From IMG/VR virus record IMGVR_UViG_3300032753_001573, positions 91,689-155,688 of that record: a DNA stretch of 64,000 bases. One strand, 5' to 3'. The notes beneath the pieces are model-generated. The model was not told the DNA's origin. It was given only the letters and a program-made list of their open reading frames with translations, and searched no databases. The position numbers were made by a program, and so were the translations under genes. Numbering within the stretch: position 1 is the first letter of the stretch; every line of letters starts with the position of its first letter. Positions 1-64,000 of the stretch are shown here, in pieces. The DNA comes from a virus.

Positions 1-158
1 ATAAGGGCGGTAGCAATCCTCTACCATGGACACAGAAGTGGATAGCTGGTAGTGAGGTACAGGTGGCACCTCAGCAAACGCAAATTTCTTCTTATACTGT
101 AGGTGGTGTCAAGAAAGATGCCAGTGTAGACAGCTTCAAAGGATTTAGTCTATAATTT

Positions 159-521
159 ATGTGGACTATACCTATTGAAATAACACATGATATTATTGAC
201 TTCTGCCAAAAATTAAATTGTGATTGGGTGGGAATGGTTCCAGTTGAATATCATGCTGCATACGATTATGGTAATTGTCATAACAGTGTTCATACACATG
301 TGTCAATATACGGTGGTAGATCTGTGATTGGTTGGTATATTGTATCTGGTTTTGACACCTTACAGGCTGTACGACACACAGTATGGCAGACACCTGATAA
401 TGAGCTAATTGACATCATACCTTATAAAGATAAAAGAACATATTGCGTTTTTGTTAGAAGCAAATCGCAAGAAAAAGATTACAGCATTAGTTGTTGTTTT
501 AGTTGTGACATGCTAAAATAA
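159..521 (+). CDS. hypothetical protein (C-H-N...GW...H..W motif family)
   Basis: 120-aa ORF co-oriented with neighbours; no recognisable function. Confidence 0.6.
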   Translation: MWTIPIEITHDIIDFCQKLNCDWVGMVPVEYHAAYDYGNCHNSVHTHVSIYGGRSVIGWYIVSGFDTLQAVRHTVWQTPDNELIDIIPYKDKRTYCVFVRSKSQEKDYSISCCFSCDMLK

Positions 522-525
522 ATAA

Positions 526-1194
526 ATGATAAAACTAGTACCGATGACTTTGGCTATGATCACCAGTAGAACTTCTTTTAACGAGTCCTGGTTGACAGAA
601 ATGCCAGAAGGAGTTGGATCTTTTGAATTGTTTGATATGTTAGAATACCGTATCAAACAGCTCGCAGCTTCTAGCAGCACAGTAATTGATCTTGGCAATA
701 ATCTAAAAAAGATAGACGGCAACCAAGTTAAATTTTATTGGTATGAGAAAAATGGTGACATTGTCTTAGCAATAGAATTATCAGTTTCTCAACAATCTCT
801 AACGGTAAATGCTACAGGAAAAAATCCAAAATATAAAGGCTGTCCACCTTTTGCATCAGATCTATATGATGCAATTCTCAAAGATACTGATCGTAGTATT
901 AGAATAATGAGCGATACTCAGTTAAGTGATGAGGGATACGACATATGGAAGCGATTGTTTAATCAGGGGCATAAGATATCGGTTTATGATAGATTAAATC
1001 CAACAAAGACATTTCACACATTTAAAAATCTATCAGATTTAGATAACTTTTTCAAAAAAGATGACAGTGATTATAGTCGTTATCAATTTGTCCTAAGTGA
1101 ATCACGTGAAATGTTTGCAGAAATGCAAAGTTTTTTCAATACAAGACGGTATAGAGAATTAGCAGGTTTATCTCTTGATGACAACTGTGAGTAA
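526..1194 (+). CDS. hypothetical phage protein
   Basis: 222-aa ORF; TAAATA-like motif just upstream. Confidence 0.7.
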   Translation: MIKLVPMTLAMITSRTSFNESWLTEMPEGVGSFELFDMLEYRIKQLAASSSTVIDLGNNLKKIDGNQVKFYWYEKNGDIVLAIELSVSQQSLTVNATGKNPKYKGCPPFASDLYDAILKDTDRSIRIMSDTQLSDEGYDIWKRLFNQGHKISVYDRLNPTKTFHTFKNLSDLDNFFKKDDSDYSRYQFVLSESREMFAEMQSFFNTRRYRELAGLSLDDNCE

Positions 1195-1195
1195 C

Positions 1196-1891
1196 ATGAA
1201 GGTAGCAGTAGTTACACCTTATTACCAAGAGTCCGAAGAGATCCTAACACGTTGCCACGACAGTGTGATGTCTCAAATAGATGCAAATGTTACTCATATC
1301 ATGGTAGCTGACGGTTATCCCAATTGGATATGTGATACATGGCAAATTCAACATATTAGAATGCCTAACAGTCACTCTGATGCCGGTGCAACACCCAGAG
1401 CAATTGGAGCACTCAGCGCATTCAGTCAACAATTTGATGCAGTTGCATTTTTAGATGCAGACAATTGGTATGAACCCTATCATATCAGTGAAATGGTAGA
1501 CAACATGGCAGCTAACGCTAGCGATGCTGTAATTGCTACTCGCACTATACATGCACTAGACGGTTCACCTTTATATGTTGATGATATAGAAAGTAATGGT
1601 GAGAACACTGTTGATACCAACAGTTGGTTCCTAGGTAAAAAAACTGTTAGATTGATGAGCTTTTGGATAACTGATCCTGCACAGCGGTTAGTTAGCGATA
1701 AGGTGTTCTTTCATGCTTGTAAAATCAATAACGTAAAAATATCTAGGTGTCATAAACCAACTGTTGCATATGTAACACATTGGGGATGGCATTATCGACA
1801 AGCTGGTAAACCAATACCGCTTGATTCGGTTTGGATTGATACTGATCAATTTGGTAACTATATACATATTAAAGAAAGAGATAGGAGATAG
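1196..1891 (+). CDS. glycosyltransferase family 2
   Basis: MKVAVVTPYY start, HIMVADG, FLDADNW (DxD); start moved to ATG 1196 just after the upstream stop. Confidence 0.85.
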   Translation: MKVAVVTPYYQESEEILTRCHDSVMSQIDANVTHIMVADGYPNWICDTWQIQHIRMPNSHSDAGATPRAIGALSAFSQQFDAVAFLDADNWYEPYHISEMVDNMAANASDAVIATRTIHALDGSPLYVDDIESNGENTVDTNSWFLGKKTVRLMSFWITDPAQRLVSDKVFFHACKINNVKISRCHKPTVAYVTHWGWHYRQAGKPIPLDSVWIDTDQFGNYIHIKERDRR

Positions 1892-1894
1892 ATC

Positions 1895-2164
1895 GTGAAA
1901 GCAGTCATTTACACCAAAGACAACTGCCCATATTGCACTAGGGCCAAGGCACTATTGAATAGCAAGGGTGTTACTTATGAAGAGCGCATACTGGATGTGT
2001 ACGGTAGAGATGATAGAGCTTTAACTGAAAGTCAACATTGGGTTACTAGAGATGACCTTCTAGCAGCATACCCTGCTGCAAAAACAGTTCCGCAGATTTG
2101 GTTAGATGATCTACATATTGGAGGCTTTACTGATCTAGATGCATGGTTTAAAGAACACGGCTAA
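1895..2164 (+). CDS. glutaredoxin
   Basis: CPYC active site, TVPQIW, IGGFTDL; AGGAG RBS before the GTG start. Confidence 0.95.
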   Translation: MKAVIYTKDNCPYCTRAKALLNSKGVTYEERILDVYGRDDRALTESQHWVTRDDLLAAYPAAKTVPQIWLDDLHIGGFTDLDAWFKEHG

Positions 2165-2207
2165 TTTTTAAGATAAATAACATAGCATTTAAGTTAAGAG
2201 GAGTGCT

Positions 2208-3014
2208 ATGCCGTTAAATCCCCCAGCCTATTTAGGTCAAGATGTTTGGTACAGTCCAAATGTTTATGCCAATATGTCTCCTGTTGCGTTGTGGAAGCCG
2301 CCACTTAATCAAAATAGTATTTTGTATAGGTTTACTTTGCCTGAACCAAGTGCAGCTCCTGCACCTGATCCAGGTTTTGCGTCGTCTTATAATGCTGCAT
2401 TTTTACAACAACATCCTGATGCAGAAGACGGAGGTATACCTGCTTCCCCCGGTGCATCTTCTAACAATCCAAACGGTGTGGTCCCGCCAAACCCAACTAG
2501 TTTAAAGTTACCTCCTGGACAAACACCGTACGGGACATTAATAAGCAATTTGAACGGAACATATAATCAAAGAAATCTATGGGACGGCAGTGGTGGCGCT
2601 ACACCTGAGATTACTAAAGCATTCAGCGATATAGGATGTGGTGTATCACCGTTTGAATGGTGTGCTGCATATGTTGGATCAATGTTATATAGGTCCGGGA
2701 TTGGAGGTTTGAAGAGTTCAAACGCATTCGATTGGGAGAAGTTTGGCAAACCGATACCAACACAAGATACAAAACAATGGAGAACAGGTGACATAGCTGT
2801 TTGGAGTTATGGTCACGTTAACTTCATACTTGCTCCTAGCAGCGGCGGCAGTGCGTTTTATCAAGGTGGTAATCAAAGGATTTATGGTTCAAATCGTCAA
2901 ATTCTTAAAGAACATCAACTTACGCGAGGCCATAATAGTGTTAACCAAATAATAGCTCTCCGCAGGGGTTGGGAAGTACCTGACAGCGTTACAGGACCGT
3001 TGATCACCGGTTAA
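2208..3014 (+). CDS. virion-associated NlpC/P60/CHAP-like (TIGR02594-like) peptidoglycan hydrolase
   Basis: WCAAYV...GHVNF...QGGNQ motifs; TAAATA at 2174 and a GAGGAG RBS. Confidence 0.7.
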   Translation: MPLNPPAYLGQDVWYSPNVYANMSPVALWKPPLNQNSILYRFTLPEPSAAPAPDPGFASSYNAAFLQQHPDAEDGGIPASPGASSNNPNGVVPPNPTSLKLPPGQTPYGTLISNLNGTYNQRNLWDGSGGATPEITKAFSDIGCGVSPFEWCAAYVGSMLYRSGIGGLKSSNAFDWEKFGKPIPTQDTKQWRTGDIAVWSYGHVNFILAPSSGGSAFYQGGNQRIYGSNRQILKEHQLTRGHNSVNQIIALRRGWEVPDSVTGPLITG

Positions 3015-3080
3015 GTATCTTGCAATATATATCAATGGTGGTGCATAATATGTTATACAATATAAATTATTGGAGACAAC

Positions 3081-3416
3081 ATGTTGCTATCAAAGACCAT
3101 AACACAAGGTGACATCGCCAGCCTCAAGCTGATAACTGGTGAAGAGATAATTGCTAAAGTAACCGACATCAATGCAGAATCAATGACCATAACTAAACCC
3201 ATGCAGATTAGTATTGGAATGGATGAACGCACAAGACAAGTTGGTATTCAAATGGTTCCATATTTCCTATTATGTGCAGAATCAGATGCTAAACTAACTA
3301 TTAAGAATTCTCATATCATAACATCAACGCTAGCTAACGAGCAAGCTAAGTCTGGTTATATACATAATACAACAGGTTTAACGTTGGCATCTGGTAATGG
3401 TGGTTTGACATCATGA
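3081..3416 (+). CDS. conserved T4-like phage protein (Sm-like fold)
   Basis: LKLITGEEIIAKV motif typical of this family. Confidence 0.6.
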   Translation: MLLSKTITQGDIASLKLITGEEIIAKVTDINAESMTITKPMQISIGMDERTRQVGIQMVPYFLLCAESDAKLTIKNSHIITSTLANEQAKSGYIHNTTGLTLASGNGGLTS

Positions 3417-4330
3417 TAGAAAAACCATTTCAGGGTAAAAGGACGTTTTGTAAGATCAGCGATCAAAACTTTCCAAATCATACCCATGCTGTAATTGGTA
3501 TAGGTGTAGATAGCGGAACTACTTTCCGTAGTGGATCGAGGATGGCACCAACGGCGATCAGGGAAGCTAGCATGATGCTTACTGATGGAGTCAATGATGC
3601 ATTCCCTGTTGATATCAAGAAACACTGTGTTGATCTTGGTGATCTAGCCGTAACTAACGGTAATACGTCTAAAATGCTTGAACAGGTAGAAAACAGCGTA
3701 AGAAATACTATAGCATGGAAAAAGCATCCTGTTATACTTGGTGGTGAGCATACCATAACGTTGGCTGCATTAAGAGCTATGAATTCTAGCCATGGTAAGT
3801 TGGCTGTAATTCATTTTGATGCACATTGCGATACGTGGAGCACACATTTTGACGAACCCATCGGACATGGTACTTGGTTATATAATGCAATCACAGAGGA
3901 ATTGGTAGATCCCGCCAAGGTTGTCAGCATAGGGATACGTAGTCCTGCTGACCATAAGTCTAGGATGTTCTTGCATGAAAATGGTGGCACTACATTTACA
4001 GCTAGATATGCTAACCAAAATATGGATGCAGTTGTCTCTAACATCAAGAAATTGGTAGATGAATCACCTTGCTATCTCACATTTGACATAGATTGTCTAG
4101 ATCCGGCATATGCTCCTGGTACTGGAACTCCCGAAGTAGGAGGACTCTCTACCATGTGGGTTCTAGAATGTTTGGAAAAATTGTATGATATTGATTTTGT
4201 TGGCATGGATTGTGTAGAGGTAGCTCCCGCATACGATCATTCAGACATAACATCTCTAGCGGCAGCTACAATATGTTGGACCTATCTCAGTATGGTGATT
4301 CATAAGCAAAATGCCAGTTATAATACATAA
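3413..4330 (+). CDS. speB: agmatinase (ureohydrolase family)
   Basis: GGEHT, HFDAHCD, TFDIDCLDPAYAPGTGTPEVGG, EVAPAYD. Confidence 0.92.
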   Translation: MIEKPFQGKRTFCKISDQNFPNHTHAVIGIGVDSGTTFRSGSRMAPTAIREASMMLTDGVNDAFPVDIKKHCVDLGDLAVTNGNTSKMLEQVENSVRNTIAWKKHPVILGGEHTITLAALRAMNSSHGKLAVIHFDAHCDTWSTHFDEPIGHGTWLYNAITEELVDPAKVVSIGIRSPADHKSRMFLHENGGTTFTARYANQNMDAVVSNIKKLVDESPCYLTFDIDCLDPAYAPGTGTPEVGGLSTMWVLECLEKLYDIDFVGMDCVEVAPAYDHSDITSLAAATICWTYLSMVIHKQNASYNT

Positions 4331-4481
4331 TTATAGCACAGAAATTATTATACATTTGACTTGCGGTGCGTGCAGCAATTGGTGGAGCTATGCTACTACT
4401 GAAAACTATCGCCCGAAACAAATGTATTGCCCACATTGTGGTACGCTAGCACAATGCGAACTGGTTGACATACAGCATTAA
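4311..4481 (+). CDS. 56-aa zinc-ribbon protein (below the ORF-track cutoff)
   Basis: Hand translation MPVIIHNYSTEIIIHLTCGACSNWWS...MYCPHCGTLAQ; CxxC and CPxCG; overlaps the speB end. Confidence 0.65.
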   Translation: MPVIIHNYSTEIIIHLTCGACSNWWSYATTENYRPKQMYCPHCGTLAQCELVDIQH

Positions 4482-4738
4482 ACATGCTAGATATAGTTGC
4501 CTTGCGCTTAGCAGAGTGATGTCTGCCATAGGGAAGAAGATAATAGGATGTAGGGAAAAGATAATGTCTCTCCCTATAATCCCGCAGGGCGCTTGTATTT
4601 TAATAGATACATCTATAGTTGACATGCTAGATAAAAGAGTATACCATATTAGAAGAGTACATATTTGTCTTGTTCTAATATGTTCTCGTTTTCCATTATA
4701 GCATTGACAATCTTACGCCATTGTGCTATACATATCGC

Positions 4739-4810
4739 GTGCTTGTAGTCTAATGGTAAGATATGTGACATCCCAGACACGATGAGAGGTTCGACTCCTT
4801 TCCTAGCACA
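4739..4810 (+). tRNA. degenerate tRNA (probably a Gly pseudo-tRNA)
   Basis: Acceptor GTGCTTG/CTAGCAC, D-loop TAATGGTAA, T-loop GGTTCGACTCC; anticodon arm GTGAC-ATCCCA-GACAC is imperfect; no encoded CCA; TTGACA-N17-TATACA promoter at 4704-4732. Confidence 0.6.
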
Positions 4811-4862
4811 ATTTAATTATAGGGTCTTTACATTCTCATAAACCTGTGCTATAAATAAAATA

Positions 4863-5196
4863 GCTGTTGTTGATACCAACGGAGATAGCTGGATCGGAAG
4901 CGGGAGGCAGAGCCCGCCCACTCCACCAAAGATACATCGTGAGGGGCTAGTTATACGGCGCATTTGAACAAAGTATAACCCACTGTGTAATAGTGATCAT
5001 AAAGACAGTGAGCGGTGTATCTTTGATGGGGTGGAAACAGGATCGACGGACGTTGAAAAGGTTGGAGTAGATAGCCGTGCGCAAGCGACGTACCGCAAGA
5101 AAACTATAAGTGTCAACGATAACGTGGCACCTTATGAGATGAGCCTCGCGGTTTGACCTCAATGGGTTTGGTTTAGCCTGGAAACAGAATTAAACC
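4863..5196 (+). ncRNA. ssrA: two-piece (circularly permuted) tmRNA
   Basis: 3' acceptor CCACTCCACCA ends at 4928; 5' strand GGGGTGG-AAACAGGATCGAC starts at 5028; 7-bp stem with G3.U70; tag ORF 5112-5156 reads VNDNVAPYEMSLAV*; outer boundaries approximate. Confidence 0.93.
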
Positions 5197-5224
5197 AAAG
5201 AGGGCGGGAAACCGTCCTCTTTTT
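5197..5224 (+). terminator. intrinsic terminator after tmRNA
   Basis: AAAGAGGGCGG-GAAA-CCGTCCTCTTT followed by T-run. Confidence 0.85.
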
Positions 5225-5592
5225 ATTGACAAATATATCAATGATATCATAAACTACTATTGTTACATAGAAATTGTAACATATAAATATGTTGGTGGTA
5301 ATAGCAGACTATTGCCATCCAACGAGAAATGATAGATACTGACTAAGAACTAGAAATATTATATTTAATTATGTATGGTTAGCCACGCGATGAGCGTAGA
5401 ATTAACCAGATCTAAATGATGATGTTATTTAAAGTTTTATGAAATAAGTATTTGAAGCTATAGAGGTAACAACACTAGGTGTTGTTACCTCTTATCTTTG
5501 GTAGCTCATTGACAAATAACTATAATACATGCTATCTTATTATGATCATGTAAATTCAGTATAAAATAAAATAAACAGAAAGAATTATATAG

Positions 5593-7476
5593 ATGGTAAC
5601 TGTGAAGAATGATGAAATTGTCAAGCTGAGCGATTATTCTCATGCACGTCTGCGTACAGAAATGTACTTGGGTAGCAGGAGCCCGCATACTCAAATTATA
5701 GTAAATTGGGATGGTACCAAATTGGCTCCCGTAGAGATGACGTGGACACCTGCTGTATATTGTGCATTCCGCGAAATACTAGACAATGCTCTAGATGAAG
5801 TAATCGGACACGGATTTGGCAGCAAGATAGATGTCACATATGATCCCAAGACTACTGAATTTACTGTAGCAGATGACGGCAGAGGTATTCCTATTGATTG
5901 GGATGAAACTGAGAGGATGCACAAGGCAACAATTGCCCTAACACAAGCTCGAGCTGGCCGTAACTTTGGAAATCGTGAGGAAGTCAGAGGAACCAATGGT
6001 ATCGGAGCGTCTGTGGTTGTCAATTGCAGTGAATACTTTGATATAATAGTACATAGAGACAATCAAAGATTTGCTCAAAGTTTCCACGAGGGCAACGAAA
6101 TATTTGACCAGCTTGATATCAAAGAACCAAAGATCACTAAGAGCGGTGCCAAGACAGGCACCGAGATAAAATTCAAACTCAGCAAGACTGTGTTCAAGAA
6201 GATCAAACTACCTATTGATTTTGTTAGGGCACGTATATTTGAGATAGCTGCCAACCATCCCAAGATACGAATCACTTTCAACAGTGAGCGAGTAGTTGTT
6301 AAGCCAACTATTGAAAAGACTATGTTTGCTAGCAACGATGTAATCACCATCGAAGTCAATGACAAGAAATTCAAGAGCAATTATTATCTAGTACCCGGGT
6401 TCTCTGCCGACGGCGAATATCTACATACAACTGTTAATGACATTCCTGCATTCAACGGAGGTCAGCATATTGATACGTTCAAGCGACTGTTCTACGGTGG
6501 ATTGCTCAAGGGTTTAGAGCGAGAAAGCAAGCGCCGCGGATTAACACCCAATAGGTCAGACATTTCAGATGGTTTGTTGATCTACAATGTAACATTCATG
6601 CATTCCCCAAACTTTGATAGCCAGAGCAAAACAAGATTAATCAATGATGATGTTGATGGTTATATCAAAACGGTACTAGAGAACGAGGATACGTTCAAAA
6701 AGATCATCAAGAGCAACAAAGAATGGATTGATCAAATCTATGCCCGATGTGCTGCTAGAACTCAAAAGAAAGACACTGCCGACCTTGCCAAATTGGGTCG
6801 CAAGCTTATGCGTAACAAAGTTCCCAAACTATTGGATGCTAACGGCAAAGACAGGACCAAGTGCATATTGATCATCACCGAGGGAGATTCGGCCAAGGGC
6901 ATGATATCGGCTGTTCGCGATCCAGAAGTACACGGCGCATTGCCGCTACGAGGTAAGATTCTAAATGTCAGAGGTGAAGCGCCCAAGGTGATCATCGAAA
7001 ATCAAATCATTCAGGATCTCATGACCAGTATTGGGTGTGTGCTGGGACAACCGGCTGAACGCAAAGATTTGAGATATGGTCGTGTCTATCTAGCTGCTGA
7101 CCAAGATCCAGACGGGGCCAATATCACAGCACTATTGGTTAATTTCTTCTATTTGCATTGGCCAGAACTATTTGATCCCAATCAAGAACCATTCTTCTAT
7201 GCGTTCCAAACTCCTTTTATTATTCAAGAGAAGGGCAAGACCAGACACTATTGGTATGCTCACAACTATCACGAGTACAATCCTGCAGATTGGAAGAATT
7301 GTCCAAAGCCAACTAGAGCCAAAGGTCTAGGTAGTTTAGAGGAAGCTGATTGGATACACAGTCTTGCTAATCCGCAGCTTATTGCGCTAGTAGATGACGG
7401 CAATCTTGGCGAAGTTTTGGATCTCATATTCAACCATGAGAAAGCTGATGCTCGCAAGGATTGGATATCTCTCTAA
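5593..7476 (+). CDS. DNA topoisomerase II large subunit (T4 gp39+gp60 / GyrB-like)
   Basis: EILDNALDE, DDGRGIP, GTNGIGAS (GHKL); TEGDSA, PLRGKILN, DQDPDG, KGLGS (TOPRIM). Confidence 0.95.
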   Translation: MVTVKNDEIVKLSDYSHARLRTEMYLGSRSPHTQIIVNWDGTKLAPVEMTWTPAVYCAFREILDNALDEVIGHGFGSKIDVTYDPKTTEFTVADDGRGIPIDWDETERMHKATIALTQARAGRNFGNREEVRGTNGIGASVVVNCSEYFDIIVHRDNQRFAQSFHEGNEIFDQLDIKEPKITKSGAKTGTEIKFKLSKTVFKKIKLPIDFVRARIFEIAANHPKIRITFNSERVVVKPTIEKTMFASNDVITIEVNDKKFKSNYYLVPGFSADGEYLHTTVNDIPAFNGGQHIDTFKRLFYGGLLKGLERESKRRGLTPNRSDISDGLLIYNVTFMHSPNFDSQSKTRLINDDVDGYIKTVLENEDTFKKIIKSNKEWIDQIYARCAARTQKKDTADLAKLGRKLMRNKVPKLLDANGKDRTKCILIITEGDSAKGMISAVRDPEVHGALPLRGKILNVRGEAPKVIIENQIIQDLMTSIGCVLGQPAERKDLRYGRVYLAADQDPDGANITALLVNFFYLHWPELFDPNQEPFFYAFQTPFIIQEKGKTRHYWYAHNYHEYNPADWKNCPKPTRAKGLGSLEEADWIHSLANPQLIALVDDGNLGEVLDLIFNHEKADARKDWISL

Positions 7477-7486
7477 GGCAATTGAC

Positions 7487-7822
7487 ATGAATCACAAAGA
7501 CCTACGTGCTGCAGTAACTAACAAATTTAATATCAAGCATCCTCCTGGATATTCTATCATTTATAGCGAATTATCTATTACATATATGGATATGTTAACA
7601 ATTGTAGGTTTAGATATTAATGATCCGTTTAGAGAAGATATTCTAGCACTTAGAAGTTGGGCCAATGAGCACGGTGTTCTTGAAGATTTAAATGACAGAC
7701 TATATACATGGGCATTATATGATGCGCCTAGTGATGCAATAAGAATTAGATTATTCTTAGATATACCGGATACAGAAACGCGAACAATCTTCGCACTATG
7801 TCATCCACACATAAAATGCTAA
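7487..7822 (+). CDS. hypothetical protein between the topoisomerase subunits
   Basis: ORF from ATG 7487. Confidence 0.55.
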   Translation: MNHKDLRAAVTNKFNIKHPPGYSIIYSELSITYMDMLTIVGLDINDPFREDILALRSWANEHGVLEDLNDRLYTWALYDAPSDAIRIRLFLDIPDTETRTIFALCHPHIKC

Positions 7823-7862
7823 ATGCAAATACTGTAAGTTGCAAACCAAGGGAATTAAAAAG

Positions 7863-9260
7863 ATGGCACGGGAAGAATTGCAAGAAAAACAAGTAGAAGT
7901 CCTCACAGCATATGGGAATACAACTGACTATATAAAGAATACAAGTAGGGATTATTCTATATATGTATGTCAGAGCCGAGGTATTCCAAGCATCTGCGAC
8001 GGTCTCAAGGATGCACAAAGAAAAGCCTTGTTTATCATCAAACCTCTAACTGATAAGATTAAAACTATATCATTAGCAGGTTCTATGATATCCTCAAATA
8101 TCTATCTACACGGAGACGCCAGTGCAGCAGAAACTTTAAGTTTGATGGCTGCTCTCTATTGTAATAATGTGCCATTCTTGCATGGTATAGGCGCGTTTGG
8201 CACCAAAGTTGGTCCAACTGACTGGGGTGCTCCTCGTTATACATATCTCAAGAAATATGCTATGACTGATTCTTTGATTTATCCAGATTATGACATCATA
8301 CCTCTCAAAGAGAATTACGATGGTTCTGTCATGGAGCCTAAAAACTTCTTGCCTCTGATTCCTCTTGTACTACTCAATGGTATTAGTGGTATTGCAGTGG
8401 GATGGAGTACAGAAATATTACCTCATGCTCTAGATGATTTAATAAATGCAACTTTAGCAGCTATCGACGATGCACCGATACCAAAGTTGATACCCAAGTA
8501 TGATTATCTTGATTGTAATGTGCGTAACATAGCAGGTAATAGCTGGGAATTTACCGGCAAGGTACGTTTTGATGGCAACACTATCTGGGTAGAAGAACTA
8601 CCTCCCGATCTTAGCTTGGAGAAATTTAAAGCTCGTTTGAATCAAATGGAAGACGAGGAACGCATCAATACCTACATTGATCGCAGTACCAAAGACATTA
8701 AAATTGAAGTACGCTTCAAACGTGGTACTATAGCTGATTGGACAGAAGACAACGCTATAGATTTCTTCAAGCTGCGTAGCAAGGCAACCGAACGCATAGT
8801 TGTACTCGATTGGGCTGGCGATAGCATTAAACAATATGAGACTGCAGAACAATTGGTTAAGGAATTCGTCGAATGGCGGTTGGGATTCTACAAAGTACGT
8901 TACCAGCGTATGGTTGATGAGGTTACGGCTGATCTCTGCTATAATCTAGCGTTGAAAGCGTGTTTTGATGGAAACTTGCCAGCATTTTTACCAACTGCTG
9001 CAAACAAGAAAGCAATTGTAGAACAGATCAAGATACTAACTGATGGTATTCCAATTGGAGACGATCAACACAGCCAAATAGCAGCATTGCCCAGCTATAG
9101 ATGGGCCAAAGACAGTTATCAGGACATCTTGGATAATATTGATAAGCTTAGTAAAACTTTGGCAGATTACCAATCAATATTGGCTAGCCCAAAGAAACAG
9201 CGCGAAATCTACAAGAAGGAAGTACAGGCTCTCAAGAAGTTACCAAAGATTGATAGGTGA
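7863..9260 (+). CDS. DNA topoisomerase II medium subunit (T4 gp52 / GyrA-like)
   Basis: DGLKDAQRK, YLHGDAS, APRYT catalytic Tyr, LLNGISGIAVGWST. Confidence 0.95.
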   Translation: MAREELQEKQVEVLTAYGNTTDYIKNTSRDYSIYVCQSRGIPSICDGLKDAQRKALFIIKPLTDKIKTISLAGSMISSNIYLHGDASAAETLSLMAALYCNNVPFLHGIGAFGTKVGPTDWGAPRYTYLKKYAMTDSLIYPDYDIIPLKENYDGSVMEPKNFLPLIPLVLLNGISGIAVGWSTEILPHALDDLINATLAAIDDAPIPKLIPKYDYLDCNVRNIAGNSWEFTGKVRFDGNTIWVEELPPDLSLEKFKARLNQMEDEERINTYIDRSTKDIKIEVRFKRGTIADWTEDNAIDFFKLRSKATERIVVLDWAGDSIKQYETAEQLVKEFVEWRLGFYKVRYQRMVDEVTADLCYNLALKACFDGNLPAFLPTAANKKAIVEQIKILTDGIPIGDDQHSQIAALPSYRWAKDSYQDILDNIDKLSKTLADYQSILASPKKQREIYKKEVQALKKLPKIDR

Positions 9261-9323
9261 TTGTTGGTTGACAATATATCACTTACAATGTAATTTCATT
9301 CTGAATTAACCAGAGAGGATAAC

Positions 9324-10259
9324 GTGAAAACTCCAACTTTAGGAGAATTGTTGGCTAATAGTCAACGTGTGCTAATCGGCGTTAGTGGTGGTGCAGACTC
9401 TATGGCATTGCTACATATGATTCACCAAGAACGCGACAATTTAGCTAAAGATTTCAAAGTTCTGCATGTAGATCATCAGATTAATCCTAATAGTGCTGCA
9501 TGGGCCAAGCTTGTGGAAGATTATTGCGCTAGCATTGACATGCCCTGCGAAGTGGTCACAGTTGACGTGTCGATGTGGGGAAATAATTTAGAGCAAGCTG
9601 CTCGAAAAAGCCGTTATGATGCATTTTCAAAACAAGATTGCGATACCATTGTGCTAGCTCACCACGCTGACGATCAGGTAGAAACATTCTTTCTCAAGTT
9701 GTTCAGGGGTAGCGGTCCCAAAGGGTTGAGGTGCATGAGCCCAAATTCCCCCTGTTGGTTTGACGAGAGCAAACGAGTCGTGCGACCATTGCTAGACATG
9801 TCTAAATCGCAACTTGTTGAATATGTTCATGACAATAATATCCCTTATGTTACAGATCCCAGCAATGTTGATATCAGCTATGATCGCAATTGGATTCGAC
9901 AGTGTCTAGTACCAACCATTCAAGAGCGCAATGAAATTGCAGACATCAACATCCGCAAAGCTGCTGCTATTCAAGAAGAAGCTTATGGGTTGATGACTGA
10001 TCTAGCTCGTATTGATCTTGATAATGTAAAGATGTCAAATGGTGATTTAGATTGGAAGAAGCTGCGTTTGCTGAGCGTGCCACGAGTTAAAAATTTAGTG
10101 ATGTTTGTTTGTGCAGAAAACAACATTATTGATGTCAGTATTCACCATGTTGAAGCCTTTGCTAGAGGTCTCATCAATGCAGACTACGACAGCAAGAATG
10201 AGCTAAGGCTAAGAGACTTTCACATGTATAAGCGCGGTCGCCGCGTTATCATTGACTGA
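9324..10259 (+). CDS. tilS: tRNA(Ile)-lysidine synthetase, short form
   Basis: SGGADS PP-loop, HVDHQI, EQAARKSRY, AHHADDQVETF, RPLL, DPSN...RNWIR. Confidence 0.93.
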   Translation: MKTPTLGELLANSQRVLIGVSGGADSMALLHMIHQERDNLAKDFKVLHVDHQINPNSAAWAKLVEDYCASIDMPCEVVTVDVSMWGNNLEQAARKSRYDAFSKQDCDTIVLAHHADDQVETFFLKLFRGSGPKGLRCMSPNSPCWFDESKRVVRPLLDMSKSQLVEYVHDNNIPYVTDPSNVDISYDRNWIRQCLVPTIQERNEIADINIRKAAAIQEEAYGLMTDLARIDLDNVKMSNGDLDWKKLRLLSVPRVKNLVMFVCAENNIIDVSIHHVEAFARGLINADYDSKNELRLRDFHMYKRGRRVIID

Positions 10260-10347
10260 TTTCAACTATATATAGTATAATTATATTTGTGCATCGAGAC
10301 AAGCCATGAGTGCTATACTCGAATGTGCTACCAAACAGGAGAGAACC

Positions 10348-10992
10348 ATGACTAAAAAACATGCTATCGCGTGTGTAATAGCGCTTTTGGCGTCTGCATC
10401 AACTATGCAAATAAACACTGCATCGGCTATTGAGAATAATTCTATTGATATACATCATAAACATACCCGTCATATGAAAAATGAAGCTAATGAATCTGTA
10501 ACAACAAATAACATTGGTCATAATAAACATGCAGTAGACAATACATTAAATTCTAACCAATTGTCAAACACAAATGATAATGTGCTGAATGTAGCAAGTA
10601 ACTATATTGGTTTGAAATCCAGCACCAATCGATTTGAGCTTATGGATTTATTTAGGGGTGAGTTTTTACGTAATATAGATCCAACTCGTATACCATGGTG
10701 TGCAGCATTTGTTAATGCTATTTTGAAAAAGTCTGGTACCGATAGCACGCATAGCCTTGATGCAAACAGTTTTATGACATGGGGACATACCACCAACTCT
10801 CCTAAAACAGGCGATATAGTTCTTCTGAGGTTTGGTCGCCACACAGGTATTGATCACGTTGGTTTCTATCTTGATACTGTGGTTGTAGATGGAGAACATT
10901 ATATCAGAGTTGTAGGCGGTAATCAGAGTCACCAAGTGCAGGTGTCTTATTTCAGGCCTACACAAGTAGTGTCATATAGAACTGCTAGTTAA
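10348..10992 (+). CDS. secreted TIGR02594-like NlpC/P60 peptidoglycan hydrolase
   Basis: Signal-peptide-like N-terminus; PWCAAFVN, GDIV, HVGF, GGNQS. Confidence 0.8.
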   Translation: MTKKHAIACVIALLASASTMQINTASAIENNSIDIHHKHTRHMKNEANESVTTNNIGHNKHAVDNTLNSNQLSNTNDNVLNVASNYIGLKSSTNRFELMDLFRGEFLRNIDPTRIPWCAAFVNAILKKSGTDSTHSLDANSFMTWGHTTNSPKTGDIVLLRFGRHTGIDHVGFYLDTVVVDGEHYIRVVGGNQSHQVQVSYFRPTQVVSYRTAS

Positions 10993-11053
10993 TTAGGTAC
11001 CTCGGTTAAATTTAACAACCATACTCTTAGCTACCCAACCAACAAAATTTAAT

Positions 11054-12304
11054 TTATTGTCTATACATATCATATAAACAATTATTGCATATCAGTGCAT
11101 TTTGATTGTTCATTAGGTTGGAGAGATTATGAAGGCAAGTTTCTCTAGATTCATCTATAAATCTAGAGAACTTATCGCTGGGCCAACTGGCTATATCTGA
11201 TATCAAATCTATGATCTTTTGCATTCTAATGTTACCATCCACAATATCGTCATAACTTTCATCTATCCAGTTGCCAAACGTCTTGTATCCTAGATTTCTA
11301 AGTTCTGCTAGAGATCCTGTAGAATTTAACATGATGAATGGTTGGCAATATCTAATAGGATGGAAGGTCTTCTCACTGAAGAATATCGAATCTTCATAAA
11401 ACATAGTTTCAGTAACAATGCTCATACCGGTACGAGAATAATAATAACCAACATTGTTGTTTTCATGGTAATTGGCTAAGTTTGGTGTCCAGTTGTCTGT
11501 ATCTACAATCATTGGTAGTTTTGGATACAGTTTTTCTAATGATTCTATTGTGATTTTATAGTCGGGTGTGACTGAGGGTAATGCTATTCTAGCATAGTCT
11601 AATATATCAATGTCAAATGAATATTTGCTGAAGCTGATAACAAAATAATCTAACAGGTTTGCTTCGTATAATTTAGATAGTAGTAATAACCTGTGTGGTC
11701 TATGTATCCTATTGAACGAAAGGAATCTTTTTATTAAAGGCAGCTTGATGTCAGACCGGTGTCCTTCTTTTGCCAAGTTTCGTGCTATTCTTTCAAAAGT
11801 TAAATTTACCAAAGGTCTAATATTGTAACCTTTATTGGCAAAATGGTCATTTGCATTAATTGACCCTGTAATAAACAATACTCTATCTAACGGTATATTT
11901 CTTTTGAGCATGAATGATTCTGCTGCATGTACCCGTGCATCATCATACCAACACTCTGATGCAAGATTAATAGCTATGAACCCTAATTTTTTGTGCAAAC
12001 CGTCTATCAATAATGGATTAGACAAAAACTTATCTAACATTGGACTATCTTCTGCGAAGATGTCTCTGTCATAATACCATTGCAATACATATATCCATTT
12101 GTCGTTCTGAGATAGGTCTTGTACATTTTTATATTCAAATCTTGGATCGTGATCGAAGATGTCGTTTAACGTATCATCTTGGAAAAACCAATCTTTGTCC
12201 AAATCAATTGCCCATGGTCCTATTAAATTGTCGCCTATCCAGTTCCATTGAGGTTTACCTTCTTTGGATTCGTGGAACAATATATAAACTTTGTGATCGG
12301 ACAT
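11054..12304 (-). CDS. glycosyltransferase-like phage protein
   Basis: FLSFNR..RPHR, IVTET...FFSEKTF.PI..QPF, LRNLGYKTF..IDESYD motifs. Confidence 0.65.
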   Translation of the reverse strand: MSDHKVYILFHESKEGKPQWNWIGDNLIGPWAIDLDKDWFFQDDTLNDIFDHDPRFEYKNVQDLSQNDKWIYVLQWYYDRDIFAEDSPMLDKFLSNPLLIDGLHKKLGFIAINLASECWYDDARVHAAESFMLKRNIPLDRVLFITGSINANDHFANKGYNIRPLVNLTFERIARNLAKEGHRSDIKLPLIKRFLSFNRIHRPHRLLLLSKLYEANLLDYFVISFSKYSFDIDILDYARIALPSVTPDYKITIESLEKLYPKLPMIVDTDNWTPNLANYHENNNVGYYYSRTGMSIVTETMFYEDSIFFSEKTFHPIRYCQPFIMLNSTGSLAELRNLGYKTFGNWIDESYDDIVDGNIRMQKIIDLISDIASWPSDKFSRFIDESRETCLHNLSNLMNNQNALICNNCLYDMYRQ

Positions 12305-12398
12305 TTGTGATATTTACCAACTGTATATCACAAGAAAAATGTGCGTTTGACAGATCGCAGCACACGACGTATCATTATAACAGTGACGAGGTATCAAC

Positions 12399-12881
12399 AT
12401 GAATCTAAAAATATTTGGATTATCCAACAAAGTAAATCACAAGATGATACGTTGTGCATCCCATTATTATATTGATAAACTAATGACAGATCATTCTGAT
12501 GTTAAAGTGAATTTAAGGTTTATGAATGGACTTATTGATAAAATGAGTACCAAAGCACAAACCAAACAGAATCTGCATTCTTTTACTATCAACATTGACT
12601 GTGACATGGGCGTCAATCAAACTCTTAGATCTATTGCGCATGAAATGGTACATGTCAAACAATTTGCACAGAAGCAGTTGATATATCATGCTGATGACAA
12701 TTTGGTATATTGGAGAGGTGACATTGTGTCGTGGAACCAGCAAGATTTAGAGGTCTATTATAATAGTCCATGGGAAGTTGAAGCAAACGGCAGAGAGATT
12801 GGACTATATGAGATGTTCAAAATACACTGGAGAAAAATCAAACGCAAAGAACGTTTGAAAATTTCCAAAGCTAGCTGTTGA
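12399..12881 (+). CDS. HExxH metallopeptidase-like protein
   Basis: AHEMVHVKQ and PWEVEA. Confidence 0.8.
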   Translation: MNLKIFGLSNKVNHKMIRCASHYYIDKLMTDHSDVKVNLRFMNGLIDKMSTKAQTKQNLHSFTINIDCDMGVNQTLRSIAHEMVHVKQFAQKQLIYHADDNLVYWRGDIVSWNQQDLEVYYNSPWEVEANGREIGLYEMFKIHWRKIKRKERLKISKASC

Positions 12882-12934
12882 CAAATACAAAATCAATGCT
12901 ATATTAAATGTCACGCAGCAATAGGGAGTTTATC

Positions 12935-13351
12935 ATGGGTTTGGATATGTATCTTGAAGGTCGCAAATATCTAACTTCAGACTGGGACGATCCTCAACAG
13001 GATGTTACCGAAGATGGATTTAGACTCAAAGAGAAGACCCTAGAACTTGGCTATTGGAGGAAGCATCCAAATTTACATGGATATATTGTGAATAATTTTG
13101 CTGATGGTGCATATAACTGTCAGCCAATTGTTCTAAATGAGCCAGATATCAAAGATATCATTCACGCTATCAAGTACGATAGTTTGCCGCACACTACTGG
13201 CTTTTTCTTTGGTACTAGTACTGCACTTGACAGTCCTTCATACGAAGAAGAAAAACAAGAAGATATTGAGATTTTTAACAAAGCTTTGAAATGGCTAGAA
13301 GTTGATGAACCCAAGACACATAAGAGTGTAATTTATCAAGCAAGTTGGTAA
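12935..13351 (+). CDS. conserved phage protein (MGLDMYL family)
   Basis: MGLDMYL, YWRKHP.LH, GFFFG, YQASW; GGAG RBS. Confidence 0.75.
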   Translation: MGLDMYLEGRKYLTSDWDDPQQDVTEDGFRLKEKTLELGYWRKHPNLHGYIVNNFADGAYNCQPIVLNEPDIKDIIHAIKYDSLPHTTGFFFGTSTALDSPSYEEEKQEDIEIFNKALKWLEVDEPKTHKSVIYQASW

Positions 13352-13358
13352 CAGGATA

Positions 13359-13517
13359 ATGTATACAGTATCAACTATATTGAAAACTATAGGAAGCGTT
13401 GTGCGCAATGTGTTCCTATATGGATTGTTTTGCGGGTTGATATTTCTAGTAGTTACGCATTATGCTAGAGAAGTATCTGTAATGTTGTTTATGCTGATGG
13501 CATTGTCTGTACTGTGA
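13359..13517 (+). CDS. 52-aa membrane protein (below the ORF-track cutoff)
   Basis: Hand translation MYTVSTILKTIGSVVRNVFLYGLFCGLIFLVV...; hairpin terminator at about 13541-13577. Confidence 0.5.
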   Translation: MYTVSTILKTIGSVVRNVFLYGLFCGLIFLVVTHYAREVSVMLFMLMALSVL

Positions 13518-13649
13518 TCTTACATTTGATTAATGTACATTAATCTCGCGTATGTTATAAAAATACGCGAGATTTTGTTAAATTTTTTTGGTTGACATAT
13601 CTTCTGCAGATGCTAATATCTAGCTTGAGGTTCGCAGGAGGACGTTAAT

Positions 13650-13850
13650 ATGTACAATGACAACCGTAATTTTGACCGTCAGTTCCGCTTGTTCAATATA
13701 ATTTTCTGGACGTTTTTTGTTATTGTGGTTGTGGGAATTGGAACCATTTGGTATCTTACTATTAGCAATTTCCTTCATTATTCTCAGAATCCCGCCGAAA
13801 TTGGGCATTTTATGGGCGAAATTGTCAAGGGTTTCAATGACACAAAATAA
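13650..13850 (+). CDS. small membrane protein
   Basis: TTGACA promoter at 13592, GGAGG RBS, one hydrophobic helix. Confidence 0.7.
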   Translation: MYNDNRNFDRQFRLFNIIFWTFFVIVVVGIGTIWYLTISNFLHYSQNPAEIGHFMGEIVKGFNDTK

Positions 13851-13908
13851 TGGTTGACCAAATATATTCAATGTGTTAATCATAGGCAAACGCAACGGAG
13901 ACGCTACA

Positions 13909-14142
13909 GTGGTTACTCTCGATTACCTTCGTACGGAATTTCCAAGGCTCAAGATGGGTCAGGCAATCACAGGCCGTATTCCCATGTCGTACTTTGAAGC
14001 TAATGAAGCATAAATACGTCGCATTGCTAAGGATGCAGCCTTGAAAATCTTTTATCGAGGACCTCGCCGCAGCAATCGCAGCTTGGGTCGTCCTACCAAT
14101 ACACGCCGCTGCGATGCTGTGGCGGTTGTGCTCTCGGCTTAA
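13909..14142 (+). pseudogene. small early gene interrupted by an in-frame TAA at 14011
   Basis: Promoter and GGAG RBS, GTG start; MVTLDYLR...FEANEA*IRRIAKDAALKIFYRGPRRS...VLSA*. Confidence 0.7.
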
Positions 14143-14154
14143 GGAGTATCGCAA

Positions 14155-14367
14155 ATGTCTACAGATAATAACAGTTATCGCAGCAATATGGACTTTCCTG
14201 TTGAAGCCCTTGCTATTGCCATGTGGGGTGTTAGTAACAACGGACCTCGCGATCTAGAAGATCATGAGATTGTTGAGCGTGCTGCTCGAAAGATTGAAAC
14301 TCTCAAGAAGATGATTTTGGCAACTGGCTTCAGTGAAAAGATGCTCAATATCATCATGGAAGAATAA
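14155..14367 (+). CDS. hypothetical protein
   Basis: AAGGAG RBS, 70 aa. Confidence 0.7.
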   Translation: MSTDNNSYRSNMDFPVEALAIAMWGVSNNGPRDLEDHEIVERAARKIETLKKMILATGFSEKMLNIIMEE

Positions 14368-14430
14368 AATAGTTGACAGCACCCCATAAGGTGCTAGTGT
14401 GCAATATAACGAAACAAGGAGATACCCATC

Positions 14431-14598
14431 ATGTTGTATACCGTTTGGCTCGTTAATTTCAATACTGTTGTTTATGAGGGACCCGACCGTGATGCGGCTA
14501 TGGCTGCTGCTATTCGCACAGGTCTTGAATGTGCAATGGCCTTTGATAACAAGGTTATGAACTGGAGCCCCGTTGGTGGCTGGCGCTATCTTTGCTGA
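14431..14598 (+). CDS. 55-aa hypothetical protein (below the ORF-track cutoff)
   Basis: TTGACA promoter at 14373, AAGGAG RBS; MLYTVWLVNF...WSPVGGWRYLC. Confidence 0.7.
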   Translation: MLYTVWLVNFNTVVYEGPDRDAAMAAAIRTGLECAMAFDNKVMNWSPVGGWRYLC

Positions 14599-14614
14599 AT
14601 TACAGGAGAATCAA

Positions 14615-14785
14615 GTGGATTATCGCACTACTGAAATTGAAACTGAGTTTGACGAACAGGGTAACTGTACATATCTAGTCATGTGTTTTGTTAGGGATCA
14701 GAGAGAGCCTGTTGATATTCAGCGATTCTCTGAGCTCGCAGATGCACGTAAGTTCACTCGCCGTTGGTGTAACGGTACTGTGTAA
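14615..14785 (+). CDS. hypothetical protein
   Basis: AGGAG RBS before GTG 14615. Confidence 0.6.
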   Translation: MDYRTTEIETEFDEQGNCTYLVMCFVRDQREPVDIQRFSELADARKFTRRWCNGTV

Positions 14786-14813
14786 ATAGAAACATCAACT
14801 AGGAGAGAATTAT

Positions 14814-15076
14814 ATGACTGATCGCAAGACTGATGAAGAAGAACTAGTGCAGGATATGCCTATGAAGCTCTAGAAGAGGAATTTGGAGAGGGAGTTGACT
14901 CCTCCGTTGAAAAGTTGGTTATTCAGGCAAATGACTTTGAAGAACTCTATGCCAACTTGGTTAATGCTCTGGGATATGACCTAGCAAGTGCAGTATTTGA
15001 GCAGATATCTAGTGTACATGTGATTAATGGCAAACTTACAGAGTCTCCTGCCACTATTTACGATACTATCCACTAA
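14814..15076 (+). pseudogene. acidic hypothetical protein with a -1 frameshift near 14837-14870
   Basis: AGGAG-ATG frame stops at 14873; the -1 frame is open 14837-15076 (GYAYEALEEEF...YDTIH*) with no RBS-backed start of its own. Confidence 0.6.
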
Positions 15077-15134
15077 GGATTTGCCGCCAAGGTGTAGCGT
15101 TAAATTAAAATCATTATTTTGAGGAGAACCGTGT

Positions 15135-15545
15135 ATGTTTGGAAAATTGTTTGGATCTTCAACTTTTTTGCCGCCGATGCCTAAACCGGTTGAGTTGCCA
15201 CGAATGCCAAAGGTAGGAGGCAATTGGAAGGAGGATTTTGTCAAAACTCCTTATTTTAGGACAGACTGGTCTATAGCTTCGATTATCTGTGTGATTAGGA
15301 CTATGGGATTGCTAGACACCGAAATAGTACCAGACGAGTTCTTTTGGGAATGGGCCAGGCAGTATGAGTTTAGAAACGGTATTACAGAAGGTGACCGAGA
15401 ACTTGCTAACAAAATAATGAGTGTATATTCAGCTTGGCATTTTATGAAGGCAGAAAAAATTGAACGTAAAGATCTAGCCGATAGGTTGGTGAAGTTTTGG
15501 AATCTCTGTCAGCAGTATATTATAGATAACGATATTATTTTGTGA
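15135..15545 (+). CDS. hypothetical protein
   Basis: GAGGAG RBS, 136 aa. Confidence 0.7.
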   Translation: MFGKLFGSSTFLPPMPKPVELPRMPKVGGNWKEDFVKTPYFRTDWSIASIICVIRTMGLLDTEIVPDEFFWEWARQYEFRNGITEGDRELANKIMSVYSAWHFMKAEKIERKDLADRLVKFWNLCQQYIIDNDIIL

Positions 15546-15615
15546 GTTAAAATAACTGTTGACACAGTTCACAAAGATGCTATAGTTGCGACATAGGGCA
15601 ATAGAGGAGCTTAGC

Positions 15616-16338
15616 ATGTATTACAGATATGCTGCGTACAATAGCAAGTCTAGCCGTAAGAAGACTCAATCACAAGTCCCTGTTGTTGAATATCCTATTG
15701 CAGATGTTTTTGCCGCAGCCGCTGCTGCTCAGCGTGTCAATGGCGAGTATGTAAAAGAATCACGTATTGAATACCGCAAGGTTGGCAATAACGAAGAAGC
15801 TGTGCAGATCACGCCCAACAAGATTCTTATTCGCAAATTCCTTTCAGATAGTGCTGATCAAATTACTGATGATGATCGAAATGAAGGCGCGGCAGTCCGC
15901 AGCTATTGGAAGCTCAAGATGTTTGCGCTTCTGCAGGGTAATGCATCTGACTATATTTCAAAAGCCGTTGAACTAGCTAGCAAAGAGACTATTGCAAGCA
16001 ATGATGCACTTAGCCTTGCGCTGATATCCAGCTTGCCTGCTGGTTATATTCGAGGCATGGAACGCGATGTTCGCGACGAGGTTAAACAAGATGCAGTGTT
16101 ACTGAGTGAGTATCAAGGCCGAGAAGGCGATCGCATTAAAGGTCGAGTGCAGGTACTTGATTGCATTTACAGTCAAAAATGGCTATGCTATTATGTCACT
16201 GGCAAGATTGGTAACAATGTGTTCATGTGGGCGTCAAAGTCTGAGATCAATAGTGGCTCTGAATTTGAATTGCAGGGACGTGTTAAACGACACCGTGACA
16301 ATAACATTACGCAACTAAATTATGTAAGACTTAAATGA
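15616..16338 (+). CDS. hypothetical protein with an OB-fold-like C-terminus
   Basis: Promoter at 15559, GAGGAG RBS; C-terminal GRVKRH....TQLNYV. Confidence 0.7.
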   Translation: MYYRYAAYNSKSSRKKTQSQVPVVEYPIADVFAAAAAAQRVNGEYVKESRIEYRKVGNNEEAVQITPNKILIRKFLSDSADQITDDDRNEGAAVRSYWKLKMFALLQGNASDYISKAVELASKETIASNDALSLALISSLPAGYIRGMERDVRDEVKQDAVLLSEYQGREGDRIKGRVQVLDCIYSQKWLCYYVTGKIGNNVFMWASKSEINSGSEFELQGRVKRHRDNNITQLNYVRLK

Positions 16339-16385
16339 GAACGCTAATGTACAGACAACCAATGCTCAATCCAGGAGATGTATCA

Positions 16386-16577
16386 ATGAAAGAACTAATG
16401 GTAATTGTAGGCGCGATAGTAGTTTTAGCAGCTATTATTCTGTCGCCGTTAGCTGTTATTTGGTCCGTAAATACCCTGTTCAAAACTGGTATTGAATACA
16501 CATTTGTCAATTGGTTAGCTATGCTGGTATTGCAAGGTGCATTGACTGTTAGGTACAGTAATTCATCTAAGAAGTAA
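16386..16577 (+). CDS. small membrane protein
   Basis: AGGAG RBS; PLAVIWSVNTLF motif, two hydrophobic segments. Confidence 0.65.
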   Translation: MKELMVIVGAIVVLAAIILSPLAVIWSVNTLFKTGIEYTFVNWLAMLVLQGALTVRYSNSSKK

Positions 16578-17056
16578 TGGCACACCTAGCATTTGCTATG
16601 GAATGGTGGTACATAGGCCATCGCGCCCGCCTATGTACTACCATTGTTAACGCTACATCATCAGAGAAATCTGCCATCAAAAAATGGTGCCAAACGCACG
16701 GGTTGAAATTTAAAAATTCTAAATCTTGGCAGGATTATTTAGAATCTGTGTGGTGCGAGAAGTTTGGAATTAAGAACTCCGATGACATTTGGTATAGTCA
16801 TAGTGAATTTCAAGCATATGGTAGCGACAGCAAGCTAATTGAGCTAGATAAGTTTTTGAAGACATTCCCAACCAGACCTTACGAATTAATAGTGTCTGGT
16901 ATGTCTGAAAAAGAACTAAAGGCAATTTGCAAAGGCTCCAATCACAACATAATCAAAGACCTTGAAAAAGAAGGTAGGTTCTGCGTTAGCTTGAGCGATG
17001 TCAATACATTCATATACCTAACATTGAAAGCTGACATTAGATACAATATAAGTTGA
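16577..17056 (+). CDS. hypothetical protein
   Basis: TAATG coupling to the upstream gene. Confidence 0.65.
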   Translation: MAHLAFAMEWWYIGHRARLCTTIVNATSSEKSAIKKWCQTHGLKFKNSKSWQDYLESVWCEKFGIKNSDDIWYSHSEFQAYGSDSKLIELDKFLKTFPTRPYELIVSGMSEKELKAICKGSNHNIIKDLEKEGRFCVSLSDVNTFIYLTLKADIRYNIS

Positions 17057-17086
17057 CAGATACACAATACATCATATCATTATGAT

Positions 17087-17809
17087 ATGAGTAACCCTTC
17101 TGCATTAGTTGTCATACCAACTACAGGCGCACAACATCTATCTACTGCTATTGGTAGTGTACTAACCCAAACACACTCTAATGTAGAGTGTCTTGTGGTA
17201 ATAGATGGTCCTGATTTTATTTCAGCAGCAAAGTCTATAACAGATCAGTTTCCTACAGTAAAGATCATGACGCTTCCTTGGAACACAGGGGCCAATGGTT
17301 TTTATGGGCACAGGATATATGCTGCTACCAGTTTCATCAATAATCATGACTATTGGCTAGCATTAGATCAAGACAACTATTTCAAACCAACACATGTTGA
17401 AGAACAAATCAGCAACTGTGAAAATAATCAGTTGGATTGGAGTTACAGCCTACGCAGCATCTATGATAAAGATGGCAATTATCTATTAGATGACAATTGC
17501 GAAAGTTTAGGTAAGTGGCCAATATTCTTAGGAGATCAGCATCATCTAGTTGATACCAGTTGTTATTGCATACGACGAGAAGTCTTAACTAGGATAGGCG
17601 GTGCATGGTATGGGGGTTGGGGCGGAGATCGTCAATTTTATGCCACCATAAGTCATTACTTCCCTAAATTCTCCACAACAGGGTTGCATAGTGTATGTTA
17701 TAGATTAGACGGCAATCCCAATAGCGTAAATGCAGACTTCTTTGTCAAAGGCAATGCAGAGATGGCTAGAAAGTACGGAGGAATCTTCCCATGGATTGCG
17801 AAACATTAA
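17087..17809 (+). CDS. glycosyltransferase family 2
   Basis: VVIPTTG, VVIDGP, LDQDN. Confidence 0.85.
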   Translation: MSNPSALVVIPTTGAQHLSTAIGSVLTQTHSNVECLVVIDGPDFISAAKSITDQFPTVKIMTLPWNTGANGFYGHRIYAATSFINNHDYWLALDQDNYFKPTHVEEQISNCENNQLDWSYSLRSIYDKDGNYLLDDNCESLGKWPIFLGDQHHLVDTSCYCIRREVLTRIGGAWYGGWGGDRQFYATISHYFPKFSTTGLHSVCYRLDGNPNSVNADFFVKGNAEMARKYGGIFPWIAKH

Positions 17810-18054
17810 CAGCCAAAATTAAAGAAGGTCACCTAGTAATAAACATAACCTATCGTCTAAGCTTTGACGACGATAGCAACTTAGTGTCAGCTGAACCAGA
17901 AGACAATTACAGATATGTATGGAGCGATAGCATGGACGACTTCCTAGCTAACTGTTTTGGCGAATATAAAGTCAACGCAACAGAGTTTACACTGACGTTT
18001 AGTGACAGCCGCGACTACATGCGTTATTGTTTGGCTATTGATAGTGAGTACTAA
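17791..18054 (+). CDS. hypothetical protein
   Basis: GGAGG upstream; 87 aa. Confidence 0.6.
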   Translation: MDCETLTAKIKEGHLVINITYRLSFDDDSNLVSAEPEDNYRYVWSDSMDDFLANCFGEYKVNATEFTLTFSDSRDYMRYCLAIDSEY

Positions 18055-18080
18055 ATGCCGTCTTGGCGTTAAATAACATC

Positions 18081-18548
18081 ATGAAAGATTACATCAAATA
18101 TTTTGCTTACGGCCACAATACCAACATTAGTGAATTCAAAAAGCGAGTACCCGGCGCTAGATTATTAGGTACCGGAACGCTGTTTGGGTGGAGACTGGAA
18201 CTTAAACATTTTGCCAATATAGTGCGCGATGCTGATAGCAGTGTGCAAGGTGTTTTGTATAGCATGCTTCGTACACAACTAAAGAACTTAGATAAAGATG
18301 AAGATTATCACGATCACTATGACAGAACTAGAGTAACAGTTGATGTAAGTGGCGAACGAGTATCAGCTATCACTTATGTTATGACAAATGATTACGAACA
18401 TGCTCAATTACCAAACTCTAAAAAATTGCCAACTGCAAAATATATAAATTGGATTGCACAGGGATACCGAGAGAACCTTATCGGGCTAGCTCAGTTGATC
18501 ACAGCATTAGAAGATAGAATTAACGATGCATACAACAAAAACTCATGA
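18081..18548 (+). CDS. gamma-glutamylcyclotransferase (AIG2-like) family protein
   Basis: YFAYGHN, ANIV, VQGVLY, LDKDE, Y...I..GY. Confidence 0.85.
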   Translation: MKDYIKYFAYGHNTNISEFKKRVPGARLLGTGTLFGWRLELKHFANIVRDADSSVQGVLYSMLRTQLKNLDKDEDYHDHYDRTRVTVDVSGERVSAITYVMTNDYEHAQLPNSKKLPTAKYINWIAQGYRENLIGLAQLITALEDRINDAYNKNS

Positions 18549-18795
18549 AAGGTCTGATTGGGGTTATTCAAAGACCTTTTCATCCTACGACGATGCTAAT
18601 TCTATTGATAGAATCGAACTTGGTTATATAGTTAAGTTACCAGATGCTGTTGTGAGACGCGCTCTAACAGAATGGTGCAAATCTAACTGCAAATCCAAAT
18701 GGGGATGGTGGTTTGATGCTGACAATGGCTATATAGGATTTGAAAGTTTAGAAGAGAAGATGCAGTTCTGCCTCAGTACTGACTATATGAATTGA
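18526..18795 (+). CDS. hypothetical protein
   Basis: WCKSNC..KWGWWF...F....F.L motif. Confidence 0.6.
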   Translation: MHTTKTHERSDWGYSKTFSSYDDANSIDRIELGYIVKLPDAVVRRALTEWCKSNCKSKWGWWFDADNGYIGFESLEEKMQFCLSTDYMN

Positions 18796-18847
18796 CAAAT
18801 TTATGCAGTAGTAGACATACTCTATTATAAAAATAGAGGATGAATCT

Positions 18848-19231
18848 ATGAATCACACAGAGATGGTAGCAGAGTTCCATAAGACCTATTCAGCATATAT
18901 TAGCGATAGGCCACAACTTCCTTCGCCAGAAGTTCGAGAATTGCGTTATAAGCTACTAAAGGAAGAATGGGAAGAATATGTAGAAGCTGAGTCCAATCAT
19001 GATCTAGTGGAAATAGCAGATGCACTTGGTGATATGCTGTACATTATACACGGAACTGCAGTAAGCTATGGTATACCTATCAATGAGATATTTGAAGAGA
19101 TACATCGCAGCAATATGAGCAAGTTGGGCGAAGACGGTAAGCCTATACGCAGAGAAGATGGCAAGGTTATGAAGGGGCCAAACTATTTTAAACCTGATAT
19201 TGCTGGAATAATTAACTCAGTTGAACGATAA
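18848..19231 (+). CDS. MazG-like / PRA-PH nucleotide pyrophosphohydrolase
   Basis: EEWEE, EIADALGDMLY, EIHRSNMSK, REDGKVMKGPNY. Confidence 0.9.
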   Translation: MNHTEMVAEFHKTYSAYISDRPQLPSPEVRELRYKLLKEEWEEYVEAESNHDLVEIADALGDMLYIIHGTAVSYGIPINEIFEEIHRSNMSKLGEDGKPIRREDGKVMKGPNYFKPDIAGIINSVER

Positions 19232-19479
19232 TGGCTACCATAATATATTACCATGCGGTGTGCGAGCGCTGTATGGTAAAATGCGTTAAACATCACAAAG
19301 ATAATGGCAACTGGGGTATGATATCTTGGTCTGAATGTCCAATATGCGGCAACGGAGATCCACAACTTGATACAGATGATTGTGGATTAACGGACGACGA
19401 GTTAGAGAGCAATCGCAGGTTCTTGATGTTTATGAAAGGTCAAGATCCAGATGAAACAATAGGTGAAACATGGGATTAG
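19231..19479 (+). CDS. zinc-finger protein, paralogue A
   Basis: CERC...CPICG...FLMFMKG. Confidence 0.7.
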   Translation: MATIIYYHAVCERCMVKCVKHHKDNGNWGMISWSECPICGNGDPQLDTDDCGLTDDELESNRRFLMFMKGQDPDETIGETWD

Positions 19480-19697
19480 GCCCGCCAGTTTGTACTAAAT
19501 GTAAGGTTATTGGCGTTGTAACACCAAAAGATGATCCTCGATACGGTGCTACAGTGCCGTGGGGTGCAAGTTATTGGCATTGTCCAATTTGCGATACGCC
19601 AAAATTAGACAATCATCTATGGGAGTATCCTCAAGAACAACAAGATGAGATTGAGGGCAATACACTATTTTTGAAATTTATGAAAGGTATAGAATGA
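19470..19697 (+). CDS. zinc-finger protein, paralogue B
   Basis: CTKC...CPICD...FLKFMKG. Confidence 0.7.
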   Translation: MGLGPPVCTKCKVIGVVTPKDDPRYGATVPWGASYWHCPICDTPKLDNHLWEYPQEQQDEIEGNTLFLKFMKGIE

Positions 19698-20344
19698 ATA
19701 TAATCCTATGCGTACCGGGTAAGCAATTTTCAGATAATTGGATACACAGTTGGAACGACACTATATCTGCTATCAGCAAGGCGGGGCACACATGGGGTTA
19801 TAGCATGGCGTATGATCCTGTTGTATATTATGCTCGTAACAGAGTGCTAGGTGGCAACAACACTGCAGGTAAATCGCAATATCCGTTTCAAGGTACAGCC
19901 AACTATGATTACATGATGTGGATAGATAGTGATATGGTATGGCGAGGAGAAGATGTACTGAAGTTAATCAACTTAGATAAGCCAATTGCGTCTGGTTGTT
20001 ATGTTATGCAAAACAACAACCAATATCCTATCGTAGAGACTTTAGATTATGATAAGTTAGCTACGCAAGGTACATTTGAATTTATGAGTCGATCTGATCT
20101 AGCTGCTAAAACATCGCCCTTCAAAGCTAGCTATGTTGGATTTGGATTTGTAGCTATCAAGAAGGGTGTTTTTGAAACTATGGAATATCCTTGGTTCCGT
20201 CCGCGATGGGTTGATTATAATAACTTCAGCGATTTCACTGCAGAGGATGTTGGATTCTGTTGGACAGCTCAAGAAAAAGGACATGCTATTTGGGTTGATC
20301 CTTCTGTTAAAGTAGGACATGAAAAGTTCATGGTATTGGGATGA
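19694..20344 (+). CDS. GT-A fold glycosyltransferase-like protein
   Basis: YYARN, WIDSD, GFGFVAIK..VFE...YPWF, AEDVGFC, VGHEK. Confidence 0.8.
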   Translation: MNIILCVPGKQFSDNWIHSWNDTISAISKAGHTWGYSMAYDPVVYYARNRVLGGNNTAGKSQYPFQGTANYDYMMWIDSDMVWRGEDVLKLINLDKPIASGCYVMQNNNQYPIVETLDYDKLATQGTFEFMSRSDLAAKTSPFKASYVGFGFVAIKKGVFETMEYPWFRPRWVDYNNFSDFTAEDVGFCWTAQEKGHAIWVDPSVKVGHEKFMVLG

Positions 20345-20625
20345 TCAAAACAGTAAACAGATTCTTTTCTCTGAGTTATAGCAGTGATAAAGTAGCATTT
20401 TACTTAGAGATGCTCAATTTTACTGTGAGTGTGATAGCTAGTATGTGGTTAGCTATTACAGCCAATCATCCTGACATGCGTATTATCTATCCCATCTACT
20501 TAGTAGGTAGTGTAGCGCAGACTTATGCTAGCTATCGACGACAGGCTATTTGGGTTATGATGCTTACAGCATACTTTAGCTTCACTAATATACTTGGTTT
20601 AGTTAGAGCATTAAATTGGCTATAA
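20341..20625 (+). CDS. small membrane protein (about 3 TM)
   Basis: Hydrophobic helices; translational coupling. Confidence 0.7.
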   Translation: MIKTVNRFFSLSYSSDKVAFYLEMLNFTVSVIASMWLAITANHPDMRIIYPIYLVGSVAQTYASYRRQAIWVMMLTAYFSFTNILGLVRALNWL

Positions 20626-20664
20626 ATTTATAACTTTTAAAAATTATTCAAAGAGGAATATGCA

Positions 20665-21192
20665 ATGGCAGAAAAGATAATGATAATTAGGCATGGAGAA
20701 AAACCTGCCAAACATCAAAAAGGCATACTGTCTACAGGTCAAAAAAGCCTAGACAGTCTTACAGTTCGAGGCTGGCAAAGAGCGGGAGCATTGGCACAGA
20801 TATTTTCTCATTCCAACGGTGGTATAGAACCCCCAACTAAATTGTTTGCCTGTTATAAGTCGAAACATGCTCAACGAGCATTGGATACTATTACGCCATT
20901 GGGAGAATTGCTGGGCATACATGTTAACACAGATATACCAAGAGATTCTGAAAAAGAAATGGCTAGAGTTGCTATGAATTCAGAAGGTATTGTATTGATT
21001 GCATGGGAACATAAATGCATACACAAGATAGCCAATCACATAGTTGATAAAAGGCACGTTCCGCAAAAATGGCCAAATGATAGATTTGATATGATATATG
21101 TTTTTGATCGCCAATTAAACGGCGAATATGTTTTCTATCAAGTGCCTCAACTAGCACTCAAAGGTGACTCATCAACGATATTCAAAATATGA
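20665..21192 (+). CDS. histidine phosphatase superfamily protein
   Basis: IIRHGEKP, R...T..PL, LIAWEH. Confidence 0.85.
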   Translation: MAEKIMIIRHGEKPAKHQKGILSTGQKSLDSLTVRGWQRAGALAQIFSHSNGGIEPPTKLFACYKSKHAQRALDTITPLGELLGIHVNTDIPRDSEKEMARVAMNSEGIVLIAWEHKCIHKIANHIVDKRHVPQKWPNDRFDMIYVFDRQLNGEYVFYQVPQLALKGDSSTIFKI

Positions 21193-21253
21193 TATCGTTG
21201 ATGCAAGTCCCGTAGGTTACAAACTCCCACTCTTCTACTGTGTAAATTGCCAT
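21182..21253 (-). CDS. 23-aa microprotein candidate
   Basis: GGAG RBS; MAIYTVEEWEFVTYGTCINDIIF*; last ORF of the minus-strand mini-operon. Confidence 0.35.
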   Translation of the reverse strand: MAIYTVEEWEFVTYGTCINDIIF

Positions 21254-21256
21254 GTG

Positions 21257-21421
21257 TTATCTCCAATTTAGCTGATGGTGTCTTTCCCATTCTCTCTCTA
21301 GTGCTTCTAAATGTACTCTGTCTTGTGCCTGAGATAGGAATTCATACATAGCCTTCTGATGGCGTTCTATCTTTGCTTCTGTACTGAAATGGTACAAAAT
21401 CTTCTTAATCCATGAAATCAT
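21257..21421 (-). CDS. 54-aa DUF3563-like protein (below the ORF-track cutoff)
   Basis: AAGGAG RBS; MISWIKKIL...YEFLSQAQDRVHLEALEREWER resembles the YL+QA.D..DLE.R.R pattern. Confidence 0.65.
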   Translation of the reverse strand: MISWIKKILYHFSTEAKIERHQKAMYEFLSQAQDRVHLEALEREWERHHQLNWR

Positions 21422-21477
21422 TTCATAGTCTCCTTTGTGTTAGGGCTGCAATTTTTATGCAGCCCTTTGAGTAATAA

Positions 21478-21771
21478 TTACTTGTTCCAGTTGTTAACAG
21501 AACCGGCCCAATTTGCCCAAGTCTTAGCAACTGTGTCGTTTAGCTGGCGAACCTGCTCAGCAAAGTTTGATAAACCATACTGCTTGGCTATCTTGGTGTT
21601 TGCCTCAGTTACAGCTTCTCCAAAGCTTACAAAATCCTTCAAAGTCTTGCTGCTAGCCTCTGTGAGGTTATAGGTTAGCTTGCGATTGAACTCGGTAGCG
21701 GCTTCGCCAATTGCCTTGAGATTGAAGACATCTTCCTGTGTCTCTGTTGTGGTATCTGTAGTCTTGGTCAT
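21478..21771 (-). CDS. phasin-like amphipathic helical protein
   Basis: 97 aa, Ala/Thr-rich, helical-looking, no Cys or Pro; GAGGAG RBS; TGC-N3-GCA palindromes upstream. Confidence 0.5.
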   Translation of the reverse strand: MTKTTDTTTETQEDVFNLKAIGEAATEFNRKLTYNLTEASSKTLKDFVSFGEAVTEANTKIAKQYGLSNFAEQVRQLNDTVAKTWANWAGSVNNWNK

Positions 21772-21826
21772 GTTAAGTCTCCTCGATAATTGAGCAGTGG
21801 GTTCTTCCCACGCTTATAGTGTATGG

Positions 21827-21866
21827 TATTTATTGTTGCAGTGCAACATAAATTGTGCATCGCACA
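21827..21866. promoter_or_regulatory. TAAATA late-type promoter (minus strand) with two PhaR-box-like palindromes
   Basis: TATTTA at 21827-21832; TGTTGCA-G-TGCAACA at 21834-21848; TGTGC-ATC-GCACA at 21854-21866. Confidence 0.6.
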
Positions 21867-21904
21867 TGCATTGACAGCATACCAGGTGTGTTGTAATATG
21901 TGTT

Positions 21905-22252
21905 ATGGAACAGGAAGAGATTGAGAAACATATCTATCAACTTAATCAGAGCATAAGATCTCTGTACAAATTTGAAATAAACAAAAAAGCCAAGAACCAT
22001 AGTAACTATTATGAATGGCAAACTTGTATAGATGAGTTAGGAGCAAAAGTCTTAATCTCTATGAAGAGTGGGCTTCCTCATAACGAGTGGATGATAATTT
22101 CACATCCAAATTATAAAGTATATTTTCATAGAACATGGCCTGATTATGATAAAACTGGCGCCGATAGAATACTTGGCAGTTTGAAATTTAGTTGGGTAGG
22201 AGATATGAATCTGATGAAGCAGCACAGCATTTTTATGCAACTAAAAAACTAA
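21905..22252 (+). CDS. hypothetical protein
   Basis: TTGACA-N17-TAATAT at 21871-21899; ATG 5 nt later. Confidence 0.6.
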   Translation: MEQEEIEKHIYQLNQSIRSLYKFEINKKAKNHSNYYEWQTCIDELGAKVLISMKSGLPHNEWMIISHPNYKVYFHRTWPDYDKTGADRILGSLKFSWVGDMNLMKQHSIFMQLKN

Positions 22253-22260
22253 AAATATTT

Positions 22261-22653
22261 TTATAAATTGTTACGTTGTTTTAAGTGTACTCTAAAGCTA
22301 CCTGCAGGACCATTCTTTCGACCTAGAGGTTCCCATTCTCTAATAGTTTTTGTAGCTCTGCACCAACTTTCAAATTCTCTAGCTATTTGGCCGCTTTTGC
22401 CAGTTATGACCACAACACTCTTGTCGCCATTCTTGTGATGCTGATCTATAAACTCTTTGAATCGCAGCCACGCTTCGTTTACAGGAAATCCGTGCAGATC
22501 CAGCTTGCGAGTAGTAACTTCGCTATAGGTATATTTTGGTATGAACGTGTCTCTGATATCTCGCAAATGAGATATATACCGTTGCCACATATCTCGATCT
22601 CTAGGATTAAGGGTATCTGAGGACTCGTTCATTGAATATACCTTGTGTTGCAT
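22261..22653 (-). CDS. Smr (small MutS-related) domain protein
   Basis: KLDLHG..V.EA...F..FI, VVVITGKSG, G.F.V.LK. Confidence 0.88.
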   Translation of the reverse strand: MQHKVYSMNESSDTLNPRDRDMWQRYISHLRDIRDTFIPKYTYSEVTTRKLDLHGFPVNEAWLRFKEFIDQHHKNGDKSVVVITGKSGQIAREFESWCRATKTIREWEPLGRKNGPAGSFRVHLKQRNNL

Positions 22654-22666
22654 CTATAAATAATAG

Positions 22667-23095
22667 ATGCAGATGAGAGAATTAATCAAGATACTAGAAC
22701 AAGTAAATGATAGCAGTAACAAAATAACACGTTCTGCATTCATATACCTGCCTCCAAAAACCCCCAAAGACAAATTCGCACAATGCAGTACCTGCCAATT
22801 GTTTTTACCAAATGCACAACGTTGCGGAATTTTTGGTAAGAGTGATGTTGTAAAGGCATCTGCATCTTGCGGATTATATCTACATGGCAAACCGCATGAT
22901 GATCAACCAATACAAGACATTGTCACACCAGAACAAGCAGGATATGTTGATCATGCTGTTAGATGTGAAAATTGCAGTTGGTACAAAGATCGGCAATGCG
23001 ATCTATTCAAACTGTTGAATAGCAAAATACCAGATGCATTTGATTGCGATCCAAACGTTGAACCACAGGCTTGTTGCAATGCCTGGCAAGAATGA
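22667..23095 (+). CDS. Cys-rich protein with two HiPIP-like repeats
   Basis: CSTCQLF..C...V....SC..Y and CENCSWY..C...V....CC.AW. Confidence 0.55.
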   Translation: MQMRELIKILEQVNDSSNKITRSAFIYLPPKTPKDKFAQCSTCQLFLPNAQRCGIFGKSDVVKASASCGLYLHGKPHDDQPIQDIVTPEQAGYVDHAVRCENCSWYKDRQCDLFKLLNSKIPDAFDCDPNVEPQACCNAWQE

Positions 23096-23132
23096 CATTT
23101 GTATAATTTCAATATTTGAACTATAATATAAG

Positions 23133-23183
23133 AGAGGACACGACACTCAACCCTCATAAAATATTCTGGTGTCATCTTAGGAG
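23133..23183 (+). promoter_or_regulatory. candidate preQ1-I-like pseudoknot riboswitch
   Basis: GAGG/CCTC stem, A-rich ATAAAATA tail, loop GACAC pairs with GTGTC next to AGGAG; behind TTGTAT-N17-TATAAT; upstream of the queD operon. Confidence 0.45.
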
Positions 23184-23190
23184 AACATAG

Positions 23191-23370
23191 ATGGCAAAAA
23201 TCATTATAACAACTGATTCAGGTAAGACTTTTACAGTTGACACCCTAGACAAATATTTGATGGATACAAGTGATCTTGGATTGCAGTCTACAATTGAGTT
23301 GTTTAAAATTATAGCAGAAGAAGTAGCAGCATTACATAATGCTGAAAAAGATTCTGTGGGAGTTAAGTGA
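23191..23370 (+). CDS. 59-aa hypothetical protein coupled to queD (below the ORF-track cutoff)
   Basis: AGGAG RBS; MAKIIITTDSGKTF...; TGATG overlap with queD. Confidence 0.65.
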   Translation: MAKIIITTDSGKTFTVDTLDKYLMDTSDLGLQSTIELFKIIAEEVAALHNAEKDSVGVK

Positions 23371-23840
23371 TGGCCAAGTACGTATCGACAAAAACTTACA
23401 AGCAGCTAGGACCAGTAGCATATAGGCAGTGGCGTGCAGACAGTCATTGTAATCAGATCCATGGATATGCACTCAGCTTCCATTTTGAGTTTGAATCAGA
23501 TACACTTGATGTTAGAAACTGGGTAATGGATTTTGGTGGATTAAAGCCATTGAAGAGTTTGTTAGAAGATTGGTTTGACCATACTCTACTAGTAGCAGCC
23601 GATGATCCACAGCGCGAACACCTGCTCAATCTAGGCAAGCTTGGGCTAGCTAAAATTACAGAAGTAGAAAAGACTGGATGCGAAGGGCTAGCAGATTTCC
23701 TCTATGAATATGTAAACACTATATTTTTGCCAAATTACGGTGAGAAAGATCGCATATGGTGTAGCAGAGTTGAAGTAAGAGAGACTGATGCCAACATGGC
23801 CATGAGGATCGGCCATAGAGAAGATCGAGAATTTGATTAA
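23370..23840 (+). CDS. queD: 6-carboxy-tetrahydropterin synthase / PTPS family
   Basis: HCNQIHGY, WVMDFGGLK, FDHTLL, GCEGLA, VEVRET. Confidence 0.88.
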   Translation: MAKYVSTKTYKQLGPVAYRQWRADSHCNQIHGYALSFHFEFESDTLDVRNWVMDFGGLKPLKSLLEDWFDHTLLVAADDPQREHLLNLGKLGLAKITEVEKTGCEGLADFLYEYVNTIFLPNYGEKDRIWCSRVEVRETDANMAMRIGHREDREFD

Positions 23841-24069
23841 ATTAAACGTTTACCATCTAAAATACTGATAAAATAATATATGCCCGGCTAATATTATGCG
23901 CGGGTATATATTTCTGCGTCACTGTCTTAAATACAGTTGATGTCGAACGTGAAGGACTATAAAACGCCGCAATATTTATATAATTTTCCAATGATATCAA
24001 CAAGATATTTTTGTAATATTGACAGGCAGTCCTGCGCAGTATAAAACGTAAAAAAAGGAAGATTTAAGC

Positions 24070-24603
24070 ATGATAAAATTGATGAACGTTGCAGCCATCT
24101 GCACCTTATTATTAACTGCCGCTGCTAGTGCAGCTGGTTATGATAGCGAATTGGAGGCATTGAACAAGAGATTTGTCGTTACTGATCCAGAAATTGCAAA
24201 TGCCGATGCGTCGTCTAAAAGACAGATGACTTGCATTGCTCTAAATGTTTATTTTGAATCTAGAGGTACAATTGAACGACAGCAAGAAGGTGTAGCTTGG
24301 GTAGTCAAGAATAGATCTAAGTCAAATAAGTTTGCAGGATCAAATATGTGTGATGTAGTATTTCAGAGAATGGGAGGATTTCCGCAATTTGCATGGATCG
24401 CACATCCAAGTAAGGGATATGAATCTGGATCTTGGAAGCAAGCCCAGGCTATTGCAAAAGGTGTATTTTATGATAGAATACCGGATCCAACCCACGGCGC
24501 ATTAAGTTTTCATGAAGTTAATCTTCCTGCAAAGTTTAGGAAATATGACAGAGGCGGATTGAGAATTGGAAGCCACGTATTCTATAACATAGCTGCTAAA
24601 TAG
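24070..24603 (+). CDS. cell wall hydrolase (SleB / Hydrolase_2)
   Basis: Signal peptide; CIALNVYFESRG, V..VVKNR, QFAW, DPTHGALSFH, IGSHVFY. Confidence 0.9.
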   Translation: MIKLMNVAAICTLLLTAAASAAGYDSELEALNKRFVVTDPEIANADASSKRQMTCIALNVYFESRGTIERQQEGVAWVVKNRSKSNKFAGSNMCDVVFQRMGGFPQFAWIAHPSKGYESGSWKQAQAIAKGVFYDRIPDPTHGALSFHEVNLPAKFRKYDRGGLRIGSHVFYNIAAK

Positions 24604-24632
24604 TTGGCAATTATCATCGAGGAATAAAGCCA

Positions 24633-25772
24633 ATGAGCATTTATCAGCCAATACCAACTTATTACAGAGTTACCTGGACAGCAAATAGCCCAACCGACTA
24701 TACTGGTACAGGAGGTGTAACTCCATTCGGCAGTGTGCAGATGAATAACACTGTAGCAATCACTAGCACTGCTAGCAATCCCACTATGACCAACGGCGAC
24801 ATTATCATGTGCAACGATACTATGATAGGTCCGTTCACTGGTTCTAGCGGTTTAAGTGATGTGATTAACGCTTTCAACGCTATGACACAGTTTACAGGTG
24901 TAATGGCATCACAAGACTTCACTGGTTATCTAACTCTGCAGAGCATTGATCCAGTGAGCGCATTTATCAGTCTCAGCAACTTCAGTGGTACACCGCTAAC
25001 CACTTTGGGATTGCCAGATGGTGGATATGGTTTAGGTAATCCAATCTACGGCGGTAGTTTCTCAAGTCCAAATAATAATGATAATGTTGTTATTAACGGA
25101 ACAACTGTTACCTTTGTTACCGGTTCACTGACTATAGCTGGTGTGATACGCACTATCAACAGTTACACGGCAAGCACCAATGTTGCTGCTATACAATTTG
25201 GTAACAGAATACAACTTAACAGTCTAGATGGAGATCCAATATACTTTGGTGCAGGATCATCCGGAACCAGTGCTGCTATAGGATTTGCCGATAATACAGC
25301 ATACGGCGGCAACATGACTCTAGCACAAGCTGTTGCGATAGATCAAGGTAGGCTTCGTTGGAAAGGTATGGTAGATACCGTTGAAACCACTCTTACACCA
25401 GTCTATTGGGATTCTATTGCTATGACAGGTAGTACTACAGACGGCGACAGTTTACCAACTACGCTTAGTTGGACTATAGGTGTCAGTCATCCAGAACAGT
25501 TGGTAACAGCTACTCTTGCAGGCGAGCCAGAAACAGTTGGCACTATGCTGTATGGTACTGCTGCATTGACTCGTATGCTAGCTAGAGCATTAACTGGTAC
25601 TTGGTCTGAGAATAGGAAGGTATATAACAATACTTTAACTGTAAGGGGTGCGTATGCTCTTAGAGAGAATCCCATAATCATACAGTTTGTCACAGCTGGT
25701 CCTCTTGATACTCCTGCCAATATACATAAAATAGAAGGCAACTTGGACGTTGAGTTGATACCAAATACTTGA
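24633..25772 (+). CDS. putative virion structural protein
   Basis: Gly/Thr/Asn-rich with an internally repeated domain; TAAATA at 24597 and a GAGG RBS. Confidence 0.65.
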   Translation: MSIYQPIPTYYRVTWTANSPTDYTGTGGVTPFGSVQMNNTVAITSTASNPTMTNGDIIMCNDTMIGPFTGSSGLSDVINAFNAMTQFTGVMASQDFTGYLTLQSIDPVSAFISLSNFSGTPLTTLGLPDGGYGLGNPIYGGSFSSPNNNDNVVINGTTVTFVTGSLTIAGVIRTINSYTASTNVAAIQFGNRIQLNSLDGDPIYFGAGSSGTSAAIGFADNTAYGGNMTLAQAVAIDQGRLRWKGMVDTVETTLTPVYWDSIAMTGSTTDGDSLPTTLSWTIGVSHPEQLVTATLAGEPETVGTMLYGTAALTRMLARALTGTWSENRKVYNNTLTVRGAYALRENPIIIQFVTAGPLDTPANIHKIEGNLDVELIPNT

Positions 25773-25821
25773 TGTATTGCTATCACATGTGGTATAATAG
25801 CATCATTGTGATTGGATAAAT

Positions 25822-27582
25822 TTGATGTTAACAACCATTTTGATGTTCATAGCTGCTGTTTGTCTAAGTGCTATAGCTGGTTATTACAGCGTAGTAGGAA
25901 TGACCAGCATCTTCAGTGGAGCACTAATTCCTATCATATTGATGACAGGAACACTAGAAGCTAGCAAACTGATAGTAGCTAGTTGGTTATCAAACAATTG
26001 GAACAAAACGCATCTAGTATTGAGGTCATATTTAACTGTAGCTGTTTTGATACTCATGTTTATAACCAGCATGGGTATATTTGGCTTCTTGAGTAAATCG
26101 CACCTAGAGCAAGCTGCTGCAGGTGCAGAGCAACAAGCTCAGATACAACGTATTAAGGAAGAAATTGATAGACAGAATTCTATAATATCTGCAGCCAAGC
26201 AGAAGTTGTCTAATCTAAGTGCCGACAGCTCAGCTGGCGATGTTGCTATCGATGAACGTATAGCACAGGCCAACAAGATAATTGACGATGCTAATCAACG
26301 TGCGCAACCTCAAATAGATGCTCAGCAGAAGATTATAGATCAAGAAAACTCTAAAATTGAATTGAGAGTTAAAAGTGTACAGACACAAATTGATGATATA
26401 GACAAGCAAGTTGCTACTTTAGATAGCATAGTCAAATCATTAGTAGATCAAGGTAAAACTGGACCTGCGCAATACAAGCAGCAGCAGCAAAAATCAGATA
26501 GAGACCGTCTAGCAAAGCAAAAAGCTGATTTGATAAAACAGATAGATGATATACGTAATGCTCCAGACGGCATAATCGATGCTGCAAAATCTGAAATCGC
26601 AAAGGTAAGATCCAGTGTTGATACTGAAGTTAAACAGGCTAAGGATACTATCAACAAAATGACTGCCCAACTTGGGCAGAATGTTGATACCAACAAAGTA
26701 CAGGTTGAATCTGATCAACTCAATGCCAAGATAAAAGAAGCCAACGATCAGTTAGATCAGTTAACAACTACAAAGTTTAAGTTAGAGAGTGATAATCGCA
26801 AACTGGAAGTAGAAGTTGGACCAATCAAATACATAGCCCAGATGATCTACGGAGACAGCATAGATCAGAACCTATTAGAACGGGCAGTTCGCTGGGTTAT
26901 TATGACACTGATATTTGTGTTTGATCCGCTTGCAGTGCTGATGTTGATAGCCGCTAATCAAAATATCGCCAGATGGAAAAAATCTAGATTAGGACCTAAT
27001 GAAAATGACGTTGATTTAGATCAAATTAAAGATATAAAAGAATCACAGCAGTTTGGTAACTCTTTAGCAATTGAAATAAATCTCAAAGAAGTATCGTATG
27101 AAACTGATGCCATTTTGGTTAATGAGATTGAAAAAGCTTTATCTGATATACATGAATCTAATGTAGAAATATTGGAAGATCTAACACCAATGGAATTTCC
27201 AAGTATTTCAACTGACATACAGAATTCTGCTGTCGATACACAAATTCAGGATGACAAATCTTCAAAAATAGTGTTTAATGATTTTGATGAGGAGCAGTCG
27301 AAGTATGTTACGATTGAGCAGCAAGAACCAACTGCAGCTGACGGATTTAAATCTCCGGTTGAACAGCAAATTGTCGAAGAGCTTTCGGTAGTTGTTGCGG
27401 ATACTGAACAAATACTTGCTAAATTACAGCAGGACCATGCTGATGAAAATTTACCACAATCAACCAATATTATTGAACAACAGACTGTTGAAGAACTATC
27501 TGTTGCTGTGGCAGACACTGAAAAATTACTTGCTAAACTACAGCAGGCACATGCAGATCGTATGAGGAAATATACTCCTTGA
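25822..27582 (+). CDS. membrane-anchored coiled-coil protein
   Basis: Three N-terminal TM segments (LMFITSMGIFGFLSKSH), long coiled coil, EVGPIKYIA, IFVFDPLAV TM, acidic tail with a duplicated 28-aa unit. Confidence 0.8.
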   Translation: MMLTTILMFIAAVCLSAIAGYYSVVGMTSIFSGALIPIILMTGTLEASKLIVASWLSNNWNKTHLVLRSYLTVAVLILMFITSMGIFGFLSKSHLEQAAAGAEQQAQIQRIKEEIDRQNSIISAAKQKLSNLSADSSAGDVAIDERIAQANKIIDDANQRAQPQIDAQQKIIDQENSKIELRVKSVQTQIDDIDKQVATLDSIVKSLVDQGKTGPAQYKQQQQKSDRDRLAKQKADLIKQIDDIRNAPDGIIDAAKSEIAKVRSSVDTEVKQAKDTINKMTAQLGQNVDTNKVQVESDQLNAKIKEANDQLDQLTTTKFKLESDNRKLEVEVGPIKYIAQMIYGDSIDQNLLERAVRWVIMTLIFVFDPLAVLMLIAANQNIARWKKSRLGPNENDVDLDQIKDIKESQQFGNSLAIEINLKEVSYETDAILVNEIEKALSDIHESNVEILEDLTPMEFPSISTDIQNSAVDTQIQDDKSSKIVFNDFDEEQSKYVTIEQQEPTAADGFKSPVEQQIVEELSVVVADTEQILAKLQQDHADENLPQSTNIIEQQTVEELSVAVADTEKLLAKLQQAHADRMRKYTP

Positions 27583-27615
27583 CCTCTTTGATCAATAAAT
27601 AGAAATTATAGGAAA

Positions 27616-28881
27616 ATGAATATGGCAGGACAGAACAAGATCCTACGTCAATGCAGCTTCTGCGGCAAAAACCAGCTACAAGTGCAGAAACTAATCAATG
27701 GCAATGATGTGTATATTTGCAATGAATGTGTAGATCTTTGTCACAGCATATTGTCGCAGGATGACGACTCAAAGCCGTCAAAGACTGACAAACGTATGAT
27801 ACCAGAGGTTATCAAATCCTATTTGGATGAAAGAGTAATAGGCCAAGATACAGCAAAGACTATATTGAGTGTAGCAATTTACAACCACCTACAAAGGGTA
27901 GAGAATCCTATTGTAGACGGAGTAGAATTAGATAAGAGCAACCTATTGTTCATTGGACCCAGTGGTAGTGGTAAGACTTATTTGATACAAAATGTCAGTA
28001 AGCTACTTGATATTCCTTTTGTAATTATCGATGCTACCAGTCTAACTGAAAGTGGTTATGTTGGATTAGATGTTGAGGATTGTATAGCACGTTTATATCA
28101 AGCATCAGGTGGGGATATTGATAAAACTCAGCGTGGCATTGTTTATATAGACGAGATTGACAAGAAAGGTCGTAAAGGAGAGAACGCTAGTATTACTCGC
28201 GATGTAAGCGGCGAGGGTGTGCAGCAAGCTCTTCTGAAAATGATCGAAGGTTGCGAAGTCAAAGTGCCTCCGCAGGGAGGTCGCAAGAATCCTCACGGCG
28301 AATATGTAACAGTGGATACCAAAAACATCTTGTTTATATTGGGCGGAGCGTTTGTTGGTATTGAAGATGTTGTTAGCAAGCGTCTAGATACCAATAACAC
28401 TGGTATAGGATTTATGGCCACAATGCCTGGTGATAAACCAGACCCAGAACAAGTTCGCAAGATGATGAGGTCTGTAAAACATGAGGATGTAGCTAAGTTT
28501 GGTTTGATTCCAGAATTAATTGGACGTCTACCAATTATTGTTCCGTTTGATCACCTAAAAGAAGAGGATTTGATCAGAATTCTAACAGAGCCTAAGAATG
28601 CTGTAGTCAAGCAATTCCAAAAACAATTTGAACTTGATAATGTTAGGTTAGAGTTTAGGGATGCTGCATTGAAAGCGATAGCAGAACAAGCTATCGAAAA
28701 GAAAACTGGTGCTCGAGGATTGCGTAGCATCATAGAGAACATCCTGTTGCCCGCGCAGTTTGAATTACCGTCTCTGCAGGACAAGGGTGTAAGTACCGTG
28801 GTGGTCACGGAAAGCTGCGTCACTGATGGTCAGGACCCAGTTAAAATTTACAGGAGTGAAACAGAAGTTGCCAATAATTAA
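27616..28881 (+). CDS. clpX: ATP-dependent Clp protease ATP-binding subunit ClpX
   Basis: CSFCGK zinc domain, [12 protein letters not shown] pore loop, [27 protein letters not shown] loop, GARGLR. Confidence 0.97.
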
Positions 28882-29446
28882 TGGTGTTGCGAATCCTAGA
28901 GACCGCAGGCAGGCTGGAGATCTAATAAAGGATCAATATGCTGCAAATTATAACATACGACATCCGCAAGTTCGGTTAGTTGGAGATGATGGTTCTAATC
29001 ATGGTGTCATAGATACAAAACAAGCTATTGCTATGGCTCAGTTAGAAGATTTGGATCTAGTGCTAGTAAATACTTCTGCAAATCCTCCTGTCGCAAGGAT
29101 ATGCGACTATAACAAGTTCATCTATGAGCAAAAGCGACACAAGAAAGAGCAAGATCGCAAGCTCAGAGAGCATGCCATCGTTGTCAAAGAAATACAGTTG
29201 CGACCCAGCATCAGCAATCATGATCTAGATATCAAGCTACAGCATGCTCGAGAATGGTTGGCAGACAATTGCAAGATCAAGATTGTGGTCAAATTCAGAG
29301 GGCGTGAGATGGCCTACAAATCCAAAGGATTTGAGATGATCAACAACTTTGTTGACAAGCTCGGTTGCAAGATTGAAAAGGCACCCGATATGAATAACAA
29401 TACTTTGATAGCTATGGTAGCACCTGGTGCCAAAACTACCAAATAA
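28868..29446 (+). CDS. infC: translation initiation factor IF-3; start uncertain (TTG 28868 or ATT 28877)
   Basis: NYNIR..QVRLV, DLDLVLV, PPVARICDYNKFIYE, KEIQLRP.I..HDL..K, FRGRE. Confidence 0.93.
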   Translation: MPIINGVANPRDRRQAGDLIKDQYAANYNIRHPQVRLVGDDGSNHGVIDTKQAIAMAQLEDLDLVLVNTSANPPVARICDYNKFIYEQKRHKKEQDRKLREHAIVVKEIQLRPSISNHDLDIKLQHAREWLADNCKIKIVVKFRGREMAYKSKGFEMINNFVDKLGCKIEKAPDMNNNTLIAMVAPGAKTTK

Positions 29447-29506
29447 ATTTGACAATCACTTGTTAGAAATGGTATACATAAACGATCCAATTAGGAATGA
29501 GGAATC

Positions 29507-29818
29507 ATGAGCGACGATATTTTCTTTGGCAAACGCGGCATATCAGTTAAGGTTTTTAATAATAACATTAACGGTGCCCTAACGCAGCTTAAACGCAAGG
29601 TTAATGCCGAAGGCATCAATAAGGAACTACGCAAGCGAGAATGCTTTGAACCAAACACTGCAAAACGTAGGCGCAAGTTGGCTGAAGCACAGATACGTTG
29701 GAAGAAGAAGTACGATCAAATTATGGAAGTACCTAAGCCCAAACGCAAGCTGAAGAAGAGGCAGTTGAAACAGCAGCAGGCGTCTGCAAATAATTCTTCT
29801 ACAACTGTTCAGACATAA
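29507..29818 (+). CDS. rpsU: 30S ribosomal protein bS21 with a C-terminal extension
   Basis: V.V.NNNINGAL..LKRKV..EGI.KELRKRECFEPNTAKRRRK. Confidence 0.88.
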   Translation: MSDDIFFGKRGISVKVFNNNINGALTQLKRKVNAEGINKELRKRECFEPNTAKRRRKLAEAQIRWKKKYDQIMEVPKPKRKLKKRQLKQQQASANNSSTTVQT

Positions 29819-29852
29819 TATCTAGTATCACAACAAAGTTTGTATCATGCTT

Positions 29853-29882
29853 ATGTGGACGAGATAAACTCGTCCACATTTT
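29853..29882 (+). terminator. terminator after the clpX-infC-rpsU block
   Basis: ATGTGGACGAG-ATAAA-CTCGTCCACAT-TTT. Confidence 0.8.
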
Positions 29883-29928
29883 CTTATCTAGGTCTTGACA
29901 ATTGTTACTTCAATGACTACATATATTG

Positions 29929-29981
29929 TGTAGGATGCCAATAGGGTCCTACATTAACTTTCTTGCTTAACAAAGGAGAAA
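29929..29981 (+). promoter_or_regulatory. ROSE-like RNA thermometer of hsp20
   Basis: TTTCTT-G-CTT/AAGGAGAAA hairpin (UUGCU anti-SD with bulged G) preceded by a second hairpin; RpoH-like CTTGAC-N16-ACTACAT upstream. Confidence 0.75.
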
Positions 29982-29985
29982 CACT

Positions 29986-30484
29986 ATGTACGATAACACA
30001 CTTGATTCAATCATCAATCATCAACCAGCACCTCCGCACGCTCAATCGCAACTTTATTGGTTTTGAACCAACTCTAAGGCGTTTGACGCTAAGCGACTCG
30101 TTAGAAAACTCTGGAGGATATCCTCCTTATAATCTTGAAGTGATTGCAGATAATCACTATAGGATTACACTTGCGGTTGCTGGATTCAAGATGGAAGAGC
30201 TTGATATCACATTAGCCGACAACAAGCTAACCATTAGTGGTACCACATCTCAACGTAGCGACAACGATGTTAGAACATTTGTACACAAGGGTATAGCAGA
30301 ACGTAGCTTTACTAGAAGCTTTATCCTAGCTGATCATGTGAACATCACTGGTGCTGAGTTGGAAAATGGTCTACTCACTATCGATCTAGAACAGGAAATA
30401 CCAGAGGCATTGAAGCCTCGAAAGATTGCGATCAAACACAAAGACGTTATTGACGCAACACCTGTTAAATCGTCAAAGGCTTGA
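29986..30484 (+). pseudogene. small heat-shock protein Hsp20/IbpA, frameshifted by a 7-bp tandem duplication
   Basis: YPPYN, ITLAVAGF, HKGIAERSFTRSF.L, AELENGLL.IDL...IPE..KPRKI; the RBS-backed ATG 29986 is out of frame because CAATCAT occurs twice at 30008-30021. Confidence 0.85.
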
Positions 30485-30540
30485 TTGACACGCACCCATA
30501 TGATGCCTACAATTAGGCATATGAAATAAAGGATGGAGCC

Positions 30541-30852
30541 ATGGTAGAGACCAAGAATGATGTAGTTGTAGCTGTCATTGAAAAGGTTGCCATGGCTCCT
30601 CCTAGAATGTGGAATGTGGTATTATTCAATGATGAAAAGACCACAATGGAATTTGTAGTTCTTGTTCTGATGCAGATCTTCTATAAGAGTTTTGAAGAAG
30701 CTCAAGATATCATGATGAGTATACATGAGAATGGCAAGGGAGTTGCTGGCACTTATTCACTTGAGGTAGCATCTGCTAAACGAGACGACACTCTCAGCGT
30801 AGCAAGAACTAATGGATTTCCACTCGTAGCAGAAATTGAGCCTAACGAATGA
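30541..30852 (+). CDS. clpS: Clp protease adaptor ClpS
   Basis: PPRMWNVVLFNDEKTTMEFVV.VL..IF, IHENGKGVAGTY..EVA, GFPL. Confidence 0.93.
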   Translation: MVETKNDVVVAVIEKVAMAPPRMWNVVLFNDEKTTMEFVVLVLMQIFYKSFEEAQDIMMSIHENGKGVAGTYSLEVASAKRDDTLSVARTNGFPLVAEIEPNE

Positions 30853-31106
30853 TCAACGATTTTGACAAATTAAAATCTCAGCTCAATGAAGGTTGGGCTA
30901 GAGTAGAGTTTACCAAAGTAGATGGCTCTAATCGCAGCATGCTCTGTACTCGAAATTTTGCTGAAATACCAGAGTCTCAAGTTCCTCATGGTACAGGAAA
31001 GAAACCAAATGATTCTGTGCTAGGCGTGTTTGACCTAGAGAAGCAAGCTTGGCGTAGCATTCGAATTGATAACATACAGAGCTGGCAACCCGAACGCAAC
31101 CTTTGA
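30849..31106 (+). CDS. WYL-like / SH3-fold conserved T4-like protein
   Basis: VEFTKVDGSNRSMLCT...VFDLEKQAWRSIR. Confidence 0.8.
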   Translation: MINDFDKLKSQLNEGWARVEFTKVDGSNRSMLCTRNFAEIPESQVPHGTGKKPNDSVLGVFDLEKQAWRSIRIDNIQSWQPERNL

Positions 31107-31114
31107 GGTCTATT

Positions 31115-31327
31115 ATGGGGCACTATGATGATCAATATGAAGAAGATTATCGCTTAGAACGTGAAAGACGAGAGCGAATAGAAAAGGCTAAGATAGCCAA
31201 AGGATATGAAAAGGTTCCTGAACCTCTAAGAGATTTTCTAAAACAAGAATGGATTCATGCGGATCAATTAAAGACGTTGAGGCGTTGGTTGAATACGTGT
31301 CCTTACTGTAAATTAGTAGACGATTGA
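31115..31327 (+). CDS. hypothetical protein
   Basis: GAGG RBS; MGHYDDQYE start. Confidence 0.6.
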   Translation: MGHYDDQYEEDYRLERERRERIEKAKIAKGYEKVPEPLRDFLKQEWIHADQLKTLRRWLNTCPYCKLVDD

Positions 31328-31352
31328 GCACGCGATATAGCAGGAGAATTTT

Positions 31353-31799
31353 ATGGATAACCCAATTTTGAGAATGGACCTACCAGCCGGTATGGTTCTG
31401 ATAGAATGCTTTCCAGATCTAGCACCCAATCATGTAGCGCAGATACTAGATCAAGCCAACAGAGGATTATACGACGGTACGGTTTTCCATAGAGTGATAT
31501 CTGGATTTATGGCACAGGGCGGATGGACAAAACAGCAATTGCCGCAACTTCAGGCAGAGTTCAATGACTATCCTCATGTTGAGGGTACTTGCAGCATGGC
31601 TCGTACCAATGACCCTAATAGTGCTAGTGATCAATTCTTCATCTGTTTCAATGACTGCAGATTCCTTGATCGGAATTATACAGTTTGGGGTAAAGTCATA
31701 TATGGCATGAAGCATATACACGATGGTATTGCTAAGGGTGAACCGCCGGCGGAACCCACTCCAATTGTTCGCATGCGTCATGTAGGTACCATTAATTGA
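31353..31799 (+). CDS. cyclophilin-type peptidyl-prolyl isomerase
   Basis: APNHV, YDGTVFHRVISGFMAQGG, SMART.DPNSA..QFFI, FLD..YTVWGKV..GM. Confidence 0.95.
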   Translation: MDNPILRMDLPAGMVLIECFPDLAPNHVAQILDQANRGLYDGTVFHRVISGFMAQGGWTKQQLPQLQAEFNDYPHVEGTCSMARTNDPNSASDQFFICFNDCRFLDRNYTVWGKVIYGMKHIHDGIAKGEPPAEPTPIVRMRHVGTIN

Positions 31800-31831
31800 T
31801 ATGTTATTATTATAACAATAAATAATTTGCT

Positions 31832-32461
31832 ATGAAAGCAATTGAGAGAATACATTTAGAAATAACGAGCAGATGCACGTTAGCTTGTCCACAATGTCCT
31901 CGCACCGAATTTAAGGATTTAAATATTATATCTGATATGCCTATAGAGACAGCAGCAGCGGCATGTAAAGGATATAATCATATGTACATAGTTGGAAATC
32001 ATGGAGATCCTATATATCATCCTAAGTTTCATGAACTAATGTCTAGATTAAGGGAGGATAATCCTCTTTTGACATTTTATTTTCATACTAACGGAAGTTT
32101 CAGAAGTGAAAAATGGTGGATAAAAACAGCTAATATACTCAATCATCTAGATGAGATAGTTTTCAGTATAGATGGTTTACCTGGTAATGATCTGTATAGA
32201 GTTAATTCTAGATGGTCCTCTATAGAATTGGGTATCAAAACTTTACGTAAGCATAATACAAAATTAAAGATGACTTGGAAGTGGATACATTTCAAATATA
32301 ATCAAAATGATGTAGAATCTGCTATAGATATTGCTAAAGATCTAGGTTTTGATCAATTCTGTTTCGTTGAGAGCGACAGGACTCAGGACGGACATTGGTT
32401 AACACCGGAGATTTCCTGGAAATCAGTGAAGGATAAGTTATATGCCAGTTGTAGAAGCTAA
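31832..32461 (+). CDS. radical SAM protein
   Basis: CTLACPQC (CxxxCxxC), GNHGDP, HTNG, FSIDGL. Confidence 0.9.
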   Translation: MKAIERIHLEITSRCTLACPQCPRTEFKDLNIISDMPIETAAAACKGYNHMYIVGNHGDPIYHPKFHELMSRLREDNPLLTFYFHTNGSFRSEKWWIKTANILNHLDEIVFSIDGLPGNDLYRVNSRWSSIELGIKTLRKHNTKLKMTWKWIHFKYNQNDVESAIDIAKDLGFDQFCFVESDRTQDGHWLTPEISWKSVKDKLYASCRS

Positions 32462-32801
32462 ATGCGCAAGAGGAGATTCTTCACCTTTTGTTAATCCGGA
32501 TGGGTATTATTTTCCTTGCTGTTGGGTAATGAATATTCCTGAAGTTATAACTCTAAAAGAGTTTCTCGGCGATACATTTGAAGAGTTAAACATTAACAAT
32601 TCTAGCTTAGAAGAGGCTATGAATAGCAATGCTATGAAAAGAATAAGAGATAGCTGGGAAGATGGTAGTTTTCAACCATGTGTATGGTATTGCAAACAAA
32701 AAAATAATTTGTATAATGTACAAAATGAGCGAGAGTTTTTTATAGATTTGAAAAAATGGTCTAACCTAGAAGATTATAAAAATCTTAATTCCGGCTCTTG
32801 A
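32442..32801 (+). CDS. stand-alone SPASM-like Fe-S domain protein
   Basis: KC.......VNPDG...PCCW...C...C. Confidence 0.75.
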   Translation: MPVVEAKCARGDSSPFVNPDGYYFPCCWVMNIPEVITLKEFLGDTFEELNINNSSLEEAMNSNAMKRIRDSWEDGSFQPCVWYCKQKNNLYNVQNEREFFIDLKKWSNLEDYKNLNSGS

Positions 32802-32834
32802 AATTCACTAATAAGTTTATTATATCTAATTATG

Positions 32835-32884
32835 TAACAGTGCTTGAATAAGGCTGTTGCAAGCGATCTTGCTTCAAAAGGAGA
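32835..32884 (+). promoter_or_regulatory. ROSE-like RNA thermometer of dnaK
   Basis: TCTT-G-CTT-CAA-AAG-GAGA SD hairpin plus an upstream bulged-G hairpin; CTTGAA-N16-ATTATAT RpoH-like promoter at 32797-32825. Confidence 0.65.
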
Positions 32885-32889
32885 CAAAC

Positions 32890-34731
<1,842 letters not shown>

Positions 34732-34742
34732 CAGTGATATAA

Positions 34743-34775
34743 TTTCATAGGGTATGTAACCCATACCCTATGAAA
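34743..34775. terminator. bidirectional terminator between convergent genes
   Basis: TTTCATAGGGTATG-TAACC-CATACCCTATGAAA. Confidence 0.8.
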
Positions 34776-34783
34776 TCTTTCAT

Positions 34784-35347
34784 TTAACTTAATTTTAAAT
34801 TGATAATATCAGCAGTTTGCTGATTCAATACAACCTCGTAATGATTTACCTTGAGGTCTATTAGTTCTATATCTTGTCTAGCTCGTTGACTAGACACAGT
34901 AACTACTCCGTCGTTAGTCCCAATTATCCACGGGACACTACCTGATATAGTTACTACATTGCACCAAGGCCATTTTATTGCTACTTTGCTGGCATAGCTA
35001 AATGGCCAGCTAGTTGGTCCAACGTCGTGCAATAGCTGGTACCACGGTAATATAGCTTTGGCATAAAATGGAATATGATGACCACCATACGGTGTTGAAA
35101 GTGTAACTCCGCCAGTTACCTTAGTTCCAAAATAATCTGCTAGATGCAGCGCATATATTCCGCCTAGGCTATGTGCTATAAATTGCATGTCTTTTAGATT
35201 TGATAAATCGCTCTTCATCATTTCTAGATTATTCTCAAATCCTCGATGACTGTCGTATGAAACCAGTATGCCATCTCCGCATTTGCTGCGTATGTAATTC
35301 CAACTGTTAACGGTGGCATTGGCACCGTGAATATAAACTTTTGCCAT
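34784..35347 (-). CDS. alpha/beta hydrolase
   Basis: YIHG, AHSLGG nucleophile elbow, NDGVV, NHYE. Confidence 0.88.
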   Translation of the reverse strand: MAKVYIHGANATVNSWNYIRSKCGDGILVSYDSHRGFENNLEMMKSDLSNLKDMQFIAHSLGGIYALHLADYFGTKVTGGVTLSTPYGGHHIPFYAKAILPWYQLLHDVGPTSWPFSYASKVAIKWPWCNVVTISGSVPWIIGTNDGVVTVSSQRARQDIELIDLKVNHYEVVLNQQTADIINLKLS

Positions 35348-35413
35348 TTGTGATATTTAGCGGTTGACAATTGATATTTAGGTGTTATTGTTCAAACAAT
35401 GAGGAGTAACTAC

Positions 35414-35528
35414 ATGAAAAATCCTGTAGCCAAAGACCTGCGCACTCCAAAATATAAGCCTCGCATTGTACGTAACAAAAAAAGCATATACTCGCAAATC
35501 CAAGCACAAGGTAAACCGCAATGGTTAA
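35414..35528 (+). pseudogene. ArfA-like basic peptide, frameshifted at an A7 tract (35477-35483)
   Basis: Promoter and GAGGAG RBS; MKNPVAKDLRTPKYKPRIVRNKK, then in the +1 frame AYTRKSKHKVNRNG*, which overlaps the next ATG. Confidence 0.6.
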
Positions 35529-35757
35529 GAAAAAGAATTCACATTTATCAAATGTAATTTTGATGATATGTTACAAAGCAATGGTGCTATTATTGCCATT
35601 AGCTATGATGCTCACAATGGTCTTTATTAGACTTAGTATGGAGGATGATCTAGCTACGTTTACTGTAGCTCTCCTCACGGCTGGCATTCTCGTTCAAATT
35701 TACGAACATCTTCTGTTAGAAGAGTTTGAATATCGCAGAAAGTTTGTGGGTAATTAA
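35521..35757 (+). CDS. small 2-TM membrane protein
   Basis: Hydrophobic helices. Confidence 0.6.
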   Translation: MVKKKNSHLSNVILMICYKAMVLLLPLAMMLTMVFIRLSMEDDLATFTVALLTAGILVQIYEHLLLEEFEYRRKFVGN

Positions 35758-35809
35758 TTTTGGTTGACACGCTTCTTATAGATGCTATATTGCTCACATA
35801 GGAGGCGTT

Positions 35810-36961
35810 ATGGACATCAGTTTTATCACACAAGACCTGCGTGATCTGCGTGCTCATTTTAACCAGCATGGTTTTGATCTGCGACTGGTTGGTGGTGTCG
35901 TGCGTGACACGCTGGCGGGACTGCCTCCCAAGGATCTGGACCTGGCTACGGATGCCAAACCCCATGAGCAAGTTGAAATCTACAACGCTCACGGTTATCG
36001 CTGGATTGGCACGGGCATGGATCACGGCACGATTACGGTCATGCTGGGTGACGAGCCGCATGAGATCACCAGCCTGCGCGTTGACGTTGAGACGGATGGC
36101 AGGCATGCCAAGGTTGCATTTACGAGCGATTGGGAAGCTGACCTGGGTCGCAGGGACCTGACGATCAATGCTATGGCTATGACGTTTGACGGCAGACTGA
36201 TTGATCCGTTTGGTGGTGCTGACGATCTAGCCAACGGTGTTGTGAGATTTGTTGGCAACGCCGAAGCTAGGATCCGAGAAGACTATCTGAGGATCCTGCG
36301 GTTCTATCGCTTCTACGGCAGGTTTGGCCGCGGCGGCATTGATAGCCAAACGCGACAAGCTATTGCGTCCAATGTGTACGGTCTGCAACAGATCAGCAGG
36401 GAGCGCATCTGGAGCGAATTTCAAAAGATTCTGCCGCAAGCTGCATCTCCTGCTATCATGATTGATATGGTACAAGGTGTGGGCATTAATCATCACATTG
36501 ATCTGCCCTATAACAATGTCAGTTGGCCCAGATGGTGGCTGCACAAGGCTCTGACCATCACGAACGATCCTGCTGTACTGATGGCAGCATGGTGCTGTTA
36601 TGATCCGGTGAACGTGGAAAGTGTTGCTAAAAGTTGGAAATGGAGCAATGCGGACCGTGATCATGCAATGTGGCTGTGTAATAATGTCAGGTGCAAACGC
36701 GACCTGCGTTGGCTGATTGCTGTTGAGGGTGCTCCCAGGGAGTGGGTTGCTGAACTGGCTGCTCTGGAGGAGCGCGACGGTTGGGAACAGAATGCCCTGG
36801 TTCAATGGGTCTTTGCTCCGTTCCCTGTTAACGGTAACGATCTGATTGCAGCAGGTGTCAAACCCGGTGCAGCTATGGGCAAGATGCTGCGCATGCTGAA
36901 AGAGTCTTGGGCTCACAGCAGCTACTCTGCTACCAAAGAAGAGCTGCTGAAACTGATCTAG
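35810..36961 (+). CDS. cca: CCA tRNA nucleotidyltransferase / poly(A) polymerase family
   Basis: LVGGVVRD, DLDLATDA, EITSLRVD, RRDLTINAM, EDYLRILRFYRF, ISRERIW.E. Confidence 0.9.
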   Translation: MDISFITQDLRDLRAHFNQHGFDLRLVGGVVRDTLAGLPPKDLDLATDAKPHEQVEIYNAHGYRWIGTGMDHGTITVMLGDEPHEITSLRVDVETDGRHAKVAFTSDWEADLGRRDLTINAMAMTFDGRLIDPFGGADDLANGVVRFVGNAEARIREDYLRILRFYRFYGRFGRGGIDSQTRQAIASNVYGLQQISRERIWSEFQKILPQAASPAIMIDMVQGVGINHHIDLPYNNVSWPRWWLHKALTITNDPAVLMAAWCCYDPVNVESVAKSWKWSNADRDHAMWLCNNVRCKRDLRWLIAVEGAPREWVAELAALEERDGWEQNALVQWVFAPFPVNGNDLIAAGVKPGAAMGKMLRMLKESWAHSSYSATKEELLKLI

Positions 36962-36989
36962 TGAGTGGGATCAAATCCCACTCACTTTT
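36961..36989 (+). terminator. intrinsic terminator
   Basis: GTGAGTGGGA-TCAAA-TCCCACTCAC-TTTT. Confidence 0.85.
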
Positions 36990-37069
36990 ATACCAATTTA
37001 ACTTATTTTTATCGTTGATATATACTATAACTTTGTTGAGTAATATATGCTATCAGTTGGAGATAACAA

Positions 37070-37861
37070 ATGAACATAGCTATCAGCGGATACGGATACG
37101 TTGGTAAGGCCACAGAGATAACCTTGACGCAGCATTGGGAAACTGGTGCACCGCTAGATATCTGCGTACAAGATCCCGCGTTAGGCAAACAAGTAGACGA
37201 TTGGAATAGTATTGGTTATCACATGGTTTGCGTTCCAACTCCTTCTGCTACAGTTCATGAAGGACATGCAAGTCACAATATATCTGCAGTAATTGATGCG
37301 GTGGAATTAGCTAAACGCTTGGGATTCTCTGGCATAACAGTCTTTAGGAGCACTATGAGTCCAATTGATCTCGAAGCTGTGATGTGCATAGTTGGTGTAA
37401 ACAAATGTATCAGCTGGCCAGAATTTCTAAGACAGTCTAGCTGGGAAAAAGATGCTAGATATCCAAATCTAAGCATTATGGGCGGAGAGCCGGCAAGCAA
37501 ACTGATTGGCCATTTATCAAAACTTTCAATTACCGAGCTAGGAGATGCTCGTACAGCATGTATGGCCAAGTTGGCTATCAACAGCTACTTGGCAACTAGA
37601 ACAGTCATTGCACATGATTTGCGAAAAGCTTGCGATGCATTAGCAATAGATTATGATGACATAACTCGTGCTATTGGAGAAGACTCTAGGATAGGTAGTA
37701 GCCATTGGCAACAGCCAGGACCAGATGGTAGTTGGGGATTTGGTGGAGCATGTTTCCCAAAAGATACACAGGCTATGGCTGCTATGATGGATAGTTTTGG
37801 TCTCGGCGATAACTTTGCAAAGTGGGCTACAGATCATAATTCTACAATTCGAACAAAGTGA
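37070..37861 (+). CDS. UDP-glucose/GDP-mannose dehydrogenase-like protein
   Basis: GYGYVG, CVPTP, RST, PEFLR, KLAIN, D.RIG, GFGGACFPKD. Confidence 0.88.
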   Translation: MNIAISGYGYVGKATEITLTQHWETGAPLDICVQDPALGKQVDDWNSIGYHMVCVPTPSATVHEGHASHNISAVIDAVELAKRLGFSGITVFRSTMSPIDLEAVMCIVGVNKCISWPEFLRQSSWEKDARYPNLSIMGGEPASKLIGHLSKLSITELGDARTACMAKLAINSYLATRTVIAHDLRKACDALAIDYDDITRAIGEDSRIGSSHWQQPGPDGSWGFGGACFPKDTQAMAAMMDSFGLGDNFAKWATDHNSTIRTK

Positions 37862-37920
37862 TATTGAATGATTTCCTTTCCTTTGGTATAATTTTTAATA
37901 TTCTGGAGAGGAACACTCAC

Positions 37921-38124
37921 ATGGCAGATTGGTTATACGAAGCAACTAGCACACAGGCTCAGCTAGATGATACAAGAGTCATGCTAGAGAAATTACAAGC
38001 AGAGAATAAGAATCTCCGTAGATTTCTAATGGCTATTGTGGAAGAAAAACCTGAAAAAGATAGCAAGCTAATCAAAGAACAACGAGATAGATTTGTTCAG
38101 ATAGCTAAAACTGCACTAGGTTAA
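37921..38124 (+). CDS. hypothetical coiled-coil protein
   Basis: GAGG RBS before ATG 37921. Confidence 0.6.
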   Translation: MADWLYEATSTQAQLDDTRVMLEKLQAENKNLRRFLMAIVEEKPEKDSKLIKEQRDRFVQIAKTALG

Positions 38125-38128
38125 TATT

Positions 38129-38962
38129 ATGGACTTCTCAAACGTTTGTTGGTTAGTAGATGAAATACTGACAGAGCGTAGATATGATTGTGGTTATCCC
38201 ACTATAGATATAGCTGCTGCTGAGCTAGGGTGTCAGGTATACAAGACCAAATATGTACCGTTCAGTACTGAGCCAGATTCAAACATTCCGTTTGCTGATG
38301 GGGCTTGTGTTGTTACTCACGGTACTGTGCAATTCTGTAGGCAAATAGATAGACATTATGGACGCAAATGGTGTCCTGGTACCTACTTCAATCGCAATGT
38401 AAAATCGTTTAGTATATTTGCTAGCCATTTTGGCGAACTAATGCTCAACAATGATTTTTATATTATGCCTTATGCTGAATTTGTGCGAAGAGGATTAAAT
38501 CGCAATCAAAGTGTTTTTATCAAGCCAGATAGTGGTATGAAGGAATTTACCGGAAAGGTAATATCATACCATAACTTTGATGACGAGATCAGCAGTATGA
38601 ACCAGATTGAAATCGTCAACCCAGAAACTCTTTGTGTGATAGCAGAACCTAAACCTATCGAAGCTGAGTTCCGTTATGTGATTGCAGACGGCAAAGTCAT
38701 AACAGGGTCAGAATATCGTTGGGATAATGTGTTGGATGTGCGTAGGGATACATTACCACTATGTGACGAGTTAGCACGGCATGTTGCCCAAATGGAATGG
38801 CAAGCTGATCGCGTATATGTATGTGACATAGCATTAAGCCGCGGCGTACCAAAAATAGTTGAGCTTAACGCTTTCTCTAGCAGCGGTCTATATGCATGCA
38901 ACACACATGCTATTGTTGAAGCTGTTAGTGCGTCTGCGATACGCGAACATCGCGGCGATTGA
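38129..38962 (+). CDS. ATP-grasp (R2K/DUF4343-like) protein
   Basis: FIKPD...K.FTG, EFRYVI..GKV..GS.Y, VCDIA, KIVELN..SSSGLY. Confidence 0.8.
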   Translation: MDFSNVCWLVDEILTERRYDCGYPTIDIAAAELGCQVYKTKYVPFSTEPDSNIPFADGACVVTHGTVQFCRQIDRHYGRKWCPGTYFNRNVKSFSIFASHFGELMLNNDFYIMPYAEFVRRGLNRNQSVFIKPDSGMKEFTGKVISYHNFDDEISSMNQIEIVNPETLCVIAEPKPIEAEFRYVIADGKVITGSEYRWDNVLDVRRDTLPLCDELARHVAQMEWQADRVYVCDIALSRGVPKIVELNAFSSSGLYACNTHAIVEAVSASAIREHRGD

Positions 38963-39075
38963 CATCGTGATGTTATATATTACAATTATCATAGGAGAAA
39001 AATTGTGATCGTTTTTTTGCTATTGATAATAATCATACTTCTACTTCAAGATTGAAAATAAAGGATACACCTAAG

Positions 39076-39660
39076 ATGTTATCTATACTTTGGAAATCAA
39101 TAGGCGCTGTGTTTGTGATGTTTATGTTGCTGAGCACACCTGCAATGGCCAGTTGTGACGGAATGAGTGTTAGCGGTTTAAGCGACAGTGCTATTATTGA
39201 ACTCAAAAAGAAGTGTGTGGAGATCCAAAATCAAGCTAGTTCTGCACCTACAGTTACAGCTAATCAATTGGAAGAATATGCTGATTTGGGTAAAAAGTAC
39301 GGAGTTGCACTTAGCGAAGTAGCTAAGAGTGTGGGAACAACTGTAAATGATTTAGCTCAAACACCAGTTGGTATGTTCATGTTGGCATTGGTAGGCTGGA
39401 AGGTGATAGGGCACGACCTACTAGGTGTTGTTGGCGGAACCATTTGGTTTACTGTGATGATACCTCTATGGGTATATTTCTTCGTTAGGCTAGTACTTAA
39501 AGATCGCAAGGTTGAAGAGACATATGATAATACAACTGGTAAATTATCTAAGAAAATTCAATACCCAATCAATTATGAGAATGGCCCTGGTCCTATAGCA
39601 TTTGTGATGCTGCTGGTATTGTTTTCAATCTGTGTAGCTGGATTTACGATGATCTTCTGA
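39076..39660 (+). CDS. exported / membrane protein
   Basis: Signal-like N-terminus; TPVG...LVGWK; TM helices. Confidence 0.7.
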   Translation: MLSILWKSIGAVFVMFMLLSTPAMASCDGMSVSGLSDSAIIELKKKCVEIQNQASSAPTVTANQLEEYADLGKKYGVALSEVAKSVGTTVNDLAQTPVGMFMLALVGWKVIGHDLLGVVGGTIWFTVMIPLWVYFFVRLVLKDRKVEETYDNTTGKLSKKIQYPINYENGPGPIAFVMLLVLFSICVAGFTMIF

Positions 39661-39668
39661 GGTTTACT

Positions 39669-40052
39669 ATGAAACAGTTGGTTGCAAACATAGTGTATTG
39701 GGATGATGATCATCGCAGACGAGCTATGAAGAGTTTTACATCATTCCTTGTAGAGATGCAAGGCATCATTAACGACGGGAAATTTATATGTGGTGAATGC
39801 AGCGGTCGTGGCAGTATGATACCAGATGACGAATACGCAGATCCGGTTGAGGGTTATAAATTTGCCAGAAGGATTAATTGCCCAACTTGCAATGGTTCAA
39901 AATATGTGACAGAAAAATTCTGGCGCGACTATTTCAAGCAAGAAAAAGCCAAATGGTCTGAGAGAGAAGCTGAAAGAAAACATACAGAACTGATTCGCAA
40001 ACAGGCGTTGAAGAAACTAACCAAAGAAGAACGCGAAGTGTTGGGACTCTGA
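39669..40052 (+). CDS. protein with DnaJ-type CxxCxGxG zinc motifs
   Basis: CGECSGRG, CPTCNGS; C-terminal ALKKLTKEEREVLGL. Confidence 0.7.
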   Translation: MKQLVANIVYWDDDHRRRAMKSFTSFLVEMQGIINDGKFICGECSGRGSMIPDDEYADPVEGYKFARRINCPTCNGSKYVTEKFWRDYFKQEKAKWSEREAERKHTELIRKQALKKLTKEEREVLGL

Positions 40053-40071
40053 GCAATACCATAAATATGGT

Positions 40072-40620
40072 ATGAGCAACGATCTTAGTTTTAGTGGTAG
40101 CTGCGAACATAGTTTGATAGCTAGCAAAGTTTGGCTATTCAAACACCTTCCAAACATTACCTATAAAAAAGTTTATGTGTTAGGCAGTTGGTATGGCAAT
40201 ATGGGATTGATTCTAGGCCTATTGGGTTTAGACTTCAAAAGTATCGTAAATGTAGAAACTAATGAAAAATATTGCAAGGATAACAAGAAGATCTATCAGC
40301 TTGCAGGATTTGATATACCGTATCGTATATTGCATGCAGATTGCAATAAAATCAACTATGATGATGCAGATTTAGTTATAAACACCAGCACCAATGATAT
40401 CAAAACTCACGAATGGTTGCGCAATGTGCCCAAAGGCTGCACGGTTGCCATACAGTGCAGGAATGAGCAACCCTATGCTAAATCTATGGATAGACCTAAT
40501 GATTTTGAAGATTTCTTAAAGCTATATGATCTCGGCAAAGTTATCTATAAGGGCAAGATGAATATGCGAGACGCTGATAATCCTCCGTATTCTAGATACA
40601 TGCTGATTGGTACTAAATGA
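40072..40620 (+). CDS. class I SAM-dependent methyltransferase-like protein
   Basis: SKVWL, VLGSWYG, LVINTS, RYMLIG.K. Confidence 0.7.
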   Translation: MSNDLSFSGSCEHSLIASKVWLFKHLPNITYKKVYVLGSWYGNMGLILGLLGLDFKSIVNVETNEKYCKDNKKIYQLAGFDIPYRILHADCNKINYDDADLVINTSTNDIKTHEWLRNVPKGCTVAIQCRNEQPYAKSMDRPNDFEDFLKLYDLGKVIYKGKMNMRDADNPPYSRYMLIGTK

Positions 40621-40654
40621 CCCATTGATAATTTATTAGTTTATAGTATAATTA

Positions 40655-40858
40655 GTGATGAAATCCTGGGAAGAAATATCAGCTATAGGTATAAATTTTA
40701 GCTTGGCCCATGACAAATATTCTCAAAATGAATATGAGATACTAGACTGGTGTGAGGAAAACGGAGTCTGGATATACTTTTTTAGTTTTGGAGAGTATCA
40801 TGTTTTTTGGTTTACGACTGAGCAGGACAAAATTGAATTCAAAATGAGATGGGAATAA
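40655..40858 (+). CDS. hypothetical protein
   Basis: WCEEN...F....DK..FKMRW motif. Confidence 0.6.
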   Translation: MMKSWEEISAIGINFSLAHDKYSQNEYEILDWCEENGVWIYFFSFGEYHVFWFTTEQDKIEFKMRWE

Positions 40859-40921
40859 CACAATCAGATTGTGGTTGACAGTATCTATATAGATGCTAGT
40901 TTATAAACATGATGGAGATTT

Positions 40922-43049
40922 TTGATGACATCGGTTGATAGTGCATTTACCATTACAGCTTCTGGTCGTGCATTCAAAGTGCTGAGCGACGGACTTTATT
41001 CTGACAAGATTTCTGCTGTGATCCGAGAGCTCAGTTGCAATGCCTATGACAGTCACGTAGCAGCAAACAAAGTAGATGTACCATTTGAAATTCATTTGCC
41101 TAGCGATAACGAACCTTGGTTCAGCGTACAAGATTATGGTCTTGGTATTAGCGACGCAGATATTCACAGCATTTACACTAGGTATTTTACCAGCACCAAA
41201 GTTGGTAATAGCAATCAGATAGGTGAGCTTGGCCTCGGTAGCAAAAGTCCATTTAGTCTAGTTCGAGAATTTGAAGTTACCAGTATTCATAACGGTACTT
41301 GTAGCAGGTATCGAATGTATTTTGATGACAGCGATACTCCGCGAGTACAGTTAGTAGAACAGAAGCCAACTACTGACGGCAACGGCCTGCAGGTCAAATT
41401 CACTGTACCCAATTACCATGATAGATTAGAATTTGAATCCAAAGCAATTAATGTTCTGCGATGGTTCAAAACTACACCCATAGTCAAGCTTGAACAGGCG
41501 ATTGTAGAGATTGAAAATCTCACAGTCAACATCAACTCCAATGGTTGGGGATTGCAGCCCAATGTTTCTAGATATGCAATGCCCTATGCACTTATGGGTA
41601 ACGTAGCATATCTATTGGAAAAGAGCAGCATCAAGGGCAATGACGATCATGCGTTCAGTGTATTGCGCCTGCCGCTGATTGTGCGGTTTGATATTGGTGA
41701 GCTAGAAGTGGCTGCTAGCAGAGAAGGGTTAGGCTACGATGATCGCACTTGCAATAACCTAAAAACTCGGTTGATTGCTGTCTATAATGATATCCACCAG
41801 CAGTATGCTGATAAAATTAGTTCAGCTGATACAGAATGGGATGCTCGTTCAATCTGGAACCAATATCTTGGCGAAAATGTTGACTTCCGTTGGGAGTTGC
41901 ATGAAATTTTTTCTAATCGTGTTTTTAAGTGGCGCGGGGTTGAAATCAAAAACAAGTACAAGATTATAGATCTCACTAAGTTTTATTCAGCTGCTAGCAT
42001 AAACAAGAATAACACCGTACGATGGATTCATCGCGGCGATATTGCCATGCATCGTGTGCGCCAGAATGACTTCAAAAAGCATAGTGTGAGTTGCACCAAT
42101 GACGTTAAGATCGTCTTTGATGATTTGCCTCGTAATGGGGCCAAGAGAGTAAAGCATTGGCTATCCAACTGCAAAGAAAATATAAAGGTATATCTCTATT
42201 CGCAACCAGATGTTTATAGTAAGCCAGCAGACGGTTGGCCAGCTCTGTATCAAGATTTGGGGTGTCCAGAGATCATTTGGACTAGTGAACTTGAAGCTCC
42301 GCCTGTTACAAAACGCAACAGGAAGCCGGTCAAGATGTTAAAGTTTGGTACCGATGTCTGGCGTCATGTTTGGCAGGAGGTTGACATTGACCTATCCAAA
42401 GGCGGATTTTATATTGACAAGGATCGCAATGATCCGATAATAGAAGATGGTTTTAAGGTCTCACTTAGCTCAGTTGTATCTAAGGCCAAAGAGCTTGGAT
42501 TGTTGACGGAATTTCCTGACATTTACTCGAGCAATAAATCTACTTTGAAAAAGATCAGTAAGATGAAAAATTGGGTAAACATTATCTCATATTTGAGGGA
42601 AAAGTTCTCTGAATTAATTTCAAGTGAAGACTATTGGGCTGATCATATTGCTACATCTGAACTGCTCAACAATATTAGAAGTAGCATGCCTGTTCGAGAT
42701 TTCTTCCTTTATCGCTGGGATCTACGAGATGAAAATAGTGCTATGAAGAAGTTGTTGACCATCTATCATGAATGGTCGTCAAAGATTAATACAGGTCAAA
42801 TGGAAAAAAATTGTTAACTTCTCTAGAAGTTTGGATATTGATTTGAATGTTCAACAGGGCAAAACAGATACCAGGATATCGGATGCGTTTGCTGAATTCA
42901 AGCACCGTTATCCTATGTTGAAGATGTTAAATTATTCAAGCTTCAATTCATCGTTTAATGTAGTCAACGATTATATCAACATAGTTGATATGTCTTGGGT
43001 TTATTTTGAACTCAGCCGTCCAATGCCAACCGTTGAAGAAGATGATTAA
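40922..43049 (+). pseudogene. rIIA: rIIA-like GHKL protein, split by an A7 tract (42804-42810) into ORFs 40922-42817 and 42768-43049
   Basis: AFKVLSDGLYSDKISAVIRELSCNAYDSH, QDYGLG, GLGSKSPF, F.IGELE..ASREGL.Y; removing one A gives MEKIVNFSRS and fuses the ORFs. Confidence 0.8.
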
Positions 43050-43130
43050 TATTAGTTGTTAATTAATTTGGTAATCGCTTAGATTCTAAGTATACTGAAT
43101 TTAGGATTCTAGTAAATAGGTGATTACCAA

Positions 43131-43844
43131 ATGGAATTAACACAGGATCAGATCAAGAAACTACAGTCTGCTCGTATACATTTCTGTATTCCGGCATACG
43201 GTGGGCAGATAAATGAAGGTACTTTCATCAGCATGTTGAAGTACATGGCTACCGCTCAACGTTTTGGCCTTAACTTTACTATAGATACTATGGTCAACGA
43301 GAGCTTGGTGTGCCGCGCTCGCAATAGTTTAGTTGCCAAGATGTTGTATTTTGAGCCCAAGAGCACACACCTAATGTTTGTTGATGCTGACATTGGATTT
43401 GAACCAGAAGAGATCTTCAAGCTTATATTAGCTGATAAGGATGTAGTAGGCGGATTGTATCCCAAGAAGGCTCTACCGATCAACTATGTAGTCAACAAGA
43501 TCCCCGGAGCGCAGAAGCAAGGTAACCTAGTTCAGGTGTCAAACCTCGGAACTGGTTTTATGATGATACGTCGCAGTGTTTTGGAAAGCATGATTGCCAA
43601 GCATCCAGAATTGCACTATGTTGATGCTATCGGTCTTGATCCAAAGTATGATCCGTTCAAGTATGCTCTTTTCGATACAGAGATTGATCCCAACACCAAA
43701 GAATATATGTCGGAAGATTATACATTCTGCAAGCGATGGAGAGACATGGGCGGAAGTATATGGGCAGATCTCAGTATCACCCTCAACCACATTGGATATT
43801 TTACCTTCCGCGGAGACGCAACTCAGTTGCAACCCCACCTTTGA
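43131..43844 (+). CDS. GT-A fold glycosyltransferase-like protein
   Basis: PAYGG, NESLVCRARN, FVDADI, GGLYPKK, GTGFMMI, SEDYTFC.RWR. Confidence 0.8.
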   Translation: MELTQDQIKKLQSARIHFCIPAYGGQINEGTFISMLKYMATAQRFGLNFTIDTMVNESLVCRARNSLVAKMLYFEPKSTHLMFVDADIGFEPEEIFKLILADKDVVGGLYPKKALPINYVVNKIPGAQKQGNLVQVSNLGTGFMMIRRSVLESMIAKHPELHYVDAIGLDPKYDPFKYALFDTEIDPNTKEYMSEDYTFCKRWRDMGGSIWADLSITLNHIGYFTFRGDATQLQPHL

Positions 43845-43848
43845 TGTT

Positions 43849-43883
43849 AATGCGGGCGGCAATCAATTGCCGCCCGCATTCTT
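43849..43883 (+). terminator. intrinsic terminator
   Basis: AATGCGGGCGGCAAT-CA-ATTGCCGCCCGCATT. Confidence 0.8.
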
Positions 43884-43969
43884 ATCTTCTGCTGCACCAT
43901 TTTAAAATATAGGTTGACAGCGCCCATGTAGATGCTATCGTGCAGCATAGACATTGAGGAGTTATGCAA

Positions 43970-44161
43970 ATGGCTAGCAGCTACATTCTCGGTAATAAAA
44001 CTGAAACTTATGTGGTTCGTGTTAGCGATACAGGTCGCGGTAAAAGGACAATTGAAAACCGTGAATTTGCTGATTACCACAAAGCCCTGCACTTCTGCAA
44101 CGCTATGGAAGCCAAGTATGGCTCCAAATATATCGTAGACTTTGACACCAAATTCAAGTGA
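43970..44161 (+). CDS. hypothetical early protein
   Basis: Own promoter and GAGGAG RBS. Confidence 0.7.
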   Translation: MASSYILGNKTETYVVRVSDTGRGKRTIENREFADYHKALHFCNAMEAKYGSKYIVDFDTKFK

Positions 44162-44258
44162 AATATTGCTAAAATATCTAATGATTTCAATTGGATCTTT
44201 TTGGTTGACAGCCCCTGTATAGATGCTATTATACGGGTATAGAGCAAGGAGTTAACAC

Positions 44259-44516
44259 ATGTACAATGTGGATAAGATTGGACTCAACCTTGGTGACAGG
44301 GTTCGCTGGGAAAGCGCTGAGGGCACTCTCCGAGGAGAGGTTGTTGGCATGAGTTTGGCTAAGAATGCCGCCGGAAAGGTTATCCCTTGGATCACTGTGG
44401 AATACATCCGCAACAACCGAAATGTACAGACTATTCTTTGTGGTACAGAAGGTTACCTCAAGATGATGAAATTTACTGTGATTTTTCGTGATAAAAATAA
44501 TCTTTTTGCTGCCTGA
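44259..44516 (+). CDS. hypothetical early protein
   Basis: Own promoter and AAGGAG RBS. Confidence 0.75.
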   Translation: MYNVDKIGLNLGDRVRWESAEGTLRGEVVGMSLAKNAAGKVIPWITVEYIRNNRNVQTILCGTEGYLKMMKFTVIFRDKNNLFAA

Positions 44517-44579
44517 AAACGGTTGACAGCGCCTATATAGGTGCTATTATGCGGGTACAGAGCAAGGAGCTAGCACAGC

Positions 44580-45362
44580 ATGCAAGTTACCGAACGCATC
44601 GAACAGGTCCGCAAGCGTTGCACTGAAGTTATCGCCAATATCAAAACCTTGTATGGTATTGATTGTTCTAATGTACAGATCCGTTTTGACCTCCGAGGCA
44701 GGGTTGCAGGCATGGCAGGTTGCCGCTTCAACTTTTTTGGAGGCAGCACGTTTGATCATTTTGTCCGTTTCAATGTTGATATGATTGCTAATGATAGCTA
44801 TGATCATATCATCAATGATACTGTCCCACATGAATTTGCTCATATTGTTTGTTATATGAATCCCCTGCTGGGTCGCAATCATGACGCAGGATGGAAGAAG
44901 GTTTGTATGGCGTTGGGCGGTTCAGGCGAGCGCTGCCACAGTGAGAAGGTTTCTTACGCCAAAGGCAAGACCTTCCAGTATCTCACTACAGTTGGACGTT
45001 TGGTTACGGTGAGCGAGAATAGGCACCGTAAGATTCAGTCGGGTGTAACCTATCGTGTCTAGCGCGGTGGTGGCGCTATTAACAAGATGTGCAAGTGGTC
45101 AATATTTGGACAGCCTCTCAACGTTGCCATTGCCGAAGCTCCTGCTGCACCAGTTGCCAAGAAGGTCGTTCAGCCAGCGCCTCGTACTGAACAAGTCAAG
45201 GCGAGCGGTGTTAGCAAGGCCACTCGAGTGCGTGAGTTTATTGCACAGGCCAAGAAGAGCAACCAAACTCAGCAGCATGTTGTGGCGATTTGCATTTCGC
45301 AGCTTGGTATGACCCGGGCGCTTGCTGCTACCTACGTTAAGAATAACTGGGACAAGGTTTGA
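44580..45362 (+). pseudogene. SprT-like zinc metalloprotease interrupted by an in-frame TAG at 45060
   Basis: FDLRGRVAGMA, VPHEFAH, NHDAGWK.V...LG; the frame continues RGGGAINKMCKW... to 45362. Confidence 0.75.
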
Positions 45363-45460
45363 GCTATTAACTATAGCGGCAATGTGCCTTTGACACATTT
45401 GCATCTGTGTGTTAATATCAAAATGCGGCAATAACACATCTAACAACAAATGGAGATAAA

Positions 45461-45967
45461 ATTTTTAAGACTATTTTCGCTACGGTATCACTGATGGTAA
45501 TTGCAACGGCAGGTGCATCGGCTTCCAATACGCATGTACAAAAGGCAACCAGTTGTCCGCTACATACTCAGTTTGATAAGGCTACTGTCACTTGCGTACC
45601 TATTGGATCAGTAGATACTGATGATGATACTGTGCAGGACATTTACGTGTACGGTAATAGGCACGGCGACAATACCAATACTGTTTCTAACGGGGGCAAT
45701 GTTAGCTCTGGTGGTAACGGCGGCAATGGCAATTCCGGAGGCAACGGGGGTAATGGAGGCAATAGCAATTCCGGAGGTAATGGCGGAGACGGAGGTAATG
45801 GCGGAGACGGAGGTAACGGCGGAAATGGCGGTAACGGGGGCGACGGCCACGGGCAGGGCGATTGCAACGGCCACGGTGACAACGATGGTAATAGTCATGA
45901 TGGTAGCCATGGTGATGGTCACGGCGAGGGCAGCGGCCACGGCAACGGCCATAGCGGGCATCGCTAA
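45461..45967 (+). CDS. secreted Gly/Asn/His-rich low-complexity protein; probable start is ATT 45461
   Basis: GGAG 5 nt before an in-frame ATT, giving signal peptide (M)FKTIFATVSLMVIATAGASA; GGNGGD repeats; His-rich tail. Confidence 0.65.
   Translation: MFKTIFATVSLMVIATAGASASNTHVQKATSCPLHTQFDKATVTCVPIGSVDTDDDTVQDIYVYGNRHGDNTNTVSNGGNVSSGGNGGNGNSGGNGGNGGNSNSGGNGGDGGNGGDGGNGGNGGNGGDGHGQGDCNGHGDNDGNSHDGSHGDGHGEGSGHGNGHSGHR
45710..45845 (+). repeat. coding tandem repeats (9/18-nt GGN-GGD units)
   Basis: GGAGGTAATGGCGGAGAC twice plus variants. Confidence 0.8.
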
Positions 45968-45984
45968 TAAGCTATAAACTTTAT

Positions 45985-46016
45985 GATAAGGTGGGGAAAT
46001 CCCACCTTATCATTTT
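45985..46016 (+). terminator. intrinsic terminator
   Basis: ATGATAAGGTGGG-GAAAT-CCCACCTTATCAT-TTT. Confidence 0.85.
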
Positions 46017-46034
46017 ATACAAATTACCGAGGCA

Positions 46035-46247
46035 ATGTTTAAAATGGACAATCAACTGTGCGACAAAGTTATCCTTAGGATTGCCGAGCAAGTGTTAAAT
46101 TTAGATACTCTAGACACACGCAACAGCGATGATCTCGATTTTCGAGATTTGGCTGTGTGGAATATCCGCGCTGCTCTTGAAGCAGCATATGATGCTGGGT
46201 ATCGTGCTGCACAACGCAATACTTCCAATGAGTTCGATAGTGATTGA
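46035..46247 (+). CDS. DUF6900-like protein
   Basis: TLDTRNSDDLDF.DLAVW.IR.ALEAAYDAG. Confidence 0.75.
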   Translation: MFKMDNQLCDKVILRIAEQVLNLDTLDTRNSDDLDFRDLAVWNIRAALEAAYDAGYRAAQRNTSNEFDSD

Positions 46248-46473
46248 GTTTTGGAACCTATCCTCTGAACAGATAGACAGTGGATTAGACTTTATGTATG
46301 ATTCTAGTCTGCGCGCCATGCATCCAGATGATCCTATTCTCGCACTATCATTTGATAGCAGATTTCAAAAGTTAGCACATATGTGGTTAGAATGCGGTCG
46401 AGACATGACTTTGATGCGGTTGAGATACGCAGATGAAATAGAACGTTTGCTACAATATCCTTGGCAAGTATAA
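46240..46473 (+). CDS. hypothetical protein
   Basis: GTG start overlapping the upstream stop region. Confidence 0.5.
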   Translation: MIEFWNLSSEQIDSGLDFMYDSSLRAMHPDDPILALSFDSRFQKLAHMWLECGRDMTLMRLRYADEIERLLQYPWQV

Positions 46474-46483
46474 GTTAAAACAC

Positions 46484-46759
46484 ATGTCAGGATATCCCTG
46501 GGAGTTTGATTATAAGGCGTGGCAGGACGAGAGCATTAAGCTTTCTAATCGACTTATTTCCGTATCTGATATAACTATCCGGAAAGATCTCCAAAAGATG
46601 TATCTAGCTGTTTATGATCTAGCAGTAGATATAACTCGTGAGGAAGTAGAATGCAGGCGCAAACGTCGCCAAAGTTACAAGCATCAAGAGATGCTAAAAA
46701 AATTTGCCGAGATGAAACAGAACTTAATTGAGCACATCACTTGGGCGCTGCTGATGTGA
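46484..46759 (+). CDS. hypothetical protein
   Basis: EEVECRR motif; 91 aa. Confidence 0.65.
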   Translation: MSGYPWEFDYKAWQDESIKLSNRLISVSDITIRKDLQKMYLAVYDLAVDITREEVECRRKRRQSYKHQEMLKKFAEMKQNLIEHITWALLM

Positions 46760-46765
46760 GATGCG

Positions 46766-48514
46766 TTAACCTATGTAGGCAACGCCCCAGCTGTCGTTGG
46801 CATCAAACGTCACCGTGCCTCCGGTTGCCACGACCTGAAGGTTATCACCTGCATTGAGCTTGACGATGCCGCTCACGCCCCAGTGACTGGGTCCGCTGAG
46901 GCTGCCGTTCAGGGTTTCCCAGTAGAGCACGGTGGTGCCGTTGGCAGTATTTGTTTGACCGTTCTTCTTCATGCAGGCACTAGCACTGCTTCCGCCGGAT
47001 ATGCGCAGGTTCATGAATGCGCTGTACAGTCCAGCCACTGGTGCGGTGAACACACCAGTGCTGTTGTTGTAGGCGCTGCCTTGGTTGTAGTCCACGTACT
47101 GGTTGGTTATGGTTGTGGCGGCGGTGAAATTATTGCTGGTGGTGGCTGTGATCCTGACAGCGGGGCGAGTAGGCAGCGTTATACCGTATGATCCTATCTG
47201 TGCCCATTGCGTGAAGCTGCTGGTGCCTCTAAACTGGAACACACCTCCGGCTGACCCACCAGTGCCTAGATCCATGTACATGGTGCTGTAGGTCACGCTG
47301 TTGTCACGCACGGCCATGTTGCCATTCATCAGCAGTGCAACGTTGCCTGCCGCGGCTGATCCCGCTGAAAACGCCACCGACGCGTTGCCCACCATGGTGG
47401 CCTGGCTGGTCACCGTGCCCGTCACGGCCAGCGTGCCCGTTACCGTGAGGTTTGCGTTGCCGTCCAAGGTCATCTTGGTGGCACCCGGCTGGTACCAGCG
47501 GAAGGTGCCGTTGCTGTTGTCTATCTCCCAGTTCTGTGCCGCGTTGCCGTTGGCGAACACCACCCTAGGCGTCTGGCTGCTACCGATGCCGGTGTTGCCT
47601 GCATACACCCCCGCCACCGTGGTGCTCTCGTTGAATGGGCCCGAGAATGATCCGTATCCACCGGCGTTGATGTTGCCTGCTATGCCGACGCCCCCGGCCA
47701 CTATCAGGGCTCCTGTGGTGGTGCTGGTGCTGGTGTTGGTGCTGTTGACGGTGACGTTCTGTCCGAAGCGTCCGTAGGTGTTGCTGACCAGACCGTTGAC
47801 GACCTGCACCCCGTTGCTGGTGCTGCCCGAGTGGTACACGTTGCCGCCCACGTAGAGATCGCCACTGACACCCAAGCCGCCCGTGACCACGACCGCGGCA
47901 TTGGCGGTGCTGGTAGCAGCAGCGTTGCCGCCAATGGTGATGTTGGCCATGAGGGCGGTGCTGCCCAGCTGCGTGATGCTAGCATAGCTGCCAATGGTAC
48001 CGCGTGCTGTAGCCGTTCCTGAGCCAGCGTACACCCTGAGCTTCACGCTTTGGTTGGCGGTGGGTGTATATACCAGTTTGAGGCTGGTGTTGGTGCTTTC
48101 GTTGGTGTTCCGGTTGATGGGTTCAGACAGGCCTGCCACTGATCCGCTGGCGACTAATGATGTGTTGCTGGTGGCGTCCACCCATTGATACAACAGATAA
48201 CCACCACTGAGATCGCTGAATGTGCCCCAGTTTATGTTGGCAAACAGCTCATAGGTCTTGCCGCCAGTGAGGGTAAACACACCTGTGCTGGTGTTATAGG
48301 CTATGCCGTTGGCATATATCTGTGTGTCAAATATGATGTCGGTGTTGATGCCAATGCCTGCGTCGTCCGCGCTGTTGTAGACCTGGCATAGATCAGCCAC
48401 GTAACCTGTTACCGAACGTGTGCGTGTCCAAGCATTGCTGCTGGCGCTCCACTGGTAGGTGATGTTGTTGACCGTGGCCAGCTGACCATCCGAGGGGGGA
48501 TAGGGGAAACTCAT
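46766..48514 (-). CDS. tail-fibre/adhesin protein with a C-terminal C1q-like domain
   Basis: MSFP..P..GQ....NNITYQW, STSTTTGALIVAGGVGIAGN, YNNSTGVFTAPVAGLY, VKLNAGD. Confidence 0.8.
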   Translation of the reverse strand: MSFPYPPSDGQLATVNNITYQWSASSNAWTRTRSVTGYVADLCQVYNSADDAGIGINTDIIFDTQIYANGIAYNTSTGVFTLTGGKTYELFANINWGTFSDLSGGYLLYQWVDATSNTSLVASGSVAGLSEPINRNTNESTNTSLKLVYTPTANQSVKLRVYAGSGTATARGTIGSYASITQLGSTALMANITIGGNAAATSTANAAVVVTGGLGVSGDLYVGGNVYHSGSTSNGVQVVNGLVSNTYGRFGQNVTVNSTNTSTSTTTGALIVAGGVGIAGNINAGGYGSFSGPFNESTTVAGVYAGNTGIGSSQTPRVVFANGNAAQNWEIDNSNGTFRWYQPGATKMTLDGNANLTVTGTLAVTGTVTSQATMVGNASVAFSAGSAAAGNVALLMNGNMAVRDNSVTYSTMYMDLGTGGSAGGVFQFRGTSSFTQWAQIGSYGITLPTRPAVRITATTSNNFTAATTITNQYVDYNQGSAYNNSTGVFTAPVAGLYSAFMNLRISGGSSASACMKKNGQTNTANGTTVLYWETLNGSLSGPSHWGVSGIVKLNAGDNLQVVATGGTVTFDANDSWGVAYIG

Positions 48515-51500
48515 CAGTACAGCCTCTCTATGCTAATCATGTTGTTGTTGTAACCGGGGCCTATCTGCAGCGTGATGCGATAGCTCCTGAAGTTGGTGGT
48601 ATCACTCAGTATGTATGTGGATATGTCGCCGGCACCGGTAAAGTTCCAGCCAAACGATGATGTGGCAACGGAGGTTGTAACGGCTTGGGAACCAGAGCTT
48701 CCGCCACTGCCGCCATTGACAGCATAATTACCGCCTATATAGTATGTATTAGATCCTGACACCGTTGACAGGCTCAAGCCTCTGTTGCCACCGGTGGTTA
48801 CCGTGGCCTTGAGGTTGTCCATGACCACATATACACCAGCGTTCGCGAATCCACTGGCGATGGTAGCAGTTGGTGCGCTGAAGGTCGGTCCGTCATAGTC
48901 CAACCAGAAGCTGCTGTTGCCGTCCGTGGTCCAGCGATACATCACGTCAGTGCTTGAATTATACCATATGTCGCCTATGGTGGGGTTGGCTGGTGCCGTT
49001 GCGCTGGTGGTGCTGCGCACGCCGCCGGCCACTATGCTGCCGGTGCCAACTAAGTTGCCCATCACGCTCACCACACCCGTGCCTGCGGGATCCAGCGTGA
49101 TGTTGGCATTGCCTGATGATTGCACGGAACCGGTGCTTATGGTTAGGTTGCCTACGGTGACGTTACCACTGAGGTAACCTGCCACGTTGGTGTTGCCGTA
49201 GCTGCTCGCTGGCGTGCTGAATGCCAACGCGCCGTTACCGTTAGTGGTCAGCACCTGCCCGGTGGTGCCACCCGTGATGGTCACGTTGGCAATGTTGCCC
49301 AGATTGGCGGCACCCGTCACGACGAGGTTACCGATGGATATGTTACCGCTGAGATAGCCGGCCACGTTGGTGTTGCCGTAGTTGCTGCCACCGCCTGCCC
49401 CTGTTGGTCCCGTGGCACCTTGCAATGCCGGAACGTATGCTCCTATGACCTGTATGTCGAACCATGGGTAGCTGCCGGCCAGTGCGAAATCACCATTGCC
49501 GCCAGCCTGTATGGTAGCGCTCGCGCTGACCAACCTATAGCTGACCACCGTGCTGACATTTGGTGTGAAAACATACTCGCTGATGCCACCTGAGGCACCA
49601 TTTGATGCGGCATCGGCGGGATTGTAGCTTTCTGATAGGCTGCCGACGTATGCACCTGCCGTCTCGTTATACCAACCGAATGCTGGTCGGGAACCTGTCC
49701 AGCTTGGTACCAATGCCGTTAGCCTGTAGGTGCTGTTGGCTGCCAGCGTGATGTTGCCGGTGCTGGTGTTGAGGCTGATGTCGCTTGACGCATATGCATC
49801 TACCTGCGTGAACACTATGCGTGTGCCTGCTGACATGCCGGTCTGTGCGGCGCTGCGGCTGCCACGCATGAAGCTGGCCGCAGGTAGCGCACCAGTGGGT
49901 CCGGTAACACCCGTGGCACCTTGGTAACCGCCGGTCAGCTGCACCCAGGTGACGCCTGTGGTGCCATTGTTATCACTGAAGCTGTTGAAGCTGCCTGTGC
50001 TGGCGAATGCTCGCAGGGTATAGGTGGCACTACCAGATGTGGTGAGGATTATCCTACCATTACCGGTGCCTGCCTGTGAAGCCGCGGTGCTGTTGTAATA
50101 GCTCAGAACCTGGCTGTTGGGAACCAACGTGCCCGTTGGATCATACAGCGCGAACTCTCCTGCGAACGCTGCGCTGGAGCTCTGCGCACGCATCCAATAG
50201 CTGACGTCCCAGGTCCCTGCGCTGGGCAGGGTGAACGTAACTACCGTGACCGGGGTGCTGCTTGTCACCGATATTGATGAGGTGGCTTGATAGGCATTGC
50301 CGGTCACGGGCGGGCTGTTTGGTGTTGCACCGGTTGGACCAGTTGCACCGTAACCAGTGGCTCCTGTTGGACCTATGCTGCCACTGGCTCCGGTTGGACC
50401 CGTGACCGTGCTGGGCGCGCCGGCGGCTCCTGTTGGACCCGTGCTGCCTTTGATGCCACTTGCACCGGTCGGTCCGGTCACGTTGCTGGCCGCACCCGTG
50501 GCACCTGTCGCACCCGTGGGTCCGGTGCCTCCGACTATGGGTTGACCGCCCACCGTTATGCTGTTGGCGTTTATGTTATATGCTGAGACGTTACCACTGA
50601 CACCCAACCCACCGTTTATGGTCACGGCGTTGGCCGTGCCTGGCGCGTTGAACTGTGCCACGATGTATGTGCTGTCGGCACCTCCGCTGATGATGCGCGT
50701 GACGGTCCCTGCGATGCTGGTTCCAATGACGAGGTTGCCACCCTGCCCCGGATAGCTGGGATCTCCCTGCACGTATAGATACCCGTCGTCCTGCAGCAGG
50801 GCGTTGCCTAGGCTGTTGCTCTGAGTGCCGTCCCAACCGCTGCCGGCGATGCCTAGATCTATGTAATGGCTGGTGTCCGTGCCGTTGTCGGCGGTGACCA
50901 CCCAGTCGCCGCTGGCTGTGTTGCCGCTGTTGATGTTCTGCAGGTTGTTCTGCACGTAATCGTTGATGCTGGCCGAGCTCTGTATGACGGGGTTGGCCAC
51001 GGTGCTGTAGCCAACCTGTATGCCGGCGTAGAGGGCACCCAGACCGTTCTCATCCCCGTAGAACTTGCCGCTGTTGCCTGTTATCTGGGTGACGCTGCCG
51101 CTGAGGTTGATGTCGCCCTGCACGTAGAGGTTATCCAGTATCAGCGTGTTACCGGTGACGATTAGGTTCGCGAACTCCACGGCATCGCCGGTGTTGAGGC
51201 TCTGGTTGAATGGATTGTTGGCACCCGTGGGCCCCGCGGGTCCGGTGTGGCCTGTTGGTCCAGTGACCGTGCTAGTGGAACCAGTTGGTCCCGTGGCGCC
51301 GTCCATGCCATCGGCACCCGTCGGTCCTGTGGGCCCTGTGCTGCCAAGGTCGCTACCGCCCACCAGCGCGTTGCTGCCGTCGCTCCAATTGATGGTGCCT
51401 CCTGGTGGCAGGGTGAGGTTACCATCCGCGCCAAAAAGCCATGTGGATCTATCGTAAACGTATGTTCCAGTTGGCGGTACGCTGCCATAGGGTGGGTGGA

Positions 51501-53202
51501 TCTCCCACTGGGCCAAGGGATTCCAGTATGGGCCCATGTTGATGTACAGCGACTGGCCAAATCCTGGCACGAATATGCCCCATTGACCAGCGCTGTATTC
51601 TATGTGGGGATCACTGGCGGGATTGTAACCTGCTGGCATCCAGATATCAGCCTGTGGATCATAGGTGTAGGTGAGGTTCACAGCTACGAAATCTGCGCCG
51701 GTTATCACTATGGTCTGAGGACGGCAGCCCGGCGTGACATACACACCATCATTGATGGCCTCATGCACCGTGCTGGTCAGCGGCAGCGTGAGGTTACCAT
51801 CTGTGCCAAATGTCCAGGCATGCGTGCCGCTGTCAGTGGTAGCGTTGCTGTAGAGTATGACCTCACCCTGGCTGCCCACGACGAGATTGGTAGTATCAGC
51901 CTGGATGTAGCTGTCGTTGGGCAGACCCAGCACGCCCGCGTCTCTGAAGCGCCAGATGTGATCAAAGGCAGTGATCACCACTTGGCCATAGCTGCTGGCG
52001 GCGGAGCCTCCAATGATGTACACGAAACCCGCATCTCCATCGGGGCTGTCTCCACCTTTGATGGTCACGTCACCACCGAAGTCTCCGCCAAACCCTGCGC
52101 TGAGGTACAGATGCCCACCTGTGCCGCTGCCGGGATCAACAGGTGTGCCGGCTGTGATGTCTAGGTCAAGCCCAGTGCCACCAATGGTGGCCGTGGTTGG
52201 CAGAGTGAGATTGCCATCTAGTCCAAACGTCCAAGTGTAAGCAGAATCAAGCAGATTAGTTGTTAGTTCAACATCAAATCCAATCCTGACATTTGTTTTT
52301 GGGTTACCGCTTACTACATCTAAACTGTATAAGTTCAAAGTGCTTTCCGAAGAGGAAATGCTTGCCCAGTTATTCCCCTCCCAGGTAAAATTGATAGCAC
52401 CGTTGCCACCATTAACGCCGTCTGGCATGGTCAGCACGCCGTCTGAGCCAAAGGTCCATGGTTGATTACCGGCAGCCAGCAGAGTGATGTTGCCATTGTA
52501 GGTCTGCACGTAGCCATCGTCTGGCAGCGTGAGGTTACCATCCCCGCTGAGTATCCAGTCTGCGCCATCGGCACTGAGCTTGAGGACCGATGCACTGGCT
52601 ATGCTCGCAGGCACCTCAGGCGCTTGCCCCTGCACCGTGACCGTCCATTCACTGCCATTGTTGTGGATGCTGCTCACATACAGGGTGAAGTTGAATCCAG
52701 CTATGCCCGTGACGCTTGGACCATACACGAAGGCATCGCCGTTGACGTATCCAGGATTGCTGGGCCAAGTCTGGGTGTTGTTGCTGAAGGCATGCACATG
52801 CCCATAGTCATCCACGGCAAAGCTCACGCTATAGGTCCAGGCATTGCCCGTGAGGTTCAGCACCGTGTGGCCGGGATGCGGGCGGAAGTACGTGGGTGTG
52901 AGATCTGCTGTGAACGTCACAGGCAGGCTGCTGGGCACCGAGAAGCCCCCGTTCCCAGCAAAGTACCAGTTCTGGCCGTTGGTGGACAGCGCTATGTCCT
53001 GGTTGGTGGTGGTACCTATCGCGGTGCCGGTGAAGGTTATGTCGCCTGTGTTGGCATTGCCGGTTACAGTATGGCCACCAGGAGTAACATTATCTGCAAT
53101 CCTCAGAACGCCGTCGGCACCAACTACTATTTCTCCAAACGGTCCAACATATGCGTTAGCATCTGTATTCAAAGTTTGGCTAGTATATACACGCATGGTC
53201 AT
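48514..53202 (-). CDS. long modular tail-fibre protein (Mtd_N-like N-terminus, collagen-like GPTGA repeats)
   Basis: YVGPFGEIVV...LRI.DNVTPGG; recurring W.FG.DG.LTLP; G-x-T triplets; 1562 aa. Confidence 0.85.
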   Translation of the reverse strand: MTMRVYTSQTLNTDANAYVGPFGEIVVGADGVLRIADNVTPGGHTVTGNANTGDITFTGTAIGTTTNQDIALSTNGQNWYFAGNGGFSVPSSLPVTFTADLTPTYFRPHPGHTVLNLTGNAWTYSVSFAVDDYGHVHAFSNNTQTWPSNPGYVNGDAFVYGPSVTGIAGFNFTLYVSSIHNNGSEWTVTVQGQAPEVPASIASASVLKLSADGADWILSGDGNLTLPDDGYVQTYNGNITLLAAGNQPWTFGSDGVLTMPDGVNGGNGAINFTWEGNNWASISSSESTLNLYSLDVVSGNPKTNVRIGFDVELTTNLLDSAYTWTFGLDGNLTLPTTATIGGTGLDLDITAGTPVDPGSGTGGHLYLSAGFGGDFGGDVTIKGGDSPDGDAGFVYIIGGSAASSYGQVVITAFDHIWRFRDAGVLGLPNDSYIQADTTNLVVGSQGEVILYSNATTDSGTHAWTFGTDGNLTLPLTSTVHEAINDGVYVTPGCRPQTIVITGADFVAVNLTYTYDPQADIWMPAGYNPASDPHIEYSAGQWGIFVPGFGQSLYINMGPYWNPLAQWEIHPPYGSVPPTGTYVYDRSTWLFGADGNLTLPPGGTINWSDGSNALVGGSDLGSTGPTGPTGADGMDGATGPTGSTSTVTGPTGHTGPAGPTGANNPFNQSLNTGDAVEFANLIVTGNTLILDNLYVQGDINLSGSVTQITGNSGKFYGDENGLGALYAGIQVGYSTVANPVIQSSASINDYVQNNLQNINSGNTASGDWVVTADNGTDTSHYIDLGIAGSGWDGTQSNSLGNALLQDDGYLYVQGDPSYPGQGGNLVIGTSIAGTVTRIISGGADSTYIVAQFNAPGTANAVTINGGLGVSGNVSAYNINANSITVGGQPIVGGTGPTGATGATGAASNVTGPTGASGIKGSTGPTGAAGAPSTVTGPTGASGSIGPTGATGYGATGPTGATPNSPPVTGNAYQATSSISVTSSTPVTVVTFTLPSAGTWDVSYWMRAQSSSAAFAGEFALYDPTGTLVPNSQVLSYYNSTAASQAGTGNGRIILTTSGSATYTLRAFASTGSFNSFSDNNGTTGVTWVQLTGGYQGATGVTGPTGALPAASFMRGSRSAAQTGMSAGTRIVFTQVDAYASSDISLNTSTGNITLAANSTYRLTALVPSWTGSRPAFGWYNETAGAYVGSLSESYNPADAASNGASGGISEYVFTPNVSTVVSYRLVSASATIQAGGNGDFALAGSYPWFDIQVIGAYVPALQGATGPTGAGGGSNYGNTNVAGYLSGNISIGNLVVTGAANLGNIANVTITGGTTGQVLTTNGNGALAFSTPASSYGNTNVAGYLSGNVTVGNLTISTGSVQSSGNANITLDPAGTGVVSVMGNLVGTGSIVAGGVRSTTSATAPANPTIGDIWYNSSTDVMYRWTTDGNSSFWLDYDGPTFSAPTATIASGFANAGVYVVMDNLKATVTTGGNRGLSLSTVSGSNTYYIGGNYAVNGGSGGSSGSQAVTTSVATSSFGWNFTGAGDISTYILSDTTNFRSYRITLQIGPGYNNNMISIERLY

Positions 53203-53309
53203 AGTAGATCTTTGCTCTCAATTTGTCTTATATTTACCAAATTTCCAAACAGGCAACTAGATGGTCAGAGCAAGTGACCCACACCGAACGATCAATTAAG
53301 TTGCTAGTT

Positions 53310-54932
53310 TCAATCAATATTCAATGATGTGTTGCTGTTGAACTTGTTGAACAGCATTTGATCTTCGCTGCCCCAAAGGCTGTTAAAATTGCTATAATCG
53401 TTGTTCAATCCTGTATCATACAATGTTGTTTGGCTATTGTATGTTAACCAAGATTGCAATTGGGCTGGTGCAGCGTGGGGATTAATTTGCAGGAACAATG
53501 CACCTAGGCCGCACACCTGAGGACTAGCCATACTTGTGCCATCTAGATTGGCTTGCAACCAGCTTGTATCTAAAAAGTATGGTGCTGGTTCATATCCGTC
53601 GTTGGTAATCTCATTTGCCCGACTCATGCTGCTGGTAATTCCTGTACCAGGACTGTATATGCTAACTCCGGGTCCGCCCTCGCTGAAAAACACTTTTTGA
53701 TCTTGAGATTGACTATATGAATTGATATCAATAGCACCAACTATGTTGGCATTTGTGCTATATGGACTGCTACCTTGGTTATAGAAATTTATGTCGTCAT
53801 AAATGTCTGTGAAATAATTCTGATAGTCTGGTCCCAGTGGCGCATCAATTTTTATGCCATCGTTTCCTGCAGCAATACAAACGTGTATTCCTGCAGCTAT
53901 CATTTCGTCAATTGCTATATCTGTAGCTGGATCTCTAATAGGGAATGTGCCTATTGATTGTGATCCCATGCCATATTCAGTATGTATGTCACTGACCAAC
54001 TGTGATCCACTCCATGGTGTTCCGCGATAGTTGCCGCCAGTTATAATTGTTTCTGAGTCTGTTATATAATAGCTGCCTGTTATGCCCCAACTCATGTTGA
54101 CTATAGTTGGACGCTTGTAACCAGTAGTGGGATCAATTGGTTTGTTATTGTGCCAGCCTATCATAATGTCAAATATGTCGCTGTAAGGCAAACCTGATGT
54201 GTCGATAGGTGAAACTAAATCTTCTAGCTTGATGCTGTAAATCTGAGCATTCTTTGCCCATCCAAATGTCTTGCCAGCGGCTATGCCTGTGACATGTGTA
54301 CCGTGACCAAATACGTCGCTATAATGACCAGATGGCATAGTACCCGATACACCGCTTGCAGCATACCAATCTATTTGTTGTACTCTGCTGTTGCCATTTG
54401 CATCTTTGAATTCTGGGTGATTAACTTCAAGGCCAGTATCTACTACTAGAACATCTACACCTGTGCCGTCTAGGGTATAATTGTATTGTCCTATCACTGA
54501 ATAACTAACACCGTAGTTATTAACTGCGCTGTTTACTCTGCTCAGTCCCCAATTGACATTGTTGCCTACACTGTTTGTAGTTTTATCAAAATTATTGTAT
54601 TGTGTAGCATAGGGTTTTATTACAGCATTGTTCTTGTGCTGAATAGGTATAGTAACGCTATGTACTCTAGCATCTCCGCGTAGGGTTGCTGCCTCGCTGC
54701 TGGTTATTGCATAATGTCTGAGCCTATTAACATTAGGTCTTTGTTTTAACACCCTCACTGCCCTCGATGGAATAGCATCCGTGCTCTTATGTGCAGTTTC
54801 CATCTTGTCCCAAAATGCATTGTGATCTACATCTGCTTTTAAGGCTACTATATACTCTTGCCCATCTGGATGTGCGGCAACAGTTTTGGTAATTACCTTG
54901 GGTAGTGATTTGTTTTTTGATCTACCTTGCAT
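53310..54932 (-). CDS. subtilisin-like serine protease (S8)
   Basis: VVDTG, HGTHVTGIAAG, AAGN, GTSMASPQVCG. Confidence 0.93.
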   Translation of the reverse strand: MQGRSKNKSLPKVITKTVAAHPDGQEYIVALKADVDHNAFWDKMETAHKSTDAIPSRAVRVLKQRPNVNRLRHYAITSSEAATLRGDARVHSVTIPIQHKNNAVIKPYATQYNNFDKTTNSVGNNVNWGLSRVNSAVNNYGVSYSVIGQYNYTLDGTGVDVLVVDTGLEVNHPEFKDANGNSRVQQIDWYAASGVSGTMPSGHYSDVFGHGTHVTGIAAGKTFGWAKNAQIYSIKLEDLVSPIDTSGLPYSDIFDIMIGWHNNKPIDPTTGYKRPTIVNMSWGITGSYYITDSETIITGGNYRGTPWSGSQLVSDIHTEYGMGSQSIGTFPIRDPATDIAIDEMIAAGIHVCIAAGNDGIKIDAPLGPDYQNYFTDIYDDINFYNQGSSPYSTNANIVGAIDINSYSQSQDQKVFFSEGGPGVSIYSPGTGITSSMSRANEITNDGYEPAPYFLDTSWLQANLDGTSMASPQVCGLGALFLQINPHAAPAQLQSWLTYNSQTTLYDTGLNNDYSNFNSLWGSEDQMLFNKFNSNTSLNID

Positions 54933-54952
54933 GCGTTTGGCTTTCTATCGTT

Positions 54953-55297
54953 TTAGGATTTCTTAACGGCTGGTTTCTTTGGTTTAAATTCTGCCATGCT
55001 GGTTAATGCATGCAGGTTACCAACTACTGTGCCATTCAACACAACCTGAGGTACTGTGGTAGCACCTGGCACTGCTTCTAATAGCTGAGCTTTGGTCCAG
55101 TTGTGTGATTTGATATCGCGCACTTCAACTGCAACTTTGTTAGACGTTAGTAGTCTCCTAGCTATGCTGGTATGTGCATTTTGACCGTTGGTCCATATCA
55201 CAGCGGTGTTGCCAACGCTAACGGTATTACCAAAATGCAGTGTATTGCTACTTTGGTGTATGGTGTTTGATGTTGCTGTTACGTTTGAATTTGACAT
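54953..55297 (-). CDS. glutaredoxin-fold protein lacking the CxxC motif
   Basis: VIWT.GQNAHT..ARRLL...WTKAQLLEAVPGATTVPQVVLNG..VG. Confidence 0.7.
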   Translation of the reverse strand: MSNSNVTATSNTIHQSSNTLHFGNTVSVGNTAVIWTNGQNAHTSIARRLLTSNKVAVEVRDIKSHNWTKAQLLEAVPGATTVPQVVLNGTVVGNLHALTSMAEFKPKKPAVKKS

Positions 55298-55308
55298 GTT
55301 TGATCCTT

Positions 55309-56583
55309 TTAGAATCCATTAGTTAATGGGTTATGGAATAGCTGGTTAGACGGTATGCTGCTGACAGAACCTAGAGATGGTGTAGAGAATTGCAAAGTCA
55401 AACCGCTGCCTCCTTGATTGTTACCATACTCTATCCTTATTGGGTATAGCTGACCCTGTTCCATTGACATTTGATTTGATGTATTTGAATCAACACCGTG
55501 TATACCACCTAATGTTAGGAAAGAATTTCCTGTAGTATAACCAGATTCAGCTGGCGGGCCAAACCATACATAACTGGCATCATCTGATGAAAGAGTCCAT
55601 GTATATGTTTCAGTAGTTGTTGGCATGAAGTAACCTTCAAACAAGTAACTGGTTGTAGCTGGTACTGTGTCTTGGGCAAAATTTATAGTAGTGGTACTGT
55701 ATGCTTCCCTTAGCAATCCAAAATTGTTATCAAACCAAGTTGGATCATCAGTATTACTCTCTAGTGTACCGTTTGGATCTCCCCAATATGCATTGTAAAC
55801 ATTACAATGTAGCCCAGCGCCAAATATAAATCTCGTGCAATCATATCCATAGCTAGTTGATTGCCTAACATAATTCCATAACCTAAAAACTGCTATCTGC
55901 CCTTGATAATCATTGCCATTTGTAATATGGGTTATACTTCCTAAGCCTAGAGCATAATGCAATCCGTGTCCCGAACCCCATGGAGTTGACCTTTGGCCTA
56001 CGACGCTAGTGGTTTGTACATCATTTAATTGTAGAACTACTTGATTGGTACTGGAATCATAGCTCATAGACATGAAGTTCCAGTCATTCAAAGTAACTGT
56101 ATTTGTAGTAGAGACATTATCACCGTTACCCAGTGTACCATTAAATACTACGCCAACAATGTTACCACTTGGTCCTATCTCCACAGTACTTACATACCAT
56201 CCTGACAATAAATCATTCTGTCCTAACTCTTGTACCAATACGGTATTGTTGGCAGTTGGATAGAACCAAATCTCCATGGTGAACGATCCGCCATTATCGC
56301 TTATAGACCAAAGATTTGAATTATTGAGATCTGGTGTAATCCAATAGCTAGAACCGTCAAACCCTACACTGTAACCACTAGAATTATCTAGCCATGTTTG
56401 TGGGAAAGTTTGAGCTGCACCAGATAGACCCATTGGATAATTGCTACCCAACGGTGTTGTATAGCTTATTACAGGCCAGTTGGTTAAGTCGTTTTCATAT
56501 GGGCCTATGTTGGCATCCCAATACCAAAAACCTCTTAGCGACTTTGATAATGCAGTTCCTGCAAAGCTAGATAAAATGCTCAT
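55309..56583 (-). CDS. LamG/ConA-like plus PA14 (GLEYA-like) domain virion protein
   Basis: SFTMEIWFYP, LNDWNFM...YD, GQIAVFRLWN; GYFMP....YTW.LSSDDASYVW, YPIRIEYG. Confidence 0.8.
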   Translation of the reverse strand: MSILSSFAGTALSKSLRGFWYWDANIGPYENDLTNWPVISYTTPLGSNYPMGLSGAAQTFPQTWLDNSSGYSVGFDGSSYWITPDLNNSNLWSISDNGGSFTMEIWFYPTANNTVLVQELGQNDLLSGWYVSTVEIGPSGNIVGVVFNGTLGNGDNVSTTNTVTLNDWNFMSMSYDSSTNQVVLQLNDVQTTSVVGQRSTPWGSGHGLHYALGLGSITHITNGNDYQGQIAVFRLWNYVRQSTSYGYDCTRFIFGAGLHCNVYNAYWGDPNGTLESNTDDPTWFDNNFGLLREAYSTTTINFAQDTVPATTSYLFEGYFMPTTTETYTWTLSSDDASYVWFGPPAESGYTTGNSFLTLGGIHGVDSNTSNQMSMEQGQLYPIRIEYGNNQGGSGLTLQFSTPSLGSVSSIPSNQLFHNPLTNGF

Positions 56584-58853
56584 TATAGTCCTGCTAATCC
56601 TGTTCCGCTTATCATCCAAGTATTAGTTTCAATTTGCAATAGAGTAGCCATTGAATAAGCAGGCAAGCTAAATCCATTTGCATTTAGACCTATACCGCTG
56701 CCTATCAGCGTAGTAACTCCGTTGTTTTCTGCCACTATGTTGATACCTTGTGAACCATTTGTGACTATCACAATGCTAGCACCAATTGGGAAATTTACAG
56801 ATGTATGTGTTGGTACATAGATTGTATCTACAAATGAAGGATTTGTGCAATATATGTGCCTTCCGCGATCTTCATAGTTAAGAGTATAATTACCATTTAC
56901 TGAATTCTGCGGTATATCTCTAAGGAAACTTTCATTACTTTCATTCTGTAAATCAAACGCATAAGGCGTTCTCAACGAAGTATTACCATTGTTATCGTTA
57001 TCGTGATCTACAAAATAAAAATTGTTGCTCCAGGTACTAATAAAAAGGTCGCCGTTAATGTCATGATAACCGTTGTAACTATAGCTTCCAATCTCAACGC
57101 CGCAGCCGTTGTATTGATATGTGCCCATATGCCAGTTGTTGGTTGACGGATCTATTTGTATGTAACCATATCCAAAATTATCTTCTTCGAGATTTGGATC
57201 GCCATTTACAAGTCCTACGTTGAAACTATCTGCTATACTTAGGAAGTTTGTCAAACCTGGCAATACACTGCTATTGCTCAACAATAGATTGTTAGCAGAT
57301 CCAACTTCTCCCCAAGCCATATCTTTATAGTCCCAAGGACCTTCCCATCCATATTGTGCAAGACTCAAATTCCATGTTACACCGTCAGTTGAGGTATATA
57401 AAACAGGACTGTTGTCACCTACACCAACAAACGTGCCGCCGCCAAAATGCAAGTAATCTAGCGGATCGCCGTGTGTCCAAGTTATCAGTCCGCTGTCTGT
57501 TACATATGAACCGCCCCAACTGGTACTATCTAACCCCTGTGTCATAGCCGAATCTGTATAGAGCGCACTGGTGTTGGTGTTGATGTAATACGTACCGTTG
57601 AGATTGCTGGGATCTGCACCGGTTATGGTAAGCTTCTCTCCGTTATAATAAGCGTTATTTCCAGATATTGTTATTATAGTAGGATTGCCTACTGATATAG
57701 AACTTATTGTGACCGGATAGGGATTAGGCACAACACCTGTAAAAGTCTGTCCCTGATTGGTCGTCTTGAGAACTCTACCATTATGAAGGCTTATAAGAGC
57801 TACGCTTTCGGCACCAACTGTGCCGGCTGCTATTCCGTTTACTATATCTTGATCGGTTTCAAATCCGTTACCATCTGGCCAAACAGTTGCGGTAGCATTG
57901 TCAGCATTTACAATATTCCAAGTTCCCATAGTTGGGTCAGTTGTACTATTGAAATAAAGGTTATTGTTATCGCCACCGCCGTAGCATACCCAACCATGAC
58001 CATCAAAGTAATCTCTGTATGTACCTGGTATGGTAGTTATGAGATTTGATGCGCTCAATGTAGCACTTAACTCTGTTACGTAATATGCACCGGCAGGTAT
58101 CGCGTCTGATATGCTGTTCCACATATAATGCTGGCCAAACAACCATCCAGTTCCGTTGAAGCTAACATCTTCCATAGATATACCATCTACACTGTCGCTG
58201 TTGTTGCGCTCGTTGGTAATCATGTTGGTGATGTTGGTTAGATCAACATTACCCCACGTCCAATTGATACCATCTGAACTATACACAAAGCAAGGATAAT
58301 ACCAATTGTTTGGATTATCAGTAGATGGATAGTAAAATCCAACTGCTATAAAATGTCCGCCAAGATAGCGAATTTTCTGCCACTGTATATTTTCACCGTT
58401 TGGTCCCAGTCTAACTACCAAACTGGGAGACTGCTTAGCAGCTTGATTGGCTGTGCTGCTGTACCAAATATCAGAACTATCAAAATTGTAATTATATACA
58501 ACATACGCAATCATACTGCCGCCTGCAGCTATACGATATGCATACATGTCTATGTCGTTAGTAAAATAGGTATAATCAGTTGTTCCAAATCCCGGTGTCC
58601 AATTTAGTCCGTCTAAGCTTATGCTAACAGCAATTGGCCATTCGTCTTCAAATAGCATAATCCATTGATTTTCACTGCCACCGCTGCTAGACCCACCTGA
58701 TGCATATGCCAGTGAGTTCCATGCTGTTACACCATCGCCGTATTTGACCTTGCCAGTATCAAGTTCCAAACCTGGTTCACCCTGTGCTAGCGTTGGATTG
58801 GTGTTGGTCCAGCTTGCTGCGAGGTCCCTGCGTAATTGAATCTTTGTTGCCAT
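56583..58853 (-). CDS. tail-fibre protein (Mtd_N/hyaluronidase-type N-terminus, Asp-box repeats)
   Basis: KIQLRRD.A..W...NP.LAQGEPG.E.DT.K.KYGDGVT.W; SLDGLNW, SSDGINW, STDGVTW. Confidence 0.8.
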   Translation of the reverse strand: MATKIQLRRDLAASWTNTNPTLAQGEPGLELDTGKVKYGDGVTAWNSLAYASGGSSSGGSENQWIMLFEDEWPIAVSISLDGLNWTPGFGTTDYTYFTNDIDMYAYRIAAGGSMIAYVVYNYNFDSSDIWYSSTANQAAKQSPSLVVRLGPNGENIQWQKIRYLGGHFIAVGFYYPSTDNPNNWYYPCFVYSSDGINWTWGNVDLTNITNMITNERNNSDSVDGISMEDVSFNGTGWLFGQHYMWNSISDAIPAGAYYVTELSATLSASNLITTIPGTYRDYFDGHGWVCYGGGDNNNLYFNSTTDPTMGTWNIVNADNATATVWPDGNGFETDQDIVNGIAAGTVGAESVALISLHNGRVLKTTNQGQTFTGVVPNPYPVTISSISVGNPTIITISGNNAYYNGEKLTITGADPSNLNGTYYINTNTSALYTDSAMTQGLDSTSWGGSYVTDSGLITWTHGDPLDYLHFGGGTFVGVGDNSPVLYTSTDGVTWNLSLAQYGWEGPWDYKDMAWGEVGSANNLLLSNSSVLPGLTNFLSIADSFNVGLVNGDPNLEEDNFGYGYIQIDPSTNNWHMGTYQYNGCGVEIGSYSYNGYHDINGDLFISTWSNNFYFVDHDNDNNGNTSLRTPYAFDLQNESNESFLRDIPQNSVNGNYTLNYEDRGRHIYCTNPSFVDTIYVPTHTSVNFPIGASIVIVTNGSQGINIVAENNGVTTLIGSGIGLNANGFSLPAYSMATLLQIETNTWMISGTGLAGL

Positions 58854-58896
58854 TGTATGTGTTCTCCGCTGGATTATTTAGTATTTGCTATATTGG

Positions 58897-59289
58897 TTAT
58901 GTCCATGATTGGTCTATAGGTGATCTCACCCAAGAGTTAGTTCCCACACAAACATAGACATATGTGCTATCTGAAGCCACTTGCCCTGGCAATCCTGCAC
59001 TTGATGGATGAGCAGGTACACTAGCTGCTACACCAGGCCATGCTGTTACGCTTGCTCCAGTTGGGCCTGTTACGCTTGCTCCAGTTGGGCCTATTGGCCC
59101 AGTTGGGCCTATTGGCCCAGTGGGACCTTCTGTGTTGGAATACACAAGGTCTACCCAATGTGTGACACCGTCGCCATATTTTATCTTGTTGGTATCAATC
59201 TCTACTCCGGGTTCGCCCTCTGTTAATATAGGGTTAGCTATGACCCAGTTTGATGCCGTATCGCGTCTCAGTTGAATCCTATTTGCCAT
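58897..59289 (-). CDS. short fibre protein (Mtd_N-like plus collagen repeats)
   Basis: RIQLRRDTASNW...GDGVT.W; GPTGPI and GASVTGPT repeats; YVYVCVGTNSWVR. Confidence 0.8.
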   Translation of the reverse strand: MANRIQLRRDTASNWVIANPILTEGEPGVEIDTNKIKYGDGVTHWVDLVYSNTEGPTGPIGPTGPIGPTGASVTGPTGASVTAWPGVAASVPAHPSSAGLPGQVASDSTYVYVCVGTNSWVRSPIDQSWT

Positions 59290-59292
59290 GTG

Positions 59293-62200
59293 TCATGCTC
59301 CGCCGCCGTTTATAGCGTTGTCGTTTAATCCATATACGGTTGTTGATGCACCGCCGTTGAATACTGTATCATTTATTCCAAATCTCATGCTTGCTGTACC
59401 ACCGTCTGCATATAAAGTCGATAACTCATAAACAGCACTTGCACCGCCGCCATCCATGTTGATATTAACCACTTGGAATGCAGTTGTTTGTTTAGTGCCG
59501 TCTGGGAAGGCTAAACTACCTTGATTGTTAAACTGCCAATAGTTCTGCTCGTGTAGTGATTGATAACGTGTAGATACTCTTACACCATTTGGATCTATCT
59601 CAATAAATGCATTGCTGTTCCAAACTAACGCTATACTGCCGTCGTATCCGTTCGTGCTATCAACTGTAATAGACAATTCTGTACCAGCAGGAGTTGACAT
59701 ATTTGTATCTGTAAATACAAATTCTCCCAAATCTGCTCCAGCTAATGCTACCCAACTGGTGTCTACATAAGTCTCTATTTGATCGTTTGTGATGTTGTAT
59801 ATAAGGTCACCTGGTTTACCAGCTATACCAGGAAGTTCATCATCAGTAAAAGTAGCTAAACCTAGCGGACTAGATTTAATATTAACTCTATTACCCGCTG
59901 TTAAATTGATATCCGTTGGACTTTCAATATTTGAAATACCAAGCTGAGTGCTCTTCAAACTACCTGGTATAGTTAAATTACCAGAGCTGTCAAATTCAAG
60001 AGCATTGCAACTTTCATTATTGGTTGTTATTAGATACAATGATCTATTTTGGAAGGTTCCTACATATCCGCCATCTAGTCCTGCGTATTCTGGCGGTATT
60101 CCGTAGTCATTTGCAAAGTCTACGAATCCCATAATCATAGACGTTTGGCCATCAAAATCTGGTATAGCTATCTTAGCACCAACAGGTGTTGTTAACGCAC
60201 CATTTTCAAAACTCCAAGTGCCGCCGTAATTTCCTGATATTACCCACAATCTGTTGCTATAGTTCTCAGTTACACTAATTGCCGTTGGGTTGAGGGTGCT
60301 GGGATATTGATTAATTGATTGGGGTCCGTGAGTTGCAGATATAGTCGTTGGTGTAAACAATATACCCGATTGATCGTTAAAGTAACTTGCATCAACATAA
60401 CTGTAAGGACCATAAGTTCCTAGCAATGACCCGTCGGTAGGTAACTGAACTGTTATAACATCTGCATTGTTTGAAGTAGGATTGCTAGTATCATTGTCAT
60501 AACTGACATTTGTAAAAGTAAAGCCAGTGATAGCTATTCTATCCTGGAACACACTACCCATTCTATGACCAAAAAATGCATTTGAACTTTCACCGTTGCT
60601 GGTTTCAGATCCAAATGATCTTTGCCATACTATGGATCCACTATTGGTAACCTTTGCAATCATGAGATTATAAGAAACACGATCGCTAGTTTCGCCTGTT
60701 ACATAAACATTGCCTTCTGTATCAAAGTTTAGGTCAAGTCCATATGTATTGCCATTTATGTCAATGCTTAACTGCCAATTGATTGAACCGTCTGGATTGT
60801 GCTGAGTTAATACTGTGCATTCATAATCATCATTATCAACTAATGTGTATACCCAGTTGCCATTTACGGCTACCATGCTGCCGTTAACGTTAGCATTAGA
60901 TACGGTAACTAACTGTAACGGACCATCCCATAGTTGATTACCGTTGTTGTCATATTTGACTAGTATAGGTACATTCCATCCTACACTGACGTTTGAATAT
61001 GTTGATATGACATACACATTACCTGTTGTATCAACATCTACACCGTTGCTATTTCCCGGTAAATCAATAACATCGTTCCAATTTATAGTGTTAGTTGACA
61101 CATTTATAGATACAATTGCTGGGCTGTTGTCATACTCGCCTGCTACATAAACATTGCCTGCATTATCGCAAGCCATGTCGTATCCAGTAAAGTTTTCAAT
61201 ACCAAAACTGTACTGTTGATGTATATCGCCTTGAGGATCAAACGAACCAACATAGAATCCCAACGATGCATCATTGTTTGCTAAGAAATAGATATTACCG
61301 TTTGAATCGATATCTATGCAATCATTGGTTACACAAGCTGGCAGATTCTGTCCATCTCTCCAACGCTTGCTGTACATTAAATCGCCCTGCGGATCATATT
61401 TGAGCAAGAAGCTGTCAGCTTCTTCAAGTGACAGGTCAACTATAGTACCTACAACATATAGATAGCCGCTTGCATCATATACAACGCTAGAACCAAAATT
61501 CTCATTTATTTCAAATCCAATGTCGCCGTAAACATTCCACCAATAATTTGCAGGAGATGTAACACCTATCTGTATGTTGGCAATTACATTGCTGGATAAT
61601 GTAATTGGAGAATCTGGATGTAGTGTGCTAATTGTAGTGTCGTTGAATGTAATGTTACCAGTCGTTGCTATAACATTGCTGTTGAGCGTTAAACTACCTT
61701 GAGCATTTATGCCCAAGGGTTGTCCGCCTAGGTATATGGTTTGACCGCTGATCCACAAACTGCGCCATTGATTTGTAGCACTACCTAGATCAATAGCAGC
61801 ATTGCTGCTAGGCATGAAGGTTGAACTGACCTGTATGTTGCTGCTGTCGGTTGTTCCCATAACATTACCAGTGAAGGTAAAGTTGCCAATATTACCGCTA
61901 CCCCCAACCAGTGCATTGCTACCGTCGCTCCAATTGATAGTACCACCCGCGGGCAGTGTTAGATTACCATTTGAATCAAATTGCCATACCTGCGATATCC
62001 CTGTGTTTCCAGATTGTATATCGATAACAAATAACGGATCTGATTCTATGTACGCATCAAATCCAGTATAGGCAGAGTGTGTATAAGATGTGTCATCCTC
62101 AACATAACCGCCTATATCACTGTTATACACGTAGGTATACGCATATACGTTACCGCCGCCTTTGTTGGTAGTTTGTACAACATTGTTGTTATATACTGTA

Positions 62201-62799
62201 TTGATTAGCTGTCCGGAACTGGTACTGATCACAGTTTGGTTGGTATCAACATATAGACCATTTATGTTGGTATTGTCGTTAAGTACACCAATGCCTGCTG
62301 TATAGGTAGAAGTAGTACCACCCAAAACTATGTTACCGTTACCATCTACTCCGATAGTGTATTGGCTGTTAACACCAGGATCAATAGCAACCATCCCAGC
62401 ATATCCTGGTAGATATACATTCTCTACACCAGTATAGATCAAAGTATTGCCAGCGCTATTAACTATAGCTCTAGATTCGGCTGTGCCGGCACCCATATAG
62501 ATTTGGCTACCGTTGATATTGTTGAAGCCATCTCGAGAAATTTCTGTACCAAATTCAGCTGCGTTTGTTATACCTATACCGCCGCTGTTTAGCTGTGCGG
62601 TATCTGGCATTAGGAACTGATTGTTGTTGAAAGAATAATTTCCTAAACTGGTTGGACCTTGATTTGAGAATGTTATTCCTCCCGGAGTGACATTATCTTG
62701 TATCCTAAGCGTATTAGAATCATCTACGACAATTTCCCCAAATGGACCAACATATACATTGGCGTCTATAGATGATGTGATGCTTCTAAACTTGCGCAT
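59293..62799 (-). CDS. tail-fibre protein with beta-propeller (SBBP-like) repeats
   Basis: Same N-terminus as 48514-53202; repeated D..GNVYV.G and LVKYD..G..LW. Confidence 0.8.
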   Translation of the reverse strand: MRKFRSITSSIDANVYVGPFGEIVVDDSNTLRIQDNVTPGGITFSNQGPTSLGNYSFNNNQFLMPDTAQLNSGGIGITNAAEFGTEISRDGFNNINGSQIYMGAGTAESRAIVNSAGNTLIYTGVENVYLPGYAGMVAIDPGVNSQYTIGVDGNGNIVLGGTTSTYTAGIGVLNDNTNINGLYVDTNQTVISTSSGQLINTVYNNNVVQTTNKGGGNVYAYTYVYNSDIGGYVEDDTSYTHSAYTGFDAYIESDPLFVIDIQSGNTGISQVWQFDSNGNLTLPAGGTINWSDGSNALVGGSGNIGNFTFTGNVMGTTDSSNIQVSSTFMPSSNAAIDLGSATNQWRSLWISGQTIYLGGQPLGINAQGSLTLNSNVIATTGNITFNDTTISTLHPDSPITLSSNVIANIQIGVTSPANYWWNVYGDIGFEINENFGSSVVYDASGYLYVVGTIVDLSLEEADSFLLKYDPQGDLMYSKRWRDGQNLPACVTNDCIDIDSNGNIYFLANNDASLGFYVGSFDPQGDIHQQYSFGIENFTGYDMACDNAGNVYVAGEYDNSPAIVSINVSTNTINWNDVIDLPGNSNGVDVDTTGNVYVISTYSNVSVGWNVPILVKYDNNGNQLWDGPLQLVTVSNANVNGSMVAVNGNWVYTLVDNDDYECTVLTQHNPDGSINWQLSIDINGNTYGLDLNFDTEGNVYVTGETSDRVSYNLMIAKVTNSGSIVWQRSFGSETSNGESSNAFFGHRMGSVFQDRIAITGFTFTNVSYDNDTSNPTSNNADVITVQLPTDGSLLGTYGPYSYVDASYFNDQSGILFTPTTISATHGPQSINQYPSTLNPTAISVTENYSNRLWVISGNYGGTWSFENGALTTPVGAKIAIPDFDGQTSMIMGFVDFANDYGIPPEYAGLDGGYVGTFQNRSLYLITTNNESCNALEFDSSGNLTIPGSLKSTQLGISNIESPTDINLTAGNRVNIKSSPLGLATFTDDELPGIAGKPGDLIYNITNDQIETYVDTSWVALAGADLGEFVFTDTNMSTPAGTELSITVDSTNGYDGSIALVWNSNAFIEIDPNGVRVSTRYQSLHEQNYWQFNNQGSLAFPDGTKQTTAFQVVNINMDGGGASAVYELSTLYADGGTASMRFGINDTVFNGGASTTVYGLNDNAINGGGA

Positions 62800-62886
62800 T
62801 TGGATTACACCTTGTGATATTCTTTGATCATGTTATACGTTATTTAGCTGGTATAGATTTTACATAAACCATGCAATAAATATGGT

Positions 62887-63678
62887 ATGAAGAAATACAG
62901 AAGCATTTGGATAAGTGACTTGCATCTAGGAACAAACGGTTGCAAAGCAGACGATCTGTGTAAATTTCTCAAACAACATGAATGTGAACACTTATATCTA
63001 GTAGGAGATATAGTAGACGGTTGGAAGCTTAATCGAGGATGGTATTGGCCACAAAGTCATAGCAATGTTGTTAGACGACTGCTTACCAAAGCCAAAAGAA
63101 GTACCAATATAACTTATATAACTGGAAATCACGACGAGTTTCTCAGAGATTGGACGAGATTTGGGTTGTATTTGGGTAATGTTAAGATAGTTAATGAGGC
63201 AGAACATATAGGCGTCGATGGAAAACGTTATCTAGTTACTCACGGCGATATGTTTGATGCTGTTACTAGGAATTACAAATGGGTTAGTTTGTTAGGAGAT
63301 TTAGCTTACGAGTTATTAATAAAAGCTAACTCTGTATTGAACAAGACTTGCAAATGGTTTGGTTACGGTTATTGGAGTTTTAGCAGATATATAAAGGTTA
63401 ATGTTAAACAAGCTACTAGTTTCATATTTAAATTTGAAAAACATTTAGCAGAATATGCAGCCAAAGGACAATATCACGGAGTGTTCTGCGGACATATACA
63501 TATGCCAGAGATCAGAAAGATAGACAACATTGTATATCTAAACGACGGATGTTGGGTAGAAAATTGCTCTGCTATAGTTGAAAACTTTGACGGCACTTTT
63601 GAATTGCTTATACAAGGAACAGATGGTGAAATGTATGTAGAGCGCAGATACGATGTAAGTAGTGGAGAGATAGCATGA
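62887..63678 (+). CDS. metallophosphoesterase, PlcP/LpxH-like
   Basis: ISDLHLG, LVGDIVDGW, WYWPQSH, GNHDEFLR, HGDMFD, CGHIH, YLNDGCWVE. Confidence 0.9.
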   Translation: MKKYRSIWISDLHLGTNGCKADDLCKFLKQHECEHLYLVGDIVDGWKLNRGWYWPQSHSNVVRRLLTKAKRSTNITYITGNHDEFLRDWTRFGLYLGNVKIVNEAEHIGVDGKRYLVTHGDMFDAVTRNYKWVSLLGDLAYELLIKANSVLNKTCKWFGYGYWSFSRYIKVNVKQATSFIFKFEKHLAEYAAKGQYHGVFCGHIHMPEIRKIDNIVYLNDGCWVENCSAIVENFDGTFELLIQGTDGEMYVERRYDVSSGEIA

Positions 63679-64000
63679 AAATTTGCTTGGTTACTGATAC
63701 TTGGGATAACGTCAACGGAGTCTGTACTACTCTCAAAAATACTGTGAGAGAATTAACAGCTATGGGACATGATGTGCTGGTAATAGAACCAAGCCAGTTT
63801 AAAACTATCAAAATGCCTAGATATCCTGAAGTTAAACTGAGCATAAACATATGGTCTGTTGGAAAAAAGATAAAGAATTTCAAACCAGATAGCATACATA
63901 TTGCAACAGAAGGTCCATTAGGTATAGCAGCATGTTGGTATTGTAACGTGAAGAAAAATAGTATTCCTCACAACACCAGTTATCATACTAAATTTCCAGA
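63675..64000 (+). CDS. glycosyltransferase family 4 (Agt-like), cut by the window end
   Basis: MKICLVTDTWDNVNGVCTTL...GH.V...P.YPEV.L...HIATEGPLG...SYHTKFP; ATGA overlap with the upstream gene. Confidence 0.88.
   Translation, partial: MKICLVTDTWDNVNGVCTTLKNTVRELTAMGHDVLVIEPSQFKTIKMPRYPEVKLSINIWSVGKKIKNFKPDSIHIATEGPLGIAACWYCNVKKNSIPHNTSYHTKFP

Follow-up and report, generated by a model that had tools for sequence, protein, structure and literature searches.

Predicted PhaR-type operators before a conserved operon of small genes in an uncultured jumbo phage

In many bacteria of soil and fresh water, PHB granules hold a large share of the carbon of the cell, and phages are known to wire auxiliary genes to a nutrient regulator of the host, as cyanophages do with the pstS and phoA genes that they carry behind host PhoB boxes. 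Might a lytic phage likewise read the carbon store of the cell that it infects? The question is raised by a locus of an uncultured jumbo (giant) phage, in which a first-pass annotation had seen a phasin-like operon gated by the host repressor PhaR. As argued below, this reading keeps its PhaR-type operators, its DUF3563-like protein and its operon, and loses its phasin homology, and its TAAATA promoter is probably of the T4 late type. The stretch of DNA analysed here, 64,000 nucleotides in length and referred to as the window, belongs to a record of 155,688 bp that represents 36% of the phage genome, and ranks and negative results given for the whole record cover that part. The topoisomerase II of this phage most resembles the enzymes of Sinorhizobium phage Phosso and Agrobacterium phage Atu_ph07.

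A conserved operon of three small genes

The features of the locus, in window coordinates, are the following:

21182–21253, minus strand: gene for a 23-aa micro-protein (MAIYTVEEWEFVTYG...), kept in relatives
21257–21421, minus strand: gene for a 54-aa protein, a likely remote relative of DUF3563 (PF12086), with the motif EFLSQAxDRxHLExLExEW
21442–21466, minus strand: intercistronic stem-loop between the 97-aa and 54-aa genes, without a U-run on the operon strand
21478–21771, minus strand: gene for a 97-aa helical, Ala/Thr-rich amphipathic protein, with a GGAG Shine-Dalgarno sequence
21772–21826, minus strand: 5' leader with a short GGG...CCC stem-loop and the GGAG ribosome-binding site
21827–21833, minus strand: T4-type late-promoter-like element AATAAATA, 63 nt before the 97-aa ATG
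21831–21851, no strand: predicted proximal PhaR-type operator, with its core TGCAGTGCA at 21837–21845 and a perfect 7-1-7 palindrome at 21834–21848
21850–21870, no strand: predicted distal PhaR-type operator, with its core TGCATCGCA at 21856–21864 and a palindrome at 21854–21866
21871–21899, plus strand: sigma-70-type promoter of the divergent gene (TTGACA at 21871–21876, a 17-nt spacer, TAATAT at 21894–21899)
21905–22252, plus strand: divergent gene for a 115-aa protein with a conserved RTWPDYD...GADR motif, sharing the operator region

Both the sequence and the ORF list place the three minus-strand ORFs, the hairpin and the two palindromes where the first-pass annotation had put them. The operon and its operators span 21182–21870, the genes following each other in the order 97-aa, 54-aa and 23-aa. 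Each of these ORFs is kept as a protein in related phages, and this conservation at the protein level indicates that they are real genes; the three-gene operon is real and conserved. Even the 23-aa peptide, M(A/W)(I/P)YT(V/E)EEW(E/D)F(L/V), is found right after the 54-aa gene in three related loci (L003, L007 and L010), while L066 retains the MWPY start alone and L110 has a more divergent copy (MWPYTDEEADFL...). The untranslated parts are kept in shape rather than in letters. The leader stem-loop is predicted at the same place in six of eight related loci, with differing sequences. The intercistronic hairpin, whose stems are GGGCTGCA (21443–21450) and TGCAGCCC (21458–21465), has a minimum free energy of -18.3 kcal/mol (z = -4.6), and a GC-rich stem of 9–13 bp occupies this position in all eight related loci, in sequences unrelated to each other.

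On the other side of the operators, the divergent 115-aa gene is syntenic in all relatives, and no family could be assigned to its product by Pfam, PHROGs or ESM Atlas. Its promoter matches at 10 of 12 positions in a promoter scan, and the ATG lies only 5 nt after the -10 element, so its mRNA is probably leaderless. The distal palindrome does lie close to the -35 of this gene, as had been noted, ending 4–6 nt before the TTGACA hexamer. This hexamer adjoins the distal box in six of nine relatives, and in L007 its place is taken by CTGACT. Neither the module nor paired boxes are present in the cultured relatives Atu_ph07 and Phosso; isolated matches to the PhaR pattern number four in Atu_ph07 and three in Phosso, and two in controls. 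A search of the 155-kb record for the PhaR, PhaZ and PhaC families returned none.

The paired palindromes and the promoter of the operon

The proximal palindrome reads TGTTGCA-G-TGCAACA and the distal one TGTGC-ATC-GCACA. Their cores begin 74 and 93 nt upstream of the 97-aa ATG, with 19 bp between them, and the proximal core is 3 nt upstream of ATAAATA. In S. meliloti, the EMSA-verified PhaR/AniA motif, WNWDDNYGCRNYGCRNHHWNW, is present in two copies in the promoters of both phaP1 (18 bp apart) and phaP2 (28 bp apart) (PMC12542648). The proximal box agrees with this pattern at 21 of 21 positions and the distal box at 20 of 21. The phage locus is similar to the S. meliloti phasin promoters in its palindrome YGCRNYGCR with AT-rich arms (the core being TGCRNYGCA in the window) and in the presence of two copies near the core promoter of a gene for a small amphipathic protein, at 18–19 bp as at phaP1. 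It differs from them in belonging to a phage genome, in having what is probably a T4-type late element, NATAAATA, instead of a host sigma-70 promoter, and in that its first gene is not Phasin_2 and is followed by two further small genes. In two Betaproteobacteria, the motifs are YTKNTGCRNYGCANMAR for PhaR of R. eutropha (PMC12849132) and TG[N]TGC[N]3GCAA for PhbF of H. seropedicae (PMC3206438), and the phasin-promoter sites of these repressors lie around the -35 element and the transcription start (PMC12849132, PMC3206438). These core motifs fit the window boxes as well, the proximal box being an exact match to the PhbF motif and both being compatible with that of R. eutropha, while the phage setting, the late promoter, the non-Phasin_2 first gene and the two extra genes again set the window apart. 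Since the box core is common to alpha- and betaproteobacterial repressors, the class of the host is not readable from it.

How unusual are these boxes? In the window, the bare core TGCNNNGCA shows no enrichment (24 occurrences, with 26.7 expected), and the full S. meliloti pattern with at most one mismatch occurs four times in the 64 kb against 12.4 expected, the adjacent pair making up two of the four. A position weight matrix was also built, on 60 boxes upstream of 30 Phasin_2 genes of Hyphomicrobiales genomes. When every position of the 155,688-bp record is scored with it, the proximal box ranks first (22.7 bits) and the distal box second (15.5 bits), the third-best site reaching 12.5 bits; the best scores across 20 shuffles were 11.9–19.8 bits, and the proximal box exceeds them all. 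The layout also corresponds to that of real phasin genes, 27 of 30 of which have at least two boxes, with spacings that cluster at ~20–23 and 30–32 bp and a proximal box that in most promoters starts 57–110 nt before the ATG. In the phage family, the spacing is 18–21 bp (31 bp in one case) and the proximal box is 56–79 nt before the ATG.

Conservation of the boxes before homologues in other phages had been named as a check, and two boxes are indeed present in 10 of the 10 family members with readable upstream DNA (the window, L003, L007, L009, L010, L063–L066 and L105), whose proteins are 30–42% identical. Within every related locus these boxes give the top matrix matches (for L009, the single best match only), and the columns of the box alignment that never vary coincide with the core GC pairs. 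L110 is arranged differently: its boxes stand on either side of TATAAATA, immediately ahead of the DUF3563-like gene, with no divergent gene and with a UvdE gene adjoining on the same strand. The match to the PhaR pattern and its conservation are direct observations, and the earlier view of the palindromes as PhaR-type operators finds support in sequence, number, spacing, position and conservation. Their identification as predicted operators of the PhaR/AniA/PhbF type, matching real phasin promoters in sequence and layout, holds up well. As for the phaP1 promoter of S. meliloti itself, its exact joined two-box string was absent from the genome contigs searched, and the 21-mer of a single phaP1 box was found at 12 loci in genome contigs, at least 5 of which adjoin Phasin_2 genes. 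Other sites were considered by eye and set aside: a NifA UAS requires TGT-N10-ACA and the gap here is N9, a CRP site (TGTGA-N6-TCACA) was dropped for these palindromes, and the spacing does not fit sigma-54 -24/-12 elements.

The TAAATA hexamer (the reverse complement of 21827–21832) is in place as had been described, although its reading as a sigma-70 -10 element is not the one that we retain. Copies of NATAAATA in the sense orientation lie at most 90 nt upstream of a gene in 30 of 39 cases in the record (counting non-overlapping genes), against 5–27% for control 7-mers of the same composition, and the element is kept in all relatives in the form (T/C/A/G)ATAAATA or CTAAATA. T4 late promoters have the sequence TATAAATA and are read by gp55. 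The phage element resembles them in being an AT-rich stretch of 8 bp with no recognisable -35 hexamer and a strong enrichment upstream of genes, so that a T4-type late promoter appears to fit TAAATA better than a sigma-70 -10 element does; a TAyAAT hexamer 3–4 nt further downstream could serve as the sigma-70 -10 element instead. The difference from T4 is that a predicted pair of host-repressor operators abuts the element here. We know of no case of a T4-type late promoter with abutting host-repressor operators and, to our knowledge, no repressor of any such promoter is known, which makes the way in which bound PhaR would block a late promoter a conjecture.

The encoded proteins

The first gene of the operon had been called a phasin, and this call could not be upheld as a statement of homology. 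In Pfam, the 97-aa protein scores 13.1 bits against Phasin_2 (PF09361), below the cut-off of 24.9. Its family, 80–101-aa proteins found solely in related phage contigs, aligned by hhalign with 30 and then ~55 real phasins with probabilities of 1.6% and 5.3%, a profile check that went against the earlier call. Family members do come out on top among 847 phage ORFs in a phasin HMM search, but reversed family sequences reach up to 15.1 bits compared with 12.4 for the best real sequence, and since reversed sequences score equally, we rejected this ranking as evidence of homology. Together, the sub-threshold Pfam score, the low hhalign probabilities and the reversed control leave no demonstrable homology with phasins. 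Two AlphaFold2 models show three helices at a pLDDT of 54–60, and with these models Foldseek found no match in the PDB at E <= 0.001, an outcome that says little either way. Searching PDB sequences with the family profile returned repeat and designed helical proteins only, tblastn of the protein against phages gave nothing relevant, a word-index search returned the protein itself alone, and the family profile found no relative in IMG/VR. In the opposite direction, tblastn with a real phasin came back empty from 50,697 phage records, and no clear PHROG corresponds to it. The nearest ESM Atlas clusters are auto-named 'phasin family protein' (score 0.91, 157–159 shared features), which we take as a lead only.

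What the protein does share with phasins is composition and amphipathicity. Its mean helical hydrophobic moment is 0.347 (family mean 0.337), compared with 0.350 for 30 real phasins and 0.211 for other phage ORFs, and it ranks second of 202 phage ORFs in this comparison. Like Phasin_2, it is ~100 aa long, predicted to be all-helical, equal in hydrophobic moment, rich in Ala, Lys, Glu and Phe and poor in Leu, Arg, Pro and Cys, and its gene has the same upstream operator layout; the difference lies in the lack of detectable homology. The 97-aa protein may thus be called phasin-like in its physical chemistry, which is only an analogy.

The second call, that of a DUF3563-like protein, fared better. 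The 54-aa family (mean column identity 61% in its alignment) aligns by hhalign with 12 bacterial DUF3563 proteins over 48 columns at 76.7% probability (E = 2e-5); the reversed control gives 0.2%. With an HMM built from these 12 bacterial members, the 54-aa protein scores 15.1 bits (0.4 bits reversed) and 8 of 9 phage proteins score 11.5–25.7 bits, the ninth (L009) 4.6 and reversed sequences at most 5.6. Pfam itself assigns no PF12086 match to the window protein, and the L110 relative stays below the cut-off of 26.9 (16.4 bits, E = 0.009). A remote relationship of the 54-aa protein to DUF3563 is nevertheless supported, the likeness comprising a nearly full-length alignment and an N-terminal hydrophobic helix followed by YL..A.D...LE.R; the phage proteins differ in falling under the Pfam cut-off.

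Some bacterial DUF3563 genes moreover lie behind PhaR boxes or after a PhaR-boxed Esterase_PHB gene. A box of at least 18 bits is in promoter position at 4 of the 14 bacterial DUF3563 loci seen, against 0 of 60,690 control positions, and at two of these four the gene that follows the box, just upstream of DUF3563, is an Esterase_PHB gene of the PHB depolymerase family. Most phage relatives, in contrast, have no such box: 16 of 18 IMG/VR relatives of the 54-aa protein are without a nearby PhaR box, and in at least one of them (L096) the DUF3563-like gene is translationally coupled to an Hsp20 gene, which argues that the DUF3563-like protein is not intrinsically tied to PHB.

A probable host repressor on a phage operon, and what else might explain the locus

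In the published circuit, PHB titrates the PhaR/AniA repressor (PMC12542648). Transferred to the phage, and assuming a host that bears PhaR and makes PHB, this logic would have free PhaR sit on both boxes in a cell without PHB and block the late promoter, whereas in a PHB-rich cell PhaR would be held on the granules and the operon expressed. Two PhaR-type sites before the operon thus suggest that its small proteins are probably made only when the host holds PHB. The stem-loop that follows the first gene probably acts on the message by stabilising it or by ending part of it, which would leave the 97-aa protein in excess. We infer PhaR binding and dependence on PHB from these features and consider it probable that the phage carries a conserved operon under a late promoter, gated by the PhaR of the host via the two predicted operators.

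What the products do is a more tentative matter. They may act at the PHB granule, a proposal for which we have a measured sympathy short of conviction; the 97-aa protein would then be a functional analogue of phasins, not a homologue, and the DUF3563 protein a partner borrowed from the PhaR regulon of the host. The complete scenario is somewhat doubtful as a whole: in a clade of lytic jumbo phages, the host PhaR would read the PHB store and gate a late promoter for granule-directed proteins (the non-homologous phasin analogue, the DUF3563 protein from the host PhaR/PHB-depolymerase regulon and the micro-protein) that coat, protect or mobilise the granules.

The gate could also serve another end. 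Host PhaR might control the operon as a read-out of physiology (excess carbon, limiting nutrients), with products that are not on PHB granules and serve late stress protection, the timing of assembly or lysis, or membrane or protein handling. Such an account would sit easily with a 97-aa protein that is no phasin homologue, with DUF3563-like genes that elsewhere lack PhaR boxes or are coupled to Hsp20, with a late promoter resembling those of many other genes in the record, and with S. meliloti PhaR, which has many targets unrelated to granules (PMC12542648). However, most of the other S. meliloti targets are single-site in the published table (PMC12542648), whereas the phage has the two-box layout of 27 of 30 phasin genes. 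Likewise, a hydrophobic moment and composition equal to those of true phasins (second of 202 phage ORFs), and bacterial DUF3563 genes adjoining PHB-depolymerase-family genes behind PhaR boxes, speak against a function away from the granule, and we regard the read-out as unlikely.

Quite improbable, in our judgement, is that the boxes are bound by a regulator of the phage (either the 115-aa protein or the product of a PhaR-like gene located in the other 64% of the genome) and form the ordinary operator pair of a divergent early/late promoter region. Their position between divergent promoters would suit this, as would a divergent gene that is probably leaderless like some phage repressor genes and that accompanies the boxes in all syntenic loci (L110 excepted), and so would a weak PHROG match with a family annotated as 'DNA binding protein' (E = 0.015); the record is also incomplete, at 36% of the genome. 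Yet neither Pfam nor ESM Atlas finds a DNA-binding domain in the 115-aa family, PHB_acc_N has no match anywhere in the 155-kb record, and the L110 boxes do without the divergent gene, beside their same-strand UvdE neighbour. The sites also match host phasin operators position by position, down to AT-rich arms and spacing classes, and a regulator specific to the phage would have no cause to copy these. That the palindromes are not protein operators at all, and arose by chance, serve as hairpins in RNA or DNA, or are left over from a captured host phasin promoter, is very hard to believe. The bare core is not enriched in the window and a terminator scan reports a weak hairpin of 5 bp at the distal palindrome, but across the 155 kb no site outscores the two adjacent boxes on the matrix, and they are kept in ten phages despite 30–42% protein identity, with the GC pairs of their cores invariant, and the stems are too short and AT-flanked for terminators and lie upstream of the promoter element. 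Gating of the operon by the host PhaR is the reading that we retain.

A search of the papers available returned none linking phages with PhaR or phasins and none describing such a module. A parallel is the cyanophage PhoB case, in which a lytic phage also carries the DNA site of a host regulator; the differences are that phosphate rather than stored carbon is concerned there and that the cyanophage genes have clear homology to genes of the host. Should the boxes work as read here, a lytic phage would tie part of its late programme to the carbon reserve of its host through a borrowed repressor, and the operators would provide a handle for host prediction, because the host should encode PhaR. 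The locus would make testable whether a phage senses the storage state of its host, whether a host repressor controls a T4-type late promoter, and what DUF3563, linked here to PhaR boxes and bacterial PHB depolymerase genes, does. If true, the granule-directed reading would make this the first module with which a phage targets a carbon-storage organelle of bacteria, and would give DUF3563 its first proposed function.

Gene order and genomic setting

Every element that the first-pass annotation had placed in this region was recovered from the sequence and the ORF list:

21182-21253, minus strand, 23-aa ORF
21257-21421, minus strand, 54-aa ORF
21478-21771, minus strand, 97-aa ORF
21834-21848 and 21854-21866, palindromes
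21905-22252, plus strand, divergent gene (115 aa)

On sequence grounds, these are genuine genes. By exhaustive phmmer search the 97-aa protein belongs to a small family (80-101 aa), and in related phage contigs from metagenomes the loci of its members show strong synteny: MazG, a glycosyltransferase and a 94-aa protein, then the operon (micro-ORF, ~55 aa, ~90 aa), followed by the divergent ~115-aa gene, Smr and QueD/PTPS. The 54-aa proteins have a mean identity of 61% and an invariant motif, EFLSQAxDRxHLExLExEW. The micro-peptide, M(A/W)(I/P)YT(V/E)EEW(E/D)F(L/V), is kept in three of these loci (L003, L007 and L010); in L066 the MWPY start alone is kept, and the copy in L110 is more divergent.

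A GC-rich stem-loop of 9-13 bp separates the first and second genes in 8/8 loci examined, with entirely different sequences; in the window it is GGGCTGCA-N7-TGCAGCCC (fold -18.3 kcal/mol, z = -4.6). In these eight loci the sense strand has no U-run after it. On the opposite strand (21442-21470, plus) the hairpin is followed by TTTG, and by TTTT in L003. It could also act as a terminator for transcripts coming from the convergent genes; these would then be antisense to the 54-aa and 23-aa genes. Another short stem-loop occupies the 5' leader (21772-21826, minus), right after the promoter element, and has the same place but a different sequence in L003, L007, L009, L010 and L063.

The window covers bases 91689-155688 of an IMG/VR virus record of 155,688 bp (36% complete according to CheckV, G+C ~40%). 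Proteins encoded here include an rIIA-like protein, ClpX-like proteins and a topoisomerase II in split form, whose large subunit most resembles its counterparts in Sinorhizobium phage Phosso (56% identity; genome 469 kb) and Agrobacterium phage Atu_ph07 (52%; genome 490 kb). By this evidence the record is part of the genome of an uncultured jumbo phage. Phosso and Atu_ph07 both lack the module, and no PhaR, PhaZ or PhaC gene was found in the record, about a third of the genome.

Predicted PhaR-type operators and their conservation

PhaR (AniA/PhbF) is a bacterial repressor that senses PHB granules. In S. meliloti its site is WNWDDNYGCRNYGCRNHHWNW, as confirmed by EMSA including mutated sites, and two copies lie 18 bp apart at phaP1 and 28 bp apart at phaP2 (PMC12542648). 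The proposal that the two palindromes are PhaR-type operators holds at the level of sequence, since the proximal box (21831-21851) fits this pattern at 21/21 positions and the distal box (21850-21870) at 20/21. They likewise agree with the motifs published for R. eutropha, YTKNTGCRNYGCANMAR (PMC12849132), and for H. seropedicae, TG[N]TGC[N]3GCAA (PMC3206438). With one mismatch at most, the S. meliloti pattern occurs at four sites in the 64 kb vs 12.4 +/- 3.4 expected from shuffles, which may reflect avoidance of stray PhaR sites by the phage; among the 17 such sites in the whole record, the window pair are the sole adjacent ones.

Real phasin promoters provided an independent yardstick. Among 30 Phasin_2 genes from 61 Hyphomicrobiales genomes, 27 have at least two YGCRNYGCR boxes within 300 nt upstream, with spacings clustering at ~20-23 and 30-32 bp and the proximal box mostly starting 57-110 nt before the ATG. 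Sixty of these boxes went into a symmetrised matrix. When the entire record was scanned with it, the proximal box came top at 22.7 bits, exceeding the training median (19.9), and the distal box second at 15.5 bits, the next site reaching 12.5 bits; top scores in 20 shuffles were 11.9-19.8 bits. A single weaker PhaR-like site (12.5 bits) lies at 35139-35159, within ORF 34784-35347 on the minus strand.

The first-pass annotation had made its proposal depend on the boxes being conserved before homologues, and two boxes are present in all ten family members with readable upstream DNA (the window, L003, L007, L009, L010, L063, L064, L065, L066 and L105), whose 97-aa-family proteins share just 30-42% identity. 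Spacing is 18-21 bp (31 bp in L065), (T/C/A/G)ATAAATA or CTAAATA follows 3-4 nt after the proximal box, and the boxes are the best matrix matches in each related locus; in L009 both are off by one base, one of them being the single best match. L065 has, in addition, a single weaker PhaR-like site (15.8 bits) ~2.5 kb downstream of its 97-aa-family gene. The boxes are insufficient to assign a host class, because Betaproteobacteria and Alphaproteobacteria have the same PhaR core, and in Gammaproteobacteria, too, there are phasin genes with the exact phaP1 21-mer of S. meliloti next to them.

Promoters of the operon and the divergent gene

The T4-type late promoter is TATAAATA, which is read by gp55. 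Of the 39 occurrences of NATAAATA in the record (both strands counted), 30 precede a gene in sense orientation by no more than 90 nt, the usual distance to the ATG being 27-60 nt. Among 7-mers of the same composition the share upstream of genes is 5-27%, and NATAAATA is rarer overall than these. It thus behaves as a putative genome-wide promoter element, with a placement that we take to be that of a T4-type late promoter. Because of this placement, the best reading of the operon is a predicted late unit with two host-repressor sites right next to its promoter. ATAAATA is followed 3-4 nt later by a TAyAAT hexamer, so the operon promoter may instead be of the sigma-70 type, its -35 element then being the proximal box's left half.

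The divergent gene has a sigma-70-type promoter, TTGACA-17-TAATAT, found by promoter scan. It may be co-regulated by the distal box, which is 6 nt from the -35 hexamer and centred near -45. Since this promoter ends 5 nt before the ATG (21894-21907), the mRNA is probably leaderless; no Shine-Dalgarno sequence is present there, and the L003 gene has the same layout, with 6 nt between the -10 and the start. In L007 (3527-3964) the divergent gene as called (145 aa) extends across the operator region; as in relatives, its true start is probably ~50 nt further in.

Operon products and the PHB regulon

The 97-aa protein had been proposed to be a phasin, a granule-coating protein, and homology with that family is unsupported. 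Pfam Phasin_2 gave 13.1 bits (E = 0.11, cut-off 24.9), another family member reached E = 0.018, hhalign probabilities for the family were 1.6% against 30 phasins and 5.3% against ~55, and Foldseek with structure models (helical, low confidence) returned no match. A phasin HMM run over 847 phage ORFs had five family members at the top, a ranking rejected as homology because reversed family sequences score equally high (15.1, 11.9 and 10.1 bits vs 12.4, 8.9 and 7.7 for the real ones), so that the signal is one of composition and helical periodicity. The mean helical hydrophobic moment is 0.337 in the family, 0.350 in true phasins and 0.211 in comparably long phage ORFs, and the window protein takes second place among 202. 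Alanine content is close (13.6% vs 15.2% in phasins), and both groups are high in Lys, Glu and Phe and low in Leu, Arg, Pro and Cys. In the ESM Atlas, the closest clusters bear the automatic name 'phasin family protein' (score 0.91), and the nearest Pfam-bearing ones carry Phasin_2, PHB_acc or PHA_synth_III_E, scores that are a lead only. Since the physical chemistry is phasin-like while homology is unsupported, the protein is possibly a functional analogue of phasins from outside the family.

The module is the same in sequence and layout as the bacterial PhaR-phaP circuit. Here, however, it is carried by a lytic jumbo phage, its boxes are joined to a predicted T4-type late promoter, and it would drive a non-homologous amphipathic protein together with a DUF3563 relative and a micro-protein. 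In the literature searched, no paper was found linking phages to PhaR or phasins.

An IMG/VR search with the 54-aa family returned 18 loci, among which L105 has the complete module. In L110 (1380-2470; IMGVR_UViG_3300022602_000130) the order is box, TATAAATA, box and DUF3563-like gene, then a micro-peptide gene (MWPYTDEEADFL...), a divergent relative of the 23-aa ORF. Next come two proteins, one of them helical and unrelated (103 aa), the other (139 aa) carrying a hydrophobic helix at its N-terminus and a tail rich in Lys, Ala and Pro (AAKPK/KKPR). In L096 (1001-1650) a 49-aa DUF3563-like gene overlaps the Hsp20 stop codon (ATGA); L098-L104, also T4-like phage contigs, probably have the same layout, Hsp20 identity being established for L096 alone. 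Because the 16/18 loci other than L105 and L110, L096 among them, have no strong PhaR box within 1.5 kb, PhaR control is, as read from these loci, a trait of particular phage lineages and not of the whole DUF3563-like family. This restriction leaves room for a different reading, in which the operon products may not be granule-specific.

What bacteria do with DUF3563 bears on the reading that ties the operon to PHB. The 'DUF3563-like' label given to the 54-aa protein is borne out by hhalign of its family against 12 bacterial DUF3563 proteins (probability 76.7%, E = 2e-5, 48 columns; reversed control 0.2%). The window protein has no Pfam match, its L110 relative matches PF12086 at E = 0.009, and a bacterial DUF3563 HMM gave 11.5-25.7 bits for 8/9 phage proteins (4.6 for L009) and at most 5.6 for reversed ones. 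Fourteen bacterial loci were gathered, with matches in 1/151 Alphaproteobacteria and 10/401 Pseudomonadota sampled; the scarcity in the former hints, weakly, at a host from another class. In 4/14 loci a PhaR box of at least 18 bits is at promoter position, a score reached nowhere in bacterial control DNA (60,690 positions). Two of these boxes (21.1 bits in L115:150-1671, genome G540; 21.2 in L116:230-1674, G275) are upstream of an Esterase_PHB gene of the PHB depolymerase family (E = 6e-112 and 2e-87), directly followed by the DUF3563 gene, and the remaining two (L118 and L120; 18.0 and 18.9 bits) belong to DUF3563 genes directly, ~35-55 nt ahead of them. This suggests that DUF3563 is part of the predicted PhaR regulon in some bacteria. 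As some bacterial DUF3563 genes lie behind such boxes, the phage operon includes a gene related to a host family which, at least sometimes, is in the putative PhaR/PHB regulon.

What the first reader, a model, noticed from the sequence alone, without database searches (positions are those of the whole stretch)
22261..36961. Possible multi-route phage ribosome-rescue system: tmRNA, ArfA-like peptide and Smr protein, with ClpX/ClpS
Seen: a stand-alone Smr protein (DLHG, ITGK), an unannotated ArfA-like peptide, tmRNA (4863-5196), a CCA enzyme, IF3, bS21, ClpX and ClpS within about 32 kb. Established: SmrB-type nucleases cut mRNA at collided ribosomes; tmRNA or ArfA rescues non-stop complexes; ClpXP removes tagged products. 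Inference: a collision-to-clearance pathway that keeps ribosomes cycling when host mRNA is degraded or defence RNases fire. SmpB, ClpP and RF2 are not in this window.
Basis: partly seen in the sequence, partly recalled or inferred. Interest (0 to 1): 0.75.

Follow-up and report, generated by a model that had tools for sequence, protein, structure and literature searches.

The report
Huge-phage ribosome-rescue gene kit, loosely linked
A freshwater giant phage carries its own tmRNA, a SmrB-like nuclease and a tiny relative of the bacterial rescue factor ArfA. These sit beside chaperone and protease genes, but they are separately inherited accessories rather than one system, and the ArfA-like gene is frameshifted here.

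Summary
The window is the last 64 kb of a 155,688-bp viral record, about 36% complete, from lake metagenomes. Its cultured relatives are the alphaproteobacterial jumbo phages Atu_ph07 and Phosso.

- **tmRNA:** Rfam finds a two-piece alpha-type tmRNA at 4823-5199.
- **Smr:** the protein at 22261-22653 (-) keeps the catalytic DLHG. It has an N-terminal helix that partly matches the SmrB ribosome-hook motif.
- **ArfA-like peptide:** the gene at 35414-35557 has no direct Pfam hit. A profile built only from proteins that pass Pfam's ArfA cut-off finds it as the sole significant hit in the window (E 5e-7). A profile of its own family hits only ArfA chains at E <= 0.011 in the PDB. It belongs to a large, mostly phage-borne branch that lacks the KGKGS loop and overlaps DUF7230.
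- **Frameshift:** the family's conserved basic tail lies in the +1 frame behind an A7 run. This was found in 0 of 115 relatives.

The "system" reading is only partly supported.

- Smr was found in all six related phage records searched, tmRNA in four, the ArfA-like gene in two, and SmpB in none.
- ClpX and ClpS belong to a conserved ClpX-IF3-bS21-Hsp20-ClpS-PPIase-DnaK block.
- This scan found similar kits and ArfA-like phage genes before on other DNA.

The parts
4823..5199 (+). Two-piece (circularly permuted, alpha-type) tmRNA gene. The acceptor piece ends in an encoded ACCA at 4925-4928. An intervening segment runs about 4929-5027. The coding piece starts GGGGUGG at 5028.
   Evidence: Rfam RF01849 90.2 bits and RF04321 67.6 bits. 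The G3.U70 pair and the CCA end were read from the alignment. Relatives Phosso and G003 score 107-108 bits.
5112..5156 (+). tmRNA tag reading frame. The resume codon is GUC, the tag reads VNDNVAPYEMSLAV, and the stop is UGA.
   Evidence: Read in register with the model's GCA-AAC-GAC-AAC resume region. Phosso and G003 tags start ANDN and end ALAA.
22261..22653 (-). Stand-alone Smr-domain protein, 130 aa. Gene callers start it at Met8, giving 123 aa. It has an N-terminal helix at 17-32, a linker, and an Smr fold at 50-124, with DLHG at 52-55 and GKSG at 85-88.
   Evidence: Pfam Smr E 3.9e-11. AlphaFold model with pLDDT 81. Foldseek top hits are the MutS2 Smr domain, YdaL, and SmrB on the disome at rank 11. 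Family alignment A3.
27616..28881 (+). ClpX unfoldase with zinc finger, GYVG pore loop, IGF loop for ClpP docking, and RKN in place of RKH.
   Evidence: NCBIfam ClpX equivalog 554 bits against a cut-off of 359. Pfam. Alignment A6.
28826..29446 (+). Translation initiation factor IF3. It overlaps the end of clpX. The true start is probably later than the listed ATG.
   Evidence: Pfam IF3_N and IF3_C. NCBIfam infC 161.6 bits. The ClpX-IF3 pair is conserved in Phosso, Atu_ph07 and an uncultured relative.
29507..29818 (+). Ribosomal protein bS21.
   Evidence: Pfam Ribosomal_S21 E 1.1e-13. NCBIfam S21p above its cut-off.
29963..30484 (+). Small heat-shock protein (Hsp20).
   Evidence: Pfam HSP20 E 6.8e-19.
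30541..30852 (+). ClpS adaptor.
   Evidence: Pfam ClpS E 4.9e-28.
31353..31799 (+). Cyclophilin-type peptidyl-prolyl isomerase.
   Evidence: Pfam Pro_isomerase E 4.8e-33.
32857..34731 (+). DnaK (Hsp70).
   Evidence: Pfam HSP70 E 1.4e-262. NCBIfam DnaK equivalog.
35364..35391 (+). Promoter-like site TTGACA-16-TATTGT with an upstream TG, ahead of the ArfA-like gene.
   Evidence: Consensus scan, 10 of 12 matches. This is a pattern match only.
35414..35557 (+). ArfA-like mini-gene as it reads in the zero frame, 47 aa. The first 23 residues carry the family core NPVAKDLRTPKYK..R.V..KK. The remaining 24 residues are not family-like.
   Evidence: An ArfA-only profile gives 26.3 bits, E 5e-7, the only significant hit among 1687 six-frame segments. 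The family profile hits ArfA chains in the PDB. BLASTP gives 1e-7 to a Pelagibacteraceae ArfA that passes Pfam's cut-off.
35477..35483 (+). A7 homopolymer at which the family frame and the genomic frame part.
   Evidence: Sequence. Identical in contigs of four runs from four studies, with no gaps.
35484..35528 (+). +1-frame continuation AYTRKSKHK..., the family's conserved basic tail, ending in TAA at 35526-35528, just after the ATG of the next ORF.
   Evidence: The family profile score rises from 52.1 to 64.1 bits when read through. The family has Y, R and K at these positions in 105, 106 and 91 of 124 members.
35810..36961 (+). CCA-type tRNA nucleotidyltransferase, with a strong promoter-like site at 35764-35791.
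   Evidence: Pfam PolyA_pol head, RNA-binding and tRNA_NucTran2_2 domains. The best NCBIfam hit is the CCA enzyme at 194 bits, below its cut-off; PcnB scores 107 bits. Promoter scan 11 of 12.

Best explanation
**What it is.** This is part of the accessory translation and proteostasis region of an uncultured freshwater huge phage. CheckV completeness implies a genome of about 430 kb. It belongs to the Atu_ph07/Phosso lineage, and its host is probably an alphaproteobacterium. The region holds three separately acquired ribosome-rescue parts.

1. **tmRNA.** This is a two-piece tmRNA. Since no SmpB is encoded, it would have to work with host SmpB. It would resume translation on stalled non-stop ribosomes and add a 14-residue tag.
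2. **SmrB-like nuclease.** This is a small Smr nuclease with the catalytic DxH motif and an N-terminal helix like the SmrB hook. It would dock on collided ribosomes and cut the mRNA, creating non-stop ends.
3. **ArfA homologue.** This mini-gene belongs to a large, mainly phage-borne branch of ArfA that lacks the KGKGS loop. Its relatives are inferred to sense an empty mRNA channel and recruit RF2.

In this genome a one-base longer A-run puts the conserved basic tail out of frame. The gene is therefore probably impaired, or expressed in canonical form only through rare slippage.

**The other genes.** ClpX, ClpS, DnaK, Hsp20 and the PPIase form a conserved protein-quality block together with IF3 and bS21. 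ClpP is encoded elsewhere in complete relatives.

**Shown versus inferred.**
- Shown: identity of the parts, synteny, and the co-occurrence pattern.
- Inferred: the biochemical roles, and the benefit of keeping ribosomes cycling when messages are broken during infection.
For: **Lineage and habitat**
- ClpX is 52-55% identical to Phosso and Atu_ph07, with syntenic Smr, QueD, ClpX-IF3, bS21, sHsp and ClpS.
- An uncultured 258,743-bp contig shows the same order from Smr to DnaK.
- The stretch is held by lake and freshwater metagenome runs.

**tmRNA**
- Rfam scores are above the gathering cut-offs.
- The G3.U70 pair, the encoded CCA and an open tag frame are present.
- Relatives carry the same RNA.
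- The AP-J-162 paper lists a tmRNA for that phage and none for Atu_ph07 (PMC11242549).

**Smr**
- Pfam Smr domain with DLHG.
- The model shows a helix at 17-32 followed by an Smr fold.
- Family alignment A3 has an invariant Trp preceded by acidic residues. The full '--xxxa' motif is in 5 of 20 members and one acidic residue in 14 of 20, including the window.
- In SmrB this helix hooks uS2, and an Smr-only truncation does not bind ribosomes (bioRxiv 10.1101/2021.08.16.456513).

**ArfA link**
- A profile built only from Pfam-passing ArfA proteins scores the peptide at 26.3 bits, E 5e-7; the next best segment scores 5.4 bits.
- The family profile searched against 177,635 PDB sequences returns six ArfA chains as its top six hits, E 0.0036-0.011.
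- hhalign gives 56.6% probability, E 1.1e-4.
- Pelagibacteraceae peptides that combine the same N-terminal core with KGKGS pass Pfam's ArfA cut-off at 26.4-32.1 bits.
- The family has 540 clusters in an exhaustive search and at least 334 viral contigs.

**Not one unit:** see the co-occurrence results.
Against: - No function was tested.
- The peptide has no direct Pfam, NCBIfam or PHROGs hit.
- The peptide's conserved tail is out of frame, so the third route may be dead in this phage.
- The window's own Smr has only one of the two acidic residues of the hook motif.
- Smr folds also occur in DNA-nicking proteins; the top structural hits include MutS2 and YdaL.
- The tmRNA tag begins with Val and ends in LAV, unlike the ANDN...ALAA tags of relatives. 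Whether it is a ClpXP degron is unknown.
- The host is not identified.
- The record is only 36% complete.
Confidence: 0.6

Rival explanations
1. The genes form one coordinated pathway, selected as a unit. Smr cuts at collisions, tmRNA or the ArfA-like peptide frees the ribosome, and ClpX/ClpS with ClpP clears the products.
For: - All parts lie within 32 kb.
- Most of the protein-gene order (Smr to DnaK) is conserved in relatives.
- Complete relatives encode ClpP.
- In other phage contigs with the ArfA-like gene, 3 of 10 also carry an alpha-type tmRNA-like RNA.
- In bacteria, Smr contacts bS21 on the disome, and S21-Smr operons exist.
Against: - The three rescue parts do not co-occur. Phosso and G003 have tmRNA but no ArfA-like gene. 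Atu_ph07 has the ArfA-like gene at an unrelated position and no tmRNA.
- Smr is absent from 10 of 10 other ArfA-like-bearing contigs.
- No record encodes SmpB.
- The genes are on both strands, with unrelated genes between them: QueD, a cell-wall hydrolase and two large unknown proteins.
- The ArfA-like gene is frameshifted.
Confidence: 0.15
2. The ArfA-like gene is a decaying pseudogene in this phage. Only tmRNA, and perhaps Smr, remain as working rescue parts.
For: - The family's conserved Y-x-R-K-x-K-H-K tail lies in the +1 frame after an A7 run, and the family score rises by 12 bits when read through.
- None of 115 other loci shows a canonical tail in another frame, so this is not a conserved recoding signal.
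- The A7 run is the same in four assemblies.
Against: - The zero frame stays open for 24 more codons.
- It keeps a net charge of +6 over the 22 residues after the core, against a family mean of 6.6.
- The promoter-like site and Shine-Dalgarno sequence are intact.
- 46 of 115 relatives also have non-canonical in-frame tails, so the tail may be dispensable.
- A7 runs allow some transcriptional or ribosomal slippage (general knowledge; not tested here).
Confidence: 0.45
3. The Smr protein is a DNA endonuclease for phage recombination, repair or host-DNA attack, unrelated to ribosomes.
For: - The weak NCBIfam hits are to MutS2 and to the DNA endonuclease SmrA.
- Structural neighbours include MutS2 Smr domains and YdaL.
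- The gene lies in a region that also holds topoisomerase genes.
Against: - B. subtilis MutS2 Smr is itself seen on collided disomes (PDB 8qpp and 8r55).
- The family has an SmrB-like N-terminal helix with an invariant aromatic residue, a feature tied to ribosome binding.
- In Phosso and Atu_ph07 the gene lies close to the tRNA nucleotidyltransferase gene, and in Phosso next to a polynucleotide kinase gene. That is an RNA-end context.
Confidence: 0.2
4. The genes are a chance accumulation of host-derived translation genes, typical of huge phages, with no particular role in rescue.
For: - Huge phages commonly carry tmRNA, SmpB, release factors, RRF, IF3 and S21 (PMC7162821).
- The window also holds TilS, arginase, glycosyltransferases and other unrelated genes.
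Against: - Smr is kept in all six related records searched.
- Gene order is conserved over large evolutionary distance; ClpX is only 51-55% identical.
- The ArfA-like family is far more common in viral contigs than in bacterial genomes: at least 334 viral contigs against 37 hits in 185,579 species genomes.
Confidence: 0.15

Closest known systems
ArfA (YhdL, Pfam PF03889), the RF2-dependent alternative ribosome-rescue factor; solved on the ribosome in PDB 5U4I, 5MDV and 5H5U
   Same: - Small basic peptide.
- Shared pattern N-x-[VI]-x-x-x-L-x-x-P-x-[YF]-[KR]-x-R-[VI]-x-x-x-KK.
- In the family's canonical frame, shared tail Y-x-RK-x-KH.
- ArfA chains are the six top PDB hits of the family profile, at E 0.0036-0.011.
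- Pelagibacteraceae ArfA proteins bridge the two groups.
   Different: - No KGKGS loop.
- No direct Pfam ArfA hit for the window peptide.
- The tail is out of frame in this genome.
- No hairpin or terminator inside the ORF that would give a non-stop message.
- Mainly phage-borne.
Pfam DUF7230 (PF23876), a family of unknown function
   Same: 72 of 136 relatives of the window peptide hit it. The nearest relative P0002 passes its cut-off at 29 bits, and the Atu_ph07 peptide scores 26.4 bits.
   Different: The window peptide itself is not reported by the model. Pfam records no function and no link to ArfA. A full-text search for the name found no paper.
Pelagibacter phage HTVC027P gp30, called ArfA in ISME Commun 2025 (PMC12753301)
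   Same: It shares the core NPVAKEVRTPKYK. BLASTP to the window peptide gives 1e-8.
   Different: gp30 keeps a KKGRGS loop and scores 20.2 bits on Pfam ArfA, below the cut-off of 25.5. It comes from a 57.6-kb phage whose genome was not searched here for tmRNA or Smr.
E. coli SmrB (YfcN), the collision-triggered mRNA endonuclease
   Same: - Stand-alone Smr domain with the DxH motif.
- An N-terminal helix carrying an acidic-xxx-aromatic motif, followed by a flexible linker.
   Different: - 130 aa against 183 aa, with a much shorter linker.
- GKSG instead of GHG.
- The window copy has one acidic residue, not two.
- Sequence similarity is confined to the Smr domain and is weak: hhalign E 1e-3, probability 20%.
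Two-piece tmRNA of Alphaproteobacteria (Rfam RF01849) and the tmRNAs of Sinorhizobium phages Phosso and AP-J-162
   Same: Permuted gene order, tRNA-like domain, NDN start of the tag, and a position in a related genome lineage.
   Different: The resume codon is Val and the tag ends in LAV instead of ALAA. The model score is lower, 90 bits against 107-108.
Translation gene sets of huge phages (Al-Shayeb et al. 2020, PMC7162821)
   Same: tmRNA, IF3, S21 and tRNA enzymes encoded by a phage of more than 200 kb.
   Different: That paper lists SmpB, release factors and RRF. In the passage retrieved (only 'tmRNA' and 'SmpB' were searched) it does not list Smr or ArfA-like genes. Here SmpB, RF and RRF are absent from the 155-kb record.

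Membership tests
tmRNA, two-piece alpha type (RF01849 / RF04321) | Covariance-model score above the gathering threshold | tested here: met
   90.2 bits against 50 and 67.6 bits against 47.
tmRNA, two-piece alpha type (RF01849 / RF04321) | tRNA-Ala-like acceptor stem with a G3.U70 pair and a 3' CCA; acceptor piece upstream of the coding piece | tested here: met
   GGGGUGG pairs with CCACUCC, followed by ACCA at 4925-4928. The order is acceptor then coding (read from the alignment).
tmRNA, two-piece alpha type (RF01849 / RF04321) | Tag frame that starts with Ala and ends in a hydrophobic ALAA-type degron | tested here: inconclusive
   The frame is open for 14 codons with a stop, but it starts with Val and ends in LAV. 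Phosso and G003 end in ALAA.
tmRNA, two-piece alpha type (RF01849 / RF04321) | SmpB partner | tested here: not met
   No SmpB in this record, Phosso, Atu_ph07 or G001-G003. Host SmpB would be needed.
SmrB-type Smr nuclease | Smr domain with the catalytic DxH motif | tested here: met
   Pfam 43.4 bits against 25.7. D52-L-H54 is invariant or nearly so in 20 relatives.
SmrB-type Smr nuclease | GxG RNA-binding loop | tested here: inconclusive
   The loop reads G85-K-S-G88, with one extra residue. Mutation of the central residue (GHG to GAG) had no effect in SmrB.
SmrB-type Smr nuclease | N-terminal helix with two acidic residues, three variable residues and one aromatic residue | tested here: inconclusive
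   The model predicts a helix at 17-32 and Trp23 is invariant. The full motif is in 5 of 20 relatives, and one acidic residue in 14 of 20, including the window (RD-RDM-W).
SmrB-type Smr nuclease | Binds collided ribosomes and cuts mRNA | not testable with these tools
   This needs biochemistry.
ArfA (PF03889) | Pfam model score above the cut-off of 25.5 bits | tested here: not met
   No hit for the window peptide or anywhere in the record, even at E 10.
ArfA (PF03889) | Significant match to a profile of bona fide ArfA proteins | tested here: met
   A profile of 12 enterobacterial and 3 Pelagibacteraceae ArfA proteins, all above Pfam's cut-off, gives 26.3 bits, E 5e-7. It is the unique hit among 1687 segments.
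ArfA (PF03889) | KGKGS loop | tested here: not met
   Absent from the window peptide and from all 136 aligned relatives.
ArfA (PF03889) | Basic C-terminal tail (Y-x-RK-x-KH) in frame | tested here: not met
   The tail lies in the +1 frame after the A7 run at 35477-35483.
ArfA (PF03889) | Expression from a non-stop mRNA (internal hairpin or terminator) | tested here: not met
   The fold z-score is -0.55, and no terminator-like site lies inside the ORF.
ArfA (PF03889) | RF2-dependent release on non-stop ribosomes | not testable with these tools
This needs an in vitro release assay.
DUF7230 (PF23876) | Pfam model score above the cut-off of 27 bits | tested here: not met
   The window peptide is not reported. 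Close relatives pass or nearly pass: P0002 at 29 bits and the Atu_ph07 peptide at 26.4 bits.
ClpX | Equivalog score, zinc finger, GYVG pore loop and IGF loop | tested here: met
   554 bits against 359. zf-C4_ClpX. GYVG and GIGF are present, and RKH reads RKN.
CCA-adding enzyme | Class II nucleotidyltransferase head plus tRNA-binding body; equivalog score | tested here: inconclusive
   Pfam domains are met. The best NCBIfam model is the CCA enzyme at 194 bits, below its cut-off of 290. PcnB is lower at 107 bits.

The most novel reading that the evidence does not exclude
The phage brings two rescue activities into an alphaproteobacterial host. One is a collision-sensing SmrB-like nuclease. The other is an RF2-recruiting ArfA-type factor. 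A survey of 2,376 alphaproteobacterial genomes did not detect either one. The A7 run in the ArfA-like gene would act as a slippage switch that doses the canonical factor, much as non-stop mRNA doses bacterial ArfA. Together with the phage tmRNA this would be a virus-encoded, multi-route answer to ribosome stalling caused by message decay or by RNA-cutting defence systems.
Probability: 0.1. Interest if true: 0.8.

Novelty: new variant of a known kind. Interest (0 to 1): 0.5.

Why it matters
Huge phages are already known to carry translation genes, including tmRNA. Two things add to that picture here.

- **ArfA branch:** a large, mainly phage-borne branch of the ArfA family is currently filed as DUF7230 with no function. 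Pelagibacteraceae chromosomes carry bridging forms, although a recent survey reports no arfA in Alphaproteobacteria.
- **SmrB-like nuclease:** this nuclease is kept throughout the Atu_ph07/Phosso lineage.

If these proteins act on ribosomes, stalled ribosomes are a real bottleneck for phage growth, or a target of host defence.

The idea can be tested in cultured, genetically tractable pairs. Atu_ph07 on Agrobacterium has Smr and the ArfA-like gene but no tmRNA. Phosso on Sinorhizobium has Smr and tmRNA but no ArfA-like gene.

Tried and rejected
- ARAGORN found no tmRNA; Rfam did.
- Direct family searches of the peptide gave nothing: Pfam, NCBIfam, PHROGs and phmmer against the PDB.
- A first profile comparison with low-diversity alignments was weak (hhalign 3.9%). 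It improved after an exhaustive search widened the family.
- phmmer of the Smr protein against the PDB did not reach SmrB.
- The search for related loci with the single Smr sequence found only the window itself.
- Non-stop mRNA design: no significant fold (z -0.55) and no terminator-like site inside the ORF.
- Conserved recoding at the A-run: 0 of 115 other loci have a canonical tail in another frame.
- Assembly error at the A7 run: contigs of four runs agree with no gaps. These are contigs, not raw reads.
- Matched tag and unfoldase: RKN in ClpX is invariant in four phages, including Phosso, whose tag ends in ALAA. It therefore does not co-vary with the LAV tag.
- Polynucleotide kinase of Phosso: no match in this record, which shows nothing because the record is incomplete.
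- Complex prediction (peptide with RF2) was not available.
- No RNA holder was listed among public runs.

Full report
**Setting.** The window is bases 91689-155688 of a 155,688-bp IMG/VR virus record that CheckV rates 36% complete, which implies a genome of about 430 kb. The stretch is held by lake and freshwater metagenome runs from several studies.

The best cultured matches of its ClpX are Sinorhizobium phage Phosso (469 kb, 55% identity) and Agrobacterium phage Atu_ph07 (490 kb, 52%). Both infect Alphaproteobacteria, which fits the alpha-type tmRNA.

- Pfam and NCBIfam confirm Smr, ClpX, IF3, bS21, ClpS and a CCA-type nucleotidyltransferase. They also confirm Hsp20, a WYL_2 protein, a cyclophilin, a radical SAM/SPASM pair, DnaK and, upstream, TilS.
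- Rfam finds a circularly permuted, alpha-type tmRNA at 4823-5199. ARAGORN does not.
- SmpB, ClpP, RF-1/RF-2 domains (which would include ArfB), Pth and RRF are absent from the whole 155-kb record.

**tmRNA.** I read the following from the model alignment.

- The acceptor stem GGGGUGG/CCACUCC keeps the G3.U70 alanine identity pair.
- ACCA is encoded at 4925-4928.
- About 99 nt separate the acceptor piece from the coding piece.
- The tag frame at 5112-5156 reads VNDNVAPYEMSLAV.

Phosso and the complete 480-kb IMG/VR relative G003 have the same RNA at 107-108 bits, with tags that start ANDN and end ALAA. The window's tag is therefore the odd one. None of the six related records encodes SmpB, so these RNAs must use the host protein.

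**Smr.** The 130-aa protein has 22 relatives of 113-133 aa. Alignment A3 (20 sequences, window included) shows invariant or near-invariant L-D-L-H-G, VVITGKSGQI and a Trp at position 23. The AlphaFold model (pLDDT 81) has a helix at 17-32, a low-confidence linker, and a beta-alpha-beta-alpha-beta-beta Smr fold at 50-124. Foldseek returns the following:

- MutS2 Smr domains, including those seen on B. subtilis collided disomes;
- YdaL;
- human Smr;
- SmrB on the E. coli disome, at rank 11.

The SmrB paper defines the proteobacterial clade by an N-terminal helix with two acidic residues, three variable residues and one aromatic residue. That helix hooks uS2, and an Smr-only truncation does not bind ribosomes. 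The DxH motif is essential (bioRxiv 10.1101/2021.08.16.456513).

In the phage family the aromatic residue is invariant. The full motif occurs in 5 of 20 members and one acidic residue in 14 of 20; the window reads RD-RDM-W. This is a resemblance in architecture, not proof of ribosome binding.

In Phosso and Atu_ph07 the smr gene lies close to the tRNA nucleotidyltransferase gene, and in Phosso next to a polynucleotide kinase gene.

**ArfA-like peptide.** The ORF at 35414-35557 has a GAGGAG Shine-Dalgarno sequence and a TTGACA-16-TATTGT site upstream. It gets no direct hit in Pfam, NCBIfam, PHROGs or the PDB.

Word-based and exhaustive searches show it belongs to a large family of peptides, mostly 36-90 aa, with 540 clusters at E <= 1e-3. 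The consensus is RNPVAKDLRTPKYK.RVV.SKK.Y.RK.KHK. Of 136 members, 72 hit Pfam DUF7230 and 2 hit ArfA weakly.

Four results tie the family to ArfA.

1. Its profile, searched against all 177,635 distinct PDB sequences, returns six ArfA chains as the top six hits, at E 0.0036-0.011. The next-best hits are uS14 chains, from E 0.18.
2. hhalign against enterobacterial ArfA gives 56.6% probability, E 1.1e-4, in the expected register.
3. Chromosomal Pelagibacteraceae peptides of 34-38 aa combine the same N-terminal core with the ArfA KGKGS loop. They pass Pfam's ArfA cut-off at 26.4-32.1 bits. They sit between a response-regulator gene and housekeeping genes, not in a prophage.
4. The window peptide matches one of these Pelagibacteraceae peptides at BLASTP 1e-7.

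HTVC027P gp30, which a 2025 paper calls ArfA, is another bridge.

As a direct test I built a profile only from proteins that pass Pfam's ArfA cut-off. I scored all 1687 six-frame segments of the window against it. This ORF scores 26.3 bits (E 5e-7) and the next best scores 5.4 bits.

I therefore accept "ArfA-like" as homology, to a branch that lacks the KGKGS loop. The family is mainly viral: at least 334 IMG/VR contigs, against 37 hits in 185,579 species genomes. The genomic hits are mostly Pelagibacterales, SAR86 and other Alphaproteobacteria.

**Frameshift.** The same search revealed that the family's conserved tail is encoded in the +1 frame.

- After the A7 run at 35477-35483, the +1 frame reads AYTRKSKHK... 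and stops at 35526-35528.
- The zero frame reads an unrelated 24 residues.
- Reading through raises the family score from 52.1 to 64.1 bits.
- The A7 run is identical, without gaps, in contigs from four runs of four studies.
- None of 115 other loci has a canonical tail in another frame.

This is therefore a lineage-specific change, not a family-wide recoding signal. I cannot tell decay from low-level slippage. I found no internal hairpin or terminator that would give a non-stop message, although other agents of this scan reported that design in other members.

**Is it a system?** Synteny is real. A 258,743-bp uncultured relative has the order Smr, PTPS, cell-wall hydrolase, two large unknown proteins, ClpX, IF3, bS21, Hsp20, ClpS, WYL_2, PPIase, DnaK. 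Phosso shares much of it. The rescue parts, however, do not travel together.

| Record | Smr | tmRNA | ArfA-like | SmpB | ClpP |
|---|---|---|---|---|---|
| This record (36% complete) | yes | yes | yes | no | no |
| Phosso | yes | yes | no | no | 2 |
| Atu_ph07 | yes | no | yes, at an unrelated position | no | 1 |
| G003 (480 kb, complete) | yes | yes | no | no | not searched |
| G001 (fragment) | yes | yes, cut by the contig end | no | no | not searched |
| G002 (fragment) | yes | no | no | no | not searched |

Among ten other phage contigs with the ArfA-like gene, none has Smr. Three have an alpha-type tmRNA-like match, one of them above the gathering score.

ClpX and ClpS sit in a block with chaperones, IF3 and bS21. 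The AP-J-162 paper notes the same ClpX-IF3-topoisomerase neighbourhood.

I conclude that this is a kit of separately inherited accessories. The lineage keeps Smr and usually tmRNA. The ArfA-like gene is a sporadic addition.

**Comparison with what is known.**

- Huge phages are known to carry tmRNA, SmpB, release factors, RRF, IF3 and S21 (PMC7162821).
- A phage ArfA has been named once (PMC12753301).
- Phosso's GenBank record already labels its Smr/MutS family protein.
- I found no paper on phage Smr proteins or on DUF7230.
- A survey of 15,259 genomes reports arfA and smrB in 0 of 2,376 Alphaproteobacteria (PMC11633108). That survey used nucleotide profiles, and it missed the Pelagibacteraceae ArfA proteins seen here.
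- This scan has reported similar kits and ArfA-like phage genes on other DNA.

**Verdict.**

- The pathway reading is partly supported.
- This is a new variant of a known kind, of moderate interest.
- Clean experiments are available in Atu_ph07 and Phosso.

Noticed in passing
window 5112-5156 and 27616-28881; L001, L002, L018: The tmRNA tag starts with Val and ends in LAV, while Phosso and G003 tags end in ALAA. ClpX reads GGRKNP (RKN instead of RKH) in the window, an uncultured relative, Phosso and Atu_ph07 alike. The RKN change therefore does not co-vary with the odd tag.
   Followed up: partly
L110:1427-1534, L118:2992-3108, L122:2995-3099: Pelagibacteraceae chromosomes encode 34-38-aa peptides that pass Pfam's ArfA cut-off, next to a response-regulator gene. 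A 2024 survey reports no arfA in Alphaproteobacteria.
   Followed up: partly
window 35521-35757 (+): A 78-aa ORF has a hydrophobic sequence that by eye suggests two transmembrane segments. Its ATG lies 3 nt before the canonical-frame stop of the ArfA-like gene (ATGgtTAA). This looks like former translational coupling. It has no family hit apart from one non-significant NCBIfam match (E 0.027).
   Followed up: no
window 31832-32801 (+): A radical SAM and SPASM gene pair lies between the cyclophilin gene and dnaK. In the 258,743-bp relative those two genes are adjacent, so the pair looks like an insertion.
   Followed up: no
window 22667-23095 (+): A Cys-rich 142-aa protein lies between smr and queD, with no Pfam or PHROGs hit.
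   Followed up: no
window 46000-53300: G+C content rises to 0.53-0.60, against about 0.40 elsewhere. This stretch holds a 1562-aa ORF on the minus strand at 48514-53202.
   Followed up: no
L006 (Phosso 349553-350242): The Phosso tmRNA gene spans 690 nt because its intervening segment is about 370 nt long, compared with about 99 nt in the window.
   Followed up: no
window 35417-35454, run X5 record 5: A 151-nt contig from the same lake matches only the conserved core, with different flanks. A second organism there carries another member of the ArfA-like family.
   Followed up: no
window 3413-4330, 5593-9260, 9324-10259: An arginase-family gene, the two topoisomerase II subunits and TilS lie between the tmRNA region and the Smr gene (the arginase gene lies just upstream of the tmRNA).
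   Followed up: no

Follow-up and report, generated by a model that had tools for sequence, protein, structure and literature searches.

To our knowledge, the known preQ1 riboswitches are all OFF switches, and few riboswitch families are carried mainly by phages. The pocket of preQ1-I riboswitches comprises a G5–C18 floor, a specificity C 5′ of the 3′ strand of P1, and an A-rich L3 (PMC11625349). Before the specificity C, type I has a U and types II and III have an A; U6 of L1 contacts the ligand in all types, with a UU motif in types I and III, and L3 runs directly into the short 3′ strand of P2, its last A (A29/A30) lying in the pocket (PMC11625349; examples of types I–III are Carnobacterium antarcticum, B. 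subtilis queC / T. tengcongensis, and E. coli). Known aptamer architectures also occur with altered pockets, as in the snuggler variants, e.g., guanine-I aptamers sensing 8-oxoguanine or 2′-dG (PMC11625349), and one preQ1-I riboswitch is reported to regulate translation even when separated from the Shine–Dalgarno (SD) sequence (PMC10018353).

We analysed a 64,000-nt stretch of viral DNA (IMG/VR record IMGVR_UViG_3300032753_001573, positions 91,689–155,688; hereafter the window, with positions counted from its first letter) that contains a pseudoknot in the leader of a two-gene unit, the second gene of which is queD-like. The motif shares its fold and several pocket-like elements with preQ1-I and differs from it in helix lengths, loop bases, and position relative to the SD and start codon.

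An H-type pseudoknot in a phage leader

Direct reading placed an H-type pseudoknot of 41 nt at 23133–23173 (+). The features of this leader and of the unit behind it are:

23099–23104 and 23122–23127, +, putative sigma-70-type promoter, TTGTAT, 17 nt, TATAAT, from direct reading
23134–23137, +, P1 5′ strand, GAGG, pairs with CCUC 23152–23155
23138–23141, +, L1, ACAC; in the main type U, A or C, then C, then U
23142–23146, +, P2a 5′ strand, GACAC, pairs with 23169–23173
23147, +, invariant U, bulged in the window; a U·C mismatch with a conserved C in the main type
23148–23149, +, P2b 5′ strand, CA, part of a conserved UCA, pairs with UG 23167–23168
23150–23151, +, L2, AC; C23151 is the invariant C directly 5′ of the P1 3′ strand
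23152–23155, +, P1 3′ strand, CCUC, pairs with GAGG 23134–23137
23156–23166, +, L3, AUAAAAUAUUC, A-rich with three invariant A, then a conserved YUC
23167–23173, +, P2 3′ strand, UG (P2b) then GUGUC (P2a, 23169–23173)
23170–23177, +, 5′ arm of the predicted sequestering helix, UGUCAUCU, four bases common with the P2 3′ strand (minimum free energy fold)
23179–23183, +, SD AGGAG, in the loop of the predicted sequestering hairpin
23189–23196, +, 3′ arm of the predicted sequestering helix, AGAUGGCA, covers AUG 23191–23193
23191–23370, +, ORF59, orphan, 59 aa, first gene 3′ of the aptamer and the one it would gate directly
23370–23840, +, queD-like gene, 156 aa, 6-carboxytetrahydropterin / 6-pyruvoyl-tetrahydropterin synthase family, motif SHCxxxHGY
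23875–23912, +, terminator-like hairpin, 13-bp stem then UUCU, −20.8 kcal/mol, z = −3.5

The first-pass annotation had described a preQ1-I-like pseudoknot with P1 GAGG/CCUC, an A-rich tail, and P2 GACAC/GUGUC, and every element lies where it had been placed. It was also correct that the canonical UUC loop start is missing and that the second stem is longer than in preQ1-I. GACAC/GUGUC stands as the core of P2, which extends further than had been claimed, through CA 23148–23149 and UG 23167–23168 across the bulged U23147. The A-rich tail proper covers 23156–23163, and the 3′ end of P2 lies 5 nt upstream of the SD.

Several positions of the window copy depart from its relatives. A23133 faces A23156 (A·A) where 37 of 40 relatives have an A–U pair, and G23169 occupies a position that is C in 33 of 35 relatives. 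Where the main type has U as the third L1 base, the UCUGG forms seen carry a purine (A in loci L231, L225, and L229 as in the window; G in L228/L230), and this base is a candidate for a tertiary contact with the invariant U. The invariance of C23151 was read from its column in alignment A1, in which the invariant L3 columns are A27, A29, A31, T33, and C34. A covariance model (R1) built from 35 homologous leaders gave the window copy a score of 30.8 bits (E = 1.4e-8) and identified it as the sole convincing copy of the motif in the 155.7-kb record.

Covariation and distribution of the motif

Both helices covary across the family. In alignment A2 (40 distinct sequences), 92.1% of cells pair compared with 73.5% in shuffles (0/500), the covariation score is 0.489 versus 0.151, eight of the 12 pairs change on both sides, and slid controls show 36–50% pairing. 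Alignment A3 (80 distinct sequences, almost all pattern-selected) has 92.7% of cells paired versus 75.6% in shuffles (0/500) and a covariation score of 0.422 versus 0.128. Over A2 and A3, 7–8 of the 12 pairs change on both sides, including most P2 pairs and two P1 pairs. Within P1, columns 2–33 are GC in 34 and CG in 6 sequences and columns 3–32 are CG in 25, AU in 11, and UA in 4 (n = 40 each), and the top two pairs are G–C throughout A2 (40/40) and in 79/80 and 80/80 sequences of A3. In P2b, all four unique members with UCG have CG in place of UG, an exchange of A–U for G–C that has no exception (AU 36, GC 4). P2a strands form duplexes of −4.60 kcal/mol with their own partners and of −2.76 kcal/mol with permuted ones (z = −5.7, 0/20000). 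Given this covariation of both helices and the R1 score, the pseudoknot is more than a chance arrangement; covariation among homologous leaders was one of the checks proposed with the initial description, which had named its absence, together with that of any ligand-dependent change, as grounds for refutation.

The motif is kept before queD in well over a hundred uncultured phages and spans at least three clades of QueD and phage genomes of very different kinds. Of 80 phage loci retrieved through QueD similarity, 63 carry it, and the element is absent from about 20% of related queD genes. The link to queD-like genes is exclusive: a queD-like gene lies downstream in 79/79 viral loci fetched by RNA pattern alone, in all four true matches among 185,579 species genomes (MAG contigs), and in 5/5 UCUGG-form loci, and pattern-selected copies stand upstream of queD-like genes in 88 of 88 cases. 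Outside phage contigs and short MAG contigs the motif was not seen, nor in front of genes other than queD-like ones. Three weakly scoring matches with no queD downstream (L092 and L098, pattern matches in Obscuribacterales, and L227) were treated as chance.

No family of Rfam 15 matches the leader or 10 related leaders at gathering and permissive thresholds, and searches with preQ1-II (RF01054), preQ1-III (RF02680), and the THF-II/folE motif gave no match to the same leaders, which for preQ1-II and preQ1-III held even at E ≤ 10 with the leader by itself. The preQ1-I family RF00522 (covariance-model threshold of 39 bits) went unmatched in the window at its gathering score, and likewise at E ≤ 10 in positions 23050–23250 and in the L047 leader alone, at E ≤ 1 in 10 related loci, and in four motif-carrying MAGs, with the B. 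subtilis positive control detected. The motif is outside all catalogued RNA families. The proposal of a preQ1-I-like variant beyond the known family is borne out by this lack of an RF00522 match together with the 5-bp P1, the invariant G–C, the invariant C, and the A-rich L3. We found no published description of the motif in literature on phage queD, preQ1 variants, riboswitch candidates, and 7-deazaguanines; the Seurat phage paper mentions riboswitches in a reference only. The family combines generic features of riboswitches, namely conserved unpaired bases, covarying stems, several expression platforms, and a constant gene link.

Gene context and transcript

The first gene 3′ of the aptamer, ORF59, starts with ATGGCAAAA, the same start as that of queD in relatives. 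It had no homologue in 5.8 billion proteins, no relative in viral contigs by peptide-pattern search, and no match in Pfam, NCBIfam, or PHROGs. Its TGA stop and the ATG of queD have one base in common (TGATG), and through this overlap the two genes are probably translationally coupled. The product of the second gene matches Pfam PF01242 (PTPS/QueD-like, E = 3.7e-16) and phrog_2389 ('QueD-like', E = 1.6e-41), reaches 38.8 bits against the NCBIfam QueD model (cut-off 89), and has a weak match to PDB 7v0f. The initial assignment of the RNA to the leader of a queD operon needs amending, in that the aptamer would directly gate the orphan ORF59, with queD following by the stop/start overlap.

Small ORFs between aptamer and queD arise independently elsewhere (L068/L073 and L231). 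Locus L180 has a comparable gap of 392 nt between aptamer and queD. An origin of ORF59 by duplication of the leader was rejected, the best match between 23133–23205 and 23291–23385 being an 11-nt AAAA-AUUCUG (p ~0.1). The phage is T4-like, encoding topoisomerase II subunits and RIIA, and a blastn search of the phage GenBank collection at a distant setting gave no match to 22600–24100.

The promoter proposed in the first-pass annotation, TTGTAT-N17-TATAAT, is present, and transcription would start at about 23133–23135, i.e., at the first bases of the aptamer. Its −35 element is weak, with three of six consensus matches, and was missed by a consensus scan. In some relatives (L094, L124, L129, and L135), a TTGACA-N17-TATAAT ends 6–8 nt before the motif, and TAAATA occurs 2–22 nt upstream of the motif in 28 of 77 flanks. 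A sigma-70 promoter universal to the family was rejected, as a strong pair was found in only 5/77 flanks. The terminator-like hairpin at 23875–23912 probably ends the two-gene transcript.

Pathway genes and candidate ligands

FolE is encoded on five large related phage contigs (144–264 kb, 41–71% complete), and in three loci examined, two of which lie on these contigs, a QueE-like gene adjoins queD. QueC and TGT/DpdA were found on none of the five, so that preQ1 is not an obvious product of the pathway. In the window's own record (~36% complete), no FolE, QueE-like, QueC, or TGT gene was found. A radical SAM ORF at 31832–32461 was rejected as a candidate QueE, since NCBIfam and PHROGs both class its product as generic radical SAM.

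A small molecule is predicted to bind the knot, and the ligand would present a guanine-like face. Candidates are guanine, pterins such as the QueD substrate, and 7-deazaguanines such as preQ0, CDG, or preQ1.

Expression platform and direction of switching

In the window, the predicted sequestering hairpin (8 bp) has a folding energy of −9.2 kcal/mol, compared with −3.8 ± 1.9 after shuffling (z = −2.8). As a duplex, the sequestering helix (−8.7 kcal/mol) is more stable than P2 (−6.9 kcal/mol), from which the default state of the window copy is predicted to be off. Withholding the P2 strands raised the unpaired probability of the AUG from 0.00 in the free fold to 0.28, freeing it only partly, and the SD was unpaired in both states (0.83 and 0.82), which counts against an ON reading. 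Across the family, the minimum free energy folds of 113 of 116 distinct platforms pair at least three of the nine P2 3′-strand bases with the SD or AUG window (mean z = −1.9), and the mean unpaired probability of the SD rises from 0.42 to 0.82 when the P2 strands are withheld. By these fold models, nearly every family member has a P2 3′ strand in common with an SD/AUG-sequestering helix, and since that strand cannot serve both, the knot should turn translation ON. The first-pass annotation had proposed no direction of switching.

There are at least three platform types around one constant core. The ON logic is less clean for the CCUAUG/CAUAGG type, in which a weak alternative hairpin covers the AUG in the modelled knot state and the unpaired probability of the AUG falls to ~0.07. 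ON control of a biosynthetic gene is also unusual, which weighs against the ON direction.

With these reservations, we think it moderately probable that a ligand-stabilised knot is an ON riboswitch for the unit of ORF59 and the queD-like gene. The transcript of this unit would open with the 41-nt aptamer. As long as no knot is present, the end of the P2 3′ strand would pair, together with the four bases that follow it, with the 3′ arm listed above, locking the start codon in the 8-bp hairpin and keeping translation off. Once the knot has formed, P2 (GACAC/GUGUC plus CA/UG) would occupy this strand, exclude the hairpin, and release the AUG. A small ligand would stabilise the knot by stacking between the invariant G–C top of P1 and the A–U base of P2 and by pairing with C23151, which stands at the position of the preQ1-I specificity base and may by analogy have that role. 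Translation of ORF59 would then be switched on, and that of queD through coupling.

Conservation of the fold, the G–C floor, the specificity C, and the A-rich L3 would also suit a divergent preQ1-I riboswitch that binds preQ1 or preQ0 and represses queD translation by feedback, for example by hindering the 30S 5 nt upstream of the SD. QueD belongs to the preQ0 pathway, and the preQ1-I riboswitch reported to act while separated from the SD provides a precedent (PMC10018353). We regard this OFF arrangement as quite improbable, given that neither SD nor AUG lies in P2 and that the wiring is the opposite one, with the P2 3′ strand competing with the SD/AUG-hiding helix in 113/116 platforms. In addition, RF00522 does not match, the U6 equivalent is not conserved, and the five large relatives have no QueC or TGT/DpdA.

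P2 has 7–8 layers, is often G+C-rich, and might therefore form without a ligand; the element might then be constitutive or under the control of a protein. Translational control by RNA operators is established for T4-type phages. In this T4-like phage, with a P2 long enough to form unaided, the leader could be a translational operator without a small-molecule ligand, responding to a protein (e.g., the QueD-like enzyme or a phage repressor), to temperature, or to co-transcriptional folding kinetics. The conservation pattern makes this unlikely: unpaired bases are strongly conserved within an RNA of ~45 nt while the stems vary freely, as in small-molecule aptamers, and pocket-like elements are in common with preQ1-I. 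The varied platform types around one constant core and the breadth of occurrence over QueD clades and phage genomes likewise argue against such an operator.

The UCUGG form of the window

The window aptamer is of the rare UCUGG form. It is the lowest-scoring copy among those fetched by QueD similarity, and only three other UCUGG-form copies score below it (22.5–24.8 bits, R1). With an A·A in place of the first P1 pair and no conserved C opposite the invariant U, this copy could be weakened. These two changes, the altered L1, the low R1 score, the lack of ORF59 homologues, and the loss of the element in about 20% of relatives would all fit a relic, that is, an aptamer that drifted before an inserted orphan ORF and whose regulation of queD was lost. 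A relic is nonetheless highly improbable, as all helices of the knot (P1, 4 bp; P2a, 5 bp; P2b), the invariant C and As, and the 8-bp helix predicted to sequester the AUG are intact, and the UCUGG form recurs before queD in other giant-phage contigs. The independent recurrence of small ORFs between aptamer and queD and the comparable gap in L180 also speak against it, and the stop/start overlap would keep queD coupled to ORF59.

Implications and comparison with known RNAs

If an ON riboswitch at this locus is confirmed, a well-studied small aptamer fold gains a new switching logic and possibly a new ligand. It would show how giant phages, in which FolE, QueD-like, and QueE-like proteins are present, time a 7-deazaguanine or pterin pathway, and it would make a very small natural ON switch available for engineering. 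A more specific and more tentative possibility is that the motif represents a new riboswitch class specific to phages, which would use the preQ1-I fold to sense a different guanine-faced metabolite and to turn translation ON; its ligand could be the FolE product and QueD substrate (a dihydroneopterin-type pterin) or CDG/preQ0. Such a class would include the first ON-type member of the preQ1-I fold and imply feed-forward control of the phage 7-deazaguanine or pterin pathway, and the UCUGG form would be its natural pocket-proximal variant.

The motif resembles preQ1-I in being a small H-type pseudoknot in the 5′ leader of a 7-deazaguanine-pathway gene, with a 5-bp P1 that has an invariant top G–C, a P2 between the P1 loop and the 3′ tail, and an invariant C 5′ of the P1 3′ strand. 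The base before this C is mostly U, as in type I, and sometimes C or A; the A of the window agrees with types II and III. Both RNAs have an A-rich L3, which in the motif, unlike preQ1-I, carries an extra conserved YUC before P2b. P2 has 7–8 layers (P2a of 4–5 bp, the U·C mismatch or U bulge, and P2b of 2 bp), compared with 3–4 in preQ1-I. The U6 equivalent is not conserved, the first L1 base being U, A, or C and the second an invariant C. In preQ1-I platforms, SD bases are buried in P2 or a terminator is formed, giving ligand-dependent OFF control. The motif does not fit this scheme: SD and AUG lie outside the knot, the SD at least 5 nt 3′ of P2, and the P2 3′ strand is the predicted anti-SD/anti-AUG.

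As in the snuggler variants, the fold is kept, pocket bases are changed, and the gene context is related but not identical to that of the parent. Unlike in those variants, helices and loop lengths differ too, and for this reason the parent model fails to detect the motif. The leader pseudoknot of T4 gene 32 is an autogenous, protein-bound translational operator. Like it, the motif is a 5′ leader pseudoknot in a T4-like phage, with control of initiation established for gene 32 and predicted here. The gene 32 pseudoknot has no conservation resembling a metabolite pocket, whereas the motif combines conserved unpaired bases of the aptamer type with interchangeable platforms.

Leader and transcript unit

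Both pairings of the H-type pseudoknot claimed in the first-pass annotation (P1, GAGG/CCUC; P2, GACAC/GUGUC) were located as described in a leader reading A-GAGG-ACAC-GACAC-U-CA-AC-CCUC-AUAAAAUAUUC-UG-GUGUC-AUCUU-AGGAG-AACAUAG-AUG. The leader was assigned there to a queD operon; a queD-like gene does lie downstream, but the first ORF is not queD but a small one of 59 aa.

Features of the leader and transcript unit (window coordinates)
23099-23104: -35-like TTGTAT, followed by a 17-nt spacer
23122-23127: -10-like TATAAT, followed by the leader
23134-23137 with 23152-23155: P1, GAGG with CCUC
23142-23146 with 23169-23173: P2a, GACAC with GUGUC
23191-23370: 59-aa ORF, first after the leader, its TGA stop overlapping the queD-like ATG by one base (TGATG)
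23370-23840, + strand: PTPS/QueD-like gene, 156 aa (PF01242, E 3.7e-16; phrog_2389 'QueD-like', E 1.6e-41)
23875-23912: strong hairpin (-20.8 kcal/mol, z = -3.5), probably the end of the transcript

A conserved RNA family upstream of queD-like genes

QueD relatives with 82-90% amino-acid identity were collected from viral contigs, and inspection of 110 nt upstream of each revealed the same element immediately 5' of the queD ATG in most; about 20% lacked it. A parser detected the motif in 61 of 81 sequences (42 unique), with the consensus AGNGG-[U/A/C]CU-(P2a 5')-UCA-YC-CCNCU-NUANAAAYUC-UG-C-(P2a 3'). The covariance model R1, trained on 35 unique cores, detected 67 copies scoring 30.8-64.7 bits; two of them (related loci L068 and L073) lie about 200 nt upstream of queD. 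The window copy scored 30.8 bits (E 1.4e-8), and R1 found no second convincing copy in the window or the whole record.

P1 varies from GAGG/CCUC to GCGG/CCGC, CCGG/CCGG and GUGG/CCAC, and P2a occurs in more than ten complementary forms, among them GGCG/CGCC, GGCA/UGCC, GGAC/GUCC, GGCAU/AUGCC, GACAU/AUGUC, GACUU/AAGUC, GGUUU/AAGCC, GUGU/ACAC and GACAC/GUGUC. A further helix element, P2b, joins the conserved UCA 3' of P2a to the conserved UG 5' of the P2a 3' strand through a C-G and an A-U pair that span a conserved U.C mismatch; UCG is accompanied by CG instead of UG in all four unique sequences that carry it (A-U, 36; G-C, 4; no exceptions). Covariation among homologous leaders, which had been proposed as a check, was present above shuffles in two alignments: A2, with 40 distinct sequences from QueD-selected viral loci, the window and four MAG loci, and A3, with 80 distinct sequences, almost all selected by RNA pattern (79 of 88 sources).

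Covariation in the two family alignments; because the family sequences are related, these numbers are not probabilities
Cells paired: A2, 92.1% vs 73.5% in shuffles (0/500); A3, 92.7% vs 75.6% (0/500)
Covariation score: A2, 0.489 vs 0.151 in shuffles; A3, 0.422 vs 0.128
Pairing with slid partner: A2, 36-50%; A3, 34-50%
Pairs changed on both sides: A2, 8/12; A3, 7/12

In a partner-permutation test that is independent of alignment register, the loop formed a duplex of -4.60 kcal/mol with its own 3' strand and of -2.76 kcal/mol with permuted partners (z = -5.7; 0 of 20000 permutations as good). So many distinct compensatory types occur that the pseudoknot structure is hardly in doubt.

One RNA pattern without any protein input was scanned in viral contigs and in a prokaryotic collection of one genome per species (185,579 species). 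It matched at least 120 stretches of viral contigs, and among the matches listed a queD-like ORF followed in 79 of 79 new viral loci, mostly 20-50 nt past the pattern match. The prokaryotic collection gave 13 matches; the four that were real by the model (41-52 bits) were all on short MAG contigs, directly 5' of more divergent queD-like genes. We consider both the pseudoknot structure and its association with queD established. A second, partly degenerate copy (27.7 bits) lies at L111:8-53 (+), some 1 kb 5' of the regular aptamer of that locus (L111:1002-1048), with a covarying P1 (CCAG/CUGG) and UUCGC in place of UCUGC. It precedes an ORF resembling SAM methyltransferases (VLDLGSGTG motif); every other copy seen immediately precedes either a queD-like gene or a small ORF that leads into one.

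The rare UCUGG form and the small ORF

The window aptamer belongs to a rare form with ACA(C) rather than [U/A/C]CU as L1. Its first P1 pair is A.A. Across from the invariant U, the conserved C is replaced by a G, whose partner here is the final C of the loop, and the U bulges out. Scanning for such UCUGG copies yielded five more: four are on contigs of giant phages (455-524 kb), and the fifth is on a 145-kb contig. With the window included, four groups can be told apart (L225/L229, L228/L230, L231 and the window), their QueD-like proteins having best matches to different reference types; all copies lie upstream of queD-like genes with platforms of identical logic. UCUGG forms have a purine as third L1 base, where 39 of 39 main-type sequences, a set fetched without RNA constraint, have U; as an observation only, this hints at a contact of L1 with the U/C site.

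The 59-aa ORF had no relative among 5.8 billion proteins, and its start ATGGCAAAA is kept, as required by the sequestering helix. Since this orphan ORF lies between aptamer and queD, it is the small ORF that would be directly gated, and queD translation presumably follows by coupling. At this position, L068/L073 and L231 carry unrelated small ORFs (59 aa as well in L068/L073), and L180 has a comparable gap of 392 nt.

Expression platforms and switching logic

Platforms vary between lineages, and in every type the sequestering helix draws on the P2 3' strand.

Platform types
Type A: GCC-UAUG...CAUAGG-AG, SD hidden
Type B: UGUCAUC...GAUGGCA, AUG hidden
Type C: ACUCC...GGAGU, SD hidden

In type B, codon 2 covaries with the sequestering helix (U-G, C-G, and U-A in Thr-2 variants). 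In their MFE folds, 113 of 116 distinct platforms paired at least three of the nine P2-3'-strand bases with the SD or AUG window (mean z-score over all 116, -1.9), and withholding the P2 strands raised the mean SD unpaired probability from 0.42 to 0.82. The window platform is of type B: UGUCAUCU (23170-23177) pairs with AGAUGGCA (23189-23196) in a hairpin of -9.2 kcal/mol (z = -2.8), and engaging P2 raises the unpaired probability of the AUG from 0.00 (free fold) to 0.28. At -6.9 kcal/mol for the P2 duplex against -8.7 kcal/mol for the sequestering duplex, P2 is the weaker, and the default state in the window should therefore be off.

As the P2 3' strand is common to the knot and to the helix hiding the SD or AUG, an ON switch is predicted: knot formation would take this strand from the sequestering helix, free the start region and turn translation on. 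Two caveats apply to this logic, namely that the modelled knot state of type A gains a weak alternative hairpin over the AUG and that a stable knot near the SD could hinder the ribosome. The mechanism with the best support, which we favour with moderate confidence, is an ON riboswitch of preQ1-I-like fold that would respond to a small molecule.

Promoters and phage context

A sigma-70-like promoter before the window aptamer, as proposed, is plausible; better matches stand at equal distance in some relatives, but a strong sigma-70 pair occurs in 5 of 77 distinct flanks and is not a family feature. TAAATA, which resembles the T4 late-promoter core, stands 2-22 nt 5' of the aptamer in 28 of 77 distinct flanks (L106-L184), with enrichment at 5-13 nt. 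With TAAATA in some flanks and sigma-70-like promoters in others, the element may be transcribed at differing infection stages in different phages.

The window is the final 64 kb of a 155,688-bp IMG/VR virus record with a CheckV completeness of about 36%. Judged by gene content (topoisomerase II subunits, RIIA, tail fibres), this giant phage is T4-like; the tmRNA, tRNA nucleotidyltransferase and RIIA homologue mark it as a carrier of translation-related genes. The tmRNA type hints at an alphaproteobacterial host.

Further features of the window
4823-5199, + strand: two-piece (permuted) tmRNA gene of alphaproteobacterial type (RF01849, 90.2 bits; RF04321, 67.6 bits), not called by ARAGORN
35810-36961, + strand: tRNA nucleotidyltransferase, CCA-adding enzyme family (phrog_2244)
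40922-42817, + strand: RIIA homologue
46000-53300: G+C content of 53-60% vs about 40% elsewhere
48514-53202, - strand: 1562-aa ORF with tail-fibre matches, covered by the G+C-rich stretch

Pathway context and candidate ligands

On all five large related contigs (L022, L046, L050, L073, L005; 144-264 kb, 41-71% complete), GTP cyclohydrolase I (FolE) is encoded 1-3 kb upstream of queD, and QueE-like radical SAM genes (phrog_2076) lie just 3' of queD in L022, L058 and L073. Neither QueC nor TGT/DpdA was detected on these five incomplete contigs, and the FolE/QueD-like/QueE-like set looks like a partial 7-deazaguanine pathway, which would end at CDG. No GTP cyclohydrolase I, QueE-like, QueC or TGT/DpdA gene was detected in the window's own fragmentary record. 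Other genes near queD vary (kinase, cytidylyltransferase, epimerase/dehydratase, cysteine-dioxygenase-like, metallophosphoesterase).

The canonical QueD motif is CxxxHGH. The phage QueD-like clade, comprising the window protein and homologues in L099, L101, L225 and L228, has SHCxxxHGY and scores under the NCBIfam QueD threshold (window protein, 38.8 bits; cut-off, 89), so that the enzyme may make CPH4 or another pterin. The invariant C of the aptamer suggests a ligand with a guanine-like face, for which 7-deazaguanines, guanine and pterins all qualify. Under ON logic, a precursor, for instance the product of FolE, has as good a claim to be the ligand as preQ0 or preQ1.

Comparison with preQ1 riboswitches

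No Rfam 15 family, with preQ1-I, -II and -III among those searched, matched the window or the leader alone (E<=10), nor ten related loci, the L047 leader alone or the four motif-carrying MAGs; the B. subtilis positive control was detected. The literature searched contained no description of the motif. The preQ1-I aptamer is an H-type knot with a conserved G-C floor, U6 in L1, A30 in an A-rich L3 and, immediately 5' of the P1 3' strand, a specificity C that follows U in type I and A in types II and III, and it exerts OFF control via SD burial or a terminator (2024 preQ1 family review, PMC11625349). Our motif shares the H-type knot, the conserved G-C floor, the C at the specificity position (the invariant second base of a two-base L2) and an A-rich L3 of about 10 nt, but lacks a conserved U6 and differs in P2 length and platform. 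With P2b recognised, the conserved A-U being the junction-proximal pair of P2, its topology is nearer to preQ1-I than at first sight. We therefore read it as an aptamer that would work like preQ1-I while standing outside RF00522.
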